This document shows, one piece after another, positions 1-60,432 of a stretch of 60,432 nt of DNA (position 1 is the first letter of the stretch; each line of letters starts with the position of its first letter). The stretch is from an uncultured Bdellovibrionales bacterium (GTDB taxonomy: Bacteria; Patescibacteriota; Minisyncoccia; Moranbacterales; UBA1568): positions 1 through 60,432 of the forward strand of contig CAYUIR010000003.1 of NCBI GenBank assembly GCA_964444815.1, in the 5' to 3' direction. Made by a program: the position numbers and the translations under genes. The notes beneath the pieces were generated by a model, which worked only from the letters and a program-made list of their open reading frames with translations, was not told the DNA's origin and did no database searches.

Positions 1-198
1 GAGCCAGAGTGCGGTCGCTGCGATAAAGGCGCCCTCGATGCAATGAGCTCGGCCTTTCCGGAGAGCCATCCGAGGCGATGAACAGGATTCACTGTACCGT
101 GAGAGATTGCTCGGCATGTCGTCGAGAAAATCCTGGATCTTCTCCGGGGTATCGAGCTTCTTCAAAACCGCTAATTCTTCAGATGAAAGACCGAACAT
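1..198 (-). CDS. hypothetical protein, N-terminal part only (gene continues past window start)
   Basis: Open frame from ATG (cat at 196-198) to window edge: MFGLSSEELAVLKKLDTPEKIQDFLDDMPSNL...RAHCIEGAFIAATALWL. Absent from the ORF track because there is no stop inside the window. Same strand as the VKOR gene, whose stop codon lies 3 nt upstream of this start. Confidence 0.4.
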   Translation of the reverse strand, partial: MFGLSSEELAVLKKLDTPEKIQDFLDDMPSNLSRYSESCSSPRMALRKGRAHCIEGAFIAATALWL

Positions 199-201
199 AC
201 T

Positions 202-669
202 CTAAACCTCTGTGAGCGGCACACTCGCCTTGCGCTTCGCTTCTTTCAAAAGGGAGAGTGAGAGGAAGAAGATTGAGATGATAATCAGGGTACAGATAAA
301 GCAGAGAAGGCAAAAAGCCTTGATGAACAAAATCTCCCGGTAGATGATAAAGCCGTTGAAACACATCCCCATGAAGGAAAGAATGGCGAGGGCTTTAGCC
401 TGCGTGTACGACTGGTGCCGATACCCGTACCAGGCGAGAGCGAGGAGAATCGGGTAGACAAGGAGTGCTACCCATGGAAAAGGGATGCCGAAGACGCTCG
501 AGAGGGGATGGCGGAGTACTTCGCTACAGGAATTAAAGGTCGAGAAATCACAGAACGAGGTGAGGCCAAGTGGATCGACGTAGCGGAAATAGTAGGCCTT
601 GTAGCTCAGGTACGCCGCATTACAGAGAGCAATGACCGCAAGAATAATAATGGTCCGATACTGTTTCAT
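202..669 (-). CDS. vitamin K epoxide reductase (VKOR) family membrane protein
   Basis: Internal ATG at 669 (MKQYRTIIILAVIAL...). Four TM segments; SFCDFSTFNSCSEV loop cysteines and a CLLC (CxxC) motif in the last helix, typical of bacterial VKOR. The upstream 110 aa of the long ORF look non-coding. Confidence 0.7.
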   Translation of the reverse strand: MKQYRTIIILAVIALCNAAYLSYKAYYFRYVDPLGLTSFCDFSTFNSCSEVLRHPLSSVFGIPFPWVALLVYPILLALAWYGYRHQSYTQAKALAILSFMGMCFNGFIIYREILFIKAFCLLCFICTLIIISIFFLSLSLLKEAKRKASVPLTEV

Positions 670-772
670 ATGGTTCACATAAAAGTTCACCTCTAGGATA
701 GCACAATCGTCTTGGTAAGAAAAAACCGCCACCCTGCAGAAGCAGGAGGCAGTCAAGGAGTGGCATCTGGGC

Positions 773-1450
773 TCACGAATACCGAAGCAAAGCTTTGTCT
801 CGGTAGAAGGCGTGGCCGACGCTAAAGAATGCGCCAAAGGATGGTGTCCAAATGAAAAGGGTAAGCCCTGTCCACAAAGGTCCATTGTCCCAATAATAGA
901 GGGAGAGGAATCGACCAGCGGCATCAACCTCGGGCAACGCCAAGAGGAAAACTCCGATGAGGGCGCCGTACAGAAGTGTCGCGCTACGAGCCCCGTCAAT
1001 GGCCAACCCCTTCAGATCCGCCCGGCGACTGACCACACCATAGGTGGCTGCGGCGAAGCCAATAGCGGTCGCCATGATCGCATTGGTGAAGACGGTGGAG
1101 ATGAGTCCGATCAAGGTCGCCACCAAGGTCAAGGAGAACTTCCCTGATGACGAGACGAGTGATTCCCTCATCGGCACGAGGATGCTCTTTGAGGCCCCAA
1201 GTGACAGTGCCACCACCGCACCGAGAAAGAAGCCGCCAAATCCGGCATGCCACCAAGGCGAACCCGGTGGCGCGAAGAAATCGCGGTAGAGATAAGCGAT
1301 GCACGGACCACCGACGGCCCCACCGACGCTCATCCAGAACTGTTCATCCCGTGTCCGAGGATGTAGCCAGAAGACAAGACAGGCAACAAGGGCCACCCAC
1401 ATGACAAACACAGGGTAGTACCACTCGAGTGCGTTCGGAATGGAGGACAT
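773..1450 (-). CDS. integral membrane protein, unknown function
   Basis: 225-aa ORF, about six hydrophobic helices, Gly/Ala-rich. TTGACA-17-TATGCT promoter at 1511-1483 on the minus strand. Confidence 0.55.
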   Translation of the reverse strand: MSSIPNALEWYYPVFVMWVALVACLVFWLHPRTRDEQFWMSVGGAVGGPCIAYLYRDFFAPPGSPWWHAGFGGFFLGAVVALSLGASKSILVPMRESLVSSSGKFSLTLVATLIGLISTVFTNAIMATAIGFAAATYGVVSRRADLKGLAIDGARSATLLYGALIGVFLLALPEVDAAGRFLSLYYWDNGPLWTGLTLFIWTPSFGAFFSVGHAFYRDKALLRYS

Positions 1451-1551
1451 GGAGTGTCTCCAGGTTGTTAAAGGATGCCTCGAGCATAGAGAACGGTGCG
1501 ATGATTGTCAAGAAAAAACAAAACCGCCCCAATTGGGACGGCTTGCTTTTC

Positions 1552-1626
1552 TGGAGCGGGTAAGGGGAGTCGAACCCCTATCTCAACCTTGGCAAGGTCG
1601 TGTAATAGCCGCTATACGATACCCGC
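1552..1626 (-). tRNA. tRNA-Gly(GCC), CCA encoded
   Basis: Reverse complement GCGGGTATCGTATAGCGGCTATTACACGACCTTGCCAAGGTTGAGATAGGGGTTCGACTCCCCTTACCCGCTCCA folds as a cloverleaf. Anticodon loop TTGCCAA. Followed by a hairpin plus T-tract terminator at about 1517-1545. Confidence 0.9.
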
Positions 1627-1713
1627 TTTGTGTACATGGCGGGACAGGCCCGCTCTGCTTACTAGAACATTCTGGCAAAAAAAACTCTCTTGGTCAAGGA
1701 TAAACAGCTCCTG

Positions 1714-1785
1714 TGGGACTGGATGGGATCGAACCATCGACCAAGCGATTATGAGTCGCGCGCTCTACCACTGAGCTACAGTCCC
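1714..1785 (-). tRNA. tRNA with CAT anticodon (elongator Met, or Ile2 if lysidine-modified)
   Basis: Reverse complement GGGACTGTAGCTCAGTGGTAGAGCGCGCGACTCATAATCGCTTGGTCGATGGTTCGATCCCATCCAGTCCCA. Acceptor GGGACTG/CAGTCCC, loop CTCATAA. Not initiator-like (no three G-C pairs in the anticodon stem). Confidence 0.85.
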
Positions 1786-2486
1786 GTACAAATGGTCCGA
1801 TTCTTAAGAAGCTGCATTTTAATACCGTCTATCCAGCCAATAATCCTGAAAAACAGCTTTACATCATATACTCTGATATGTACTGTTCCGTATGTCAAAT
1901 TATTCTTTCTCTTCTGTGCACTCCGAACACTGAGCGAAGTACAGGTTTTAATAAACTGAGATTTTGGAATCTCCGTCAAGGCTGACCAGTATTCTACTGC
2001 AGCAGACATATCAACATTTGGATGAGCAATGAGCTGGACTTTGAATCTACTCTCATCTATAGAACAAAACTTCCGAAAAAAACTCATCATCACTAATACC
2101 ATCTCTGGATCTGCATTGGTAAAATCAACACACTTCCATTTGCTCCCACTCGCTCCTCGTTTATAGCCCTCCGCCCAGTAGAGTGATACCCCCGCAACAA
2201 ACAAAGAATCGTCCATAAAGTTGGACACTTCATCCTTTGCTTTTTCCCGTATCATAGTAGCCCGCTCTTCTGCAATTGCTGTCTGTCCTCTATTTCTTTC
2301 TATGAGAGCCTTGGTGCTCGTAACTGAAGTCCTCCTTGCAATTCTCTGCTGAGCATCAGTTGAAAGTTTGATATCTCGTAACCAATAGCTCAGGGTGCTT
2401 TTTGCAACATGAAGCGTCTCTTGTATCTGAGAATAACTTTTCCCGTCCTTTCTCAAGCTAATTGCCTTGTCCTTTTCTTCTCTCAT
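1776..2486 (-). CDS. HTH-domain protein with LAGLIDADG-like homing-endonuclease C-terminal domain
   Basis: N-terminal resolvase/Hin-type HTH (GKSYSQIQETLHVAKSTLSYWLRD). The central motif LFVAGVSLYWAEGYK resembles a single LAGLIDADG motif. Sits between two tRNA genes, and its last 10 nt overlap the tRNA-CAT 5' end. Confidence 0.5.
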   Translation of the reverse strand: MREEKDKAISLRKDGKSYSQIQETLHVAKSTLSYWLRDIKLSTDAQQRIARRTSVTSTKALIERNRGQTAIAEERATMIREKAKDEVSNFMDDSLFVAGVSLYWAEGYKRGASGSKWKCVDFTNADPEMVLVMMSFFRKFCSIDESRFKVQLIAHPNVDMSAAVEYWSALTEIPKSQFIKTCTSLSVRSAQKRKNNLTYGTVHIRVYDVKLFFRIIGWIDGIKMQLLKNRTICTGL

Positions 2487-2487
2487 A

Positions 2488-2533
2488 AAATTGAACCTAT
2501 GGTAACAAGGTCAGTATACCATAGGTTCAATTT
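2488..2533 (-). repeat. perfect 17-bp inverted repeat (stem-loop), 1 nt upstream of the endonuclease-like ORF start and 12 nt downstream of tRNA-Phe
   Basis: aaattgaacctatggta (2488-2504) pairs with taccataggttcaattt (2517-2533), with a 12-nt loop. On the minus strand it is followed by T then ATG. May act as a terminator for the tRNA-Phe transcript and/or occlude the ORF start. Confidence 0.6.
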
Positions 2534-2545
2534 ATTTTCTATGTG

Positions 2546-2861
2546 TGCCGAGGGGCAGGATTGAACTGCCGACACAAGGATTTTCCACTATTTGTCCTGG
2601 GTTTCCCCAAGGATCGGACTATTTCATCTTCGTTCCCCTAAGGAAGTGCGAAGTCGGGCGCTCTTGCAGGGTTATTGTTGGGACTCACCTGCTAGTCTCT
2701 ACACCTTCTCCAGTACCTATTGCCCACTGGAGCTTGGCTCGAGATTGCCGTATCCACAGAAGCGGACGTAGGTTTCCTCGAGTTCACCCGATACATTCTC
2801 TCGTATTACTACGGGAGCGACCGAAAATCAGTCCTCTGCTCTACCACTGAGCTACCTCGGC
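2546..2861 (-). tRNA. tRNA-Phe(GAA) interrupted by a group I intron (exons 2861-2830 and 2585-2546)
   Basis: 5' exon GCCGAGGTAGCTCAGTGGTAGAGCAGAGGACT plus 3' exon GAAAATCCTTGTGTCGGCAGTTCAATCCTGCCCCTCGGCA join into a canonical cloverleaf. Anticodon stem GAGGA/TCCTT, loop CTGAAAA, T-arm GGCAG-TTCAATC-CTGCC. Confidence 0.85.
2586..2829 (-). ncRNA. group I self-splicing intron (IC3-like, tRNA-anticodon-loop type), 244 nt, no ORF
   Basis: Inserted after U33. P1 hairpin GACU|GA-UUU-UCGGUC places a U.G pair at the 5' splice site. The intron ends in G. The core strings GGAAACCTA, GAGCCAAGC and GAAGGTGTAGAGACTAG match (from memory) the conserved P3-P7-P8 core of the Azoarcus tRNA-Ile and cyanobacterial tRNA-Leu introns. 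Confidence 0.8.
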
Positions 2862-2932
2862 ATCATTCTTTGTTGAAAGTACTGTGTATATCCAGGGGAT
2901 AACTCGATATTTCGCTCTTCTCAGCCATTCTG

Positions 2933-3006
2933 TGCACGCTCAAGGATTCGAACCTTGGACCCCCTCGGTGTAAACGAGGTGCTCTAACCAACTGAGCTAA
3001 GCGTGC
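2933..3006 (-). tRNA. tRNA-Val(TAC)
   Basis: Reverse complement GCACGCTTAGCTCAGTTGGTTAGAGCACCTCGTTTACACCGAGGGGGTCCAAGGTTCGAATCCTTGAGCGTGCA. Acceptor GCACGCT/AGCGTGC, anticodon loop TTTACAC. Confidence 0.88.
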
Positions 3007-3069
3007 CCACTTGTATTCAGTTGGGGATGGTCCCTTACTTTGGGCCCATCGCTCATTTCATTCACTCTG

Positions 3070-3153
3070 TGCCCAAGAGAGGACTCGAACCTCCAATCCC
3101 TTGCGGGAACTAGCACCTCAAGCTAGCGCGTATACCAATTCCGCCACCTGGGC
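3070..3153 (-). tRNA. tRNA-Leu(GAG), class II with long variable arm
   Basis: Reverse complement GCCCAGGTGGCGGAATTGGTATACGCGCTAGCTTGAGGTGCTAGTTCCCGCAAGGGATTGGAGGTTCGAGTCCTCTCTTGGGCA. Anticodon loop TTGAGGT. Confidence 0.88.
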
Positions 3154-3155
3154 TT

Positions 3156-3392
3156 CTACAAACTCTTTAAAAACTCTCTGCCTATACCCGATTTGAGGTA
3201 TTTTTCATGTTCTCTTGCCTCATACCGCGTTTGAAATTCTCTAGTGTAGATAACTTCAAACGGGGCGTGATGTCTATTTGAAACTGTTTTTCCCGAATTG
3301 TGCTGTTTTAATCGCTTCGCAACATCTGTGCTCATTCCAATATACAGAGTGTAATCCTTTTCGCTCTTCAGAGCATAAGTATACCAGACCAT
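3156..3392 (-). CDS. small GIY-YIG nuclease family protein
   Basis: 78 aa. The sequence YTYALKSEKDYTLYIGMSTDVAKRLKQHNSGK...YEAREHEKYLKSG fits the GIY...YIG...R...E pattern of stand-alone GIY-YIG domains. The stop lies 2 nt from the tRNA-Leu 5' end. Confidence 0.8.
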   Translation of the reverse strand: MVWYTYALKSEKDYTLYIGMSTDVAKRLKQHNSGKTVSNRHHAPFEVIYTREFQTRYEAREHEKYLKSGIGREFLKSL

Positions 3393-3402
3393 ATTGTTAT
3401 GT

Positions 3403-3448
3403 GCGTATACCCCTGCCTGCCGGCAGGCAGGAATTCCGCCACCTGGGC
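3403..3448 (-). pseudogene. duplicated 5' fragment of tRNA-Leu(GAG) (positions 1-26) split by a 20-nt perfect palindrome
   Basis: Minus strand reads GCCCAGGTGGCGGAATT-[CCTGCCTGCCGGCAGGCAGG]-GGTATACGC. The flanks are identical to the first 26 nt of the intact tRNA-Leu at 3153-3128. There is no 3' half. Confidence 0.8.
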
Positions 3449-3524
3449 ATGTGCAGACTCCTTTTCGCTACCAGTACACTGTACCAATTCTTCGCCAGTC
3501 GTGCAAGATACAGAAAGAGGCCTG

Positions 3525-3977
3525 TTAGGCCTCTTTGTTCTCTACAGTCTCGGTCGCCACTTCCGCTACTGCTTCCTTGGGAGTTTCCTCCTTTTTCTTC
3601 GGCTTCATGCTCTCTTTGACAGCCACTTCCTTTAACTTCTTAGACAGGACCTTGGCTGACTTGTCGCGGACGAAGTAGAGCTTGGAGCGACGAGCAGTCG
3701 TACGCTTCACGAATTCAATTTTTTGGATCTGAGCAGAAGAGAGGGGGAGGATGAGTTCAACGCCGATACCATCAGATACCTTGCGAATCGTCACGGTCCG
3801 AGAAGCGCTCTGGCCACCCTTAAGAGCGATAACGGTACCCTGAAACATCTGGGTGCGCTCTTTGGCCCCTTCTTTGATCTTGCGGTACACCTTGACGACG
3901 TCACCGGCGCGCAGTTCTGGGAGATCAGCCATGGGCTTTCTCTGGCTCAAATTGAAGGAAATCAGTTTCTGGTGCAT
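3525..3977 (-). CDS. rplS: 50S ribosomal protein L19 with Lys/Glu-rich C-terminal extension
   Basis: The sequence LPELRAGDVVKVYRKIKEGAKERTQMFQGTVIALKGG...RRSKLYFVR matches the L19 core. About 35 extra C-terminal residues. The stop sits in the loop of the terminator hairpin at 3514-3536. Confidence 0.9.
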   Translation of the reverse strand: MHQKLISFNLSQRKPMADLPELRAGDVVKVYRKIKEGAKERTQMFQGTVIALKGGQSASRTVTIRKVSDGIGVELILPLSSAQIQKIEFVKRTTARRSKLYFVRDKSAKVLSKKLKEVAVKESMKPKKKEETPKEAVAEVATETVENKEA

Positions 3978-4006
3978 ACACGTTTCATTAGATTCAAAAA
4001 AAAGAC

Positions 4007-5050
4007 CTACACTCCTACAGAAAGGTCATCTAAAGCCTCACCATCATAGCTTGATACTAGGGTTTCGTCAAGGACGGAGAGGACCTCTTGAAAATCGGCT
4101 GGGAGAGGGGACTCAAAAGCGTACTTTTTGCCAAAAAGCTCAAAAGAAAGCAGTCCCGCATGGAGGAGGTGCCGACTGGGCTGTAGCTGATCTTTCTTCT
4201 TTGCGTCCTTCCAAGCATAGAGACGGTCGCCAACCACAGGATGGCCCAGAAAGGCGAGGTGAACGCGAATCTGATGGGTCCGACCAGTCTTGGGGGTAAG
4301 CTCGACTAGATCGTACTGTTCGTACCGCCTAAGAACGCGGTACTCGGTATACGCTGTACGAGCATTCCCTGGTAGGGTACCTGAAAAGCGATGTGGGTCT
4401 ACCGCCCGACGCCTGAGTTCTCCTGGTTCTCGCATAAGAAGCGCATCAACACTCCCAGCAAGCTCCTTCAGATGACTGTAGACGAGCGCGACATATTTTT
4501 TGCTGACAGAACGTTCTTGAAAGGAGTACTTGAGCGCCGAAAAGGCCTCATTGGTCTTGGCGACAACCAATACCCCGGAGGTATCCCGGTCCAATCGATG
4601 CACGATACCCGGACGGAGCGGATTCTCTCCAACCTGAGCCAAGGCAGGGTATCTTTCCACAATCCATGAGGCGACGGTAGGGCGAAGTTCGCCTCCGGCC
4701 ATGTGCATCTGAACCCCGGCGCCCTTATCGAGCACCAGGAAGTCATCATTCTCAAACAAGACCGTGAGGGCAAGATCCTGAGAGGGGATAGGACCGGAGA
4801 TGTTCGGTTCTTCAAAGATATCCGCCTGAATGGTAATCACATCGTGTGTGGCCACGAGAAACCGAGGTGGCACAGCCTTGCCATTACACAAAATACGACC
4901 TTCTTTGAGGTGACGAGTGATAAGTGATCGTGAAAAATCCCTTATTTCAGGCATTTTTTCGTTGAGGAGTGTCGCCACCGCACTGTCAACACGCACATCA
5001 TTTAAATGACGTGGAATTTCGAGCGTAATGAATGTTTCTGCTTGAGTCAT
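4007..5050 (-). CDS. rluD: RluA-family 23S rRNA pseudouridine synthase (RluD-like) with S4 domain
   Basis: HRLDRDTSGVLVVAKT catalytic motif and GRTHQIRVHLA motif. Start moved to ATG 5050 (MTQAETFITLEIP...). Confidence 0.85.
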   Translation of the reverse strand: MTQAETFITLEIPRHLNDVRVDSAVATLLNEKMPEIRDFSRSLITRHLKEGRILCNGKAVPPRFLVATHDVITIQADIFEEPNISGPIPSQDLALTVLFENDDFLVLDKGAGVQMHMAGGELRPTVASWIVERYPALAQVGENPLRPGIVHRLDRDTSGVLVVAKTNEAFSALKYSFQERSVSKKYVALVYSHLKELAGSVDALLMREPGELRRRAVDPHRFSGTLPGNARTAYTEYRVLRRYEQYDLVELTPKTGRTHQIRVHLAFLGHPVVGDRLYAWKDAKKKDQLQPSRHLLHAGLLSFELFGKKYAFESPLPADFQEVLSVLDETLVSSYDGEALDDLSVGV

Positions 5051-5131
5051 AGATAAATAGTACGCCGGGCTCCCTATCTCCTTATCCTGTTTTCCTCTAT
5101 AATGCAAGTAAATGAATTAATCGCCACTCGT

Positions 5132-6145
5132 ATGCGCATCGCATTTTTTGAGGCTACCACCGCTGATGAGGCTTATATCAAGGCCAAACTTGTTGGCCAC
5201 GAAGCTATTTTCTGCCCGGAACCACTCTCTCCCGACAATGCTGACCTCGCCAAGGATTGCGAGCTTGTGTCCGTTTTCATCTATTCCACGGTCGGTGAAG
5301 CCACTCTTGCCAAACTCCCCAAGCTCCAGGCGCTCCTCACACGTTCAACGGGCTTTGATCATATCGATATCTCGGCCTGTAACGCCCACCAGGTGGCGGT
5401 AGCCAATGTGCCCCACTACGGAGAGAATACCGTCGCTGAGCATACCTTTGCCCTCATTCTGGCACTTTCGCGCAATGTACACAAATCCTATGCCCGTGGT
5501 CAAAAGGGAGACTACTCGATTGAGGGCCTCATGGGATTCGATTTGAAGGACAAGACGCTTGGGGTAGTCGGTACTGGTCATATCGGACTCCACGTCATCC
5601 GCATCGCCAAAGGCTTTGGGATGCACGTCATCGCCTTTGATACTCAGAAAAACATTTTTCTCTCGGAGGTACTCCATTTCAAATATGCTCCTCTCGAAGA
5701 GGTCCTCAGCCAGTCTGACATCGTCACCCTCCACGTGCCCTACAATGAGCATACCCACCACCTCATCAATCGGGACAATATTGGTACCCTCCGCCCTAGC
5801 GCCCTCCTCATCAACACTTCCCGTGGCGGCATCATCGAAAACGAAGCGTTGGTAGAGGCCCTCGATCATGGCACTCTCTCAGGAGCTGGTCTAGATGTCC
5901 TCGAAGGAGAAGAGGCCATCAAAGAGGAAAATCAGTGCCTCCACACCGATTGTCCCACCGACGTCGACCGTCACGAACAGAACAAAAATCTCCTCGCTCG
6001 TGACAACGTCGTCTTTACACCACACATCGGTTTCTACAGCAAGGAAGCCCTCGAGCGTATCCTCGATACCACCCTTGAAAATGCCGGGAATTTCGCCTCG
6101 GGCAAACGAAGCAACCTCGTACCCGGAAGCCTCATTGCCTCGTAG
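5132..6145 (+). CDS. D-isomer-specific 2-hydroxyacid dehydrogenase (D-lactate/phosphoglycerate dehydrogenase family)
   Basis: MRIAFFE start. NAD fold GVVGTGHIGLHVIRIAKGFGMHVIAFD. The catalytic R/E/H pattern is present (NTSRGG...FTPHIGF). Confidence 0.85.
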   Translation: MRIAFFEATTADEAYIKAKLVGHEAIFCPEPLSPDNADLAKDCELVSVFIYSTVGEATLAKLPKLQALLTRSTGFDHIDISACNAHQVAVANVPHYGENTVAEHTFALILALSRNVHKSYARGQKGDYSIEGLMGFDLKDKTLGVVGTGHIGLHVIRIAKGFGMHVIAFDTQKNIFLSEVLHFKYAPLEEVLSQSDIVTLHVPYNEHTHHLINRDNIGTLRPSALLINTSRGGIIENEALVEALDHGTLSGAGLDVLEGEEAIKEENQCLHTDCPTDVDRHEQNKNLLARDNVVFTPHIGFYSKEALERILDTTLENAGNFASGKRSNLVPGSLIAS

Positions 6146-6313
6146 TGACACCACCGAATACACAGCCAAAAAATCCCTCGACACCGGGGGATTTTTTATC
6201 AGACCACAAAGGAGTAACTTGTGCTCAAATTGATTGACTCCACACTACATGTAGTTGATTTTCTTATTTTTTATGAAAAATGAGCTCGTTTTTTCCGCTT
6301 AAAATGAGGATAT

Positions 6314-6342
6314 TTGACAGTCTATTTTTGACCGCCTATTAT
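6314..6342 (+). promoter_or_regulatory. sigma70-type promoter for the peroxiredoxin-SOD operon
   Basis: TTGACA (6314-6319), 17-nt spacer, TATTAT (6337-6342). A UUCG-loop hairpin GCGAC-TTCG-GTCGC lies in the leader. Confidence 0.6.
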
Positions 6343-6387
6343 AGGAAAGCGACTTCGGTCGCGTAACCAAATTTTTTACACAAAACT

Positions 6388-7026
6388 ATGACTCAAGAAG
6401 GATGCTGCGGTGGCGGAAGCTGTGGCGAAACAAGTGAAGTGATGGATGGATTTTTCCCCATCATCGGCAAGCGCGTACCAAACCTCGAGTTCGACTATTT
6501 TCACAAAGAAGGGTTTCATCGTTCGCACTTTTCGGACTTCCATGGCAAGTGGGTAGTCGTCTTTTTCTACCCGGCTGACTTTACGTTCATCTGCCCGACC
6601 GAACTCGAAGAGATGCAAAAGAACTACCAGAAATTTCAGGAACTCGGAGCCGAAGTCCTCTCTGTTTCCACGGACACCAAATTCACCCACAAAGCGTGGC
6701 ACGATCATTCCCCAGCTATCAAAACACTCGAGTACCCGATGGTAGCCGATCCCTCTGGCGAGATTTCTCGTACCTTTGGCGTCTACATTGATGAAGGAGA
6801 AGACAATGGTCTCGCCCTCCGTGGTTCGTTTATCCTCGACCCAGATGGCATCCTCCAAGCCTACGAAGTGCACGCCAACAACGTCGGTCGCTCAGCTGAT
6901 GAGCTCCTCCGCAAACTTGAAGCGGCCCGTTTTGTGCGCGAACACGGTGGTGAGGTCTGCCCTGCCAACTGGAAGAAGGGTGGTAAGACCTTGAAGCCTG
7001 GTATCGACCTCGTCGGCAAAATCTAA
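6388..7026 (+). CDS. ahpC: typical 2-Cys peroxiredoxin (AhpC/Tsa family)
   Basis: FFYPADFTFICPTE peroxidatic Cys motif and the resolving Cys in EVCPANW. Confidence 0.9.
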   Translation: MTQEGCCGGGSCGETSEVMDGFFPIIGKRVPNLEFDYFHKEGFHRSHFSDFHGKWVVVFFYPADFTFICPTELEEMQKNYQKFQELGAEVLSVSTDTKFTHKAWHDHSPAIKTLEYPMVADPSGEISRTFGVYIDEGEDNGLALRGSFILDPDGILQAYEVHANNVGRSADELLRKLEAARFVREHGGEVCPANWKKGGKTLKPGIDLVGKI

Positions 7027-7045
7027 CTCCTTCCCAAAAACAAAT

Positions 7046-7624
7046 ATGTCCGATCTCTACACTGCCAAAGACTACAAACACCTCCTAGGACTCCCGGGGT
7101 TCAGTGACACCATGCTCACGAACCACTTCACCCTCTATGAGGGCTATGTGAAGAATAGCAATCTCCTCATGGAGAAACTCGACACCCTTGAAGCTGGCAC
7201 ACCAGAATACTCCGAACTCAAACGCCGTCTCGGCTGGGAGTTCGATGGGATGCGTCTCCATGAACTCTACTTCGGGAACATGACCAAGGAGACAAGCAAC
7301 TTGTCAGAGACCTCTCCTCTTGGTCAAAAGATAGTCGCAACCTGGGGGAGTGTGGCCGCTTGGAAAGAAAGCTTTGCCAAACTCGGCCTGATGCGGGGCA
7401 TCGGCTGGGTGATGCTCGTCAAAGACAACGTCTCCGGAGAGCTCTTTCATACTTGGATCAGCGATCACCACGAAGGACACATCCTTGATACCACGCCTCT
7501 CCTCGTGATGGACTGCTGGGAACACGCCTACATCACTGACTACGGTATCAAACGGGCTGACTATATAGAAGCATTCACGAAAGTTATTGACTGGACCGTC
7601 GTCGAAAAAAGATTGGTGGCCTAA
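7046..7624 (+). CDS. sodA: Fe/Mn superoxide dismutase family protein
   Basis: C-terminal DCWEHAYITDY signature (Asp and His ligands). N-terminal His in LTNHFTLYEGYV and His in MRLHELYF are plausible remaining ligands. The N-terminal HH pair is diverged. Confidence 0.7.
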   Translation: MSDLYTAKDYKHLLGLPGFSDTMLTNHFTLYEGYVKNSNLLMEKLDTLEAGTPEYSELKRRLGWEFDGMRLHELYFGNMTKETSNLSETSPLGQKIVATWGSVAAWKESFAKLGLMRGIGWVMLVKDNVSGELFHTWISDHHEGHILDTTPLLVMDCWEHAYITDYGIKRADYIEAFTKVIDWTVVEKRLVA

Positions 7625-7684
7625 AGCATGGTGAGAGAAGAGTCCATTCATCCTTAATCTGGCGCCCCGCGCAAAACAAAACGT

Positions 7685-10300
7685 ATGGCCGTAGAGAAAA
7701 TCCGCCGTCGCGATGGAGAAATCATTCCGTTTGATCGCACCCGTATCGAACGCGCTATTGAACTCGCCTGTGACGCTATCGCTATCACTGACAAAGCCTT
7801 TATCCCGACCGTCACGGATGAAGTGATCAAAGACATTGAACGAGTCTATTCAGAAATCTTTGTCAATCGCCTCCCCACTGTCGAAGATGTCCAGGATATC
7901 GTCGAACGTCAACTGGTCAAAGCCAATCATTTTGAACTGGCCAAAGCCTATATTCTCTACCGCCAAGAACGTAAGGCCGAACGCGAGGAACGTCACGAAC
8001 GTCTCGTTCGCGAGTTTGAAGAGCGGACGCTCAAGGTCACCAAGTCTGATGGTTCCAAAGAATACTTTGATATCAAAAAATTGCGTGTCGTATTTGATCG
8101 GGCTTCCAAAGGATTTGAGGAGGAGTGTCGTTTTGAGGATCTCATGGATTCCTTCAAGAAGAACCTGGTTGATGACATCAAGACCTCTGACATTGAGGCG
8201 CTCCTGGTCAAAACTTGTGTGGATCTCGTCACGGTCGAAAATATCGCGTGGCAAAATATCGCGGCTCGTATCCTCCTCGGTGGTCTCTACAAGAAGGCCA
8301 TCAAGAATCGTGGCATGGCTCAGAAAGACATCTACTCTCCCGCTGCCTACAAGAGTCACTTTGACTACTACATCGAAAAAGGCCTCTACTTCAAAGACTT
8401 CTATCAGTACTACACCCCTGAGGATATCCTCGAAGCTGGCTCGCACCTCTCCAAAGAAACCGACGAGAGCTATGAGTACACAACCATTGTTTCTTTTATC
8501 AAGCGCTACCTCTTGAATCCCAACAAAATAGTCCGGGAACTACCACAGGAAATGTACATGTCGGTCGCCCTCTTCCTCGCCATCCCAGAAGAAAAGGAGA
8601 ATCGCCTCAAGCTCGCCCTCAAAATCTACGAGCACTGCTCGAAGCAGCGTATCTCGCTCCCGACGCCGACACTCTTAAATGCCCGCACCAACTACAATCA
8701 GCTCTCGAGCTGTTTCAAGATTAACGTCGATGACGATCTCCGTGGTATCTACCACGCGGTTGAAAACATGGCCCAGATCTCCAAGTTCGGCGGGGGAGTC
8801 GGTGTGTATCTTGGTAACATCCGCTCCCGAGGGAGCTCGATCCGTGGCGTGAAAGGCATGTCCGGTGGCGTGAACCCTTGGATTAAAGTCATCAATGACA
8901 CCGCGGTCGCAGTGAATCAACTCGGTTCACGCTTGGGTGCTATCTCGGTCACCCTCGACATCTGGCACCTCGATATCTACGACTTCTTTGATCTCCAGAC
9001 CGAGACCGGCGATATCCGTTCCAAGGCCTTTGATATTTTCCCAGCCGTCTCAATTCCTGATCTTTTCATGAAGCGCCTCCGCGAAGGTCAGGCCTGGACC
9101 CTCTTTGATCCGCATGAGGTCAAGAGTCTCTATGGCAAGTCACTCCAAGACCACTTTGGGGAAGAGTTTGAGGCATTCTATGCTGAGCTCGAACGCGATG
9201 AGCGCCTGACCATGAAGAAAAGCGTCGACAGCAAAGAGCTCTTCAAGAAATTCTTGAAGGCCACGGTCGAGACCGGTATGCCCTATGTCTTTTTCCGTGA
9301 TACAGTCAATCGCCTGAACCCCAACAAGCACGCCGGCAACATCTATTCGACTCAGCTCTGTACCGAAATCTGCCAGAACACCTCTGCTTCTAAGTTCGTG
9401 GAAGAAACTATCGAAGATGGTCAGATTGTCCTCCGCTACGATCCGGGTGACCTCGTCGTCTGTAACCTCGCCTCGATCAATGTCGCGACGGTCCACGAGC
9501 CGGCTGTGATTGCTGATACGTTCCCAGTCCTCATGCGCATCCTCGATAACGTCATCACGCTCAATTACTACCCAATCAAAGAAGCTGAGCGCACCTCCAA
9601 GCGTTATCGCTCAGTTGGCGTCGGCTACCTTGGTCTCGCTGAATACCTCGCTACCCGCAAGATTTCCTACGATAGTGAGGAGGCCCGAAAAGAGACTGAT
9701 CGCCTCTTTGAACGCTATGCCTACCACACCTATCGCGCCTCGGTTGATCTCGCCAAGGAACGTGGTACCTATGAGCTCTATCCTGGGAGTGAGTACTCAA
9801 AGGGTATGCTCCTCGGTCGCGATCTCGCCTGGTACGAAACAAATACCCCGTTTGCTGAGGAATGGCGCACCCTCTTTGCTGATATGGCCGTTCACGGGGT
9901 CCGCTTCGCCTACCACACCGCCCCCGCGCCGAACACCTCAACGGCTGGTGTCGTCGGTACGACCGCTGCCCTCCTCCCAATCTACAAGCGCTACTTCGTT
10001 GAGACCAACCTCTCGGCTCCGACTATTCGTGTGGCCCCGAAACTCTCCAAAGAGAACTTTTGGTTCTACAAAGAATACATCCACATGGACATGGCTGATG
10101 TCATCAGTCTCATCGCGGTTGTGTACAAATGGGTGGACCAGTCTATCAGTTTCGAATGGATGATAGATCCAGCCCGGGTCAGCCCTGCGCAGCTCTATGG
10201 CTACTACCTCCTCGCCTGGGAGAAGGAAATCAAGACCGTCTACTATGTCCGTAGTCTCTCTGGCGAAGTAAAAGATGGTTGTGTGAGCTGTAGCGGCTAG
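7685..10300 (+). CDS. nrdA: class I ribonucleoside-diphosphate reductase alpha subunit with N-terminal ATP-cone
   Basis: ATP-cone (KIRRRDGEIIPFDRTRIERAI). Catalytic core NLCTEI-like (STQLCTEICQ), SCFKINV, and a C-terminal CVSC redox pair. Confidence 0.92.
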   Translation: MAVEKIRRRDGEIIPFDRTRIERAIELACDAIAITDKAFIPTVTDEVIKDIERVYSEIFVNRLPTVEDVQDIVERQLVKANHFELAKAYILYRQERKAEREERHERLVREFEERTLKVTKSDGSKEYFDIKKLRVVFDRASKGFEEECRFEDLMDSFKKNLVDDIKTSDIEALLVKTCVDLVTVENIAWQNIAARILLGGLYKKAIKNRGMAQKDIYSPAAYKSHFDYYIEKGLYFKDFYQYYTPEDILEAGSHLSKETDESYEYTTIVSFIKRYLLNPNKIVRELPQEMYMSVALFLAIPEEKENRLKLALKIYEHCSKQRISLPTPTLLNARTNYNQLSSCFKINVDDDLRGIYHAVENMAQISKFGGGVGVYLGNIRSRGSSIRGVKGMSGGVNPWIKVINDTAVAVNQLGSRLGAISVTLDIWHLDIYDFFDLQTETGDIRSKAFDIFPAVSIPDLFMKRLREGQAWTLFDPHEVKSLYGKSLQDHFGEEFEAFYAELERDERLTMKKSVDSKELFKKFLKATVETGMPYVFFRDTVNRLNPNKHAGNIYSTQLCTEICQNTSASKFVEETIEDGQIVLRYDPGDLVVCNLASINVATVHEPAVIADTFPVLMRILDNVITLNYYPIKEAERTSKRYRSVGVGYLGLAEYLATRKISYDSEEARKETDRLFERYAYHTYRASVDLAKERGTYELYPGSEYSKGMLLGRDLAWYETNTPFAEEWRTLFADMAVHGVRFAYHTAPAPNTSTAGVVGTTAALLPIYKRYFVETNLSAPTIRVAPKLSKENFWFYKEYIHMDMADVISLIAVVYKWVDQSISFEWMIDPARVSPAQLYGYYLLAWEKEIKTVYYVRSLSGEVKDGCVSCSG

Positions 10301-10344
10301 TCTCAAGACGAAGTAGGAAACATGAATCATGAATACCGAAAAAT

Positions 10345-11394
10345 ATGACTGAAGCAGAAATTCTTGAGCGTAATCCGCTCTTCAATCCCAAAGGGGACGA
10401 CTTGGTCGAGCACCGCACCATCATCAAGGGTGCCACGACTGGTCTCTTCAACTTGAATGCCACCAAGTACCCTTGGGCCAAATCCCTCTACCAGGTCATG
10501 GTCGGCAACTTCTGGGTCCCTGAAAAGGTCTCTGGCCTCAAGGATGATGCCCGCATGTTTCACGCTGACTTGAGCCTAGAAGAGCAAAAGGCCTACAAGG
10601 GGATTCTCTCGTTCCTCATCTTTCTTGACTCGATTCAGACCGTCAACCTCCCACATTTCTCCGACTACGTCACCTCGCCCGAGGTAAACCTCATCCTCTC
10701 CATTCAGGCCTATCAGGAAGCGATCCACTCCCAGTCCTACGCCACCATCCTCGAAGCCGTCGTCGATAGCAAAGAGCGAGAAGAAATCTATTACTTCTGG
10801 CGGAGCGACAGCGTGCTCCTTGAGCGCAACAAATACATCGGCCAGATCTATCAGGATTTCATCGATAGCCCCTCGGATAAGACCTTTTTCCGAGGTGTGG
10901 TCGCCAACTTCCTCCTTGAGTCCATCTACTTCTATAACGGCTTTGCCTTCTTCGATACCTTGGTCGATCGGATGAAGATGCTCGCGACTGGTCGCATGAT
11001 CGCCTACATCCGCCGTGACGAACTGACTCATGTCACCATCTTCTCGAATCTCATCCGCGAGATCAAGCGCGAATTCCCAGAGATCTACGATGAAGCGCTT
11101 GTGGTCGACATGATGAAGACGGCCGTGGAACAGGAGATCGAATGGAGTCGCCACATCTTAGGTGACCGTATCCCGGGTCTCAACGGTGACACGACCGAAG
11201 GCTACACCAAGTGGCTCGCCAACAAGCGGCTTGCCATGCTCAACATCGACCCGCTCTACCCAGAGGCCATCGACAATCCATACAAGCACCTCGATCGCTT
11301 GCAGGATGTAAACAGCGACAAAGGCAACTTCTTTGAAACGACGGTCGTCAACTACACGCAGTCATCGAGTATGAATGGTAGTTGGGACTTCTAG
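10345..11394 (+). CDS. nrdB: class I ribonucleotide reductase beta subunit (di-metal/tyrosyl radical)
   Basis: Ligand motifs FLDSIQ, EAIHSQSY (Glu-His plus radical Tyr), ESIYFYNGF and RDELTHV. Confidence 0.9.
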   Translation: MTEAEILERNPLFNPKGDDLVEHRTIIKGATTGLFNLNATKYPWAKSLYQVMVGNFWVPEKVSGLKDDARMFHADLSLEEQKAYKGILSFLIFLDSIQTVNLPHFSDYVTSPEVNLILSIQAYQEAIHSQSYATILEAVVDSKEREEIYYFWRSDSVLLERNKYIGQIYQDFIDSPSDKTFFRGVVANFLLESIYFYNGFAFFDTLVDRMKMLATGRMIAYIRRDELTHVTIFSNLIREIKREFPEIYDEALVVDMMKTAVEQEIEWSRHILGDRIPGLNGDTTEGYTKWLANKRLAMLNIDPLYPEAIDNPYKHLDRLQDVNSDKGNFFETTVVNYTQSSSMNGSWDF

Positions 11395-11419
11395 TAATAG
11401 AAGTTTCGCAAGAAAACTC

Positions 11420-11450
11420 ATCCCGGGAGCTTCTCCTGGGATTTTTCTTT
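11420..11450 (+). terminator. intrinsic terminator after nrdB
   Basis: 10-bp stem atcccgggag/ctcctgggat with loop ctt, followed by TTTTCTTT. Confidence 0.7.
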
Positions 11451-11491
11451 GGCAAAATGTGATATAATTTGTAACAGATATCTTTTTTGCT

Positions 11492-12433
11492 ATGAATATC
11501 AAAAAACAATTCATCCTTTCGGTCGCTTTCCTGTCTCTCCTATCCTTTACTCTCGCGCTAGCGACGCCTGTTCAAGCCCAAGAACAAAAGCCCGGGCTTC
11601 AATACCAGCTCCTCGAAAAAATCCCTGGGACAGACGGCCTCGGGAGTGACCTCCCGGGCTATGTCAGTGCCATCTACAAGATGGCTCTCATCATCGTCAC
11701 CCTCTCCGCAGTCCTCATGCTCACCGTCGGTGGATTCATGTATCTCACCAGTGCCGGTAACACGGCATCCATCGGTACCGCCAAAGGTATTATCTACGAT
11801 TCACTCATCGGCCTCATCATAGCTCTGAGCGCCTGGCTCGTCCTCTACATCATCAACCCCGACCTGGTGGAGGTGAATCTCACCACTCTTGCTCCTGTCG
11901 CCCCCGTAGGTGGTAATCCAGCCGGCGCTCCCGGCGACATCGGTGCCCTCCCAACGGGAAGCGATTCAGATTTAGCCTACAAAATTCTCGCAAATAGCAA
12001 CATCTCTCTCAATGCCAGCGGCAGTTGCTCGAGTGCCAGCGGCGAGGTTACTCCCCAAAAAAATATTGCCGACATATCTCAAGGGCGAAAAGCTGCCTCT
12101 TGTAGTAATGGTTGTGCTGGAAAAGGGTCATCAGGATGCACTGACAACTCCATCAACTTAAGCAACAAGATGCTTGCAGCTATTGTGGCTGTTGGCGAAA
12201 AGCAACGATTTACTATCACAAGCATTGGTGGGGGATCACACGCTACCAATTCAGCCCACTTTCGTGGCGCTGCGATAGATATCACTCCTGTGAATCAGGC
12301 CCTCTTGGATGCTTTTGTGGCTGCTGGGGCCTATCCCCCAAATGGCAACTCCGCCTCTATGTGTGAATTAAACGGTAAGAATGTGGGCTGTAGCGGTGGC
12401 GGAAACCATATTCATCTTGTTTTCCCAAACTAG
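11492..12433 (+). CDS. secreted TrbC/VirB2-like (T4SS-type) pilin domain fused to a LAS/M15-type zinc peptidase domain
   Basis: Signal peptide ...ALATPVQAQE. Two-helix pilin-like core (MALIIVTLSAVLMLTVGGFMYLTSAGN...IGLIIALSAWLVLYIINP). Cys-rich C-terminal half with SAHFRGAAIDI (H-x6-D) and NHIHLV (H-x-H) metal motifs. Confidence 0.6.
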   Translation: MNIKKQFILSVAFLSLLSFTLALATPVQAQEQKPGLQYQLLEKIPGTDGLGSDLPGYVSAIYKMALIIVTLSAVLMLTVGGFMYLTSAGNTASIGTAKGIIYDSLIGLIIALSAWLVLYIINPDLVEVNLTTLAPVAPVGGNPAGAPGDIGALPTGSDSDLAYKILANSNISLNASGSCSSASGEVTPQKNIADISQGRKAASCSNGCAGKGSSGCTDNSINLSNKMLAAIVAVGEKQRFTITSIGGGSHATNSAHFRGAAIDITPVNQALLDAFVAAGAYPPNGNSASMCELNGKNVGCSGGGNHIHLVFPN

Positions 12434-12463
12434 TCTTCACCGCATGTCATTTTGATTTTTTGT

Positions 12464-13603
12464 ATGGCCAAAAAGATTTTTTTCTTTTCTGTCACTCTCC
12501 TGGTGCTTGTTCTCATTTTTTTGGGTGCCTACAATCTCGTATTCAAAAACAATAAGAACAACCCTGTCGCAGATCCGAGCAAAAAATCGTTTCTCAGTGA
12601 GGCAGAAGACAGTCTGTTCAACAAGAGTGGTGCCGCTGAAAACCCGCTCAATGAACGAGTGCTCGGCGTCACCATGGGTGAAGACGGCATGCTCTATTAC
12701 TACTCTCTTGATGACAAATCGCTCAAAAAGGCCACGAGTGAAGGAAAGAACAAGACGGTCCTTATGAGTAATCTCCCGGGCGATGCCACCCGAGTCCTAT
12801 GGTCGGCCAAGACCGACAAGGTCCTCCTTTCACTCAAAAGTGCCAGTAGTACGCTCTGGTACTTTGTCCACCTCGGCAACAAGTCACTTGTGCCACTCAA
12901 GCCCGAAATAGGCCGTCTCGCTTGGGACAATTTTGGTGAACGGACCTTTTATCAGTATACCGACCCCGCCACCAAGGTACGTTCTCTCAATGTTTCCGAT
13001 CCTGATGGCAAAAACTGGAAAAAACTGGCTGACTTGGGCACCAATGACTTTTTTCTCTCGGCTGTACCTGAAAGCAGTCTCGTATCCTTCTGGAATCGAC
13101 CAGACATTAGTACACCATCGACCTTTGAAATGGTCGGGATCTCTGGTGAAGCGCGCAAAGCTCTCGTGAGTGGCGGAGTATTTGGTGGCGACTATCTCTG
13201 GTCGCCCAATGGTGAACGAGCGGTAGCAAGTGGCAATGACACTGAGACCGGCCAGGGATTCACGCTCCGCAGTATCGATCGCTCGGGGGGAAGTAAACCT
13301 CTCGCCATCCCAACCCTCATCTCCAAAGTAACGTGGTCAAAAGACAACCGCACCCTCTACTATGCCCTCCCCGGATCGCTCCCAAGTGATGCCCTTCTCC
13401 CCAATGATTATTTCCAAAAGTCACTCCACAGTAAGGATACTTTTTGGAAAATTGACCTCAACACCGGCAAGAAAAGTCGCTTGGTTGAACTCAAGGAATC
13501 AACGCAATCACTCGATGCGACCGATCTTTTCCTCTCAAACGAAGAGGACGCCCTCTACTTTACAGACCGAGCGTCAGAAAAGCTCTATCGCCTAGAGCTC
13601 TAG
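12464..13603 (+). CDS. membrane-anchored beta-propeller (TolB/PD40-like repeat) protein
   Basis: N-terminal TM anchor. Repeated W-S-x-D/N-G blocks (LWSAKTDKV, YLWSPNGERAV, VTWSKDNRTLYY). Confidence 0.5.
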   Translation: MAKKIFFFSVTLLVLVLIFLGAYNLVFKNNKNNPVADPSKKSFLSEAEDSLFNKSGAAENPLNERVLGVTMGEDGMLYYYSLDDKSLKKATSEGKNKTVLMSNLPGDATRVLWSAKTDKVLLSLKSASSTLWYFVHLGNKSLVPLKPEIGRLAWDNFGERTFYQYTDPATKVRSLNVSDPDGKNWKKLADLGTNDFFLSAVPESSLVSFWNRPDISTPSTFEMVGISGEARKALVSGGVFGGDYLWSPNGERAVASGNDTETGQGFTLRSIDRSGGSKPLAIPTLISKVTWSKDNRTLYYALPGSLPSDALLPNDYFQKSLHSKDTFWKIDLNTGKKSRLVELKESTQSLDATDLFLSNEEDALYFTDRASEKLYRLEL

Positions 13604-13621
13604 TCAGGGGCAGGTGGATAT

Positions 13622-14836
13622 CTATGTGAGCTCCCTCGGGAGCTCTTTTTGTACGGCGAGGGCGCTCAGAGCCACCATAAAAAAGAAGAGGTAGGCGAGA
13701 TCTCCCTTAAAAAAGGGTGTATCTACCAATCCCATCATTAGAAAGATACACCAGTACGTCATCATCCCGGTAATCATGGCACTTTTTGTCCGCTCCTTCG
13801 AAAGGAGCCAGAGCGTCCGTCCCACGAGGAGTGTGAAGCCAAAAAGGCCCAGTGGGCCTGTCGCAAAAAACATCGCCAGAGCCACGTTGTGGGGTTCGGG
13901 CACTGACCACTCCAAATATGGTGGAAAAAACTGTTGGTAGTCCAAATAAAGCTCCTGGAAGCGTCCTACGCCGATACCGAACGGATGGTCTAGCGCTATA
14001 CGGAACGCCGCCTGCCAAATCATTTCTCGTGACGACCAGGAAGAACGAGGGTCCTCAGTAAAGAGCGCTTGCCACTTCTCACTCCCATACTCAGAAGCCA
14101 TAAACATCCCGAGCGCAAAGAGAATGCCGAGGACGGCCCCACTCTTCCGCCATGAGTGCTCTCGCTGCCACAGACCGTAAGCGAGTAATCCCAAACAAAC
14201 CGCGAGTATCACCCCGTAGGAGCGCGTGAGGAGCAGTGTCACAGTAAGGAGCGCGAGTGAAAGTGCCAGGCCCATCCGGGAGAATTTCGTCCACCTGACC
14301 GTGTCATCCAAAAGTACCAGAGGGAGTGCCAGGCCAGTAGCCATAAGAAAGGCGAGGAAGTTGGGCGATGTATAGGGGCCTGTGAGACGTCCATCGTACG
14401 TGACTCTACCCAGCCAGTAAGACACAAGACATTGCAGGGCGGTAAGCGTGAGTACAACGAGGAGTGCCTTGACGAGGATATGTTGTCTCTCCCGATGCTG
14501 GCATTCAGAAAAAATGAGGAGACTATAGAGGGCAGGAAAGAAAAACCATGACTTGAGCATCCCTAGCCCCGTAAGCGTAAAGGGGTGAGCGAAAAGTGTC
14601 ACGGTCGCCCCCACGAGGAAAAGCACGCCCCCAAGAAGAATAATCCTGTCCACAGTCGGGAATATGAATCTCTCTCTACGATCAAGCCACCAACAAACAA
14701 GGGCACCCAGAACCGCAATTTCGGGATAGTACCAGGGGAGGCCAAGGAAAACAACTTTGTGTGCCGCGACAGGTAGCGACACGAGTACGAGTACCAGCCA
14801 CCAAAATGTCGCCTTATTCATTGGAGGTATCATCAT
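13622..14836 (-). CDS. O-antigen ligase/polymerase (Wzy_C-like) family membrane protein
   Basis: About 10 TM segments. TRSYGVILAV and PEPHNVALAMFFATGPLG motifs. Start uncertain (GTG 14851, ATG 14836/14833/14821). Confidence 0.65.
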   Translation of the reverse strand: MMIPPMNKATFWWLVLVLVSLPVAAHKVVFLGLPWYYPEIAVLGALVCWWLDRRERFIFPTVDRIILLGGVLFLVGATVTLFAHPFTLTGLGMLKSWFFFPALYSLLIFSECQHRERQHILVKALLVVLTLTALQCLVSYWLGRVTYDGRLTGPYTSPNFLAFLMATGLALPLVLLDDTVRWTKFSRMGLALSLALLTVTLLLTRSYGVILAVCLGLLAYGLWQREHSWRKSGAVLGILFALGMFMASEYGSEKWQALFTEDPRSSWSSREMIWQAAFRIALDHPFGIGVGRFQELYLDYQQFFPPYLEWSVPEPHNVALAMFFATGPLGLFGFTLLVGRTLWLLSKERTKSAMITGMMTYWCIFLMMGLVDTPFFKGDLAYLFFFMVALSALAVQKELPRELT

Positions 14837-16088
14837 ATCGGTATGATACACCGAGTGCTATGAGAAAGAGAAGCAAGGGGAGAATATGGACCGAAAAGAG
14901 AGGCGATTCAAAGAGGGCATGCACAAGAAAAACAACGAGGGAAGTACTTATGGCCAGCGCGAGCGAGTCACGCTGTGTGAGAAACATCCGGGCCAGACGT
15001 AAGAGAGGAATAAAAAGGAGGACGAGAAACAGCCCGAGGCCAATGAGCCCGAGCTCGAGAGCCATATCAAGGTACTGATTGTGTGCATAGATTGGCTCAC
15101 GATATTCTGCTCCCGGCTTGACCCGGAGTGGATAGTTGCCGAGGCCGAGGCCCAAGAGTGGCTTTTCAGCGATAAGGACGGCCGACTCTCGCCACAATCG
15201 GATACGCTCTTGATTGGAGCCATCACTCTCTGAGAAGCTCGAAAGGAGACGCGCGCCAACGGGCGACAGGAGGAGGGCCCCGATGAGCAGTATCACGACC
15301 AAAAGTTGTTTGAGGTGTTTGGTAGTAAGGCCGAAACAGCCCGAGAAGAGAAGAAACCACAGCCCGCCACCAATGAGTCCCACATAGCCACCCCGAGAGA
15401 ACGTCAGAAGATCAGCCATCAGAAGAATCACAAATGCCAGGAGGAAGCGGGGGCTTCTCTTTTCATCGGACCAGTAAAGACCGAAGGCGAGTGATGCCGT
15501 CATGCCGGTGAAAAAGGAAAATATGTGCGGATCAGGCAAGAAACCAGAAGCGCGAAGCACTGTTACGCCCGAGATATTGACGAGGAGACTTGAGTGGGCG
15601 ATGACGGCCTCTCCAAAGGCCCCTCCCAAAAACCAAGGCAATATGTTTGAAAGATACGACACCATCTGTCCCACTCCAAAAACAAACTGCGCCAAAAAAA
15701 TACTGATGGCGACGATGCTCATGGCCGTCGCGCCAAGAACCAGCGCCTCGACCAGTCTACGCGCCTGTTTTTTGTGTGTCCGTATCACGTCTGAAAGAAC
15801 AAAAAAGAATGGCAAGAACGAGAGAAGAAAGGCCCATTTCCGATACGTAAAAACTTCGTTCTCAGACCAAAGAGCGGATCCTAAGGCAACGAAAAGGAGC
15901 GAAAGAAGCGCAAAGGCAACCGGTCCTCCAGTAAACATGAGCCTTCGTTGGTACAAGCCAGAAGCGAGCCAAAGCAGGAATATTCCTCCTGTCGCTATCC
16001 GAATCAGCGCCAAATCAATTCCCGGGGCAGGGGAGAGGGCCCACTGGAAAGGGAGGAGGAGAAAATAAACTACGAGAAGCTGATTCAT
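14814..16088 (-). CDS. O-antigen ligase/polymerase (Wzy_C-like) family membrane protein
   Basis: TFSRGGYVGLIGGG and AHNQYLDMALELGLIGLG motifs. Start set to ATG 16088 (MNQLLVVYFLL), giving an ATGA overlap with the upstream GT2 gene. Confidence 0.7.
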   Translation of the reverse strand: MNQLLVVYFLLLPFQWALSPAPGIDLALIRIATGGIFLLWLASGLYQRRLMFTGGPVAFALLSLLFVALGSALWSENEVFTYRKWAFLLSFLPFFFVLSDVIRTHKKQARRLVEALVLGATAMSIVAISIFLAQFVFGVGQMVSYLSNILPWFLGGAFGEAVIAHSSLLVNISGVTVLRASGFLPDPHIFSFFTGMTASLAFGLYWSDEKRSPRFLLAFVILLMADLLTFSRGGYVGLIGGGLWFLLFSGCFGLTTKHLKQLLVVILLIGALLLSPVGARLLSSFSESDGSNQERIRLWRESAVLIAEKPLLGLGLGNYPLRVKPGAEYREPIYAHNQYLDMALELGLIGLGLFLVLLFIPLLRLARMFLTQRDSLALAISTSLVVFLVHALFESPLFSVHILPLLLFLIALGVSYRYDDTSNE

Positions 16089-16858
16089 AAGTGAGGGCAC
16101 ATGAGCCGCTGGAGGAGATGGAGAATAATTTCCTCCCATTTCGGTCGATAAGTTCGAAAATAGCGACGCTGCGAGTCGTAGTAAAACCCCTTTTGGTGTA
16201 ATCGCGAAACAAAGCTCTTTCCGCCAACATGGACCAGCCTTGCTGGCATCCGTTTGAGCTTGCTCCCCATCTTTTTGGCCCGTAGACACAGGTCAACATC
16301 CTCAAAATAGAGGAAATAGCCGGTATCGAAGCCCTGAAGGGCGAGGAATCGTTCTCGCGTGAGAAAGAGAGCCGCTCCACTCATCCAATCAATTTCACCC
16401 GTACGCTGTCCTTGCCCACTATGTATCTCCACAATTCGCCTGAGGCTCGGGGCCGACCCAAAACTATTGGCCTCTTCACTCCCCCCTGAGGCAATGAGTG
16501 TTGGGGCACAGAGAAGGGTAGGGTCGTGTTCGAGCATCCTCCGTACTTCTTGTAGGAACGGCTCCACAAAACGCACGTCAGGGTTCAAGATACCGATGAT
16601 GGCACCTCTCGCCTCGGCTACTCCCAGATTGACCCCCGCCCCAAAGCCATCATTTCGAGGCGGAGTAAGCACACGAAAAGCATACTGCTTGGCGAGAGCC
16701 TCGAGCGCTCGTTCTTCTCCTCTATCATTGTTTACCACAATGATCTCAAAGGACACCCCCGCATTTTCGTGAACAAACAAGCTCTCGAGGGCATGCGCGA
16801 GCTCCCACACGCTACGGTAGTTAACGAAAACGAGGGAAATGGTCGGTAGAGCAGTCAT
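16085..16858 (-). CDS. family 2 glycosyltransferase
   Basis: ISLVFVNYRS...IIVVNNDRGEE...DVRF... and the FLYFEDVDLCLR pattern of GT2 rhamnosyltransferase-like enzymes. Start at ATG 16858. Confidence 0.75.
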   Translation of the reverse strand: MTALPTISLVFVNYRSVWELAHALESLFVHENAGVSFEIIVVNNDRGEERALEALAKQYAFRVLTPPRNDGFGAGVNLGVAEARGAIIGILNPDVRFVEPFLQEVRRMLEHDPTLLCAPTLIASGGSEEANSFGSAPSLRRIVEIHSGQGQRTGEIDWMSGAALFLTRERFLALQGFDTGYFLYFEDVDLCLRAKKMGSKLKRMPARLVHVGGKSFVSRLHQKGFYYDSQRRYFRTYRPKWEEIILHLLQRLMCPHL

Positions 16859-17708
16859 GGGAAAATTGGTAGTAGGCGCGACGGACAGAACGGGATCCCT
16901 TCCTCCCAAGGAGGATATCGAGGCTATTTTTAGCTTTTCGTATTGTAACATAGGCCCCCAGATAGACTCTTTGCCACCAAGACGCATGCTTGTGAAAAAA
17001 GTGTAGGCCCGAAAGGACGAGATAGTACAACTTGGTATCGCTTAGGCGACTCAATTCCCGGTGCTGTACGGTAGCTCCCGGGACCACCAGCAAGCGAAAG
17101 CCTGCTTTTTTGGCTCGAAGAGAGTAGTCAGCATCCTCATAGTACAGAAAGAAGCGCTCATCGAGGTCGCCGATAGTCTCTATGACCTCTCTTTTCATGA
17201 GAAGGGCGCAGCCGGTCAGATATTCGCTTTCATAGGCACTTGCGCTTCGCTCGCTTGCCCTGGGAGCGACATGCGTGGCGCGCATACGGAGATAGGAGAG
17301 AGCGCCCTTTTCAAACCAGGGCCGAGCGTGCTCATCGAGAATGACGGGTGAGAGTAACCCCCATTCCGTTTCTTGCCCCACTTTCACGAGTCGTGAGAGA
17401 CAGCCTCCCGCCACCTCCGCATCATTATTGAGGAGCCATACGCTGTCAGCACCTAAAGCGAGGGCCTCGCGCATGCCCCGATTCATACCTGCCGCAAAGC
17501 CGAGATTCCTTTCATTTTCAACATACGTGTATTCTGGAAACTGCACTTTAGCCTGGATGAAAGAATCGTCTTCGGAGTGATTATCAACAACCAGAACAAA
17601 GGAGTTGGTGTAGTCCTGCGCCCGGAGGGCAGAGAGACATGCCGTCAAACAGGAGGATCCATTGTAGTTCAAAACCACAATACCAACCTTGGGAAGAGCG
17701 GTATCCAT
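16821..17708 (-). CDS. family 2 glycosyltransferase
   Basis: VGIVVLNYNG...VVDNHSEDDS...LLNNDAEV...FLYYEDADYSLR. Confidence 0.8.
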   Translation of the reverse strand: MDTALPKVGIVVLNYNGSSCLTACLSALRAQDYTNSFVLVVDNHSEDDSFIQAKVQFPEYTYVENERNLGFAAGMNRGMREALALGADSVWLLNNDAEVAGGCLSRLVKVGQETEWGLLSPVILDEHARPWFEKGALSYLRMRATHVAPRASERSASAYESEYLTGCALLMKREVIETIGDLDERFFLYYEDADYSLRAKKAGFRLLVVPGATVQHRELSRLSDTKLYYLVLSGLHFFHKHASWWQRVYLGAYVTIRKAKNSLDILLGRKGSRSVRRAYYQFSHDCSTDHFPRFR

Positions 17709-17730
17709 AGGCAGAGAAAATGGGAATAAT

Positions 17731-19197
17731 CTATGGGACGAGCGTTTCGATGCGCTCAGCGGGAGAAAGGGGAGCCTTCGCCTCTTTTTGAAATAAACTC
17801 GTTATCTCATCTGGCGAGATAGCACGGGTGGCCCACAAGAGCGCCCCGTACACCAAAACACCTACCACCCCCGAGAGAGAGAACGAATATGGTTCTAGAA
17901 GGAACAGGGCGAGCGCCATCACGGCCCCAGAGAAGAGAATACGCTTCACATTCTCAAAAGATGGACGATACTTGATGTATCGATGGACCAAAAACCCGGT
18001 AAGGAGCACTACAAAGGCCTCGGTGGCCAAAGATACGTAGGCCGAACCCATATAGGAATAGCGAGGAATCAAGAACAAGTTGAGGGCAATATTGAATACG
18101 GCGGCATAGATGAGTGTCTGCATGAGCTTCTTCTGAGCATTTCCCACCACCAAGAGCATATTGAAGTAGCTCCCGAAAAAGATAAAGCCGAGCGCAAAGA
18201 TGAGGACCCGTAGCACGGGAACCGACTCCTGAAAGTCATCCCCAGAAACAATGCGGATAATGTCTGGGGCCAAAAACCAGGTACCGACGACAATGGGAAC
18301 AATGATAATGCAGAATACCTTGAATGTCTTGTTGGCAATCTCCTCAAAACGCGGTCGATTGGTAAAGATAAAACGAGAGAGGAGGGGGAGAATCAGGCCC
18401 GAAAGCATAGCTGGGAAAAAGATGAGATTCTCCATGATCTTGTAGGCCACATTGTAGATACCGACATGAGCGTTCGACTGGAGTACAGAGAGGAGGATGG
18501 TGTCCATTTTGAAGTAGGCAAAGGTAATCATAGCCGTGACCCCCATCGGGAACGAGTGTCGGAGAAATTCCTTCCAGAAAGCAAAATCAAACTGGAGTCG
18601 AAACGTCGCGTACCGTCGACTCAATACGAATGCCGTAAGAGCGTTGAACGAGAGCGAGGCAATGAGAGTACAAGCAATCGGGAGAAATCCCCAGTCCTGC
18701 TTGATGACGAGGACAATCAGGCTCACCTGAAAGATTTTGCCCAAGAATTCGATCATGGCCACCTTGTCCATGGCAATATTCTTCTGAAAAATCCCGTTCA
18801 AAACGAACGACAGGGTTGAGAATACGGTAGCCAGTGCTGCGATAAAGATACCAATCTCAACATCGAGCGAGTAGCCAAAGAGGAGCACTACTAGTGGCGC
18901 CAGGAACAGCAAGGCGAGTGACGCCGTAAGTCGCAGAGCAATGACATTGCCAAGAATTTTCCCCTCGTTCGCTCCCTCACGTGATATCTCACGAGCAGTG
19001 ACTGAACCCAGCCCGAGATCAGCAATGGCTGAGAAAAAAGCAAAAAAAGCCAGGATGGTAGCGTACTTACCGAAGCCATCCTGTCCGAGATATTCCGTCA
19101 TGAGTCGGATAGAGAGGAGCGAGAGAGCTACCGTAGAAAACACCTTGAGGAAGGAGTTGAGTACCACGTTATAGGCAATTTTTCTGGCAATTACCAT
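17731..19197 (-). CDS. polysaccharide flippase (Wzx/MOP superfamily)
   Basis: 488 aa, about 12-14 TM helices. N-terminal IAYNVVLNSFLKVFSTV... is typical of oligosaccharide flippases. Adjacent to the GT2/Wzy genes. Confidence 0.7.
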   Translation of the reverse strand: MVIARKIAYNVVLNSFLKVFSTVALSLLSIRLMTEYLGQDGFGKYATILAFFAFFSAIADLGLGSVTAREISREGANEGKILGNVIALRLTASLALLFLAPLVVLLFGYSLDVEIGIFIAALATVFSTLSFVLNGIFQKNIAMDKVAMIEFLGKIFQVSLIVLVIKQDWGFLPIACTLIASLSFNALTAFVLSRRYATFRLQFDFAFWKEFLRHSFPMGVTAMITFAYFKMDTILLSVLQSNAHVGIYNVAYKIMENLIFFPAMLSGLILPLLSRFIFTNRPRFEEIANKTFKVFCIIIVPIVVGTWFLAPDIIRIVSGDDFQESVPVLRVLIFALGFIFFGSYFNMLLVVGNAQKKLMQTLIYAAVFNIALNLFLIPRYSYMGSAYVSLATEAFVVLLTGFLVHRYIKYRPSFENVKRILFSGAVMALALFLLEPYSFSLSGVVGVLVYGALLWATRAISPDEITSLFQKEAKAPLSPAERIETLVP

Positions 19198-19229
19198 AAA
19201 AAACCTCCATCAATTGATTGTGTGGGCCG

Positions 19230-19709
19230 CTAGGCGCTCACTATTGGCTTTGGGCGGACCATGACTTTTCGTTCTTCTCCACTCCCGACGCTCTCGGTGA
19301 TCACGCTGTCATTGGCTGAGAGATACCCATGGACAATCTTGCGCTCATAAGGGAGCATTGGGCGGAGCGCTACAGAAATATTGTTCTGGAGGGCTTCATC
19401 GAGGGCAAGTTTTGCCTCTTTCTCGAGAAGTTGCTTCTTCTCCGTAAAATACTGGTTGATATCTACGACGATATCCAGCCGTTCGCCAATCTGTTTACGA
19501 GCGATGATCCGGACGAGGTGCTGGAGGGCGGCCAAATTCATGCCGTACTGACCAATCAGAAAGTTTTGACCCTCCTCAATCGTCACGGCACAATAGTACC
19601 GCCCCTCTGCCTCGTTGGCATCAATCAAAATATCAGACGGTGCAAAACCCAATTTATTGAGCACTTCCTCAAGTATTCCTCGGAGGGCAACGCTTTTTTC
19701 AGTGGTCAT
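19230..19709 (-). CDS. jag: Jag/SpoIIIJ-associated RNA-binding protein (KH plus R3H domains)
   Basis: KH-like GQYGMNLAALQHLV and R3H-like YERKIVHGYL motifs. Conserved position downstream of yidC. Confidence 0.8.
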   Translation of the reverse strand: MTTEKSVALRGILEEVLNKLGFAPSDILIDANEAEGRYYCAVTIEEGQNFLIGQYGMNLAALQHLVRIIARKQIGERLDIVVDINQYFTEKKQLLEKEAKLALDEALQNNISVALRPMLPYERKIVHGYLSANDSVITESVGSGEERKVMVRPKPIVSA

Positions 19710-19721
19710 AGGAGAAATCTG

Positions 19722-20450
19722 TTACGACTGCTTAGCTTTGAAAATCACCATTTGCTGGAAAATCATGAAGAGGGTCGAGAACAGCCAGTAGAGGGCGAGG
19801 GCTGCCGGAAAAGTCACTCCGATAAAGAAAGTGATCCCGGGACCGAGATAGAGCATCTGCTTATTCATAATCTCTGCAAAGTCGGGCTCATCAGTAGGAG
19901 CCTTGGCCGGAGCATCCTTCTTTTGGCTCTGGAAAAGCATTTTAACCTGGAAGTATTGGGCAATAGCCGAGAGAAACGCGAGTACATAGTTCGGCTTGGT
20001 CAGATCGAGGAAGTGGAGGAAGATATGATTGACCATCCCAGGGTTTTCCACAAAGGAATAGAGGTCACTCTGCTTAATAGCGAAGCCAGCGTCTGAAATA
20101 CTCACAATCACCTGGTAGATAGCAATGAGTACAATGAGCTGGACAATAAGGGGGAGACACCCGCCGAGCGGATTGGTTTTGTGCTCCTTATAGAGCGCCA
20201 TCATGGCTTTGGTCTGCTCCTCTTTGTTGTCTTTATACTTCTTTTGGATCTCTTTGAGCTTGGGCTGGAGTTCCTGCATCTTCTTTTGCGACTCAATTTG
20301 CTTCTTAGAGAGGGGGATAAAGAGCGTCTTAATAAAGAGCGTGGTCAAAATAATCGCAATACCAAAATCATGCCCTGGTACGACATTATAGAAAAATACC
20401 AAGACATTGTAGACCGGCTGGTAAATGAGACTATGAAACAACTCTCCCAT
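19722..20450 (-). CDS. yidC: membrane protein insertase YidC (short, Gram-positive/CPR type)
   Basis: The sequence PLSKKQIESQKKMQELQPKLKEIQKKYKDN...MALYKEHKTNPLGGCLP is typical of YidC/Oxa1. rnpA-yidC-jag synteny. Confidence 0.9.
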   Translation of the reverse strand: MGELFHSLIYQPVYNVLVFFYNVVPGHDFGIAIILTTLFIKTLFIPLSKKQIESQKKMQELQPKLKEIQKKYKDNKEEQTKAMMALYKEHKTNPLGGCLPLIVQLIVLIAIYQVIVSISDAGFAIKQSDLYSFVENPGMVNHIFLHFLDLTKPNYVLAFLSAIAQYFQVKMLFQSQKKDAPAKAPTDEPDFAEIMNKQMLYLGPGITFFIGVTFPAALALYWLFSTLFMIFQQMVIFKAKQS

Positions 20451-20471
20451 AATGGATGCGGGTAAAAAAAC

Positions 20472-20813
20472 TTAAGCGCCTATGTATTCTACAACGTTTT
20501 GAACCACCCTGGCAAAGGGCCGAAAATCGCGAGAAAGCGGCTTTTTTGTGGTAAAAAAAACAATGTCGTACCCTTGAGAGCGAATCTCTTGAGAAAACTG
20601 CGTTTCGCAGGCTCCGGAAATGACCCGGCGCAGGCGGTTTCGAGTGGTAGCCTTCTCCAAATGCTTCTTACTAAGAGAAAAGCCCACGCGAATATGCTTC
20701 TGTGAACTCCTAGCGATCTTACAGCCAACAAAGTCAAAAAAAAGGGGCTTTCCCGTACGGAAGACCCTTTCAAAATCGTCTTTTGTTCTGAGACGCCAGC
20801 TCTTTGGGAACAT
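20472..20813 (-). CDS. rnpA: ribonuclease P protein component
   Basis: KSWRLRTKDDFERVFRTGK plus the RNRLRR motif. Located downstream of rpmH. Confidence 0.88.
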   Translation of the reverse strand: MFPKSWRLRTKDDFERVFRTGKPLFFDFVGCKIARSSQKHIRVGFSLSKKHLEKATTRNRLRRVISGACETQFSQEIRSQGYDIVFFTTKKPLSRDFRPFARVVQNVVEYIGA

Positions 20814-20857
20814 ACTCTATGTGAAAGGAGGTTCTACCTTGCCGACTGAAACCAGAT

Positions 20858-20998
20858 TTAGGCCGTGGTAAGCCGTTTTCGGCCCTGGCGACGCCGTCGC
20901 GTAATAACCGCCTGGCCGCCCTTGGTATTCATCCGCTTAAGGAAACCATGGCGTCGGGAGCGTTTTCGGCTTTTCGGCTGGTATGTTTTCTTTGACAT
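20858..20998 (-). CDS. rpmH: 50S ribosomal protein L34
   Basis: [46 protein letters not shown]. Start at the internal ATG 20998. Confidence 0.92.
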
Positions 20999-21304
20999 AC
21001 TCAAGGAAAGATTAGTCTTAGTGGAAACGTTTGTCCAGTGTACCAGAAAAGCAAACAAAGTCAAGCGTAGCTCACTAGAGCCCATCCTCATCATCCCTCC
21101 TTACCCCTACGCCTCATATATTTTACTAAAATCACACCATTTTTGACTTATCCACCTGTTGTCCACTCTTTCCCTCTCGGACGGCCCTCGCCTCACTCCC
21201 AGCCCCATGTTATAATGGCTTTCACTCGAGTAAAGATAACATCTGGAGCCTGCGACCCAGGAGTTTTGGCTCATGTTTGAACACACTGTTGATAACTCCT
21301 CCCT
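20999..21304. promoter_or_regulatory. rpmH-dnaA divergent intergenic region with DnaA-box-like sites and the dnaA promoter
   Basis: TTATCCACC at 21148-21156 (+). TTATCAACA on the minus strand at 21287-21295. TATAAT at about 21211. Confidence 0.5.
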
Positions 21305-22714
21305 ATGACGAACGAAGAACTCTGGAAGGCTGTCTTGGGACAGATTGAACTCACCATTTCAAAGGCAAATTTTGTTACCTGGTTCAAGAATACCAGCATC
21401 AATGATACTACTGACGGAGTGGTAACCATCGGTGTCCCCAATGGTTTTGCCAAAGAGTGGCTTGAAAACAAGTATAATCTCTACATCTTGAAGGCCCTAA
21501 AGGAGCTCGACCCGAGCATACGGGAAATTCGTTGTACGCTCTCACCTGAAAAGATAAATCCTGCCCCTGGCTCTCTCAAAAACATTGATGCGATCAAGGC
21601 TCCTGGTGCTCATCCCGGTTTTGTGCGGAAAAAAATCATTGAACAGCCGTCTTTTGGCTCTACTCCTCATACTACCCCGGTTTTTCATGAAACAAACTTA
21701 AACAGTCGCTACACGTTTGAGAACTTCATTGTGGCTGAAAATAATGAGCTCGCCCGGGCTGCTTGTTATGCTGTTTCTCAGAACCTCGGCATGGCCTACA
21801 ACCCACTCTTTATCTATGGGGGAGTTGGCCTCGGCAAAACACACCTGCTTCAGTCTATTGGCAATGAAGTGATCCAAAATGCCCCTGATAAGCGCATTAA
21901 ATACATTACTTCTGAACGCTTTACCACTGAACTCGTCGATGCCATCAAGAATCAAAAAATTGACAAATTCAAGGAATACTACCAACAAATGGATCTCCTC
22001 ATCATTGACGATGTCCAGTTCCTCTCCGGTCGAGAAAAGACTCAGAATGAGTTTTTTCATATTTTTAATGCGCTTTACCAGATAAATAAGCAGATTGTTA
22101 TTTCGAGTGATCGCCCACCCAAAGCCATCCCTACGCTCGAAGATCGCCTCCGCTCACGTTTTGAGGGAGGGATGATTACCGATATCAGTCGGCCGACGCT
22201 CGAGACGCGTATCGCCATCCTTGAATCCAAGCTCGGCGAAAAGGGGGTGACGCTCGACCCAGCGTCCGTCAGGTTTATCGCTGAAAATGCTTCCCAAAAC
22301 ATCCGCGAGTTGGAGGGTGCCCTCAACCGAGTCGTAGCCTACTCAGAATTCCATAAAGTAGCCCCTACGCTTGAGAATACTCAGAAAATTCTGGCAGAAT
22401 TAATTGAAAACAACAAGAAAAATCTTCAGACTGAAGATATTTTTACCGCTATTTGTAATTTTTACACCGTCGCCCGGGAAGATCTCATTAAAAAAGGCCG
22501 TAAAAAGGAAGTTTCTCACCCTCGTCAGGTTATGATGTACCTCTTAAGGCAAGAACTCAGTATGCCTTTTTCTACTATCGGTGAGCTCTTGGGTGGGAGG
22601 GACCACACCACTGCCCTTCACGCCTTTGAAAAAATAGACACCAAAAAGGACTCCGACACACGACTCAAGGAGGAGCTCAACACCCTCAAAGAGACCCTCT
22701 ACTACGCCTCCTGA
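21305..22714 (+). CDS. dnaA: chromosomal replication initiator DnaA
   Basis: Walker A [37 protein letters not shown], and the C-terminal DNA-binding helix ([15 protein letters not shown]). Ends in TGA. Confidence 0.95.
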   Translation: [469 protein letters not shown]

Positions 22715-22981
22715 GCTGTATAACTCTGTATAAACCCCAAAAACACCTGTACAAACCCTGGATAACCAATCAGCCTCTCGTGCACAAAACAAACATTCAT
22801 CCCACTTTTCTTCAGTTCAAGAAAAAGTCCCGGACTTTTCCCCGACAAGAGCTGGACTCAAAAGCATAAGTAATCCCTTTTTTAAAGCCATCAATCAACT
22901 TATCCAGATATTCACACCCCTAATGATAATAAAGAAGTCTTAAATATATAAAAGAAGAAGATTACTTTTTAACCCACACCT
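22715..22981. other. candidate oriC (dnaA-dnaN intergenic region)
   Basis: Inverted DnaA-box-like 9-mers TTATCCAGG (minus, 22757-22765) and TTATCCAGA (plus, 22900-22908), plus a strongly AT-rich stretch at 22921-22975. Confidence 0.5.
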
Positions 22982-24127
22982 ATGCATATCACCTGTACTC
23001 AAGAAAATATCGCCCGTGCCCTCTCTTACCTAGAAAGAGTTGCGGGGAAGCAGTCAACCCTCCCTATTCTCAGTAATTTTCTCCTAGAAACAGAAAAGGG
23101 GAGACTTAAGATTTCAGCGACGAACCTCGAAATCGGTATTGTGGCTGTTATTGGGGCGAAAATAGAAAGTGAAGGTAGAATCGCGGTGCCGGCAAAGATA
23201 TTGAATAACTTTATTAACAATCTTCCCAGTGGAGATGTGATTGAGCTCAGCGTAAAGGATCAGCACCTCCTTGTGGTGAGTACAGCGTATCAGATTCGTA
23301 TCAAAGGCATGGATGCCAAGGATTATCCGATTATCCCTCAGTATAAAAAGGAGTATCAGTACAGTTTTCCTGCTCAGAAGCTCAAAAATGCCCTCTCACG
23401 GCTTTTGTTCTGTGTGAGCTTGAATGAGGCTCGACTTGAGCTCACCGGCGTGTGTCTGTCAATTTCTGAGGATAATCTCCGTTTGGCCGCGACTGATAGT
23501 TTTCGTTTGGCTGAAGAAGTAATCGCCTTCCAAGAAAAGCCCGATTTTTCGGAGGCCTTTGATCAGGAACACCCACTTATTATCCCCAATGGGGTGCTCC
23601 ATGAAGTACTTCGCGTTATTACGCCTGAGAGCGAGGTTATTCGCATGGCACTCGAGGAGAATCAGGTATTTTTTGAAGTAGATGGAGTAGAGATAACCTC
23701 TCGGGTCATCAATGGGAAATATCCGGATTATCAGCAGATTATTCCGAAGGAGTTTTCGTTGGAGGTTGTTTTTGAGCGATCCCTCCTCCTTCGTGCCATC
23801 AAAATTGCTGGTTCACTGTCTTCTTATACGAGTGGAGAAATAGCCCTTGTTTTTGATCCAGAACAAAAGACCTGTACATTTCTTTCGCGCTCCCAGGAAG
23901 TAGGGGAGAATCAGACGGTAGTACCCGTGGAGTATCAAAAAGGAAGCTCGGCCCTCACTCTCCTCTTTAATCCACGCTATGTTCTCGAAGGTATCAATGC
24001 TTTTTCGAGTGAAAAAGTGCTATTTTCGGCCAATACAGCGACTACGCCAGCCGCTCTCCGGATGGTGCTCGAAAATGACGGAATAGACAGGGAGTATCTC
24101 TATCTAATGATGCCGATTCGAAAATAG
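22982..24127 (+). CDS. dnaN: DNA polymerase III beta sliding clamp
   Basis: 381 aa, three-domain clamp pattern (LLETEKGRLKISATNLEIG..., ATDSFRLA, MPIR C-terminus). Follows dnaA. Confidence 0.92.
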   Translation: MHITCTQENIARALSYLERVAGKQSTLPILSNFLLETEKGRLKISATNLEIGIVAVIGAKIESEGRIAVPAKILNNFINNLPSGDVIELSVKDQHLLVVSTAYQIRIKGMDAKDYPIIPQYKKEYQYSFPAQKLKNALSRLLFCVSLNEARLELTGVCLSISEDNLRLAATDSFRLAEEVIAFQEKPDFSEAFDQEHPLIIPNGVLHEVLRVITPESEVIRMALEENQVFFEVDGVEITSRVINGKYPDYQQIIPKEFSLEVVFERSLLLRAIKIAGSLSSYTSGEIALVFDPEQKTCTFLSRSQEVGENQTVVPVEYQKGSSALTLLFNPRYVLEGINAFSSEKVLFSANTATTPAALRMVLENDGIDREYLYLMMPIRK

Positions 24128-24156
24128 GGGGTTTCTTCTTGTTTGGTATAAGTTGT

Positions 24157-24447
24157 ATGCGCAATATCAGGGACCTCCTGCCAAAAAGGCAGCATATCAA
24201 GGCGCCAGTACTCCTGGACGAAAAAACTATCTTTTACATCGCCAAAAAAGTACTCGTAGAGGAGTACGGCATTCGGGGTGGGGAAAATATTATTCCTTCA
24301 CTTTATCAAGACAAAAAGCTATTCCTTTCATCAAGGAGCTCACTTTGGGGAAATGAGGTGTGGCTGGAGAAAGAACGCCTGCGTGACAAGATGAATACCT
24401 GGCTTGGGACTGAGGGTATTCTTGAAATCAAAGTCGATCGGGGCTAA
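24157..24447 (+). CDS. DUF721/DciA-like small protein
   Basis: 96 aa downstream of dnaN. The pattern ...LYQDKKLFLSSRSSLWGNEVWLEKERLRDKMN... resembles the DUF721 family often found next to dnaN/recF. ATG at 24157. Confidence 0.45.
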   Translation: MRNIRDLLPKRQHIKAPVLLDEKTIFYIAKKVLVEEYGIRGGENIIPSLYQDKKLFLSSRSSLWGNEVWLEKERLRDKMNTWLGTEGILEIKVDRG

Positions 24448-24458
24448 AGAAAGATGGT

Positions 24459-26993
24459 CTAGTAGTTGACCTCTACGTTTTTGCTATCACTGGCTTCATT
24501 GCCATTTTCATCCTTGAGTTTCACTTCAACTTTGATGGTGGAGTGATTTTTGCTATCAGGGATAGAATAGTTGATTGAGTAGGGTTTGTCTCCAGTTGAG
24601 CCAACCTCACTCCCATCGACAGAGTAGATCACTTTATCGACTCCATATGGAGCGTCGGTGCTCACACTGAGTGAGAGCGATGTAGAGTCGGTACTGCCAG
24701 GAACGGAGAGACTCACTTTAGGCTTGTAGTCACTAAAGTCGCTTTCTTTACACTCGTCTTCGGGTGCATCATCTACAACAATGCCTTTTTGCTTTTCATA
24801 CCAGTTTTCTACCCCCTTTTCCCAGTTTTTGTACTGGGCATCACGGTCTGGCTTATCTGGTACTGGACCCCGGGGGTCATCACGACTGACATAGTGGAGG
24901 ATATCGTGGTCACTGACAAAATCCTTTTTGTCGGTATCTTTATCACGACAATACTTGTTGGCGAGACAGTACTCATTCTTTTTGCCAGGGATTTTGCATA
25001 CTTTGAGGTCCTCTTCCATCTCGAGCTTGCCAGCCAGCATTGGTTTGTTGGTTTTACCCTCACCATCACCGATTTCATCATCAGGATTGTACTTGGGAAA
25101 TTCCTCAATTGGATAGTTCACGAGTGCCTTGTCGAGAAAGGCCCGAAAGATAGGAGCAGCCACGTTTACTCCATCAGCCCCTTCTACCATGGCACTATTG
25201 TCGTTGTTTCCAGCCCAGACACCAACGGCCAGTGATGGGGTATACCCTACGGTCCAACCATCACGAAACTCGTTCGTGGTACCGGTTTTGGCTACCACCT
25301 GGCGATTATCAAAACGAAGGGGATTGCTCTCACCAAAGACCCAAGCTCGGTTTTCATTGTTAGAGAGCACCGAGTCGAGCATAGCCACATATTTTTCCTC
25401 GACCACTCGTTCGCCGGGAGTGCTCTTGAATTCTTCGAGGACCTCACCTTTGGCACTTTCAATGCGGAGGATGGCAGTTTTTTCGTGTTTGATGCCGCCA
25501 GTCGCGAGTGTCCCATAGGAGGCGACATGTTCGAGGAGTTTCACTTCGCCACCACCGAGTACGAGTGAGAGTCCGACTCTGGATGGGTCATTGAGACCGC
25601 TGATACCGAGAGATTTGGCGAGTTTAACCGCATCATTCACGCCGACCAAATAGAGGGTTTTGACGGCGGGGACGTTCAGCGAACCGCCGAGAGATTTGGC
25701 CATCGAAAGGGGGCCATGGAACTTACCATCGTAGTTGTTCGGCTGATAGCTCTTGCCTTCGGCCGTCTCAAACTGCGTCTCTACATCATAGAGCATAGTT
25801 TCTGGGAGATAGCCCTTGGTAAAGGCAGTGAGGTAGACATAGGGTTTGAATGAAGAGCCCGGCTGGCGGTCACGGATAGTCACGTTCACATTGCCATCGA
25901 TACTAGTATCAAAGTAGTCCTTGGAGCCCACCATCGAGAGGATTTGGCCATTCTTGGGGTCGATAGCGACGAGGGCCGCGTTTGAGGCCTTCCATTTTTT
26001 GTTCTTCTCAGCCTGTTCCCGCACCGCCTGCTCGGCTATCTGCTGCTTATCCCAATCAAGCGTGGTGATGACCTTGAGTCCACCCTGTTCTACAGCCTGG
26101 TCACCATATTTCTCTTGGAGATAGTCCTTGATATACATGACAAAGTGAGGGGCAGCGATGATGTCCTTTTGGGGGGCGATTTTATCAAGCGTTGGTGTTT
26201 CGATGGCAGCGTTTGATTGCTCCTCGGTAATATAGCCGAGCCGCGCCATCGTACGAAGAGTAAAATTCTTCCGTCCGATGAGAGCATCACGGTGTGACCC
26301 ATAAGGGGAATAGTAGGCGGTAGCCTGAGGGAGAGCCGCGATCAGGGCCGCTTCGTCAAGCGAGAGCTCGCGAGCTGGTTTGCTGAAAAAGGTTTGAGCG
26401 GCCGCTTCGATACCGTAGGCGTTGGAACCATACGGGATTTCATTCAAATACATGGCCAAAATCTCATCCTTGGAGAATTTGGTCTCCATTTCAAGCGAAA
26501 GGATAACCTCCTTTACTTTGCGAATCAGGGTCTTTTCATTGGTGAGGAGGGAGTTTTTGACAAATTGCTGGGTGATGGTCGATCCTCCCTGGGCCCGATC
26601 GAGCGTAACGATATCCTTCAAGATAGAACGGGCAATCGAGGTGAGTTTGATGCCGTGGTGGCTGTAAAAATCCTGGTCTTCGAGACTGATGGTGGCGTAC
26701 TTGACCACGTCCGGCATATCCGAAAAGGGGATAACGGTGCGCTTTTCTTCGCCGTGCACCTCATAGAGGAGGTGGGTACCAGTCCGGTCAAAAATCTTGG
26801 TGGATTCGACGATGATACGGTTACCGACATCTCCCGGGTTCGGGAGGTCTTTGGCGATATAGGCAAAGATTGAGCCGACTACGACAAACCCAAGGAGGGT
26901 GAGGGCCATCCCGATACGAAAGAGGATACGCCACACCTTGCTTTTTGGCTTTTCCAAGCCTGGAACCTGACGTCGCTTGCGGAAGAAAGTCAT
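24459..26993 (-). CDS. bifunctional class A penicillin-binding protein (PBP1A: glycosyltransferase plus transpeptidase) with long C-terminal extension
   Basis: GT51 motifs EDQDFYSHHGI and GGSTITQQ. Transpeptidase motifs SSFKP, SLN and KTGT. About 200 extra C-terminal residues (Cys-rich segment, then an Ig-like beta-rich tail). Confidence 0.9.
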   Translation of the reverse strand: MTFFRKRRQVPGLEKPKSKVWRILFRIGMALTLLGFVVVGSIFAYIAKDLPNPGDVGNRIIVESTKIFDRTGTHLLYEVHGEEKRTVIPFSDMPDVVKYATISLEDQDFYSHHGIKLTSIARSILKDIVTLDRAQGGSTITQQFVKNSLLTNEKTLIRKVKEVILSLEMETKFSKDEILAMYLNEIPYGSNAYGIEAAAQTFFSKPARELSLDEAALIAALPQATAYYSPYGSHRDALIGRKNFTLRTMARLGYITEEQSNAAIETPTLDKIAPQKDIIAAPHFVMYIKDYLQEKYGDQAVEQGGLKVITTLDWDKQQIAEQAVREQAEKNKKWKASNAALVAIDPKNGQILSMVGSKDYFDTSIDGNVNVTIRDRQPGSSFKPYVYLTAFTKGYLPETMLYDVETQFETAEGKSYQPNNYDGKFHGPLSMAKSLGGSLNVPAVKTLYLVGVNDAVKLAKSLGISGLNDPSRVGLSLVLGGGEVKLLEHVASYGTLATGGIKHEKTAILRIESAKGEVLEEFKSTPGERVVEEKYVAMLDSVLSNNENRAWVFGESNPLRFDNRQVVAKTGTTNEFRDGWTVGYTPSLAVGVWAGNNDNSAMVEGADGVNVAAPIFRAFLDKALVNYPIEEFPKYNPDDEIGDGEGKTNKPMLAGKLEMEEDLKVCKIPGKKNEYCLANKYCRDKDTDKKDFVSDHDILHYVSRDDPRGPVPDKPDRDAQYKNWEKGVENWYEKQKGIVVDDAPEDECKESDFSDYKPKVSLSVPGSTDSTSLSLSVSTDAPYGVDKVIYSVDGSEVGSTGDKPYSINYSIPDSKNHSTIKVEVKLKDENGNEASDSKNVEVNY

Positions 26994-27087
26994 AGGAAAA
27001 TATAAAGAGGTATCTCTATTGTATACCACAAAAAAGCGAAAAAGAGAAGCTTATAGCTCCAGAGATAATTTAACAAAAGGAGGTACT

Positions 27088-28038
27088 TTAGAGGAGCGTT
27101 CTTTTTTCAAGAGAATCAATGAAGCTTTTACAGAATTTCTTTCTATTTTCTCCGGTGATGGCACCCTTGAAGCCTATCTGATCGTTAATTTCGAAAATAT
27201 AAGGCGTACCATCCTGATCAATTCCAAAATCTATTGAATAAAATGGAGAGGAAAAAGCGGCGTCGATGAGAGGATGGACTTTGCTGACGATAGAGCGGAG
27301 AGCTAGAGGGGCGGATTCATAGGGAAATTCAAAGCACTGCCCACCCTGGCTGATATTGGCTCGGAGTTCACCGGGCTTCGGTGATCGTGCCTGGAGGAGG
27401 ATGGGAGATCCATCCACTATGATGATTCGAAGATCGTGGTGGCCAGAAATAATGCCTGGCACACCGCTACTGGTGTCAACAAATTTTTGAAGAATAAACT
27501 TTTTGTTTGGCTTTAGAAGAAGAGCGGTAAAATTTTTTGCTTCTGTGATTACAACACCTTTTCCACCAAATCCATCTACTGGTTTGAATACAGCCATTTC
27601 TTCTGGATGGAATGAAGCAATAGCAGATTCAAAATCTTTCTCCGAAGTGAGCGTAAATGTTTTTGGCATGAATTCTTTCAGGAGCTCGTAGGTGCGGTCT
27701 TTGTTATTGGCGAGACTTTTGAAAGCCAGTGAGTTGAGTGTTTTTGAATCGATGTCCTGTGTCGGAAAATCCTTTTTGGGGCTACGATCAAAAATGGCAT
27801 CAAAAAAAACTCTTTCTTCTCGCAGCTCAAATTGCTCTCCAGTAAAAAAGAGGACATTCTCAAATTCCATGCCGCCATGATGGATGGTGGGCTTTACTCC
27901 CAAGTACATGTCGAATCCGCGAGATCTGCCTTCTTGAAAAAGAGCCCAGTATATTTCCCGACGATCAGGCATGTGAGCGTAGGGGTCAGCGGCTACTTCT
28001 TTTTTGGTGAAGTAGATGAGGATTTTCTTACGTGGCAT
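27088..28038 (-). CDS. divergent ATP-grasp family ligase
   Basis: FKPVDGFGGKGVVITE (ATP-grasp glycine-rich loop) and DLRIIIVDG...IFEINDQIGF. Overlaps the upstream RimK-like gene by 46 nt. Confidence 0.6.
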   Translation of the reverse strand: MPRKKILIYFTKKEVAADPYAHMPDRREIYWALFQEGRSRGFDMYLGVKPTIHHGGMEFENVLFFTGEQFELREERVFFDAIFDRSPKKDFPTQDIDSKTLNSLAFKSLANNKDRTYELLKEFMPKTFTLTSEKDFESAIASFHPEEMAVFKPVDGFGGKGVVITEAKNFTALLLKPNKKFILQKFVDTSSGVPGIISGHHDLRIIIVDGSPILLQARSPKPGELRANISQGGQCFEFPYESAPLALRSIVSKVHPLIDAAFSSPFYSIDFGIDQDGTPYIFEINDQIGFKGAITGENRKKFCKSFIDSLEKRTLL

Positions 28039-28910
28039 AGATAATTGAAAAGAGAAACGATTTCAGTGGATTGAGGATCTTCCGGTGTAAATCCTGGAGA
28101 ACGATTTACCTCAAAGAGGTACATTTTTTTGTCTTGAGACGAAACGACGATATCTACCCCCGCCACCTCGATGTGTAAGACTTTTGCCGCTTCAAGAGCT
28201 AAGTCTCTCAGGGGAGGTGAAATCTTATTCGGATCGGAGTAGACTTCCCTCCCCCCGAGACTGGCGTTGTTGCGGAAGTCTTCGGTGTTTTGTCGAGTGC
28301 GCTCTTCGAGGGCACCGACAATAGTACCCGTTATGAAGACACGAAAATCAGATTGATTGGGAATAAATTCCTGTAGGATAAGTTTTTCACGGTCGCTATG
28401 GTCAAGGAGCGCGAGGAGTTCATCGCGGTTTCGTACCAGGAAAACCCCCTTGCCCTGGCGAGAGATGATTTTCTTGGCCACGATGGGGAAATGGAAAAAC
28501 TCTTCAGCACGGAGCAACTTTTCTTTGTTGTATGAGGGTGAAAAATAGGTTTTTGGAACAGGGAGTCCACTTTCTGCCAGTACAAACGTCTGGGCTAGTT
28601 TTCCATTGATGGATCCAAAAACATGATGCGTATCCACGAAGGGGATATCTCTTTTTTGAAGATAGCGTGCGATTAAAGTAGCAATGGGTTGATATTTTCC
28701 AGCGCGTTTGATATAGACACTGTCAAAGTCAGTAAGAAGTTTTTTTTCGCAAAAAACACGGATATCATTCTCAGCAATAAAGAATTCCATGGACTGAAAA
28801 TTTCCAAGCTCATACGTAAAAGCATTTTCTCCCATAAAATCAAGAAGCGGATTGATGCTTTTAAGATCAGCAACCATTTTTTTGGTTGGACGGTCCGTGA
28901 GGATGAGCAT
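27993..28910 (-). CDS. RimK-type ATP-grasp ligase
   Basis: FPIVAKKIISRQGKGVFLV, DFRVFITG, AGVDIVVS...LFEVNRSPGF. Confidence 0.75.
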   Translation of the reverse strand: MLILTDRPTKKMVADLKSINPLLDFMGENAFTYELGNFQSMEFFIAENDIRVFCEKKLLTDFDSVYIKRAGKYQPIATLIARYLQKRDIPFVDTHHVFGSINGKLAQTFVLAESGLPVPKTYFSPSYNKEKLLRAEEFFHFPIVAKKIISRQGKGVFLVRNRDELLALLDHSDREKLILQEFIPNQSDFRVFITGTIVGALEERTRQNTEDFRNNASLGGREVYSDPNKISPPLRDLALEAAKVLHIEVAGVDIVVSSQDKKMYLFEVNRSPGFTPEDPQSTEIVSLFNYLCHVRKSSSTSPKKK

Positions 28911-28914
28911 AGCG

Positions 28915-30309
28915 TTATTTATTCACATCAATCAAAAATCTTGTGAGATTCTTTCTGCCGATGATGACCGAATATTTGAGATCAGAGCGATCAATGACGG
29001 AAACTTTAGCGGAGATAACTACACTGTCGAGAGAGAGGTCGAGACGGATCATGGGCCGGTATGATGTCCCGTGAGATGACTTGGTGAGGGAAGTATCTGC
29101 AAGATCTGGTACATTAGCAAACAGTTGTTCGCGTTCTTGCTCTGTATACTCAGTAAGAATGTTTTTCCCTGCTATTCTCTCTCCGAAAATTGTGAGAGTC
29201 TCTTCAAACCCAAGTTGTTTCGCGAGTTCAGTATCAATTGACGTCGAGTCAGCGCCGGTGTCGATTTTGGCTTCGACCTCGATTTCTTTACCGTCTTTGC
29301 CGATGAGTTTCACTTTTTCGATACTGCCGATGACACGCTTACCGGAGAGCTCCTCGATTTCTTCTTCGATTTCGCCCCCGAAGAGATTTTGGCCGACGCG
29401 GATACCACGCTCAACCGTTTTGATCTTGAGTCCCGAGACGCGCTTCAAGCGTCCCTTGAGGCCAGCAAGGTTCGCGAGCTGGATGGAGAGACCAGGCCGA
29501 GCATTGAGCTCGAGGATGACGGGACCACGATCACGGTCGATAGCGATATCAGCACCGAGGAAGCCAAGCCCTGAGAGTGTCTGGGCTTCGACCGACATAC
29601 GGAGGATGTCTTTCCAGTAGGGGATTTTGATACCAGAGAGGACGAGGCGGGTGCCAGGGACATACTCGATGAGCTGCCCCTTGCCGATGATGGCGGTGGT
29701 AGTGGTACCAGTCGCGAGGTCGATACCGACACCGATGGCTCCTTGCTGGAGGTTGGCCTTGCCGTCGGAGGCACGGGTCGGGAGACGGAGCATGGCCATC
29801 ACCGGTACCTGATTGAAGACAATGACGCGGATATCAGGGATGCCCTTGAATGAATAGGGCTTAAAGAGTTTCAGGAGTTTGAGACGCTCTTCGAAAAAGG
29901 CGATGTCCGGAGTGTTGGCGAGAGAAAATGATCCATCGAGAATGTTGCGGATATGAGTCTTCAAATCATCGATGGTGATGACCGAACCATCGGCTTTGAC
30001 CCAGGCATCGGTGCGACCCTTTTTGCGGGCGTAGACTACGACGATACCTTCACCACCGAATCCCCGGTTGGGCTTCAAGGCAAAACTGTCAGGGAGGGTG
30101 TTCCAGTCAAACTGTTCGAGTTCTTCCAGGGTTTTCACCTTGGCGATGAGGGCCGAGACGCCGAGGTTGTTCTTCTTCAGGATGCGCTTACAGAGGAGTT
30201 TGCTATCAGCAATCTCCATACTGCGTTTGCGGTTGTTCGGGCGGATGTACTCCAAGTTTCGGGCGTTCATGCCGAGGAGGAGTCCGCTTTTCTTCAGGAA
30301 GTCGAACAT
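28915..30309 (-). CDS. alpha-L-glutamate-ligase-like ATP-grasp fused to a C-terminal retropepsin-like (RimB-type) aspartic protease domain
   Basis: N-terminal MNARNLEYIRPNN...FALKPNRGFGGEGIVVV...DIRVIVF...ILELNARPGL. The C-terminal 130 aa carry KIDTGADSTSID (D-T-G-A signature). Confidence 0.7.
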   Translation of the reverse strand: MFDFLKKSGLLLGMNARNLEYIRPNNRKRSMEIADSKLLCKRILKKNNLGVSALIAKVKTLEELEQFDWNTLPDSFALKPNRGFGGEGIVVVYARKKGRTDAWVKADGSVITIDDLKTHIRNILDGSFSLANTPDIAFFEERLKLLKLFKPYSFKGIPDIRVIVFNQVPVMAMLRLPTRASDGKANLQQGAIGVGIDLATGTTTTAIIGKGQLIEYVPGTRLVLSGIKIPYWKDILRMSVEAQTLSGLGFLGADIAIDRDRGPVILELNARPGLSIQLANLAGLKGRLKRVSGLKIKTVERGIRVGQNLFGGEIEEEIEELSGKRVIGSIEKVKLIGKDGKEIEVEAKIDTGADSTSIDTELAKQLGFEETLTIFGERIAGKNILTEYTEQEREQLFANVPDLADTSLTKSSHGTSYRPMIRLDLSLDSVVISAKVSVIDRSDLKYSVIIGRKNLTRFLIDVNK

Positions 30310-30348
30310 ACGAGGGACGATTAAACAGTCAGAGATCGGGAGCTAAGG

Positions 30349-31008
30349 CTATTGAAGACGTTTGATAATGGTGCGGAAGCGGAGGAGCTCCGTGATGCGG
30401 AGGCCGGTCCACTTGCCGAGCGAGAAGTTGATGACAAAGGTCACAAGGATGATCCAAGGATGAGAGAGGATGAGGGTGACGAGAGCATCCCAACTGACGA
30501 GGAAGTATCCCGTGACCGAGATGACGAGGGTTTCAACGGCGAGAATGAGCGCGACTCGACTGCCTTTTTCGATTTGAGTCGCGATAAATTTCTCAGCGAG
30601 GGTGATCATGATAAGGAGAGGGAAAATCGAAACAGCAGCCAGTCCCGTGCGACGGTACATGCCACCAAGGACGAGTACGCCGAGAATGGCAAGCGAGACG
30701 ATAGAGACGGTGATAGCCACCCGCGGCAAGTAGAGCAGGCGGAATTTCTTCATGAGGAGCCGTGACAGAGTGCCCACGACGATGACACTGACAAAAATAG
30801 CGATGCCGTACTTGATACCATTTGGGTCAAAAGCAAGGAGGGCAAAGGTGATGATCGAAGGAGTGTAGATACCAAACGCTTTGATCCCGACAACTTGTCG
30901 GAAAAAGGCGACCAGGGTCACGACGATAGGTAGCATCAACAGCAGCGCAACCGTCTGAAGCGGCACGCCCTGTTCGACGATAAAGTTGATGAAAGGATGA
31001 TAGGACAT
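30349..31008 (-). CDS. 7-TM membrane protein of the type associated with ATP-grasp/inactive-transglutaminase systems
   Basis: 219 aa, 6-7 TM helices, N-terminal FFRQVVGIKAFGIYTPSII motif. Immediately upstream of the ATP-grasp genes. Confidence 0.55.
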   Translation of the reverse strand: MSYHPFINFIVEQGVPLQTVALLLMLPIVVTLVAFFRQVVGIKAFGIYTPSIITFALLAFDPNGIKYGIAIFVSVIVVGTLSRLLMKKFRLLYLPRVAITVSIVSLAILGVLVLGGMYRRTGLAAVSIFPLLIMITLAEKFIATQIEKGSRVALILAVETLVISVTGYFLVSWDALVTLILSHPWIILVTFVINFSLGKWTGLRITELLRFRTIIKRLQ

Positions 31009-31088
31009 ATATGAGGGGGATAGCGGTTAGGGTATAGGGGATAGTCAAGGGTGCAGGTCATTTAGTTTTTTTTCTAAACCCTTTACCC

Positions 31089-31580
31089 TCAACCCTGTTG
31101 AATAGATTCTACTTTGCGGCGGGACTGGTGACAGAGGGCGAGCGCCAGGGCGTCGGCTGTGTCATCAGGTTTTGGTATCTCAGAAAGTTTCAAAAGGGCC
31201 TTTACCATCAATTGTACTTGAGTTTTGTCAGCTCTCCCATAATTTGTCAAGGCCTGCTTCACCTGAAGAGGCGTGTAACCAAAGATAGTAACACAAAAAT
31301 TCTCCAAAGTCAAGAGAATCACCCCACGGGCCTGAGCGACCGAAATGATAGTTTTTTGGTTCTTGAAAAAGAATAATTCCTCTACCGCTGCCTCCTCGGG
31401 CTGGTACTGTTTGATGATTGCTTCGAGGTCACGAGCAATTTCAGCCAAACGCTTCTCATCCGAGAGGTCTTTGCTCGTGCTGATATGACCAAAAGCGACC
31501 GCTGTGGCCTTTCCGCCCTGTATTTCGATAACTCCCCAGCCCACCGTCGCCGTGCCGGGATCAATGCCTAAAATGCGCAT
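31089..31580 (-). CDS. ruvC: crossover junction endodeoxyribonuclease RuvC
   Basis: MRILGIDPGTATVGWGVIE... with catalytic D/E/D/D positions (AVEELFF, ADALALA). Confidence 0.92.
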   Translation of the reverse strand: MRILGIDPGTATVGWGVIEIQGGKATAVAFGHISTSKDLSDEKRLAEIARDLEAIIKQYQPEEAAVEELFFFKNQKTIISVAQARGVILLTLENFCVTIFGYTPLQVKQALTNYGRADKTQVQLMVKALLKLSEIPKPDDTADALALALCHQSRRKVESIQQG

Positions 31581-31592
31581 ACAAAGGGAATA

Positions 31593-32405
31593 TTATTCTT
31601 GATCAAATTTGAGCGCTTGGGGGCGGTCGTATTTTCCTTCAAAGGCTTTCCAGAGGAGTTCAAAAGCCTCGCCGATCGCCACAGCAAACTTGGGCGATTC
31701 AATAATGAGAGTTTGGGCGCTCTCAATGAGACAGATGCGCACGAACTGTTTATCACAGGACTCGATGGACACCTTGGCGCTGTAGAGTTCAGGCGGCATG
31801 AATTTGGCTTCAATGCTGCCCTTATCGGGCTCAAGGTATTTGGCGTAGGGGGTCAGATTGGAATTATCGACCGTAATACCACGGACTTTTGGACCATATT
31901 TTTCTTTGTATTCATTCCATTCCATGAAAACTTTGGTGACTTCCGGTGAGGCGTCCTCAGGTGAAGCAAAAAAACCGACGATTTCTTTCCCATGGAGTTC
32001 ACGCTTTTTGTAGTCATAAGCCTGACGCATGCCATCGGCCCCTTCGTAGTACATAATGCTGGGCTTTTCGGCAGTACCTTTTTGAAAAGAGCGCAGTTCT
32101 GGGAGGATAGCCCGGGCGGCACGGAGTTTTTCGCCCTGTTCTTCGATAAAGGCATCAGGAGTCCGGGCGATATAGCGTTTCTTGTCTTCGCCAGGCACAT
32201 GGACGATGAGCCCCTTTTCCACTAGCTCCTCCGCGATGACATAGGCTGTTGGACGCTTGATTTCGGCTTTATTGGCAATTTGGTAGGGGGTAGAGGGGCC
32301 AAGTTGAAGCAAAGCCAGATAGATTTTGGCCTCTTTTTCAGAAAGTCCTAGGTTTTTCAGTGGTTCCAATAAGTGTTCCATAACCCTATCATACTCTTTT
32401 TTCAT
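31593..32405 (-). CDS. TrmB-family winged-helix transcriptional regulator (module 1)
   Basis: The sequence LGLSEKEAKIYLALLQLGPSTPYQIANKAEIKRPTAYVIAEELVEKGLI is a TrmB-type wHTH. Start ATG 32405 (or 32381). Confidence 0.75.
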   Translation of the reverse strand: MKKEYDRVMEHLLEPLKNLGLSEKEAKIYLALLQLGPSTPYQIANKAEIKRPTAYVIAEELVEKGLIVHVPGEDKKRYIARTPDAFIEEQGEKLRAARAILPELRSFQKGTAEKPSIMYYEGADGMRQAYDYKKRELHGKEIVGFFASPEDASPEVTKVFMEWNEYKEKYGPKVRGITVDNSNLTPYAKYLEPDKGSIEAKFMPPELYSAKVSIESCDKQFVRICLIESAQTLIIESPKFAVAIGEAFELLWKAFEGKYDRPQALKFDQE

Positions 32406-32519
32406 AAAATAGTCAATACTTTTGACAAATAAAACCGATACAGAGTGATAAATACCTTTATTAAAGCAAAAAGTAGTATAAAAATAGGACATGTACTTGC
32501 ATAAATATAGACGGTATTA

Positions 32520-32548
32520 TTGACAATATGTTGTTTTCGGAGTATAAT
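32520..32548 (+). promoter_or_regulatory. consensus sigma70 promoter P1, divergent from TrmB-1
   Basis: TTGACA (32520-32525), 17-nt spacer, TATAAT (32543-32548). Confidence 0.7.
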
Positions 32549-32551
32549 ACA

Positions 32552-32604
32552 CAGTCAAGTTAAGAGGCAGCAATGCAAACTAGCTTGATCCAGTTCTTTC
32601 AAAC
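32552..32604 (+). promoter_or_regulatory. conserved leader motif, promoter-proximal copy 1
   Basis: CAGTCAAGTT-[20 nt]-AGCTTGATC-CAGTTCTTTCAAA. The stem TCAAGTT/AGCTTGA is homologous to 37205-37256. Confidence 0.55.
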
Positions 32605-32656
32605 CAATCGGCAAATAGCCACCCGCTCCTCGGGGTTCTGGGGAAAGGAGGCCATT

Positions 32657-33112
32657 ATGTTGTTTCGATTCGTCGCTCACGGTGCATATCACGGCTGGTA
32701 TAAGCAATGCGTCACGATCGAGAGTGCCATTGCGGGTCTTAAAGTGGAACGGCAGCGACTGCAGAGTGTCATAAATGCCCTTGAAAGTAGAATTGAGTTC
32801 ATGCGAATTCAGTTCGTCTGCGGCAGCTTCTCTGAAGATGATCAACGCTCGCTTGATTGGAAGACGGGTGAATACATAAAGAAGCTCGAGTTCGAGGTCA
32901 GTCTGAAACGCAATGCACTCGAATCACGCCACTGGAAAATTTTGGAGGGTGCTATTCCGCCAGAAAAGGAATTCAAGAGGGATTACGGTCGTTCCGAATG
33001 TTGCTTCCCACGGCACTACGACCAAGACGGTGTACTCGTTTATGACGGCATGGCGTGGCCATGGCGCATGGAGGAGATTAAGCGTCTGGAAGAGGAGTAC
33101 GGCCAGGCGTAA
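32657..33112 (+). CDS. hypothetical protein (151 aa)
   Basis: AAGGAGG 5 nt upstream of ATG 32657 (MLFRFVAHGAYHG...). The longer 32573 start would run through the conserved leader motif. A coiled-coil-like middle region. I recognise no family. Confidence 0.55.
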   Translation: MLFRFVAHGAYHGWYKQCVTIESAIAGLKVERQRLQSVINALESRIEFMRIQFVCGSFSEDDQRSLDWKTGEYIKKLEFEVSLKRNALESRHWKILEGAIPPEKEFKRDYGRSECCFPRHYDQDGVLVYDGMAWPWRMEEIKRLEEEYGQA

Positions 33113-33118
33113 ACGTGT

Positions 33119-33210
33119 GGCGAGTGAAGAAAACTTCTTCCTCGCCATCTCAATCAAGTTCATCACACGGTGTGGTGGGCTCGTAGAGATTCTGTACTTT
33201 CACACAACTC
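33119..33210 (+). promoter_or_regulatory. conserved intergenic leader motif, copy A
   Basis: Hairpin 1 is GGCGAG(T)GAAGAA-AAC-TTCTTCCTCGCC, followed by TCTCAATCAAGTT. Hairpin 2 is CATCACA-CGG-TGTGGTG, followed by GGCTCGTAGAGA and CTGTACTTTCACACAAC. An AAGGAG RBS lies downstream. Confidence 0.6.
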
Positions 33211-33222
33211 AAGGAGTGAATC

Positions 33223-33741
33223 ATGGAAATGACCTGCATCTTGATCGTCGAAGACAAGGTGGAAGAGCAAGATAGAGCGCTCGCCGCCGTGAAGAATGCT
33301 TTCGGCATTACCGATGAACCTTTCAGCGAGAGCCCTGTCGGGATTGAAGGGTTGACTGGCTGGCGCTTCGTTCTCTGCGGTAAAAAGGACGGACCGACTG
33401 GCGTGATGGTCTTCCTTGCGAGTTGTCTCGGGGCTTTCCGTGGCCGGATGGACTTTCTGAAATCGGGTATTTTCCCAAAGAAACTCATTCTGACCGACCT
33501 GATGTTCCCCATGAACATGAAGGGCCAGGAGAAGATGCACGGGATTGAAGTGCTCGTTGATGCCATCGAATCGGGTATCAATGTGGTGGTGTGTAGCGAT
33601 ACTGACCATCATGATGTACCGTTCATGCCGTCGCTCATCCGAGTCCTCGAGAAAAACCACCCGAGAGGAAAGATCCCGGTGGTTCTTGACCGCAAGGACT
33701 GGGACAAAGCGGTCGCTCTGGGTCTCGAGCTCCTCGCGTAA
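33223..33741 (+). CDS. orphan CheY-like receiver (REC) domain protein, atypical (large insertion, no output domain)
   Basis: CILIVEDKVEE (beta1 acidic pair), KLILTDLMFP (candidate phospho-acceptor Asp), VVVCSD (beta4 Ser/Thr position) and a later Lys. About 40 extra residues lie between beta1 and beta3. Confidence 0.45.
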   Translation: MEMTCILIVEDKVEEQDRALAAVKNAFGITDEPFSESPVGIEGLTGWRFVLCGKKDGPTGVMVFLASCLGAFRGRMDFLKSGIFPKKLILTDLMFPMNMKGQEKMHGIEVLVDAIESGINVVVCSDTDHHDVPFMPSLIRVLEKNHPRGKIPVVLDRKDWDKAVALGLELLA

Positions 33742-33751
33742 CACGTCGAGA

Positions 33752-33845
33752 GTTCCGGAGAAGTGTTGAATCAAACGCTTCTCCTCTCAATCAAGTTCAT
33801 CACACAGTGTGGTGAGCTCGTAGAGAAGCAGTTCTTTCAATCAAC
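33752..33845 (+). promoter_or_regulatory. conserved intergenic leader motif, copy B
   Basis: GTTCCGGAGAAGTG-TTGAATCAAA-CGCTTCTCC, then TCTCAATCAAGTT. Hairpin CATCACA-CAG-TGTGGTG, then AGCTCGTAGAGA and CAGTTCTTTCAATCAAC. The first ~50 nt are near-identical to copy C. Confidence 0.6.
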
Positions 33846-33885
33846 CGGGTCGCAACCAGAAATAGCGAGGAAGGAGGTGAAAGAT

Positions 33886-33954
33886 ATGTTGGAAATTGCT
33901 TCCAACACCGGGTCTGCTGGCCGTGATGGCCAACCGGTGCGTGTCACCCGTTAG
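33886..33954 (+). CDS. mini-ORF P1 (22 aa), candidate precursor peptide: MLEIASNTGSAGRDGQPVRVTR
   Basis: GGAAGGAGGTG RBS 6 nt upstream of the ATG. Paralogous to P2, with mostly synonymous codon differences in the shared TG[ST]AGR...QPV[RK] core. Confidence 0.55.
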   Translation: MLEIASNTGSAGRDGQPVRVTR

Positions 33955-34124
33955 GGTGGCCAACCCTGTAACCAAAGGGTTACGGCGCTTGGGGAAGCGT
34001 GGCAACAGCAGCCGACGCCGTCGGTATCCTCCCTGGCAAAGTAGTAGGCACAGAGTGTGCTCTTGTCTTATGGCAATTCCCATAAGCCCGCGGCTCTCTC
34101 GGGATACAGAGCAAGGAGACTGCC

Positions 34125-34184
34125 ATGACAGCAGCCACCGGAACGGCAGGGCGGGGCGCAAGCTCTCAGCCCGTCAAGCGCTAA
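34125..34184 (+). CDS. mini-ORF P2 (19 aa), candidate precursor peptide: MTAATGTAGRGASSQPVKR
   Basis: AAGGAG RBS 6 nt upstream of the ATG. Shares the T-G-S/T-A-G-R and Q-P-V-R/K blocks with P1. Seven of nine conserved residues use different synonymous codons. Confidence 0.55.
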   Translation: MTAATGTAGRGASSQPVKR

Positions 34185-34255
34185 GAAGCGTTTGGTCTCG
34201 CAACGTCGAGCGGGGTTCCCGAAATACCCTGTCAATAAAATCGGAATGTGGTTTT

Positions 34256-34335
34256 GGGGAAAAGCAACGCTTTTCTCCTCTCTATTGAGAATCGTATCAG
34301 CTCACTCGCAGATACGGTGCTCATCGAGATTGAAT
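34256..34335 (+). promoter_or_regulatory. conserved intergenic leader motif, copy D (divergent)
   Basis: Hairpin 1 is GGGGAAAAGC-AAC-GCTTTTCTCC, followed by TCTCTATTGAGA. Hairpin 2 is ATCGTATC-[12 nt]-GATACGGT, followed by GCTCATCGAGA. Precedes the radical SAM gene. Confidence 0.5.
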
Positions 34336-34376
34336 AAAGAAGTTTTTTAACAATGTGTTAGACTGGAGAAAACATC

Positions 34377-35783
34377 ATGACTACATCTATGAATGAACAA
34401 CCAATAACATTCTTCAATTTTAAACCAAAGAAAATTGAGGAGCAAAAACAGACGGAACTGGTCGCTCCAACAGAAGTTGCCCTTGAGCCTGAGGTGCAGG
34501 AGCGTCTCGCTGAAATGAAGGGTTCTGCAAATCGCTATGCTTGGATAATTGCCGATGCTGTGGCTAGTGATATCGAACCAACTCCAGAATTATTGGCTGA
34601 ACTACTCATTAATCAAAAGCACGAATTACCTCATTTGGTGTCGGGCGTTATGGAGCGAGCTTGCAATTTGCAGTGTGCACACTGTTTGTATCAAGAAGAA
34701 AAAAGTAGTGCGGTAGTTTCGGAAGAAGCTCATTTGGGCGAACGAATTATCAATATTGTTTCTCAAATGCCCATCCAGTCTCGGGAACTAGGGGCGGAGT
34801 ATAGTCCAAAATTTTTGTCCATTGGTCGTATTTTGAGACCGTGGCATCTTGATGTATTTACTGAACTGCGTCGTCTTCGTCCGGATGTCAGACTTGGAGT
34901 AATTGATAATGGTAGTTACACCAAGATTTTGTCAAAGTGGCCAGAAGACTTCAAGTTTGATTGGATGGATATATCAGTGGATGGTGTTGAAGAAAGTCAC
35001 AATGAACAACGCCAGTCGCCCAAGGCATTCGCGCAAGCAGTAGAGGGATTGAAGCGAGCCCGTGAAGTCACCAAGTCTCCTGAAGAAGATGGCCAAGTCA
35101 GCTCGCTTTTGACGCTGACTAAAATCAATGCACATGACATTGAAGCAGTGGCTGACGCACTTCTCGTGGTTCCTGATGGTGAAGTCTTGCCACTGGCGGA
35201 TAAGTTCAATATCACGACCGTCGGCCCGACCAATGAGATTAACCGGAAGCTCGAGACGGATAACGAAGATTTCCAGGCGGCCTGGGGACAGATTAAGAAT
35301 GTGTGCCAAAAGTACAATCATGATGGAAAGAAGCGGGTTGTCTTTGGTATTTACCGAATACAAGATATTGAAAAACTAGCAGTCGCGGTTGGTGAAAAGA
35401 GATTTCTTGAGGCCTTTACAGCAACGGAAGACTCGCTACCAATCGCAGGAGAAAGAAATTTTCTTGATTTGGAATTTGATGGTGTACCTATTCAATATCA
35501 GCCGCTGTCAATTTGGACTCCAGAGGAATTTCCGATAGATGCCGATGGATCGTACTTGGCTGCATATGCAGTGAAACATACGATAGACGAGTTGCAATCC
35601 GGCAGAGCGAAGGATGGCACAGATACGTCGGCGTATACCTTCGAGAGACTGACCGAAAAAACCGATTTTCGAGAGAGCTTCGAGCGTGCTGTGGATGCTT
35701 ACTGGATGAGATTTGGGAAACAACGTCTACAGGACGAAATAGCGGCATTCAAACGGATTCGTGAGAAAGCGAAGAGTCAGTAG
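34377..35783 (+). CDS. radical SAM enzyme (single CX3CX2C cluster, no obvious SPASM Cys-rich tail), ~90-aa N-terminal extension
   Basis: ERACNLQCAHCLY (Cys96/100/103), GRILRPW (GGEP-like) and ISVDGVEESHNEQRQ, typical of the MoaA/PqqE-like radical SAM core. GGAG RBS 8 nt upstream. Confidence 0.8.
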   Translation: MTTSMNEQPITFFNFKPKKIEEQKQTELVAPTEVALEPEVQERLAEMKGSANRYAWIIADAVASDIEPTPELLAELLINQKHELPHLVSGVMERACNLQCAHCLYQEEKSSAVVSEEAHLGERIINIVSQMPIQSRELGAEYSPKFLSIGRILRPWHLDVFTELRRLRPDVRLGVIDNGSYTKILSKWPEDFKFDWMDISVDGVEESHNEQRQSPKAFAQAVEGLKRAREVTKSPEEDGQVSSLLTLTKINAHDIEAVADALLVVPDGEVLPLADKFNITTVGPTNEINRKLETDNEDFQAAWGQIKNVCQKYNHDGKKRVVFGIYRIQDIEKLAVAVGEKRFLEAFTATEDSLPIAGERNFLDLEFDGVPIQYQPLSIWTPEEFPIDADGSYLAAYAVKHTIDELQSGRAKDGTDTSAYTFERLTEKTDFRESFERAVDAYWMRFGKQRLQDEIAAFKRIREKAKSQ

Positions 35784-35810
35784 TCGAAGAGAAATTGAAT
35801 AAAAACCAAA

Positions 35811-35850
35811 GAGGGGCGCCTCTCATGGCACCCCTTCTTTTCTTTTGGCG
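35811..35850 (+). terminator. intrinsic terminator-like hairpin after the radical SAM gene
   Basis: AGGGGCGCC-TCTCAT-GGCACCCCT (one mismatch), followed by TCTTTTCTTTT. Confidence 0.5.
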
Positions 35851-35879
35851 GAACATATTTACTACACAAGGAGAGCGAA

Positions 35880-36242
35880 ATGAATGTTGACCAAGTGAAA
35901 CAGTTGATCGATCGAGTGGGCCCGCATATTGATGTGCGCTATGACTACACTTATGGACCGCAGTTTCTCGAAAGCCGGTCTGACATCTGCATCGTTAAAC
36001 GACTGGTAGAGAACGGATCGAGCTACGGGTATGACACGCTCTATTTGGTGTGGGAGAGTGCCGGAAAACTTCAATACCAGCTGATCGACGACACTCAGTC
36101 GAGCAAGGACTACCTCCACATCGAGAGCCTTCAAGAAGAAGGGGACGTTATCGTTGTTGTATATCGAAACGGAGGGAGTTTCAGCGGTAGACCTGGAAGT
36201 ATGACGCGTCGTTTCAAAAAACAGCAGCTGGGACTTGTATGA
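35880..36242 (+). CDS. hypothetical protein (120 aa)
   Basis: AAGGAG RBS 6 nt upstream. Sequence MNVDQVKQLIDRVGPHIDVRYDYTYGPQF... I recognise no family. Confidence 0.5.
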   Translation: MNVDQVKQLIDRVGPHIDVRYDYTYGPQFLESRSDICIVKRLVENGSSYGYDTLYLVWESAGKLQYQLIDDTQSSKDYLHIESLQEEGDVIVVVYRNGGSFSGRPGSMTRRFKKQQLGLV

Positions 36243-36251
36243 ACAAGTAGC

Positions 36252-36289
36252 AAAAAGCGTCGTGGGAAATCCTACGACGCTTCTTCTTT
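36252..36289. terminator. bidirectional intrinsic terminator, repeat copy 1 (identical to 39148-39185)
   Basis: AAAAAGCGTCGTGGGAAATCCTACGACGCTTCTTCTTT. 12-bp stem AAGCGTCGTGGG/CCTACGACGCTT, loop AAAT, A-tract 5' and T-tract 3'. Confidence 0.75.
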
Positions 36290-36292
36290 TTT

Positions 36293-37099
36293 TTACTTGG
36301 CCATTTCCCAGAGCATGAGAAAGAATTGCTCGTAGTTTTTGGCGACAACTGGGGACTTTACCGCGTAGATGAGTGGGGGATTGAGAAAGCTATAGAAACT
36401 AACCGAGTCTTTTCGGACGACCATATGCGCCACTCCTTGCGGTAATTGCTTCATAAAGCGGTATTCCTGGTTTGAGTAAATTCCAATAAATTGCTTGTAA
36501 TAAGGCTCTTCATTGATACTTCCGATGTACTTTACCCCGATGTTTTTCTTTTTCTTTTCGTTCAAGTAGCGCTTGAGAAGTGGCCCCATAGTCTTGGTAA
36601 AGCCATCCGAAGCTCCACCGATGATGTATTCAAAGTCTCCCGCGTCCATTTTTTCGACGTTCTCCATTTCAAACCTCCGGATCGCTTCTTCTCCCTGAAT
36701 TACTTCAAAATCCTGTTCGTAGCCGAGGCGGGAGAATGTTGAGAGTTCATGGACGAGCTGTTCTGCTTCGACCAGCTTGCGTTTGGCAATCTTCTCGATT
36801 TCACCCTGAGAAACGGCTTTGTAGCGAGATTGTTTGCCACGGGGAATTTCGATGATCAGGCCGCGTTCACGGAGCATTGGCAGGGCAGTATAGACGTACT
36901 GGCGGGGAATACTAGCCTTCTTGGCGATGTCTGAACCACCAAGCTCTCGTCCGGCCTCAAGGAGAGCTATATAGACTGCGGTTTCGCTTTCAGATAGACC
37001 AAAATCCTGGAGCATGGTAGCGGCTCGCTCGTGTTCCGTAAGAACGGATTTTTCCGGCATTTCTCCCGGTACGCAATTTTGTGATTCTAAATCCGTCAT
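36293..37099 (-). CDS. TrmB-family winged-helix transcriptional regulator (module 2)
   Basis: FGLSESETAVYIALLEAGRELGGSDIAKKASIPRQYVYTALPMLRERGLI. Same architecture and length class as TrmB-1. Confidence 0.75.
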   Translation of the reverse strand: MTDLESQNCVPGEMPEKSVLTEHERAATMLQDFGLSESETAVYIALLEAGRELGGSDIAKKASIPRQYVYTALPMLRERGLIIEIPRGKQSRYKAVSQGEIEKIAKRKLVEAEQLVHELSTFSRLGYEQDFEVIQGEEAIRRFEMENVEKMDAGDFEYIIGGASDGFTKTMGPLLKRYLNEKKKKNIGVKYIGSINEEPYYKQFIGIYSNQEYRFMKQLPQGVAHMVVRKDSVSFYSFLNPPLIYAVKSPVVAKNYEQFFLMLWEMAK

Positions 37100-37172
37100 A
37101 AATATATATACAGTATATCATATTATGGCTTTTTGTAAAGTAAATTAGTATATAAATAATGACATATTATAA

Positions 37173-37201
37173 TTGACAGTATTAGTATTTTCTGCTATAC
37201 T
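37173..37201 (+). promoter_or_regulatory. near-consensus sigma70 promoter P2, divergent from TrmB-2
   Basis: TTGACA (37173-37178), 17-nt spacer, TATACT (37196-37201). Confidence 0.7.
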
Positions 37202-37204
37202 ATG

Positions 37205-37256
37205 GAGTCAAGCTGAGAGAACGTAAGTGAGTCGAAGCTTGAAATCAGTTCTTTGA
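37205..37256 (+). promoter_or_regulatory. conserved leader motif, promoter-proximal copy 2
   Basis: GAGTCAAGCT-[21 nt]-AGCTTGAAAT-CAGTTCTTTGAAA. The stem TCAAGCT/AGCTTGA covaries with copy 1 (C-G versus U.G). Confidence 0.55.
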
Positions 37257-37376
37257 AAAGTCTCCCACTTAGGTCTTAGAGTAAAGAGGGTGATGCATAG
37301 TCCTTTCCATCCTAAGACCTAGGCGCACCTCTTGATCGACTCATGTGAGTAACGAAAGATGATGTGAAGGAATGCC

Positions 37377-37739
37377 ATGAGTACCTGCTGTAGCTTTAAA
37401 CTTTGTCTCATGACTGCGGAAATAGGTTTTGCAGTTTCGAACGGAGGAATGGATGGAGAGTTTAAGACATATGTAGTTCGGTATCGTCCGGCATCTCAGC
37501 ATCCTATTTGCGTTCCACACGCGTGGAATTACCGCACGGAGGAGTTGCATCAAACTTCTTCTCACCCATTGGCGCAAGGCGCCATCCTTCCTATGTCAAA
37601 TGACGGAAAGGGAGAAAAATCTTCTTGGGCAGAGGCATTTCCCATGTTCGTTGACCCAAAATGGAACTCATTTGAACATGAGGCAATGGTGGACATCCTG
37701 AATAAGGTTATCAAAGAAGGGAGGATGACCTTGGGCTGA
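37377..37739 (+). CDS. hypothetical protein (120 aa)
   Basis: ORF with a GAAGGA RBS-like element upstream. Cys-rich N-terminus (MSTCCSFKLC). I recognise no family. Start uncertain. Confidence 0.45.
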   Translation: MSTCCSFKLCLMTAEIGFAVSNGGMDGEFKTYVVRYRPASQHPICVPHAWNYRTEELHQTSSHPLAQGAILPMSNDGKGEKSSWAEAFPMFVDPKWNSFEHEAMVDILNKVIKEGRMTLG

Positions 37740-37758
37740 ATTAAGTCGTAGCTGGTAG

Positions 37759-37850
37759 GTTCCGGAGAAGTGTTGAACCTGACGCTTCTCCTCTCCATCA
37801 AGTTTTCAAACAAGCGGTTTGAGGACTCGTAGAGAAAAGTACATTGAAAA
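37759..37850 (+). promoter_or_regulatory. conserved intergenic leader motif, copy C
   Basis: GGTTCCGGAGAAGTG-TTGAACCTGA-CGCTTCTCC, then TCTCCATCAAGTT. Hairpin TCAAAC-AAGCG-GTTTGA: a different sequence from A/B at the same position with the same fold. Followed by GGACTCGTAGAGA. Confidence 0.6.
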
Positions 37851-37882
37851 TCTGAAATCTCGTATACGAAGGAGTTGGCACC

Positions 37883-37936
37883 ATGCATAAGCGCATAGCG
37901 CCTGCCCTCTCGTATACGAGCGCACTCTCTGACTGA
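37883..37936 (+). CDS. possible mini-ORF (17 aa): MHKRIAPALSYTSALSD
   Basis: GAAGGAG 8 nt upstream. Not similar to P1/P2. Overlaps one of two TCGTATACGA palindromes, so it may be regulatory DNA instead. Confidence 0.25.
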   Translation: MHKRIAPALSYTSALSD

Positions 37937-37974
37937 AGCCTATCGGCGACGGAGAGCAGTGCGAGGAGAATGAC

Positions 37975-38259
37975 ATGATGGGCCAACGAGTTTTTGTTCT
38001 GATTTCGTTTAAAAACCTGCCTTATTTTGAGAGGCGAGAGGAAATCCACGGAGTCACTACAGACGAATCATTCGCTCAGAAATGGGTGCTGGAACCCGTG
38101 CAAAAAGGTGCAATGCTCTGGGAAGTCAAAAAAAGTAACGGGCTGTGGTGCAAATTTGCCTGCAATGAGAACTGGGAGGCTGGTAATAAGTTCTATGAAA
38201 GAAGCTATGCGAGTCTTATGCTAGACTTCTCATTGCCTAAGTTATCCCGAAACGGATAA
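37975..38259 (+). CDS. hypothetical protein (94 aa)
   Basis: AGGAGA RBS 5 nt upstream of the ATG. I recognise no family. Confidence 0.5.
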   Translation: MMGQRVFVLISFKNLPYFERREEIHGVTTDESFAQKWVLEPVQKGAMLWEVKKSNGLWCKFACNENWEAGNKFYERSYASLMLDFSLPKLSRNG

Positions 38260-38306
38260 AAAACATATTCGCGTTACTTATCCGCTTATAGATAAGTCAA
38301 TCAATT

Positions 38307-38343
38307 GGCAGTTGCTTAGTATAGCAGCTGCCGGTTTTCTTTT
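38307..38343 (+). terminator. intrinsic terminator
   Basis: GGCAGTTGC-TTAGTATA-GCAGCTGCC, followed by GGTTTTCTTTT. Confidence 0.7.
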
Positions 38344-38380
38344 GGTATAATTGATAAGAAGATTTATTATCTATAGCCCT

Positions 38381-39109
38381 ATGTCATACGAACTGCAAGT
38401 AAATCGAGAGACGGGCGCATACGATAAATCAACCGCGGAAAAGTATACGGCCGGACAAGAACAATTTTTCGGGGTGGAAAAAGTAGAAGATGGCGCGACG
38501 CTCGCTATGGAAGCTGAGATTGTAAAAATTCGTGAGGTGCAACCGATTGAAACGTTATACGATCTTGGTGCCGGGTCGAACCGTGACTACTTACGGAGGT
38601 GGTTGAAGGTATCAGGTGCAAGTGCGGTTATTGGTGTCGAGCCATCGGCTCACATGCGGGCACTTTCGGAGAAAACAAAAAATGAGAGCGAACCGATTAC
38701 CGTCGTTGAAGGGGATTGGTATAATACAGGATTGCCAGATGCTTCAGCTGATATGGTAGTTTCACGGTTTTCGTTCCATCATCTGCGCGATATTTATGAG
38801 GGATATACGGAGCTCGTCCGTATTTTAAAGCCCGGTGGTTATGCGGTAATTTCGCTCCCGCACCCGAAATACTGTGCCGCAGAGCTCCGGAAGAAAGCAG
38901 AGGAGCCAGCCGAGGGGAAGTCAATGTCAGTGCAGGTGTTCGATACCACGCTCCATTATTACTATCACGATGCCGAAGCTTACCTCGGAGCAAATGCCGC
39001 TTCGGCCGGGCTGGAAGTAGTTGAAACTAAGTCGTTCAATTGGGGAACGAAGGACGCCGCAGCCGCATCGATCCCAAACACGCTTCTCTTCGTCTTGAAG
39101 AAGAAATAA
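38381..39109 (+). CDS. class I SAM-dependent methyltransferase
   Basis: Motif I LYDLGAGSNRD, an acidic loop, and post-I/II motifs VVSRFSFHHL and LKPGGYAVIS. ATG at 38381. TATAAT at about 38346. Confidence 0.8.
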   Translation: MSYELQVNRETGAYDKSTAEKYTAGQEQFFGVEKVEDGATLAMEAEIVKIREVQPIETLYDLGAGSNRDYLRRWLKVSGASAVIGVEPSAHMRALSEKTKNESEPITVVEGDWYNTGLPDASADMVVSRFSFHHLRDIYEGYTELVRILKPGGYAVISLPHPKYCAAELRKKAEEPAEGKSMSVQVFDTTLHYYYHDAEAYLGANAASAGLEVVETKSFNWGTKDAAAASIPNTLLFVLKKK

Positions 39110-39147
39110 AAAAAGAGTGAGCAGGAGAGTGATAATTGTTGTATATA

Positions 39148-39185
39148 AAAAAGCGTCGTGGGAAATCCTACGACGCTTCTTCTTT
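39148..39185. terminator. bidirectional intrinsic terminator, repeat copy 2 (identical to 36252-36289)
   Basis: The same 38-nt string AAAAAGCGTCGTGGGAAATCCTACGACGCTTCTTCTTT. Confidence 0.75.
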
Positions 39186-39190
39186 ATAAG

Positions 39191-39910
39191 CTAGGCGCGG
39201 TTATCCCACACTTTTTGGACATCGGGATGATCGTCGAGAGTCTCAAGGAGCTTTTCGAGAGCAGGGAGGTCGCTCTCGGTGGGAGTGGCGGTTTGCGAGG
39301 GGACATAGCCGAGCTCCGCACTTTCACAAATCATATTCTTATCACGGAAATATTCTTCGACTGACTGTAGCTTATCGATGGCTGTGACCACCACAAACAC
39401 TTCATCGGTCACGAAGAAATCATCAGCCCCAGATTCGAGCGTTTCGTTCTCGAGTGTCTCGGCCGAATATTTCTCGAGCGAAAAAGCGATGAGACCGACG
39501 CGCCGAAACATAAACGACACAGCACCAGTCGGGACGAACTTGCCGTTCCCTTTGGTGAGAATGCTCTTCACTTCGCTCACCGTGCGGTTCTTGTTGTCGG
39601 TCGCGGTTTCGATGATGAGAGCGACTTGGCCCGGGCCGTAAGCTTCGTAGGTGAGTTCTTCGATCTGAGCGCCGTCTTTCAGTTCGCCGGTACCGCGCTT
39701 GATCGCCCGGTCGATGTTGTCCTTGGGCATGTTGACGGTCTTGGCAGCGTCGATGGCCATCTTGAGTGAATAGTTGCTATCAGGATTGCCACCACCAGCG
39801 GCGGCAGCGATGATGATATTGCGACCATACTTGGTGAAAACAGCGGCACGCTTGGCGTCGTTCACGCCTTTGGCGCGATGGGTTGTGGCCCAGTGAGAAT
39901 GTCCCGACAT
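39191..39910 (-). CDS. yebC: YebC/PmpR family DNA-binding transcriptional regulator
   Basis: MSGHSHWATTHRAKGVNDAKRAAVFTK... is the canonical YebC N-terminus. Confidence 0.92.
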   Translation of the reverse strand: MSGHSHWATTHRAKGVNDAKRAAVFTKYGRNIIIAAAAGGGNPDSNYSLKMAIDAAKTVNMPKDNIDRAIKRGTGELKDGAQIEELTYEAYGPGQVALIIETATDNKNRTVSEVKSILTKGNGKFVPTGAVSFMFRRVGLIAFSLEKYSAETLENETLESGADDFFVTDEVFVVVTAIDKLQSVEEYFRDKNMICESAELGYVPSQTATPTESDLPALEKLLETLDDHPDVQKVWDNRA

Positions 39911-40127
39911 AGGAGTGGCAGACCTGTGATTTTGGCGTATTTCGTCGTTGCAATCTCTAGTACTCGCCGCGGTACCAACACAAGTACCGCTTACTCTGTG
40001 CTTCGATTGCGCCTAGAACTACGCTCAAAATCGCGCGTCTTTACGTTAGAAGATAGAAAAATACCTCTTGAACAAGAGGTATTCTAGCCGAAAATGGCGG
40101 AAAAGAAAAGTCTGGGTCGAAGGAAGA

Positions 40128-40703
40128 CTATTTCCCGAGGGCGACGGCGATGTCGTGCATCTCGTCTTTGCTTGCGTCCCGCGACAGGGTCATGACCCGA
40201 TCCTTGATCTTGAAAGGATCGCCCACCTGTCGAAAGATGAAGCGTTCCTGCTCGGCCGCCGTCTGGACGTAGACGTCACCAAAATTGAGCATGGTTGGGA
40301 TGAGGCCATCGACCGAGGCAGTGACATCTTGGACTCGGGAAAAGCGCAGTTCACTGATGTGCCGGTTGAAGAGGCCCTTCTGCTCAATGTTCACGATGCG
40401 CTCGTTCGTGACCACCCAGACATCGAAGTAGTAATCGATCCAGACGAGGAAGCTGTAGAGCCAGAGAAAGATAAGGAGCGTGTTTTGGGCGAAGGAGAAG
40501 AAAGGGAGGTTGGCGAGGGTGGAGGCTTCGGGAAAGATGATTGGGAAAATCGACATGCTACCGAGGAGAAACAGGGAGAGAAAAAACACCGAGATCAAGT
40601 GGACGATGATGTTGAACCAGTGACGATGAATCACCATGAGAATCTGTTCGTTCTCATGTTGTCCCTGGAAATGGAAGCGACCAAAAGAGTAGTTGTCGGG
40701 CAT
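40128..40703 (-). CDS. membrane protein with bacterial PH (bPH/YdbT-like) domain
   Basis: Two TM helices followed by YYFDVWVVTNERIVNIEQKGLFNRHISELRFSRVQDV. The terminator hairpin AATACCTCTTG/CAAGAGGTATT lies at about 40050-40078. Confidence 0.6.
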   Translation of the reverse strand: MPDNYSFGRFHFQGQHENEQILMVIHRHWFNIIVHLISVFFLSLFLLGSMSIFPIIFPEASTLANLPFFSFAQNTLLIFLWLYSFLVWIDYYFDVWVVTNERIVNIEQKGLFNRHISELRFSRVQDVTASVDGLIPTMLNFGDVYVQTAAEQERFIFRQVGDPFKIKDRVMTLSRDASKDEMHDIAVALGK

Positions 40704-40706
40704 AGG

Positions 40707-40928
40707 TTAACGTGAAAAGACCGGCAGGAAATCATCGATCGGCAAAGCAAAGAAGAGCCAGGCATTGATGACGAGGAGGATAAAGAGGACCGAAACAAAG
40801 AGGGCAGTGCTCAGGATGGCTACTTTGCGGTTGAGGGAGTAACGGAGGAGGTGAAAGACGACAAAGAGCGCCGTCGCAACGTAACTAAAAAAAAGAAACG
40901 TGTAGAGAATACCAAAGAGAAGACGCAT
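40707..40928 (-). CDS. small membrane protein (73 aa, two TM helices)
   Basis: Hydrophobic ORF 4 nt upstream of the bPH gene. Confidence 0.45.
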   Translation of the reverse strand: MRLLFGILYTFLFFSYVATALFVVFHLLRYSLNRKVAILSTALFVSVLFILLVINAWLFFALPIDDFLPVFSR

Positions 40929-40978
40929 GATGTTCTGTTGATGTTGATACTCTCTATTGTATCATCGGTGCCCACTCC

Positions 40979-42010
40979 CTACAACAATTTATCCTGATGA
41001 TCGCGGGGCATCTTCATGCCGAGGTGAGCAAAGCCGGCTTCAGTGACGACACGTCCCCGAGGGGTGCGCGCGAGAAAGCCGAGTTGGATGAGATAGGGTT
41101 CGTAGACATCTTCGATCGTCTGGATTTCTTCGCCCGTGACAGCAGCCAGTGCCTGGATACCGGCGGGGCCACCTTTAAATTTGGTGATGAGAGTGTGGAG
41201 GATGTGACGGTCGGTCGGTTCAAGTCCGAGGTGATCGATTTCGTAGAGGTCGAGCGCTTCGCGGGCGAGGGCACCAGAGATGAGCTCTTGATTTTTCACT
41301 TCAGCGTAGTCACGGACGCGTTTGAGGATCCGATTGGCGACGCGGGGGGTTTGGCGGCTACTCCGTGCGATTTCGCTTGCCCCACTTTCGTCGAGGCCCA
41401 TGCCGAGGATGCCCGAAGAGCGCTTCACGATTTTCTCTATGTCCTCTGGCGTGTAGAATTCGAGGCGATGCGTAGAGCCAAAACGATTGCGGAGGGGATT
41501 CGAGAGTGAGCCGAGGCGGGTAGTGGCGCCGATCAGGGTAAAGCGAGGCAGGTCGAGCTGGATGGTACGAGCGGCCGGACCCTTGCCGATGATAATATCG
41601 AGTTTGTAGTCTTCCATGGCCGGATAGAGAACTTCCTCAATCATTTTGTTGAGTCGGTGAATCTCATCGATGAAGAGGACATCGCCTGGTTCGAGGTTGG
41701 TGAGGATTGAGCCTAAGTCACCCACCTTTTCAATGGCTGGACCCGAGGTCGCCTTGATACCCACGCCCATCTCGCGCGCGATGATATGAGCGAGGGTCGT
41801 TTTGCCGAGACCAGCTGGTCCGTAGAGGAGCACGTGGTCAATATTCTCGGTGCGTTTCTTGGCCGCCTGGATGAAGATATCGAGGTGCTTCTTAATCTTG
41901 TCCTGGCCGATGTACTCGTCGAAATGCTGTGGGCGGAGCGTGTTGTCGAGGTTCTGGTCCTCGGCGACCTTTTCCGGCTGGAGGGGAGAAGTGGGTTCGC
42001 TGTGAATCAT
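40979..42010 (-). CDS. ruvB: Holliday junction branch migration ATPase RuvB
   Basis: [18 protein letters not shown] Walker A, DEIHRL Walker B, and the RuvB C-terminal winged helix. Confidence 0.95.
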
Positions 42011-42071
42011 AAGAAAAGATGCTTAAACAAGGGAAAAAGAGACGTTTACTCTCATTACAGTATAGCACTGC

Positions 42072-42100
42072 TTGACAAAGAATGAAAGGCATGCTATTAT
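42072..42100 (+). promoter_or_regulatory. near-consensus sigma70 promoter with no protein gene downstream
   Basis: TTGACA (42072-42077), 17-nt spacer, TATTAT (42095-42100). Confidence 0.5.
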
Positions 42101-42106
42101 CAGGGG

Positions 42107-42405
42107 TCGCTTTACAAACAAGGAGACCTGTCAATTGATAGGTCAACCAAGAGGTTCTCATAGGACGGACCTCGTTGGGCTGCTTCACATGTAGACAATT
42201 GGGGATTTCTATCTTTTATCCTCAATCACGGGAACTGTCGCCAAGATCCGGGTAGGGTGGTTTCGGCTGCGCTATACCTCGACGCTTTTCCTTTCCTCTC
42301 GCTCCTATGCTTGAGGATTTGTCTACAGCTGAAGCAGATTCTTGGAGTTACTGAAGCACGAAAAAATCCCAGAGCCTCACGGCCTTGGGATTTTTGTTTG
42401 TTTTT
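42107..42405 (+). ncRNA. candidate ~300-nt non-coding RNA (class unknown)
   Basis: Bounded by the promoter above and a terminator (CCCAGAGCC-TCAC-GGCCTTGGG plus a T-tract, 42368-42405). No credible ORF. Long-range complementarity between 42180-42198 and 42319-42337 (9+8 bp), and ATCCTCAA/TTGAGGAT nested inside. Several local hairpins. Confidence 0.35.
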
Positions 42406-42444
42406 CTGGATCCCGGATTGGGTCCGGGATGAAAATTTTCATTT

Positions 42445-45400
42445 TCAGATTTCGGTGACGCGCTTGATTTCTTCAAGGGTCGTACGACCTTCGAGGACGG
42501 CGAGGATGCCATCATGGAGCATGGTGAGCATACCCTTTTCTACCGCCTTGTTTTCGATTTCATGAGCCTGGGCCCGAGCGACGATGAGGTCCTTGATGTC
42601 TTGGTCAACCGAGAGAGCCTCGGAGAGGATCATCTGACCATTGTACCCAGTACCCTTGCAGGCGGGACAGCCCTTTTCTCGGTGAATGGTGATCTCCGGT
42701 GTCGTGACGCCAGCCGTTGGTGCGATGGTAGCGAGGACCTTTTCGATGGTGGCTTTTTCTTCGGCGGTCGGCTCAGACTTCTCAGCGCACTCCGGGCAGA
42801 GACGGCGGACAAGACGCTGAGCAATAAAGAGGTTACTGGCATCAGCCAGGTCATCACCAGAGACACCCATCTTGAGGAGACGGTGGATGGTACCGGAGGC
42901 AGAGTTGGTGTGGAGAGTGGAGAGGACGAGGTGACCAGTCGAGGCAGCCTGGACGGCAATCTGCGCTGTTTCATCATCGCGGATTTCACCGATCATCATG
43001 ATGTCTGGATTCTGGCGGAGGAGTGAACGGAGCGCAGTGGAGAACGTGTAGCCCTCTTCTTCGTTGACCTGGGTCTGGAGGAGTCCCGGCATCTGGTACT
43101 CGATCGGGTCTTCCACGGTGATGATCTTGATCTCGGGACGATTGATGCGGGCGAGGATACTATAGAGCGTGGTCGTCTTACCAGAACCGGTCGGGCCAGT
43201 GTTCAGTATCATGCCGCTTGGGCGCTCGATAGCGGAGAGGATGCGGGTGAGATTCTGGGGACGGATCGTGAGTGACTCAAGGTCGAGCTTGGTAGCTGAT
43301 TGGCTGAGGAGACGGAGTACGACGGTCTCACCGAAACCACCGAGGATGATAGAGAGACGGATGTCGATCTTGGCATTACCCCCGATTTGTTCTGGCTTTT
43401 CGAATTGAATGGAGAACCGACCGTCAGTGATGCCGGCGCGTTCACCACTCTTGAGACCGGCCAAGAGCTTGATCTGACTGAGGAATCCTGGGTATTCATT
43501 GATTGGGAGGGTCGCCACGGTTTTAAGTATGCCATCGAGACGGAAGCGCACCTCAAATGCCTCACCGGTTGGCTCGATGTGGATATCACCGGCCTTCATA
43601 GCGGCGGCCGCAGCAAAGAGAGCCTGGAGTCGGTCCTCAGCTGCCATATTTTTCACGAATTCACCAAAAGCCGGAAGCGAGGTGGAGTTGGCGAGCGCAT
43701 CATCAAAGGCCTGCCCGGTGACAAAGGCTGCTCGAGAGAGTTCGTTTGGCATGAGGTCGGCATAGATGCTCTGGAGGAGATCGCCTTGGTCGGTGACGCG
43801 GAGCACTTCTTCGATGGTCGTGAGACCATTTAAGGCTTTCAAAATTCCATCTTGGGTCATGGTGATCATCCCGCCTTCGAGGGCGGCCTTGAGTATTTCT
43901 TGTTCGGTCCCGAGGTCGTTAATAATCTTCACGATTTCCGGCGTCATGGTAAAGAGCTCAAAGATGCCCTTGCGTCCCCGGTAACCCGAGAGGTTACAGG
44001 CTGGACAGCCGACGGGCTTCCAGAGGGTATCCATGTTCTTAGGCATGGCAATCTTGGCCTTCGGCGAGAGGATGGTGATGAACTTGGTGATCGAGTCGAT
44101 GGTTTCTTTGGCTGGCTTGTAGGGAACTTTGCATTCTTTGCAGAGGACACGGACCAGACGCTGAGCGATCATGAGATTGATGGACGAGGCGATGAGCGAG
44201 GGACGCACGCCAAGTTCGATGAGGCGTGGGATGGAAGCGGCGGCGCCGTTCGAGTGGAGGGTCGAGAGGACGAGGTGACCGGTGAGCGCGGCGTTTACCG
44301 AGATGTCGGCCGTTTCGTTGTCACGGATTTCACCGACCAGGATAACATCAGGATCTTGACGGACCACAGCGCGGAGAGCTGTGGCAAAGGTGTACGACTT
44401 GTCCTTGGACACTTCGGTCTGCACGATGCCGGGGAGGGAGTATTCGATCGGGTCTTCCACCGTGATGATTTTGGTGCCGGGCTTGTTGATGTGGTGAAGG
44501 AGGGTGTAGAGCGTGGTCGTCTTTCCGGAACCAGTCGGACCGGTGTTCAAAATCATGCCGTCTGGCTTCTCGACCCCGCGCATGACGATGTCGTGAGCGA
44601 GACCCTGAAAGCCGAGGCTGTCGATATCGGTATCGATGTCATCCCCGGAGAGGAGACGCATGTTGATGCTCTCGCCGTACTTGCCGGGAATGCTGTTTAC
44701 GCGGATGTCGATCCGCCCACTGTCGATGTCGATAAAAAAGTGACCATCTTGGGCTTCTTTGCGGACATTCAAGCGCATCTTGCCGATCATCTTGATGCGA
44801 GAGAGCATGAGGTGATAGATCTCGGGCGGGAGGTTGCCGATTTCTTGGAGGACACCGTCGATGCGATAGCGGAGACGGACTACTTTTTCCTCGGGTTCGA
44901 GGTGGATGTCACTCGCCGAGAGCTTGCGGGCACCGGCTAAGACAATTTCCATCGCGCGCGAGGTATTCATCGGGTGCCCTGAGTGGAGACTGATGAGATC
45001 AGCAAAGTCTTTCTCAAATTTCTCAAGGTCAGCATCCTGGAGGGATACCCGGACCAGGTTCAGGCGGTCGATGAGGGTCGTTTTGTGAGCATAGAGACTC
45101 CAGGCGTGTTCGAGCGAGGTCTCGGAAACGAAATAGAGCTCGTAGGGGGCGTTTCGTTCTTCACAGAACTGCTTGATGAACTCGGCTGTGGCTGGCTCCT
45201 TGGGGGTGCTGGAGGCAAAGAGAAAAGTGCGTTCTTTTTTGTGAAAGATAACCAGGTGCTTAGCGCGCGCGACATCCTCTGGCACGAGGAAGGCTGCTTC
45301 TTCGTCAACGGGGAAGACACTCAGGTCGATGTAGGGGAGACCGATACTCCGGGCTTGGCCGGCAGTATCCTCTTCCTTGGACTGGGCCTGCATCTTTTCG

Positions 45401-45471
45401 AGTATTTCGGCTGTCTGTGCGTCTTTGACTTTAGACGTACGGATGGGATCTTGGTGAACGACTTGTACCAT
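42445..45471 (-). CDS. pilB: tandem-duplicated type IV pilus/T2SS assembly ATPase (two complete GspE/PilB ATPase units in one 1008-aa protein)
   Basis: A GSPII_E N-terminal domain, followed by two ATPase units. Unit 1 has Walker A GPTGSGKTTTLYTLL, GEIRDNETADISV, GHLVLSTLHSN and CKEC...CPAC. Unit 2 has GPTGSGKTTTLYSIL, GEIRDDETAQIAV, GHLVLSTLHTN and CPEC...CPAC. Confidence 0.85.
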   Translation of the reverse strand: MVQVVHQDPIRTSKVKDAQTAEILEKMQAQSKEEDTAGQARSIGLPYIDLSVFPVDEEAAFLVPEDVARAKHLVIFHKKERTFLFASSTPKEPATAEFIKQFCEERNAPYELYFVSETSLEHAWSLYAHKTTLIDRLNLVRVSLQDADLEKFEKDFADLISLHSGHPMNTSRAMEIVLAGARKLSASDIHLEPEEKVVRLRYRIDGVLQEIGNLPPEIYHLMLSRIKMIGKMRLNVRKEAQDGHFFIDIDSGRIDIRVNSIPGKYGESINMRLLSGDDIDTDIDSLGFQGLAHDIVMRGVEKPDGMILNTGPTGSGKTTTLYTLLHHINKPGTKIITVEDPIEYSLPGIVQTEVSKDKSYTFATALRAVVRQDPDVILVGEIRDNETADISVNAALTGHLVLSTLHSNGAAASIPRLIELGVRPSLIASSINLMIAQRLVRVLCKECKVPYKPAKETIDSITKFITILSPKAKIAMPKNMDTLWKPVGCPACNLSGYRGRKGIFELFTMTPEIVKIINDLGTEQEILKAALEGGMITMTQDGILKALNGLTTIEEVLRVTDQGDLLQSIYADLMPNELSRAAFVTGQAFDDALANSTSLPAFGEFVKNMAAEDRLQALFAAAAAMKAGDIHIEPTGEAFEVRFRLDGILKTVATLPINEYPGFLSQIKLLAGLKSGERAGITDGRFSIQFEKPEQIGGNAKIDIRLSIILGGFGETVVLRLLSQSATKLDLESLTIRPQNLTRILSAIERPSGMILNTGPTGSGKTTTLYSILARINRPEIKIITVEDPIEYQMPGLLQTQVNEEEGYTFSTALRSLLRQNPDIMMIGEIRDDETAQIAVQAASTGHLVLSTLHTNSASGTIHRLLKMGVSGDDLADASNLFIAQRLVRRLCPECAEKSEPTAEEKATIEKVLATIAPTAGVTTPEITIHREKGCPACKGTGYNGQMILSEALSVDQDIKDLIVARAQAHEIENKAVEKGMLTMLHDGILAVLEGRTTLEEIKRVTEI

Positions 45472-45588
45472 AGTTGTGTTTTACGTTTGGAAGCAATCTG
45501 TTGCCCCTATTGTACCGCATTTCTCGACCCACAAGCAAAAGACCACACCATGAAAGTGTGGTCAGAATATCAGATGGAAGATGAGAGA

Positions 45589-46734
45589 CTAGCGAGTGGT
45601 GAGGAGTTGTTCGAATTTTTCAAGCGCAATGCGTTCCGCTTCGTCAAGCGTCGTCACCGACAGAGCAAACTCGAGGGTATCACCATGGAGGGTTCCTTCT
45701 TTGAAACGCTCAGCGAGGAGGGTGAGGCTCTCACTCGAGGCGGCCTTGATGAGACCACGGACTTGAGAGGTACTCTCGGGATAGAGGATGAGGAAGTAGT
45801 TGCCAGAAGAGTAGTTGCCACGGATCTTTTCAAGCACGCTTGGGAGATCAAAGGCTGAGGCACGCGCCTGGACCAGGTCCTCTACGCTCACTTGGGCCCA
45901 GATGAGCTTCAGTTGTTCGTTCCACTTCACATTGGCCATGACTCGGCCCCAGAGCTTCAGGAGATGGAGTGGCTGAGTCTTGTAGAGGGAGCGGATGATC
46001 TTCTGCTGGTCGGCACCCCGGTCCATGAGACGTGAGGCGATCTGGAGACACTTGGGCGTGGTGTTTTTCTTCTGAAAGCTCTCAGTGGCACTCACGATAC
46101 CAGCAAGCAGGCTCTCGGTCACGGTCGGGATGAGGTCCCCGAGAGTACCGCGTTCGAGCATCTCCGCGACCATCTCGGCGCTCGAGGAAGCGGTCATGTC
46201 GACGAGGTTGACCTGACCAAAGAGTTCGTTGTCAGAATGGTTGTCGATGTTGACGATGGGGACCTCATAGAAGATGTCGGGATTTTCTTCGTACACTTTG
46301 CCGAGGTGTTCCTTGTCAGGAGAGCCGATGACGATAGCCAAGTCAAACTTGAATTTGGCGGGGATAAAAGAAAAGTCACGCGGGTCGATAGCCCCGTTTT
46401 CTGGCGTGAGGAAAATACGGAGCTCGTCGGGAGCCGTCTCGGTCCGCACGTTCATAATCTTGTTCCGGGTGGTGCTAAAGGTGAGGACAAAGTCGCGGGC
46501 CCCGGTGATCGAGGGGAGGACGTTGTCGGGTTCACCGATAAACGAGAGAAATTCTTTGTCCTTTATGACATTATCTCCAGAGAGGGAGACGTCTTTGCCG
46601 ATGGATTTCAAGAAAAAAGCGAGGGCACAAGCAGTGGCGACAGCGTCACGGCTCGGGTAGCTCGGGAGGATTATGAGCGGAGTAACGGTCTTTTTGAGGA
46701 GCTCTTCGAATTGCTGGGAGGGGGTGAGGGACAT
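45589..46734 (-). CDS. DHH/DHHA1-family phosphoesterase-like protein (NrnA-like) with degenerate catalytic motifs
   Basis: NrnA-like layout. Motif III reads IDNHSDN instead of DHH. Motif I reads PSRD instead of DxD. Start ATG 46734 (MSLTPSQQF...). Confidence 0.6.
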   Translation of the reverse strand: MSLTPSQQFEELLKKTVTPLIILPSYPSRDAVATACALAFFLKSIGKDVSLSGDNVIKDKEFLSFIGEPDNVLPSITGARDFVLTFSTTRNKIMNVRTETAPDELRIFLTPENGAIDPRDFSFIPAKFKFDLAIVIGSPDKEHLGKVYEENPDIFYEVPIVNIDNHSDNELFGQVNLVDMTASSSAEMVAEMLERGTLGDLIPTVTESLLAGIVSATESFQKKNTTPKCLQIASRLMDRGADQQKIIRSLYKTQPLHLLKLWGRVMANVKWNEQLKLIWAQVSVEDLVQARASAFDLPSVLEKIRGNYSSGNYFLILYPESTSQVRGLIKAASSESLTLLAERFKEGTLHGDTLEFALSVTTLDEAERIALEKFEQLLTTR

Positions 46735-46855
46735 AGCGGGAAAAAGGCAAAATGAGGATAAGTGATGAGGAGTCAAAATAGCAGGGAAAATGAAGAGTGT
46801 CAACTTTCCCCGCTTTCTGGTAAAAAGGTACGATTTGGCATAGGATAAAAGCACT

Positions 46856-47320
46856 ATGAATCATACCTCTACCACTCATTCAGCTGAAGAAACGCGCGCC
46901 TGGGGCAAGACGCTCGCAGGCACCATCCTCCCTGGGACACTCCTCTGTCTCACGGGAGATTTGGGCGCGGGCAAAACCACCCTGGTCCAGGGACTCCTTG
47001 AGGGCCTCGGCGCCGAGCGACCCTATGTCAGTCCGACGTTTGTCATCATGAAACAGTATGATCTGCCTACACGGCAGACTGGCTTACCCGCAACGAGTGT
47101 AACTGGCGTGAAGCGTATCTATCATGCTGATGCCTACCGTGTGGGGTCCAAGGACTTTACGGAGATTGGCTTCACCGAATGGTGTGCCGACCGTGATGGT
47201 CTCGTCATCCTCGAGTGGCCCGAGCGCATCGCGGACATCCTCCCCACCAAAAGAATTGATATTACGCTCACCTCGCTTTCTGAAACCAAGCGTGAAATAA
47301 CTTTCAAGAAGCATATCTAA
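46856..47320 (+). CDS. tsaE: tRNA t6A37 biosynthesis ATPase TsaE
   Basis: The sequence LTGDLGAGKTTLVQGLLEGLG...SPTFVIMKQY...HADAYR is canonical TsaE/YjeE. Confidence 0.88.
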   Translation: MNHTSTTHSAEETRAWGKTLAGTILPGTLLCLTGDLGAGKTTLVQGLLEGLGAERPYVSPTFVIMKQYDLPTRQTGLPATSVTGVKRIYHADAYRVGSKDFTEIGFTEWCADRDGLVILEWPERIADILPTKRIDITLTSLSETKREITFKKHI

Positions 47321-47326
47321 AAAATA

Positions 47327-49948
47327 ATGGAAAAACATCCGAAAATTTTAGTTTTACTTGATGGCAATGCGCTCATCCATCGTGCCTATCATGCTCTGCC
47401 ACCACTCACTACCAAGAATGGCGAGACGGTGCAGGCGGTGTATGGGTTTGCTATGACGCTCCTCTCGGTGCTCGAGAAGTTCCATCCGGAATATATCGCA
47501 GCCACCTTTGACCTCGAGGGCCCGACCTTTCGAGATGACATGTACGCCGAGTACAAGGCGACTCGCGCCTCGGCCCCGGATGATCTCTACGCGCAAATTC
47601 CTAGGGTCAAGGATTTGGTCCGAGCGTTCAATATCCCGATCTATGAACAGGCGGGCTTCGAAGCCGATGACGTGATCGGGACTCTGGCCAAGCAGTCAGA
47701 GACGGAGGATATCCAGGTCATCATCGTGACAGGGGACAGCGATGAGCTCCAGCTCGTGACGCCCCAGGTGCGGGTGTTTATGCTCCGGAAGGGCATCAAA
47801 GACATCGCCCTCTATGACGAGGCGGCAGTGCTCGCCAAATATGGCTTCGGCCCGGCCCTTATCCCAGACTACAAGGGTCTCGCCGGGGATACCTCGGATA
47901 ACATCCCGGGTGTGACGGGAGTGGGTGCCAAGACCGCGACTACCCTCATCCAGCAATTTGGTACGCTCGAATCAATCTATGAGCACCTCTCGGAAGTCAA
48001 AGAGTCCGTGCGGAAGAAACTCGAAGCTGACCAAAAGAACGCCTTTCTCTCCAAAGAACTCGGCACCATCCATCGTGAGGCCCCGGTCAAGCTCGACCTG
48101 CCCGCGTGTGTAGCGCGTGACTATGACCGGAGTGTGGTGACGGGGCTGTTTCAGGAGCTCGGGTTTTTCAGTCTGATCAAGCGGCTGGGTGGCGAGGGAG
48201 CAAAGAGTAATGAAGAGGGGAAGAGCAACCCTTCGACTGCGCTCAGGGCAAAGAAAGAGAAGGAGCTGAAGACTGAAAAAGATATCAAAGACTTTTTTAA
48301 GAAAGCCCAAGGGAAGCAGGTCGCCGTGTGGGCCAAAAAGGAAACAGAATCACTCTTTGGGGCAGGACTCCAGTCGCTCCACCTCGCGCTCTCGTCCGAA
48401 GAAAGCTATGCCCTCGCCTGGACGGAGCACAAAGAGCTCCTCAAAGAATTTCTTGAAAACGAGGCACAAGCAAAGATAGCCTATGACGCCAAGGCACTCA
48501 TGCATCTCTTGTGGCAAGACGGGATCATGCTCCGCGGGGTCGTCTCCGATATCATGCTCTCGGCCTATCTCCTCGACTCGGGGAGTGACGTCTCGCTTGA
48601 CTATCTGGTGCTGGTGGAGCTTGGCGATGAGCCTCCCTATCTCCCAGCTCCATATATCCTCCGGCTCCATGAACGATATGAGGAAAAGCTCAGTGAAGTG
48701 AGTAAAACCCAAATTGCAGGGAAGACACTTCGCACTGTTCTTGAAACGATTGAGCTCCCACTCCTTCCGGTCCTCTTTGCTATGGAGGAGCGCGGAGTAA
48801 TCTTGAATACCCAAAAATTCAAGAAACTCTCCGATGAGCTCGGGAGTGAGCTCAAAACTTTGGAGCAGGATATCTATGCACTCTCCGGACGTGAGTTCAA
48901 TATCAATTCGCCGAAGCAACTCTCGGAAATTTTGTTTGTCGACCTTCAGATACCTTCGCAATATATCAAGAAGACGAAGACAGGGATCTCGACGGCTTCG
49001 TCGGAACTACAGAAACTACAAGAGTACCCCATTGTCCAAAAGATCGAGCACTACCGGGAACTTTTCAAATTGAAAACAACCTACCTCGATGCACTCCCCA
49101 CGCTCGTCGATAGCACATCACGTCTCCATACGACCTACTATCAGGCAGTGGCGGCGACCGGACGTCTCTCCTCCTCAGATCCGAATTTGCAGAACATCCC
49201 AGCGCGCGGAGAGTGGAGTACACGAGTGCGTGGGGCATTCGAACCAGCCCCTGGGTACGTATTGGTGGGAGCGGACTATTCTCAGATAGAACTGCGAGTC
49301 ATGGCTCATCTGAGCCAAGATAAGGAGCTCGTCTCAGCATTTCAAAACGGTGAGGACGTACACAAGACGACCGCTTCGGTGGTGTTTAAGGTGAAGCCTG
49401 AGGAAGTGACACCTGATATGCGCCGACAGGCCAAGGTGTTTAACTTCGGTATTCTCTACGGTATGGGCGCCTATGGATTGGCCCAGGCAGCCGAGATTGA
49501 CCAGAAGACCGCGGCTGAATTTATCGTTGAGTACTTCAAAAAGTTTGCCGGCGTGAAGCGGTTCATCGAAGAGATGAAAGAGGGCGCCCGGAAGAATCAT
49601 TTTGTCGAAACAGAACTCGGTCGGCGTCGCTATACGCCGGAGATAGAGAGCCCCAATGTCCAGGTGGCACGTGGGGCCGAACGGATGGCCATCAATATGC
49701 CGGTCCAGGGCCTCGCCGCCGATATCATGAAGCTCGCCATGCTCGCGGTATCGCGACTGATTGCCGAGCGCTTTGCCGATGATGCGGTAATGATCCTCCA
49801 GGTCCACGATGAGCTCATCTGTGAAGTGAAAGCAGAACGGGCCGAGGAATTTGGAGTCGCGGTGAAGGAAGTTATGGCCGGTGTCTATCCGCTCCGTGTC
49901 CCGCTCTTGGCTGAGACGGAGATTGGGAAGAACTGGGGAGAAATCTAG
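47327..49948 (+). CDS. polA: DNA polymerase I
   Basis: 5' nuclease domain (LLDGNALIHRAYHA, GDSDELQL). Pol motifs A (DYSQIELRV), B (RRQAKVFNFGILYG) and C (QVHDEL). Confidence 0.95.
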   Translation: MEKHPKILVLLDGNALIHRAYHALPPLTTKNGETVQAVYGFAMTLLSVLEKFHPEYIAATFDLEGPTFRDDMYAEYKATRASAPDDLYAQIPRVKDLVRAFNIPIYEQAGFEADDVIGTLAKQSETEDIQVIIVTGDSDELQLVTPQVRVFMLRKGIKDIALYDEAAVLAKYGFGPALIPDYKGLAGDTSDNIPGVTGVGAKTATTLIQQFGTLESIYEHLSEVKESVRKKLEADQKNAFLSKELGTIHREAPVKLDLPACVARDYDRSVVTGLFQELGFFSLIKRLGGEGAKSNEEGKSNPSTALRAKKEKELKTEKDIKDFFKKAQGKQVAVWAKKETESLFGAGLQSLHLALSSEESYALAWTEHKELLKEFLENEAQAKIAYDAKALMHLLWQDGIMLRGVVSDIMLSAYLLDSGSDVSLDYLVLVELGDEPPYLPAPYILRLHERYEEKLSEVSKTQIAGKTLRTVLETIELPLLPVLFAMEERGVILNTQKFKKLSDELGSELKTLEQDIYALSGREFNINSPKQLSEILFVDLQIPSQYIKKTKTGISTASSELQKLQEYPIVQKIEHYRELFKLKTTYLDALPTLVDSTSRLHTTYYQAVAATGRLSSSDPNLQNIPARGEWSTRVRGAFEPAPGYVLVGADYSQIELRVMAHLSQDKELVSAFQNGEDVHKTTASVVFKVKPEEVTPDMRRQAKVFNFGILYGMGAYGLAQAAEIDQKTAAEFIVEYFKKFAGVKRFIEEMKEGARKNHFVETELGRRRYTPEIESPNVQVARGAERMAINMPVQGLAADIMKLAMLAVSRLIAERFADDAVMILQVHDELICEVKAERAEEFGVAVKEVMAGVYPLRVPLLAETEIGKNWGEI

Positions 49949-49990
49949 GGAAAGCCAATAGCTTTTAGGAAGATAGCTTATAGAAAAAAG

Positions 49991-50022
49991 AAAAGAAAAA
50001 ACCGGTCGCGTGACCGGTTTTT
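49991..50022. terminator. bidirectional terminator between polA and the 96-aa orphan gene
   Basis: A-tract, ACCGGTC-GCGT-GACCGGT, T-tract. Confidence 0.7.
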
Positions 50023-50030
50023 GTATAGCT

Positions 50031-50321
50031 TTAGTTTTGATGACGCTGGATAACTTCATCAATTCTCGCTCGCAGTCTTGCTAGAGCTTCAAGTGTTACT
50101 GTGTCTGGATTGGCTGTATTCTCCAATCTTGTGACAGCATCTGTGAGTTCATCGAGGTCAGCGCTATTGATGGCAGCATCGCGAACCATTTCCCGACTTG
50201 CTTCGTGTCCAGATACTGATTTGTCTCTGTCCCACGCCCCTCGGTAGCCTGCTTCGCCAGCTGTCGTGACCCTTAAGTTATCTTGCTCCTTAAGATCAAG
50301 CCCCATATTTTCGATTCCCAT
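50031..50321 (-). CDS. hypothetical protein (96 aa), acidic, predicted helical C-terminus
   Basis: Isolated ORF bracketed by hairpin terminators on both sides (49991-50022 and about 50350-50378). I recognise no family. Confidence 0.4.
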   Translation of the reverse strand: MGIENMGLDLKEQDNLRVTTAGEAGYRGAWDRDKSVSGHEASREMVRDAAINSADLDELTDAVTRLENTANPDTVTLEALARLRARIDEVIQRHQN

Positions 50322-50459
50322 ACTTTTCTTTTACAAATTACCTTTTAAAAAAGAAAAAACCGGGTCCACCCGGTTCTTTACTCTCATAGTATAGCAGAAA
50401 AAAGTCCGAAAGTCAAACCGTTTTCGTTGTGCTATGCTAATAAAACGAAAAAGAAAAGT

Positions 50460-51308
50460 ATGCCTGAACTTCCAGAGGTCCAAACTGTCGTCACGCAAAT
50501 CGGGAAAAAGATTACCGGGAAAACCATGGCCGGTTTTTGGACTGATTGGGACAAGAAAGTGCTTGAGCCGGTGTCCAAAGTGAAGAAGCTCGTAAAGGGA
50601 ACGACGGTCCTGGGGACCCGGCGCTTTGGGAAGACAATTGTGATTGATCTCGATAACGCCTACTCTATCGTCATCCATCTCAAGATGACCGGGCATCTCC
50701 TCTACAAGGATGAGGCGAACCAGGGAGCCAAAGAATGGCAGGATCCGACCAATCAATACATCCATCACCGCTTCGATTTTGAGGATGGGTCACACGTCGA
50801 TTTCTCGGATATGCGCAAGTTCGGCTGGGTCGATATTTGCGAGACGGCGGAAATTTTGAATCACCGGCATATCGAGAAGCTGGGTGTCGATGCCTTGTCT
50901 CGAGATTTCGGGCCCGAGATCCTCGGAGAGTATTGTGCGCGCACTCCCAAGAAGTCGATCGGCATGCTTCTCCTCGAGCAGGAGAAGATCGCCGGTATCG
51001 GCAATATCTACCGGAGTGAAGCACTCTACCGTGCCGGGATACTACCACACCGTCATGCTGGGACGCTGACGCCCCGAGAGATTCGGGTACTCCATGAAAA
51101 GATCCAGGAGGTCTTGCGAGAAGCGGTGCGACTCCGAGGGACGACGGACGGTGATTTCCGAGACACTGCAGGGAAACGGGGGAGTTTTCAGAAGCGCCTC
51201 TATGTCTATGGTCGGACCGGTCTGCCCTGCAAGAAATGTGGTACAATTATAGAACGAAAAAAAATTGGTAGTCGGAGCGTCTTTTTCTGCTCGCGCTGCC
51301 AACACTAA
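50460..51308 (+). CDS. mutM: formamidopyrimidine-DNA glycosylase (Fpg/MutM)
   Basis: MPELPEV N-terminus, H2TH (GIGNIYRSEALYRAGI), and the C-terminal zinc finger CKKCGT...CSRCQ. Confidence 0.92.
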   Translation: MPELPEVQTVVTQIGKKITGKTMAGFWTDWDKKVLEPVSKVKKLVKGTTVLGTRRFGKTIVIDLDNAYSIVIHLKMTGHLLYKDEANQGAKEWQDPTNQYIHHRFDFEDGSHVDFSDMRKFGWVDICETAEILNHRHIEKLGVDALSRDFGPEILGEYCARTPKKSIGMLLLEQEKIAGIGNIYRSEALYRAGILPHRHAGTLTPREIRVLHEKIQEVLREAVRLRGTTDGDFRDTAGKRGSFQKRLYVYGRTGLPCKKCGTIIERKKIGSRSVFFCSRCQH

Positions 51309-51328
51309 TTTATCTTTAGCGCGTTCCT

Positions 51329-52522
51329 ATGAGTGGAAGACAAAAACTCGTCATTTTCTTGGTCGTCGCGGCTCTCGTGAGTGTCGTCGGGTATTTCCTC
51401 TTTGGTGGCAAGGAGGCCCGCAAGCCGATCGAACTCAACAACAAGAATCAGTCGCTCCCAACGGTGTCGAAGGACCCAGCCAACACCGGCCCGGTCGGTG
51501 CTATCACGGGTGTTTCCTGTGAAAATTGGAATCGTCGCCCAGTGGCGGTGATGCAACCAGTGGACTCGCAGGCTCGCCCCGTCGCTGGCTTCTCCGATGC
51601 TGACATGGTGTTTGAGATGCCGAATCCTGCCTCTGGTATCTTTGTGACACGCCTCATGGGCGTCTACCAGTGTGAAACCCCGGAAGAGGTTGGCTCGATC
51701 CGGAGTGCCCGTCATGACTATATCAGTGTCGCCAAGGGACTCGATGCTATCTTTGTCGGTTGGGGAGGATCGGCTTTTGCCCTGGCCAAGCTGGATGCGG
51801 GTGTGATCGACAACCTTGACTGTAACGACCAGGGTGGCAAGAGTGCAAGCTCGTACTGCTTCCGCAAGGAGCGCACTGGTCCGATGCGCATCGAAGACAC
51901 AGGATACATCAAGTTTGCCAAGATTCTCGAAGCAGCCAAGAACTTTGGCTACCGCATGGAGAGCAAGTTCGCAGGCTATCCTCACCAGGAGGACAAGGCC
52001 CTTGAGGCCCGTCCACAGGGTGGACACCTCCGCATCGGCTATCCTGGGATTATGGAGGCTGAGTATGACTATGATCGTGAGACCAATAGCTACAAGCGTA
52101 CCTGGGGCGGAGTGCCAGACACTGACCGAACTACCAAAGAGCGTATCGCCCCGAAGAATATCGTAGTCGCCATTGCTGAGAACGAGCAGATCCTCGCCGA
52201 GACCAACTACAAGGCTCGTGGAGTAGAGGATCCGTGGGCTGGTCTCGAGGAATGGGAAAAAGTGGGACCCAAGAATATCTCCGGTCGCTACAACAACCTC
52301 GAGTTTGGTGATCCATGGTTTGATACCAAAGATAGCGGCACTGCCTATTTCTACCTAAATGGTGAACAAATCCGGGGTGCCTGGAAGAAAGACAAGTCGA
52401 GCGCCGAGAGCAAACTGGCCTTTTTCGATGAAGGAGGAAGCGAAATCAAGTTTGTGCCGGGACAAATCTGGGTTCAAGTGATGGTGCCTGGGCAGAAGTT
52501 TGAGTGGACTCCAGCCCAGTAA
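51329..52522 (+). CDS. DUF3048 (YerB-like) domain protein, membrane-anchored
   Basis: N-terminal TM anchor. RRPVAVMQPVDSQARPVAGFSDADMVFEMP...GSIRSARHDY matches the DUF3048 N-terminal signature. Confidence 0.7.
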   Translation: MSGRQKLVIFLVVAALVSVVGYFLFGGKEARKPIELNNKNQSLPTVSKDPANTGPVGAITGVSCENWNRRPVAVMQPVDSQARPVAGFSDADMVFEMPNPASGIFVTRLMGVYQCETPEEVGSIRSARHDYISVAKGLDAIFVGWGGSAFALAKLDAGVIDNLDCNDQGGKSASSYCFRKERTGPMRIEDTGYIKFAKILEAAKNFGYRMESKFAGYPHQEDKALEARPQGGHLRIGYPGIMEAEYDYDRETNSYKRTWGGVPDTDRTTKERIAPKNIVVAIAENEQILAETNYKARGVEDPWAGLEEWEKVGPKNISGRYNNLEFGDPWFDTKDSGTAYFYLNGEQIRGAWKKDKSSAESKLAFFDEGGSEIKFVPGQIWVQVMVPGQKFEWTPAQ

Positions 52523-52615
52523 GCGGTTATCAGTCAGCAAAGAGCGACAAAAGTGGGCAGGTGCCCGCTTTTTGTTTGACGTGTATAATGGGAGTATTCT
52601 TTGTTTGACTGCTGT

Positions 52616-53581
52616 ATGATTATTTTCCTCCACGGCCAAGATGACTTTCTCGTCGGGCGGCGCAAACAAGCGCTCGCCCAGGCTTTTACTGCCAAATATA
52701 CTGGCGGTGAGGTCTTTGTCTTTGATTTCCAAGATGCGGGCCGACCAGAGGATGTGAAGCGAGCACTCGAAGCCTGTGAGGGCGGACTCTTTGCCACCGA
52801 AAAGATGATTGTCTTTCTCCGAGCCACGACGCTTCCCGAGGGGTCACAGAAGCTCCTCGCGACGTTTCTCAAGGACCAGGCGGGGCAGTTGCCCGAACGA
52901 ACGATTCTCCTCTTTGTTGAGACGGGTAAATTCAAGAAAACAGATGTATTGGCCAAGGCACTCTTGAAGCACCTCGATAAGGAAGAAGTCTATGATGCGC
53001 CCGAGGGGACGGCCCTTCGTCAGTTGGTTCAAAAAGAGCTTGCTCGCATCAATCCAGCGGTGACCATGGATGCGCAGGCCCTGCCACTGTTCTTGGCGCT
53101 CACGGGTGGTGGTACGGCTCAGATGATGACGGAGCTTGAGAAGCTCGCCACGTTTCGTAGCGAGGGCGTGATTACGAGTGAGGACATCACACTCCTCCTC
53201 CCTCGAGCTGAGGAAGAAAATATCTGGGGCGCGCTCGATGCGCTCGGACGAGGTCGTCCCAATGAGGCTCTTATCCTCTTTCGGCGTGAGGCCGAGAAAG
53301 GGGAGGGAGTGTACCCGGTGCTCTCGATGTGTGCCTGGCAGATACGCCGGCTCCTCGCTATCCGGGAGGCATATGACCACGGGATACGGCGACCGTCTGA
53401 TATAGCGAGCGCGACCAAACTCCCGCCCTTTACTGTCCAAAAGGCCATGGCCGTCATCCAAGAACTCCCACTCTCACGACTCAAAAAGAGCCTCGCTCTC
53501 CTCTCCGACATCGACACGGCACTCAAGCAAGGCAAAGCCGACCCAGAAGTCTCTCTTGATCTCTTTGTGTGGAAGTTTTAA
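52616..53581 (+). CDS. holA: DNA polymerase III delta subunit
   Basis: MIIFLHGQDDFLV... about 320 aa with a HolA-like three-domain pattern (LPLFLALTGGGTAQMMTELEKL). Confidence 0.7.
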   Translation: MIIFLHGQDDFLVGRRKQALAQAFTAKYTGGEVFVFDFQDAGRPEDVKRALEACEGGLFATEKMIVFLRATTLPEGSQKLLATFLKDQAGQLPERTILLFVETGKFKKTDVLAKALLKHLDKEEVYDAPEGTALRQLVQKELARINPAVTMDAQALPLFLALTGGGTAQMMTELEKLATFRSEGVITSEDITLLLPRAEEENIWGALDALGRGRPNEALILFRREAEKGEGVYPVLSMCAWQIRRLLAIREAYDHGIRRPSDIASATKLPPFTVQKAMAVIQELPLSRLKKSLALLSDIDTALKQGKADPEVSLDLFVWKF

Positions 53582-53592
53582 CTCTGAACATT

Positions 53593-54663
53593 ATGGGATT
53601 TGAATCCCTACCAAATCAGACGCAGAATCCAGAGCAACCGGCACGTTTTCTTGAAGGTAACGCTGTGCGTTCTGGTATGGTGAAGCATCTCGAGTCAATG
53701 TCACAAAGAATTGATATCAATACTCTACAAGGAATGGATCCAGAGGATCCACGTGGTCGGACATTTAAGCACATAACGGTTGAACATGGTAACCTGGAGA
53801 TTGAGATGATGGGAGTGGCTCATATTGTTGAGACTCTTCCGCGACACAGGGGTAAAATTGAATCAGCGATCAAAAATTCAGATTTCTTTATTTTGGAAAG
53901 TGTAGTGGAGGCAAATGACAGCAATCTTACGAGAGGGAAGGGAGGGAGCGCGGTCAGTTCTGATGGGATGTTTTTCCTTGAGGTTGAGCGCATGGTACGT
54001 AAACACGGTAAGGGATTAGTGACAATGGACCCTTACTACGGAGATGGGATACGAGAAGAAGAACATAGAGACGAAATGGAGAAGAGCGAGAAATTAGTAA
54101 AAGATACCCGCCGTTTGGTAGGAGCAGCTGGAATGGTCACATCTATCGCCGGGGCAGCGTTCTCTGCCCACTCTCTACAAGAAGTATCTTCTCAGGGTAA
54201 AGGCATTGAAGAATCGAAGATTTCTCGCCGAGATTTTCTGAAACTTTCCGCAGCAGGGGCGAGTGCTCTCTTAAGCCATAAGGTTGCAAGTGTTGAAACG
54301 GAAGCGAGAAATTACGGAGATGTTAAGACAGGTGATCCGACCTTTGACTACCAGCTTAATGACTACCGAGACGTAGTTATTGCTGAGGGTATTGATATGA
54401 TGAGTCGATCACTCACAAAAAAGAAAAAAATATCTCTTTTGTTTGGTGCCCATCATCTTAAGGGTATACGTTATTATCTAGATCATTCAGAAATTCGTCG
54501 AGCTAAATTGGCGCTCTATAAACCATTTCAACAAAAAGCTGAGCCGAAACTCAGAGCGTATCACTTTGAGATGGATAAACGAGTGAGCGAAAAGGAGTCA
54601 CAAAAAGGGAATTTTGGTGAATGGCAAAAAGATGTTGAGATGATTATAAAAACTCCCCAGTAA
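53593..54663 (+). CDS. hypothetical protein with internal twin-arginine-like motif
   Basis: 356 aa. The N-terminal half has a TraB/GumN-like GVAH...FFILE pattern (weak). SRRDFLKLSAAGASALL lies mid-protein, at about residue 215. Confidence 0.45.
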   Translation: MGFESLPNQTQNPEQPARFLEGNAVRSGMVKHLESMSQRIDINTLQGMDPEDPRGRTFKHITVEHGNLEIEMMGVAHIVETLPRHRGKIESAIKNSDFFILESVVEANDSNLTRGKGGSAVSSDGMFFLEVERMVRKHGKGLVTMDPYYGDGIREEEHRDEMEKSEKLVKDTRRLVGAAGMVTSIAGAAFSAHSLQEVSSQGKGIEESKISRRDFLKLSAAGASALLSHKVASVETEARNYGDVKTGDPTFDYQLNDYRDVVIAEGIDMMSRSLTKKKKISLLFGAHHLKGIRYYLDHSEIRRAKLALYKPFQQKAEPKLRAYHFEMDKRVSEKESQKGNFGEWQKDVEMIIKTPQ

Positions 54664-54686
54664 GGGGAGTTTTAAATTTCGGCGTT

Positions 54687-54956
54687 CTATTTCTTGGCTG
54701 CCTTCTTTACGAGAGCATTGAGACGAGACTTCTTGCGGGCAGCGGTGTTCTTCTTGATGATCTTCTTCTGAGCGGCCTTGTCGAGGGCTTTGATGGCCTT
54801 CTTGAGGGTCTCCTGGGCTTCATCGATGTTGCCGGCAGTGACAGCTTCGCGAGTCTTTTTGATGGCGCTCTTCACGACACCGTTGGCAACTTTGTTCCTG
54901 ATGGTGTTCTTGGCAGTGACGCGCATGTACTTTACGGCGGATTTCTTGATTGGCAT
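54687..54956 (-). CDS. rpsT: 30S ribosomal protein S20
   Basis: MPIKKSAVKYMRVTAKNTIRNKVANG...; basic, 89 aa. Confidence 0.9.
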   Translation of the reverse strand: MPIKKSAVKYMRVTAKNTIRNKVANGVVKSAIKKTREAVTAGNIDEAQETLKKAIKALDKAAQKKIIKKNTAARKKSRLNALVKKAAKK

Positions 54957-55082
54957 AGGGCTACAACAAATTTAAAAATCGAAATGAGAGAATCTGAGAC
55001 CTCTCTTTTGTATCACGAAAGCCGTTTTTTGGCAAGAATAGGCGATAAATGTTAAAATGACTACACCAATTTGATACGAAAT

Positions 55083-55655
55083 ATGATTGCACAACTCGTG
55101 GGAACTCTTGCTGGGATACGGGGGAATAGCGTCGTCCTCATGGTGGGCGGGGTAGGCTATCTCGTGGCTGTCTCGACCTATACGCTCGGCAAACTGGCCG
55201 GACGTGACGAGGTTCTCCTCCATATCCACACTCATGTGCGGGAGGATCAATTCAATCTGTTTGGCTTCCTCGACGAAGAGGAGCTCCATATGTTTGAGCT
55301 CCTCATCTCAGTCTCCGGTATCGGCCCCAAGATGGGGCTCTCTATCCTCTCTATCGCTGATATCAAAACCATTCGACTTGCTATCGTGAACAAGGACCCA
55401 TCTCTCCTCACTCGTGTCTCGGGTGTCGGCAAGAAGACCGCTGAGAAACTGATCGTAGAACTTCAGAACAAAGTGACGGCCGTGGCCGGAGATGAAGATG
55501 GCGACGCGGTGGCAGGGCAGGACGCGCTCGAAGCGCTCACCTCACTTGGCTACTCGGTGACCCAGGCCAGAGAGGCTCTCAAGCTCGTTCCCGCTGACGT
55601 GGCAGAGGTCGGCGCTCGCATCCGTGCTGCTCTCAAAACTCTGGGGAAGAAATAA
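55083..55655 (+). CDS. ruvA: Holliday junction DNA helicase RuvA
   Basis: MIAQLVGTL..., HhH motifs (LISVSGIGPKMGLSIL, LTRVSGVGKKTAEKLI) and C-terminal domain III. Confidence 0.9.
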   Translation: MIAQLVGTLAGIRGNSVVLMVGGVGYLVAVSTYTLGKLAGRDEVLLHIHTHVREDQFNLFGFLDEEELHMFELLISVSGIGPKMGLSILSIADIKTIRLAIVNKDPSLLTRVSGVGKKTAEKLIVELQNKVTAVAGDEDGDAVAGQDALEALTSLGYSVTQAREALKLVPADVAEVGARIRAALKTLGKK

Positions 55656-55664
55656 CGTGGAGAA

Positions 55665-56639
55665 ATGAACACAGAATTTTTGCAATCTAGAGAGTGGCTT
55701 CATTTACAGGAGGCTACGGGGAGGGGAATCATTCCTTTGGAAGAGGGGGATTTTGTGGCGAACGGGATAGTACATACGTTGCCAGTGGTAGGGTCATACT
55801 TGTATGTGCCGAGAGGACCGATTATTGAGAATGCCAAATTACAAATGCCAAATGTCAAAAAAGGAATGATAGACCTGATGACGTTGGCGAGGGAGAAAAA
55901 GATGAAGTGGATACGGATTGAGCCGGAGTCAGAGGAGGCGCTAGAGGCCATCAAGGCGATAGTTTCTAAGCGAGTGGTGCCGGCGCCTCATGACATGCAA
56001 CCGCGAGAGATTTTCAAAATAGCCATATCCAAGACCGAAGAAGAGCTCCTCGCGGGGATGAAGCCCAAGACCCGCTACAATATCCGTCTGGCCGAAAAGC
56101 GCGGAGTCTCAGTCTATGAGACACGGGAAGCGGAACATATCGAAGCCTTTCTCGGGCTCATCACCGCGACCTCGGGCCGGAAGGGTATCACCTCGCATCC
56201 CAAATCGTACTACGAAACGTTTTTTCAGGCGCTTCCTCGGGAGATGTGTCGACTCTTTGTAGCCGAGTATCAGGGAGTCATCATCGCGGCCAATCTCGTC
56301 ATGTTTTATGGTGACACCGTGACCTACCTCCACGGCGGGACCAGTGATGCCCATCGTGATGCCATGGCTCCGTACCTCCTCCAGTGGGAGCAGATCAAGG
56401 TCGCCAAGCGTGAAGGGTATCACTATTACGATTTTGGTGGGGTTCATACCCGAGTAGAGAATGAAAAATCCAAACTGAAGGACTGGGAAGGCATTACGAG
56501 GTTCAAGGTTGGCTTTGCTCCTGCCACCGCGCCGACCGTGTATCCTGGCACTCACGACATCATCCTTGATTCTCGTGGATATCTCCTCTATGATGGGTTA
56601 CGACATCTCCAAAAGTTGAAGCGTCTCGTCGCTCGCTAA
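55665..56639 (+). CDS. FemAB-family peptidoglycan interpeptide-bridge aminoacyltransferase
   Basis: The sequences FLQSREW..., TRYNIRLAEKRGV, and YLHGGTSDAHRDAMAPYLLQWEQIKVAKREGYHYYDFGG are typical of FemABX. Confidence 0.8.
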   Translation: MNTEFLQSREWLHLQEATGRGIIPLEEGDFVANGIVHTLPVVGSYLYVPRGPIIENAKLQMPNVKKGMIDLMTLAREKKMKWIRIEPESEEALEAIKAIVSKRVVPAPHDMQPREIFKIAISKTEEELLAGMKPKTRYNIRLAEKRGVSVYETREAEHIEAFLGLITATSGRKGITSHPKSYYETFFQALPREMCRLFVAEYQGVIIAANLVMFYGDTVTYLHGGTSDAHRDAMAPYLLQWEQIKVAKREGYHYYDFGGVHTRVENEKSKLKDWEGITRFKVGFAPATAPTVYPGTHDIILDSRGYLLYDGLRHLQKLKRLVAR

Positions 56640-56648
56640 TATTCTTCT

Positions 56649-57908
56649 ATGTCTCTCAAACGTCTCCTCTCGCGACTTGTGCCACAACCGATGAAGAATC
56701 TCTACCACCTCGGTCAGGCAGTCCTGGCGTGTGCATGGTATGGCTTTCCGTCGAAAAATCTCCTCGTGGTGGGTGTGACCGGGACCAATGGTAAGACCAC
56801 GACCACTCAGTTTATCTCACGTCTCCTCACTGTGTCAGGAAAGAAAGTGGCTATGGCCTCGACAATCAACTTTCAGATTGGCGAGCGGACTTGGGTCAAT
56901 GCCTCCAAGTTCACCACGCTTTCACCCTGGAAACTCCAGGCGTTTCTCCGTGAAGCCGTGCGCGAGGGCTGTACGCACGCCGTCATCGAGACCTCATCTC
57001 ATGCGCTCGATCAGAATCGCGTGTGGGGGATAGCCTATGAGATAGCCGTCATGACCAACGTGACGCGGGAGCACCTCGATTATCATGAGACTATGGCCGG
57101 GTACCGTGAGGCCAAGCGCCGACTGTTTACACGAGCCAAAAAGGCGGTGGTCAATCTCGATATGGAGGAGCCAGAGTATTTCGTCCGAGCTGGTGCGAGC
57201 CAGGTCGCGACCTACAGTACCAAAAAGAAAGAGGCCGATCTCGTCGCTCGTGACATTACCCTCGATTTCAAGGGCACCGAGTTCCTGGTCGGTGATACCC
57301 GGTTCCACCTCAATATTCCGGGACTCTTCAATATCGAGAACGCGCTTGCGGCCCTTGGAGTAGCCCGCCTCCTCCTGATTGATTTTGCTACCGTCCAAAA
57401 GGCCCTCGCCAGTGTCATGGGTGTCCCAGGACGGATGGAGCTCGTGCCGAACCATATGAATGCTGATATCCTCATTGACTATGCGGTGACACCAGATGCC
57501 TTCGAGCAGCTCTATGCCTCGATCCTCCCGCTCAAGATTCCTGGGAGCAAGATCATCCACGTCTTTGGAGCCTGTGGAGAACGTGATCGTGGGAAGCGAC
57601 CCACGATGGGAGAGATCGCGAGTACTCATGCGGATATCATTATCCTCACCAATGAAGATCCATTTTTTGAGGATCCAGAACAAATCATTGATGATATCGA
57701 ACGCGGGGTGACCAAGAAAAAAGACAAAAGTTATTTCCGTATTTTCGATCGGCGCGAGGCAATCCACAGAGCGCTGTCCCTGGCGGAAATCGGAGACATC
57801 GTCCTCGTCACTGGCAAAGGAGCCGAGGTGACGATGGCCCTTGGTGCCGAGCGCATTCCCTGGAGTGAACGCCAGGTGATTGAAGAGGAACTCGCGAAAC
57901 TTCAATAA
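56649..57908 (+). CDS. murE: Mur ligase family protein (MurE-like, short N-terminus)
   Basis: VTGTNGKTTTTQF P-loop, TNVTREHLDYH, and the C-terminal DRGKRP...TNEDP pattern. Confidence 0.8.
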   Translation: MSLKRLLSRLVPQPMKNLYHLGQAVLACAWYGFPSKNLLVVGVTGTNGKTTTTQFISRLLTVSGKKVAMASTINFQIGERTWVNASKFTTLSPWKLQAFLREAVREGCTHAVIETSSHALDQNRVWGIAYEIAVMTNVTREHLDYHETMAGYREAKRRLFTRAKKAVVNLDMEEPEYFVRAGASQVATYSTKKKEADLVARDITLDFKGTEFLVGDTRFHLNIPGLFNIENALAALGVARLLLIDFATVQKALASVMGVPGRMELVPNHMNADILIDYAVTPDAFEQLYASILPLKIPGSKIIHVFGACGERDRGKRPTMGEIASTHADIIILTNEDPFFEDPEQIIDDIERGVTKKKDKSYFRIFDRREAIHRALSLAEIGDIVLVTGKGAEVTMALGAERIPWSERQVIEEELAKLQ

Positions 57909-57950
57909 AGAAAAACCCCTCGAATGAGGGGCTTTTTTTATCTGTGGCTG

Positions 57951-58391
57951 TTAGCCCAGGATACGGATGAGGAAGATAGTGAGGAAGAGTCCGACAAAGG
58001 CACCGCCGATGATCTCGTTGACCCGATGTCCGACGCGCTCCTTGAGGCGGGGAAACTTATCTTTTGGGATATTCAATTGCTCGACGAGCATATTCAAGTA
58101 CCGACCCTGGTCTCCGAGGTACATGCGAATACGGGCCGCGTCATCGATGACGATGAAGGCGAGGACGGCCGAGAGCGCAAAGGCACCGGAGTGGATGCCT
58201 TCGTAGTAGGCGACACTGGTCAAGAGCGAGACCACGAGCGAGGTGTGAGCACTCGGCATGTGACCGTGAGTAAAGGCGTACTCGACGTTAAACCCGTGCT
58301 TGTACGAGTAGAGCGCAAACTTGATGAGCTGGGTGATGACACCGACGGTGATCGGAATCAAGAAGACCAGATAGGACTGCAGATTTTCCAT
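57951..58391 (-). CDS. divergent PAP2-like membrane protein (DUF212 family)
   Basis: HGHMPSAHTSLVVSL and FIVIDDAARIR motifs. Four TM helices. Confidence 0.7.
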   Translation of the reverse strand: MENLQSYLVFLIPITVGVITQLIKFALYSYKHGFNVEYAFTHGHMPSAHTSLVVSLLTSVAYYEGIHSGAFALSAVLAFIVIDDAARIRMYLGDQGRYLNMLVEQLNIPKDKFPRLKERVGHRVNEIIGGAFVGLFLTIFLIRILG

Positions 58392-58525
58392 AGGAATATT
58401 TAATTATTGAGGGGTACTTTCTGCCAAAAGTATAGCATATTTCTGGGCATTTTCCCCAGGTTAGGGTCAGGTTGCAAAAACGTGGGGATTTGCTACCCTA
58501 AGAGGGTAATCTTTCAATAAAATCT

Positions 58526-59080
58526 ATGTTGAGCCTACCGCTTATATTGCTCGTGATTGTCGGTCTCGTCGTGCTCTATGTGGTCTTTACCTACAACGGC
58601 CTCATCTCACTCCGCAACCGCGTGAGCGAAGCTTGGAGCGATATCGATGTCCAGCTCAAGCGTCGCTATGATCTCATCCCGAATTTGGTCAATACCGTGA
58701 AGGGCTATGCCAGTCACGAGAGTGGTGTCTTTGAGAAGGTGACCGAAGCCCGTGCCAATGCTATGCAGGCCGGAAATACGCATGACAAGGCCGAAGCCGA
58801 AAACATGCTCTCGCAGACCTTGAAGAGCCTTTTTGCGGTCGCCGAGGCCTATCCTGATCTCAAGGCTAACCAGAACTTCCTCGAGCTTCAGCGGGAACTC
58901 TCAGATACTGAGAATAAAATCCAAGCTTCACGCCGTTTCTACAATGGTAACGTCTTGGAACTGAACAACAAGATTGATATGTTTCCTTCGAACATCATCG
59001 CGAGCATCTTCCATTTTGTGAAGAGTGAATTCTTTGAAGTCGCCGAAGCCGAAAAGGAACCAGTGAAAGTCCAGTTCTAG
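58526..59080 (+). CDS. lemA: LemA family protein
   Basis: N-terminal TM, then [33 protein letters not shown]...RRFYNGNV, the canonical LemA pattern. Confidence 0.9.
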
Positions 59081-59154
59081 CACAAGCGACTGGAAGGCGA
59101 TATACTAAGAGCGTGACCCGAAGTGGCACGCTCTTTTGTTTCAATCATATTCCC

Positions 59155-59598
59155 ATGGCACTCTCCAAACAATCTACGGTAGTCATCGCAGGCGCTTTGG
59201 CTGTACTCTGCACCGGACTTCTTATCGGCACACTGTGGGGAAGGATGTATACGCCAGAAAATCTCTCGCCAGAATTTAAACAACTCAAGAGTTCTCTGAA
59301 ATCAGAGGGGCTCTCGATAGAGGGAAGAGAAGTTCGTCCCAAGAGTCAGCTGGTACGAGCCCGGGCTCGCTTTACACTCGACACTCCCGCTGGAGAGCGA
59401 GAGTTCTCACTCGAGCGGTGCTTTTCGGCCGAGGCTGCCGAAAAGCGGGTTGCAGAGATTCTAGAGCTTGAGGCTGTCTCTTCGCAGCTGGCGGTCCATG
59501 GAGTCTGGGTCCTCCGTCTCGAGGATGAGTGGGACGCAACCGATGCCGAAGCGAGAGAGCTCCGTCGGGTATTTCTCACCATTCCGGTCACGGAGTGA
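59155..59598 (+). CDS. hypothetical membrane-anchored protein
   Basis: ATG 59155 (MALSKQSTVVIAGALAVLCTGLLIG...). One TM segment. I recognise no family. Confidence 0.4.
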   Translation: MALSKQSTVVIAGALAVLCTGLLIGTLWGRMYTPENLSPEFKQLKSSLKSEGLSIEGREVRPKSQLVRARARFTLDTPAGEREFSLERCFSAEAAEKRVAEILELEAVSSQLAVHGVWVLRLEDEWDATDAEARELRRVFLTIPVTE

Positions 59599-59684
59599 CT
59601 CTGTACGAGCGAGCGTAGATTTGCTATACTATCCGCGCGCGACCAAGCGCTTTATCCATTCTGATTGATTACCTATGGCTACCC

Positions 59685-60432
59685 TCTACACTCACAAAGA
59701 CCACAATCAACGTCTAACCTTTGTCTATATCACTGGCTTTCTCCTCTTTGTCATCGGGGTCGGCTATGTCTTTGCGGGAGCGATGCAGTCAAGCGCTATC
59801 CTCTACGGGGCGGTGGCCTTTTCAATCCTCACGAGCGTCGCCTCATACTGGTGGAGCGATCGGATTGTCCTCTCGATGAGCGGAGCCAAACTCGTCAACT
59901 TCGAGGACAACAAAGAACTCTATCGTCTGGTCGAGAATCTCGCCATCACGGCCGGTCTCCCCACGCCCAAGATCTATACCATCGAAGACACTGCCCTCAA
60001 CGCTTTTGCCACCGGGCGCAATCCCGAGCATGGCGTCATCTGCTTTACGACCGGTATCCTTGCGACCCTCAATCGGGCAGAGCTCGAGGGAGTGGCTGCT
60101 CATGAACTCTCACACATTGGCAATCGTGACACGCTCATTTCGACAGTAGTGGTTATCCTGGTCGGGTTTGTGGCACTCCTCGCTGACTGGTTTCGGCATT
60201 GGGCCTGGTTTGGTGGCAATCGTGACAATGACAACCGCGGACAGTTCCAAGTCATCCTCATGGTGATAGCCATCATCCTCTCCATTCTCGCTCCGCTCGC
60301 AGCCATGCTCATGCAACTCGCGATCTCGCGGAAGCGCGAGTTCTTGGCCGATGCTTCCGGTGCGCTCCTCACTCGCTACCCCGAAGGGTTGGCCTCGGCC
60401 CTCGAGAAACTCTCGGGTGACCGCGAACCACT
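59685..60432 (+). CDS. htpX: zinc metalloprotease HtpX (M48), 3' end beyond window
   Basis: Frame from ATG 59685: MATLYTHKDHNQRLTFVYITGFLL...GVAAHELSHIGNRD...EFLADASGALLT. The HExxH and EFxAD motifs are present. Missing from the ORF track because no stop lies in the window. Confidence 0.88.

Follow-up and report, generated by a model that had tools for sequence, protein, structure and literature searches.

Nut-like sites of ribosomal RNA operons, composed of boxB, boxA and boxC, lie in the 16S leader, with boxB before boxA, and are repeated in the 16S-23S spacer. The boxA (UGCUCUUUA in rrn operons; search consensus GYTCTTTAANA) is the binding site of NusB/NusE (S10), and in the boxA-null allele C4T and T6C are mutated together. 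The rrn boxB is dispensable and poorly conserved. In the E. coli rrnG leader, TATTAT is followed after 11 nt by a GCCGCU..AGCGGC hairpin and, 2 nt later, by UGCUCUUUAACAA. BoxA also acts outside rRNA, in the suhB leader of E. coli and Salmonella (a distance of 6 nt to the Shine-Dalgarno, SD, sequence), at a ParE-like toxin gene in Citrobacter and in the leaders of CRISPR arrays. These cases are from Proteobacteria; each unit has just one boxA, which is not repeated between cistrons, and lacks conserved partner hairpins. In the lambda sites nutL and nutR, which allow read-through of downstream terminators, boxA precedes boxB, and a GNRA-like loop is bound by the N protein, which is required.

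Transcribed intercistronic stem-loops that occur repeatedly, such as REP/BIME, ERIC and the RNase III sites of phage T7, can shape message ends and stability. REP and ERIC are scattered genome-wide in both orientations, and the early messages of T7 are separated by conserved RNase III hairpins.

The window analysed here, a stretch of 60,432 nt, contains an island of two promoter-driven arrays of genes of unknown function, with a modular RNA signal on their mRNA. Like the rRNA sites, this signal is a hairpin followed by a single-stranded box with the core GYUCUUU. Its first copy comes right after the promoter, another lies downstream in the same transcript, and the spacing is nearly identical to that of the rrnG leader. 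Unlike the rRNA sites, it precedes protein-coding genes, beside their ribosome-binding sites, and each gene junction has a further copy, with as many as 4-5 in an array. It has no boxC, the base of its hairpin is conserved in sequence, an extra hairpin (hairpin 1) abuts it, and Nus binding is putative. With the suhB, toxin-gene and CRISPR cases it would share a boxA that acts outside rRNA and serves transcription units that are long or foreign-like. The combination of boxA and stem-loop in promoter-proximal nascent RNA recalls lambda, but in the island the loops are of varied length and sequence, and there is no evident N-like protein. As with REP/BIME, ERIC and the T7 sites, transcribed stem-loops are repeated between the genes of one operon; unlike REP and ERIC, they are confined to the island within the 60 kb, are nearly always co-oriented with the genes and carry a box.

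We tentatively interpret the element as a nut-like site for antitermination or Nus factors, which is loaded first at the promoter and then again at each gene junction, and give this reading close to an even chance.

Island layout and promoter-proximal units

Array 1 has the promoter P1 (32520-32548, + strand; TTGACA-17-TATAAT, 12/12 consensus match) and lies divergent from a TrmB-like regulator (31593-32492, - strand; Pfam PF01978, E 2e-16), whose orthologue adjoins ruvC in the related locus L017. Array 2 has P2 (37173-37201, +; TTGACA-17-TATACT, TG-extended, 11/12) and a second divergent TrmB-like regulator (36293-37099, -; PF01978). This regulator has 203 homologues, and its structure model matches the fold of archaeal TrmBL2. 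Four of the island proteins had no Pfam match and three had sub-threshold matches only; a Pfam match was found in none of ten cargo proteins of related loci. Within the island, true U-tract terminators were found only at the array ends. A stem-loop of 28 nt closes array 1 (36255-36282, +) and recurs at the end of array 2 (39151-39178, +). We count this restriction in favour of the nut-like reading.

A predicted hairpin and a box follow each promoter. In array 1 the hairpin (32554-32589, +; GUCAAGUU...AGCUUGA) begins approximately at the transcription start, and the box (GTTCTTTCAA, 32593-32602, +) matches GYTCTTTNAA exactly. In array 2 the hairpin (37208-37242, +) is UCAAGCU...AGCUUGA and the box is GTTCTTTGAA (37248-37257, +). 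Exact GYTCTTTNAA matches number three in the window, in the P1 and P2 leaders and in junction copy B. A first-pass annotation of this DNA had correctly noted a U.G to C-G change between the two flanking stems. The same layout was found in eight related leaders, with stems altered yet still paired. The order in P1 and P2 is TATAAT or TATACT, 4-6 nt, a hairpin of 7-9 bp, 2-4 nt and (A)GUUCUUU(C/G)AA; this is the geometry of the E. coli rrn leader, boxB then boxA. The boxA core match and the rrn-leader layout were absent from the first-pass annotation.

The unit common to leaders and junctions is a stem-loop and, 2-5 nt 3' of it, an unpaired box, G-U/C-U-C-U-U-U with an A-rich tail. The box would be a boxA, and hence a NusB/NusE site, with the stem-loop in the place of boxB, in rRNA-leader order. 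Polymerase from P1 or P2 would transcribe this unit first and be converted into a Nus-factor-modified, termination-resistant form.

Junction copies, their fold and covariation

Copies A, B and C are strong. Copy D has diverged but keeps the fold, and the promoter-proximal versions are truncated. The repeats lie where they had been annotated, with A and B 87% identical over 61 nt and B and C 91% over 46 nt. CTCGTAGAGA has three exact matches in the 60 kb, one each in A, B and C; allowing one mismatch raises the number to 14, against 4.1 expected. Each of the four copies folds into hairpin 1 and, directly after it, a long hairpin 2 (z-scores -4.3 to -6.1), and the box stays unpaired. There is no U-tract at hairpin 1, as had been stated, although its stems are of 7-12 bp and not 9-12 bp. 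Two conserved strings that had been taken for spacers, TCTCAATCAAGTT and RGCTCGTAGAGA, are in fact the two strands of the hairpin 2 lower stem (TCTC/GAGA and CAAG/CTCG, with a bulged U); CAGTTCTTTCAA is the only unpaired one among the conserved strings. With the lower stem, hairpin 2 of the junction copies reaches ~19 bp. Its changing upper stems (CATCACA/TGTGGTG, TTCAAAC/GTTTGA and CGTATC/GATACG) are as first quoted.

In copy A, hairpin 1 (33119-33146, +) abuts the core, and hairpin 2 (33147-33190, +) has the lower stem UCUC/GAGA, CAAG/CUCG and the top CAUCACA/UGUGGUG (covariance model match 33146-33208, 71.9 bits). The box, GTACTTT (33194-33200, +), has one mismatch to GYTCTTT, and an SD (33211-33216) and an ATG (33223) follow. 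Copy B consists of a hairpin 1 of the type in C (33757-33784, +), a hairpin 2 of the type in A (33785-33826, +; match 33783-33845, 73.5 bits) and the boxA-like box GTTCTTTCAA (33831-33840, +). Copy C has hairpin 1 at 37764-37791 (+), hairpin 2 at 37792-37835 (+; top UUCAAAC/GUUUGA; match 37790-37853, 55.8 bits) and a degenerate box, GTACATT, with two mismatches (37839-37845, +). In copy D, hairpin 1 (34256-34278, +) is the sole one flagged as terminator-like, and hairpin 2 (34279-34329, +) pairs UCUC/GAGA, UGAG/CUCA and CGUAUC/GAUACG (match 34277-34354, 19.7 bits, E 0.015; fold z -5.3). The degenerate box of D, GTTTTTTAACAA (34342-34353, +), in which the conserved C is T, was read from the sequence and left out of the box count. 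Copy D is weak in sequence, with the architecture of the other copies. Covariance model matches within the window were restricted to the island; an apparent match at 24305-24370 lies inside a coding ORF and is due to chance.

The model was built from the element core with a seed of 11 copies. Searches with it recovered ~38 copies at 20+ related loci in many genomes, mostly uncultured Patescibacteria-type contigs with a TrmB-like regulator. The seed copies were 90.9% paired, against 78.7% in shuffles and ~40% when partners were slid, and the core hairpin of 34 copies was 92.2% paired (slid controls, 34-52%). Compensatory double changes occurred at 14 of 19 pairs (121 cells in the 34 copies). 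A lack of further copies or of covariation, which the first-pass annotation had named as speaking against a structured element, was thus not what we found. G-U pairs outnumbered A-C on the sense strand (89 against 19), which places the fold on the mRNA-sense strand. Copies are co-oriented with the flanking predicted ORFs, with one exception (L171, 3691-3759), and the start codon is usually 7-17 nt downstream. In 34 of 38 copies the core is directly preceded by a hairpin 1 of 6 bp or more, compared with 13% of 2000 random windows, and the hairpin 1 stems have 27 different sequences. These results support the proposed cis-acting element, structured and read on the mRNA strand. An Rfam search with the element gave no family match. 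The suggested attenuator found no support: alternative pairings were not indicated, and no general competing structure was found.

The inverted repeats might instead be DNA operators, to which the divergently encoded TrmB/TrmBL2-like protein binds both at the promoter and farther along the array. The repeat next to the promoter overlaps the start site, many distant TrmB loci have a related string (CAGnAAGTT) 3' of the -10, and the structure model of the protein matches TrmBL2, which in archaea is a chromatin-type DNA binder. However, the arms are spaced ~24 to >36 nt apart, with loops of up to 36 nt, and the spacer covaries with pairing kept, which DNA binding does not require. A cruciform is disfavoured, since G-U pairs are A-C mismatches on the other strand. 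We consider such an operator extremely unlikely.

The lower stem is confined to junction copies and absent from the promoter-proximal ones, and hairpin 1, unlike the real terminators of the island, has no U-tract. Both features would also suit a module for mRNA processing and stability, in which an endonuclease, double-strand-specific or other, cuts the bulged hairpin 2 of junction copies. The upstream message would then end in hairpin 1, protected from 3' exonucleases, and each gene would have its own message. In promoter-proximal transcripts the 5' stem-loop, within a few nt of the primary start, would protect from 5'-end-dependent decay, and the box would be a U-rich landing site for the ribosome or S1. 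S1 has been reported to bind boxA-like RNA, and the T7 hairpins are a precedent for the cutting. However, a cut through both strands of the lower stem strips hairpin 2 from the downstream message, so its homology with the 5' hairpin of primary transcripts is left unexplained, as are the invariant G and C of the box and its conservation far from any SD. Processing is, in our view, a rather unlikely explanation.

Under the nut-like reading, the junction unit would have a hairpin 2 lengthened by the lower stem (CUCU.A/UAGAG) and preceded, without spacer, by the strong, U-tract-poor hairpin 1, which might serve as weak terminator or pause, 3' end protector and folding insulator. Each such unit would reload the complex, and transcription would reach the real U-tract terminator at the array end. 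The analysis establishes the repeats with their fold, covariation and strand, their placement relative to promoters and start codons, and the likeness to the boxA core in sequence and geometry; we infer that NusB/NusE bind, that termination or translation is affected and what hairpin 1 does. Unlike rrn boxB, hairpin 2 has a strongly conserved base (AUCAAG/CUUGUAGAG), which points to additional recognition and counts against the nut-like reading.

The box and its likeness to boxA

The box is unpaired and lies 2-5 nt 3' of hairpin 2 in 29 of the 34 copies, with the consensus G-T/C-T-C-T-T-T and an A-rich tail; the five copies without it keep both hairpins. Its G, C and second-to-last T are invariant (29/29 each) and the last T is nearly so (27/29). 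Exact GYTCTTT was found in 17 of the 34 copies and the variant GTTCATT in seven. The box equals the first seven bases of GYTCTTTAANA, a consensus that comes from other bacteria and may not be this lineage's own boxA, and its invariant positions include C4 and T6 of the boxA-null allele. Conservation of the 3' half of boxA (AANA) is loose, with CAA, GAAAA or TCAAC in its place. That seven bases agree with a single known motif could be due to chance. We count this possibility, the loose 3' half, the GTTCATT and boxless copies and the degenerate boxes of C and D against the nut-like reading.

In most junction copies the box is 5-12 nt from the SD, and UUCUUU can pair with AAGGAG (with two G-U pairs), as seen in several minimum-energy folds. 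In longer folds both are partly paired (mean unpaired probability 0.44 for the box and 0.37 for the SD), a further point against the nut-like reading. The element could be a translational operator, with the box as a weak anti-Shine-Dalgarno, or with hairpin 2 and box bound by a dedicated protein, giving uniform control of translation across the array; the conserved hairpin 2 base is as expected of a protein site. However, the box is perfect in leaders with the SD 30-110 nt away (P1, P2, B, L123 and L124), which argues for an SD-independent role, and pairing with the SD leaves the invariant G unexplained. The only protein common to the loci is the TrmBL2-like DNA binder, with no common candidate RNA-binding protein. 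We regard a translational operator as improbable. If the site is nut-like, its closeness to the SD in most copies suggests that translation, too, may be set by Nus binding, as it is for suhB in E. coli.

Exchange of genes between conserved junctions

The same ruvC-yebC island in L017 holds wholly different genes, and its junction copies are 84-87% identical to those of the window, compared with 71-76% for the flanking genes. In the comparison with L246, 85% identity is retained across the junction at 37760-37867, and the genes on either side are replaced. Copy B is a mosaic, its hairpin 1 being that of C and its hairpin 2 that of A, and the box-plus-element-2 leader, promoter-proximal in the window, lies 3' of an internal copy in L120. 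These findings, with a cargo of orphan genes as in chromosomal integrons, would fit junction hairpins that are sites or portable homology for gene exchange between arrays, as attC and attI are in integrons, the promoter-proximal half-site standing for attI. Like attC, the hairpins are imperfect; their outer parts are conserved, their top varies and their base has a bulge. They separate orphan genes that lack their own promoters, share one orientation and follow a single promoter, which has a partial site beside it, and gene content varies. However, the island has no integrase and no R''/R' consensus (RYYYAAC/GTTRRRY boxes), and no recombinase was found in it or in L246. By its G-U excess the fold is favoured on the sense strand; that of attC is on the bottom strand. 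Since the junction persists when the genes on both sides change, it does not travel with a single gene in the manner of attC, and a non-palindromic box in fixed register with the SD is needless for recombination. We hold recombination sites to be very improbable; the repeated functional RNA signals can undergo ordinary homologous recombination, which accounts for the mosaics. Of the recombination scar once suggested, what stands is the swapping of genes between conserved junctions in relatives, without the features that define attC. The orthologues of copy C in L246 and L124 are 85-89% identical to it.

Fold and spread of the junction element

The repeats reported ahead of the island genes by the first-pass annotation were real. 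Its junction copies (A, B, C and D, within 33119-37853) included A and B, 87% identical over 61 nt, and B and C, 91% identical over 46 nt. In all four, hairpin 1 was followed at once by a long hairpin 2, with z-scores of -4.3 to -6.1 that no shuffled sequence equalled. The two "conserved strings" described in the annotation were present but were not separate strings: they pair with each other as UCUC/GAGA and CAAG/CUCG, with one bulged U, and make up the lower stem of hairpin 2. The element therefore consists of two abutting hairpins and a single unpaired box. The conserved arms of its core were CTCTNATCAAG and CTYGTAGAG; within the window, CTCGTAGAGA was exact in A, B and C only, and GYTCTTTNAA in P1, B and P2 only, P1 and P2 being the promoters of arrays 1 and 2 with their truncated forms of the element. 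D was a diverged copy (19.7 bits, E 0.015) that kept all its helices; in its middle stem, C-G had become U-A and A.C had become G-C. Since the promoter-proximal forms lacked hairpin 1 and the lower stem, these two parts are junction-specific, and the unit common to all forms is the top of the hairpin together with the box.

Relatives were gathered with the TrmB-like regulator protein of the island as the handle, giving 56 metagenome loci. A scan of genomes with the loose pattern TCAAGTTN{10,30}CTCGTAGAGA returned 119 stretches, nearly all of them chance, and only those in two related loci, L003 and L017, were real. The covariance-model search proposed at first pass did recover further copies: R1, a model of the hairpin-2 core and box, detected about 38 at E below 0.02, located in 17 of the 56 metagenome loci (with two near-duplicate pairs), in L003, L017 and L246 and in the window. 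A match at 24305-24370, within a coding ORF after dnaN, was dismissed as chance. R1 had no match in unrelated viral contigs (594 kb in all), selected for their 70 primary-sequence pattern matches, a result that also serves as a specificity control for the model; no link with phage was seen.

Among 34 aligned copies, 92.2% of cells were paired, a figure somewhat inflated by the fitting of this alignment to R1, against 74.2% in shuffles and 34-52% with partners slid by 1-3 columns. A hand-checked MAFFT alignment of 11 copies agreed (90.9% paired, about 40% when slid). Double-sided changes were found in 14 of the 19 pairs (121 cells), and G-U or U-G cells outnumbered A-C or C-A cells by 89 to 19, an excess which places selection for the helix on the mRNA-sense strand. 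In 34 of 38 copies, compared with 13% of random windows, a hairpin 1 with a stem of 6 bp or more ended no further than 4 nt from the core; 27 distinct stem sequences were found for it. We have little doubt that an RNA structure is under selection here.

No family in Rfam 15 fitted the element, in keeping with the first impression. A search of the whole window at the gathering threshold returned four tRNAs and a group I intron and nothing else, and one of 32400-38400 at E<=5 gave a single unrelated weak match (36197-36286). Literature searches for a Patescibacteria intergenic RNA motif yielded nothing relevant. We conclude that this is a genuine structured RNA of leaders and junctions, widespread and outside Rfam. 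It would represent a well-supported family specific to a large, poorly understood group of uncultured bacteria, beside genes of unknown function, and R1 can serve to search metagenomes for such arrays and the orphan genes they carry. The related loci were from uncultured bacteria. The title of L003 is Candidatus Lloydbacteria, that of one TrmB homologue "Patescibacteria group bacterium", and that of the syntenic L017 Bdellovibrionales, which may be a binning label. The lineage is thus inferred.

Apart from one in L171 (3691-3759), every significant copy had the same orientation as its flanking predicted ORFs. Copies began ~10-60 nt past the preceding stop codon; in most, AGGAG and then a start codon followed 7-17 nt beyond the R1 match, a subset having a longer leader. 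The distance between the ATCAAG and TAGAG arms varied from 24 to more than 36 nt, which excludes a two-box promoter and a rigid dimer operator.

Several known classes were considered and rejected. An intrinsic terminator requires a hairpin with a U run, and only hairpin 1 of D was flagged as such, those of A, B and C being unflagged. A Sigma-70 promoter, with two hexamers 16-18 nt apart, does not accord with the arm distances, and no promoter-like site was seen in A-D. The attenuator suggested at first pass was not borne out, nor was a riboswitch: the two hairpins are independent with variable loops, unlike a conserved multi-helix ligand pocket, and no general alternative pairing of the kind that mutually exclusive terminator and antiterminator forms require was seen. 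Dispersed REP or MITE repeats were discarded because the element is confined to the island within 60 kb, is co-oriented with flanking ORFs save for the L171 copy and in most cases has a start codon 7-17 nt downstream. Spacing and loop-length variation, covariation, strand bias and distribution likewise removed an internal promoter, a TrmB operator, an ANTAR-type dual hairpin and a MITE.

Island layout and the TrmB-like regulator

The island (31593-39190) is flanked by two minus-strand genes, ruvC (31089-31580) and one of yebC type (39191-39910). It comprises two modules of like build, each with a TrmB-like regulator, a divergent promoter, a gene array and a U-tract terminator. The regulators (31593-32492 and 36293-37099) are on the minus strand and the array genes of both modules on the plus strand. 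Both promoters, P1 (32520-32548, 12/12) and P2 (37173-37201, 11/12), are near-consensus and divergent from a TrmB-like gene. U-tract terminators were found at 36255-36282, 38303-38336 and 39151-39178. An identical 28-nt terminator stem-loop ends both arrays (36255-36282 and 39151-39178, in the wider regions 36251-36291 and 39148-39181), and 36251-36291 had 100% identity to L246 and L124 across 41-42 nt, a higher conservation than that of the genes beside it.

The array genes had no credible Pfam match (E<=0.01) except for a methyltransferase and a weak radical SAM match, and all ten of the junction-flanked proteins searched from other loci had no Pfam match. No common theme emerged in the cargo, where recurrence was limited to a methyltransferase, a REC-like protein, a binding protein of the Liv type and one small family. 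Two Gly/Ala/Thr-rich ORFs of only 22 aa (33887-33954) and 19 aa (34126-34185) sit in a G+C-rich, hairpin-rich stretch upstream of 34377-35783, which encodes the 468-aa protein with the weak radical SAM match. The three could form a peptide-modification set.

The structural model of the TrmB-like protein (pLDDT 84) matched TrmBL2, an archaeal chromatin protein, along its whole length (E 8e-14), and the C-terminal domain had a PLD-like fold. The protein is most simply read as the DNA-binding controller of the divergent promoter. A recombinase or nuclease was rejected on the match to TrmBL2 and on the lack of a canonical HxK(x)4D motif in the aligned sequences.

The window also carries dnaA and dnaN, recognised by reading the translations, and a tRNA cluster. 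This cluster of four tRNAs (1552-3153, minus strand) includes the group I intron match (2595-2859), beside which a 236-aa ORF (1776-2486), also found on several short metagenome contigs, may encode a homing endonuclease. Adjoining ruvC, 27088-31008 holds an ATP-grasp/RimK-type gene run and a 7TM transglutaminase-type gene, according to the Pfam labels of the syntenic L246 genes.

Gene exchange between kept junctions

In L017 the ruvC-TrmB...yebC frame was kept with entirely different genes; only the junction copies aligned, at 84-87%, against 71-76% for the flanking genes. L124 and L246 had module 2 only. The window and L246, whose regulators are 89% identical, shared the leader as far as 37371 and, at 85%, junction C (37760-37867); the genes between them, as well as those after junction C, were replaced. 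With junctions kept and genes replaced, the junctions behave as sockets for gene exchange. Copy B consists of hairpin 1 of C joined to hairpin 2 of A, and the P2 unit of box plus long leader stands after an internal junction in the related locus L120. The element offers a handle on the expression and exchange of variable genes in reduced genomes. The interval between ruvC and yebC is a hotspot, in which L017, L124 and L246 have one or two modules of TrmB gene and array whose cargo differs. An inverted repeat of 28 nt (75% complementary) at 37859-37920 spans the start of a 17-aa ORF after copy C; this ORF may be a remnant, since a 203-aa gene stands after the same junction in L246.

The first-pass annotation had offered a recombination scar as an alternative. 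Gene swapping between kept junctions agrees with it, but an integron-like site-specific mechanism does not hold. No recombinase, such as the tyrosine recombinase IntI that adjoins an integron array, was found by Pfam on all island proteins or among the precomputed Pfam hits of L246 genes. The RYYYAAC ... GTTRRRY boxes of attC are absent, the arms being of other sequence, and the bias in G-U pairs favours the sense strand, not the bottom strand. In integrons each attC site travels with its upstream gene, whereas junction C stayed in the window and L246 while both its neighbours differed, without linkage to any one gene. To account for the swapping, homologous recombination between the repeated functional signals is enough. 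We regard as improbable a Patescibacteria cassette system, recombinase-free or with an unknown recombinase, in which the junction is both a nut-like expression signal and an exchange socket for orphan genes under TrmBL2-like control. If it existed, it would be a functional analogue of integrons made from different parts, with chromatin-type control. An IS200/IS605-type transposase-like ORF, recognised by eye on the Lloydbacteria contig L003 (779-1213, minus strand) 2.5 kb from the motif, was judged coincidental.

Resemblance of the box to boxA

The box has the form G-(T>C)-T-C-(T>A)-T-T with an A-rich stretch after it, lies 2-5 nt past hairpin 2 and was unpaired in isolated folds of the element. 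It was present with at most two mismatches in 29 of 34 copies and as exact GYTCTTT in 17, the G, the C and the sixth-position T being invariant; in P2 the box is AGTTCTTTGAAAAG. The string GUUCUUUGAAAAC occurs in Gram-positive and mollicute rRNA spacers, and a mycoplasma rRNA-spacer PCR primer, GTTCTTTGAAAACTGAAT, is consistent with it. The rrn boxA is UGCUCUUUA and that of lambda CGCUCUUA. The search consensus in the boxA paper is GYTCTTTAANA, of which the box matches the first seven bases, the 3' AANA being loosely kept. Its invariant positions include C4 and T6, which were mutated together in the boxA-null allele C4T/T6C of that paper.

Eight closely related leaders (P1, P2 and six others) shared one arrangement: a -10, 4-6 nt, a hairpin of 7-9 bp, 2-4 nt and the box. 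The hairpin arms changed together (TCAAGTT/AGCTTGA, TCAAGCT/AGCTTGA, TCAAGTT/AATTTGA, TCAGGAT/ATCCTGA and TCAGGTT/AGCCTGA). The E. coli rrnG leader, taken from the genome record, has the -10, 11 nt, the GCCGCT...AGCGGC hairpin (boxB), 2 nt and TGCTCTTTAACAA. The layout is the same in both, with a transcribed, single-stranded box beside a stem-loop soon after the promoter. In rRNA operons the order is boxB-boxA-boxC, repeated in the 16S-23S spacer. As far as sequence can tell, the unpaired box and this layout match a boxB-boxA antitermination signal, here with an unusual reiteration between cistrons and in association with arrays of exchangeable orphan genes.

We suggest tentatively that the unit is a nut-like site, a reading that we consider plausible but slightly short of an even chance. 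Nus factors would load on RNA polymerase at the array start and again at each junction, which would carry transcription through the U-tract-poor hairpin 1, and past any factor-dependent termination within the foreign-looking arrays, as far as the real terminators. Whole accessory-gene arrays would then be driven by Nus-factor antitermination reloaded at every junction, a wider use than in rRNA, in phage and in a few single genes. The short distance between box and Shine-Dalgarno sequence is reminiscent of suhB, in which 6 nt separate boxA from the SD and translation is repressed by Nus factors. The nut-like reading is weakened by the loose 3' half of the box, by five copies without a box and degenerate boxes in C and D, and by the sequence conservation of the hairpin-2 base, unlike that of rrn boxB. 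In addition, UUCUUU is able to pair with AAGGAG. However, a pure anti-SD role for the box is disfavoured, because the best boxes (P1, P2 and B) lie 30-110 nt from any SD. No rRNA gene was present in the window or in the fetched loci of this lineage, and look-ups at the window edges returned nothing or contigs of only 2-3 kb.

In distant TrmB loci (L120-L171), the promoters divergent from the TrmB-like genes had CAG(A/T/C)AAGTT at about the transcription start, no more than 10-15 nt past the -10, together with a degenerate box joined directly to the SD (AGTTCACTGAAAGG and similar). These strings may serve as an operator for the regulator or form the 5' arm of a hairpin spanning the leader. In some copies a second conserved structured leader occupied the ~100-115 nt after the box, ending at the Shine-Dalgarno sequence. 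It was found in the window (37268-37369), in L003 (~3757-3860), on the minus strand in L017 (~4500-4400) and L120 (~7940-7835), and in L121, L123, L124, L134, L138 and L246. Two helical domains were predicted, AGGUCUUAG...CUAAGACCUAGGC and CACCUCUU...AAGAUGGUG, and across the ten loci 12 of the 37 predicted pairs had compensatory changes. This leader had no Rfam match, stood before different genes and could be a separate regulatory RNA.
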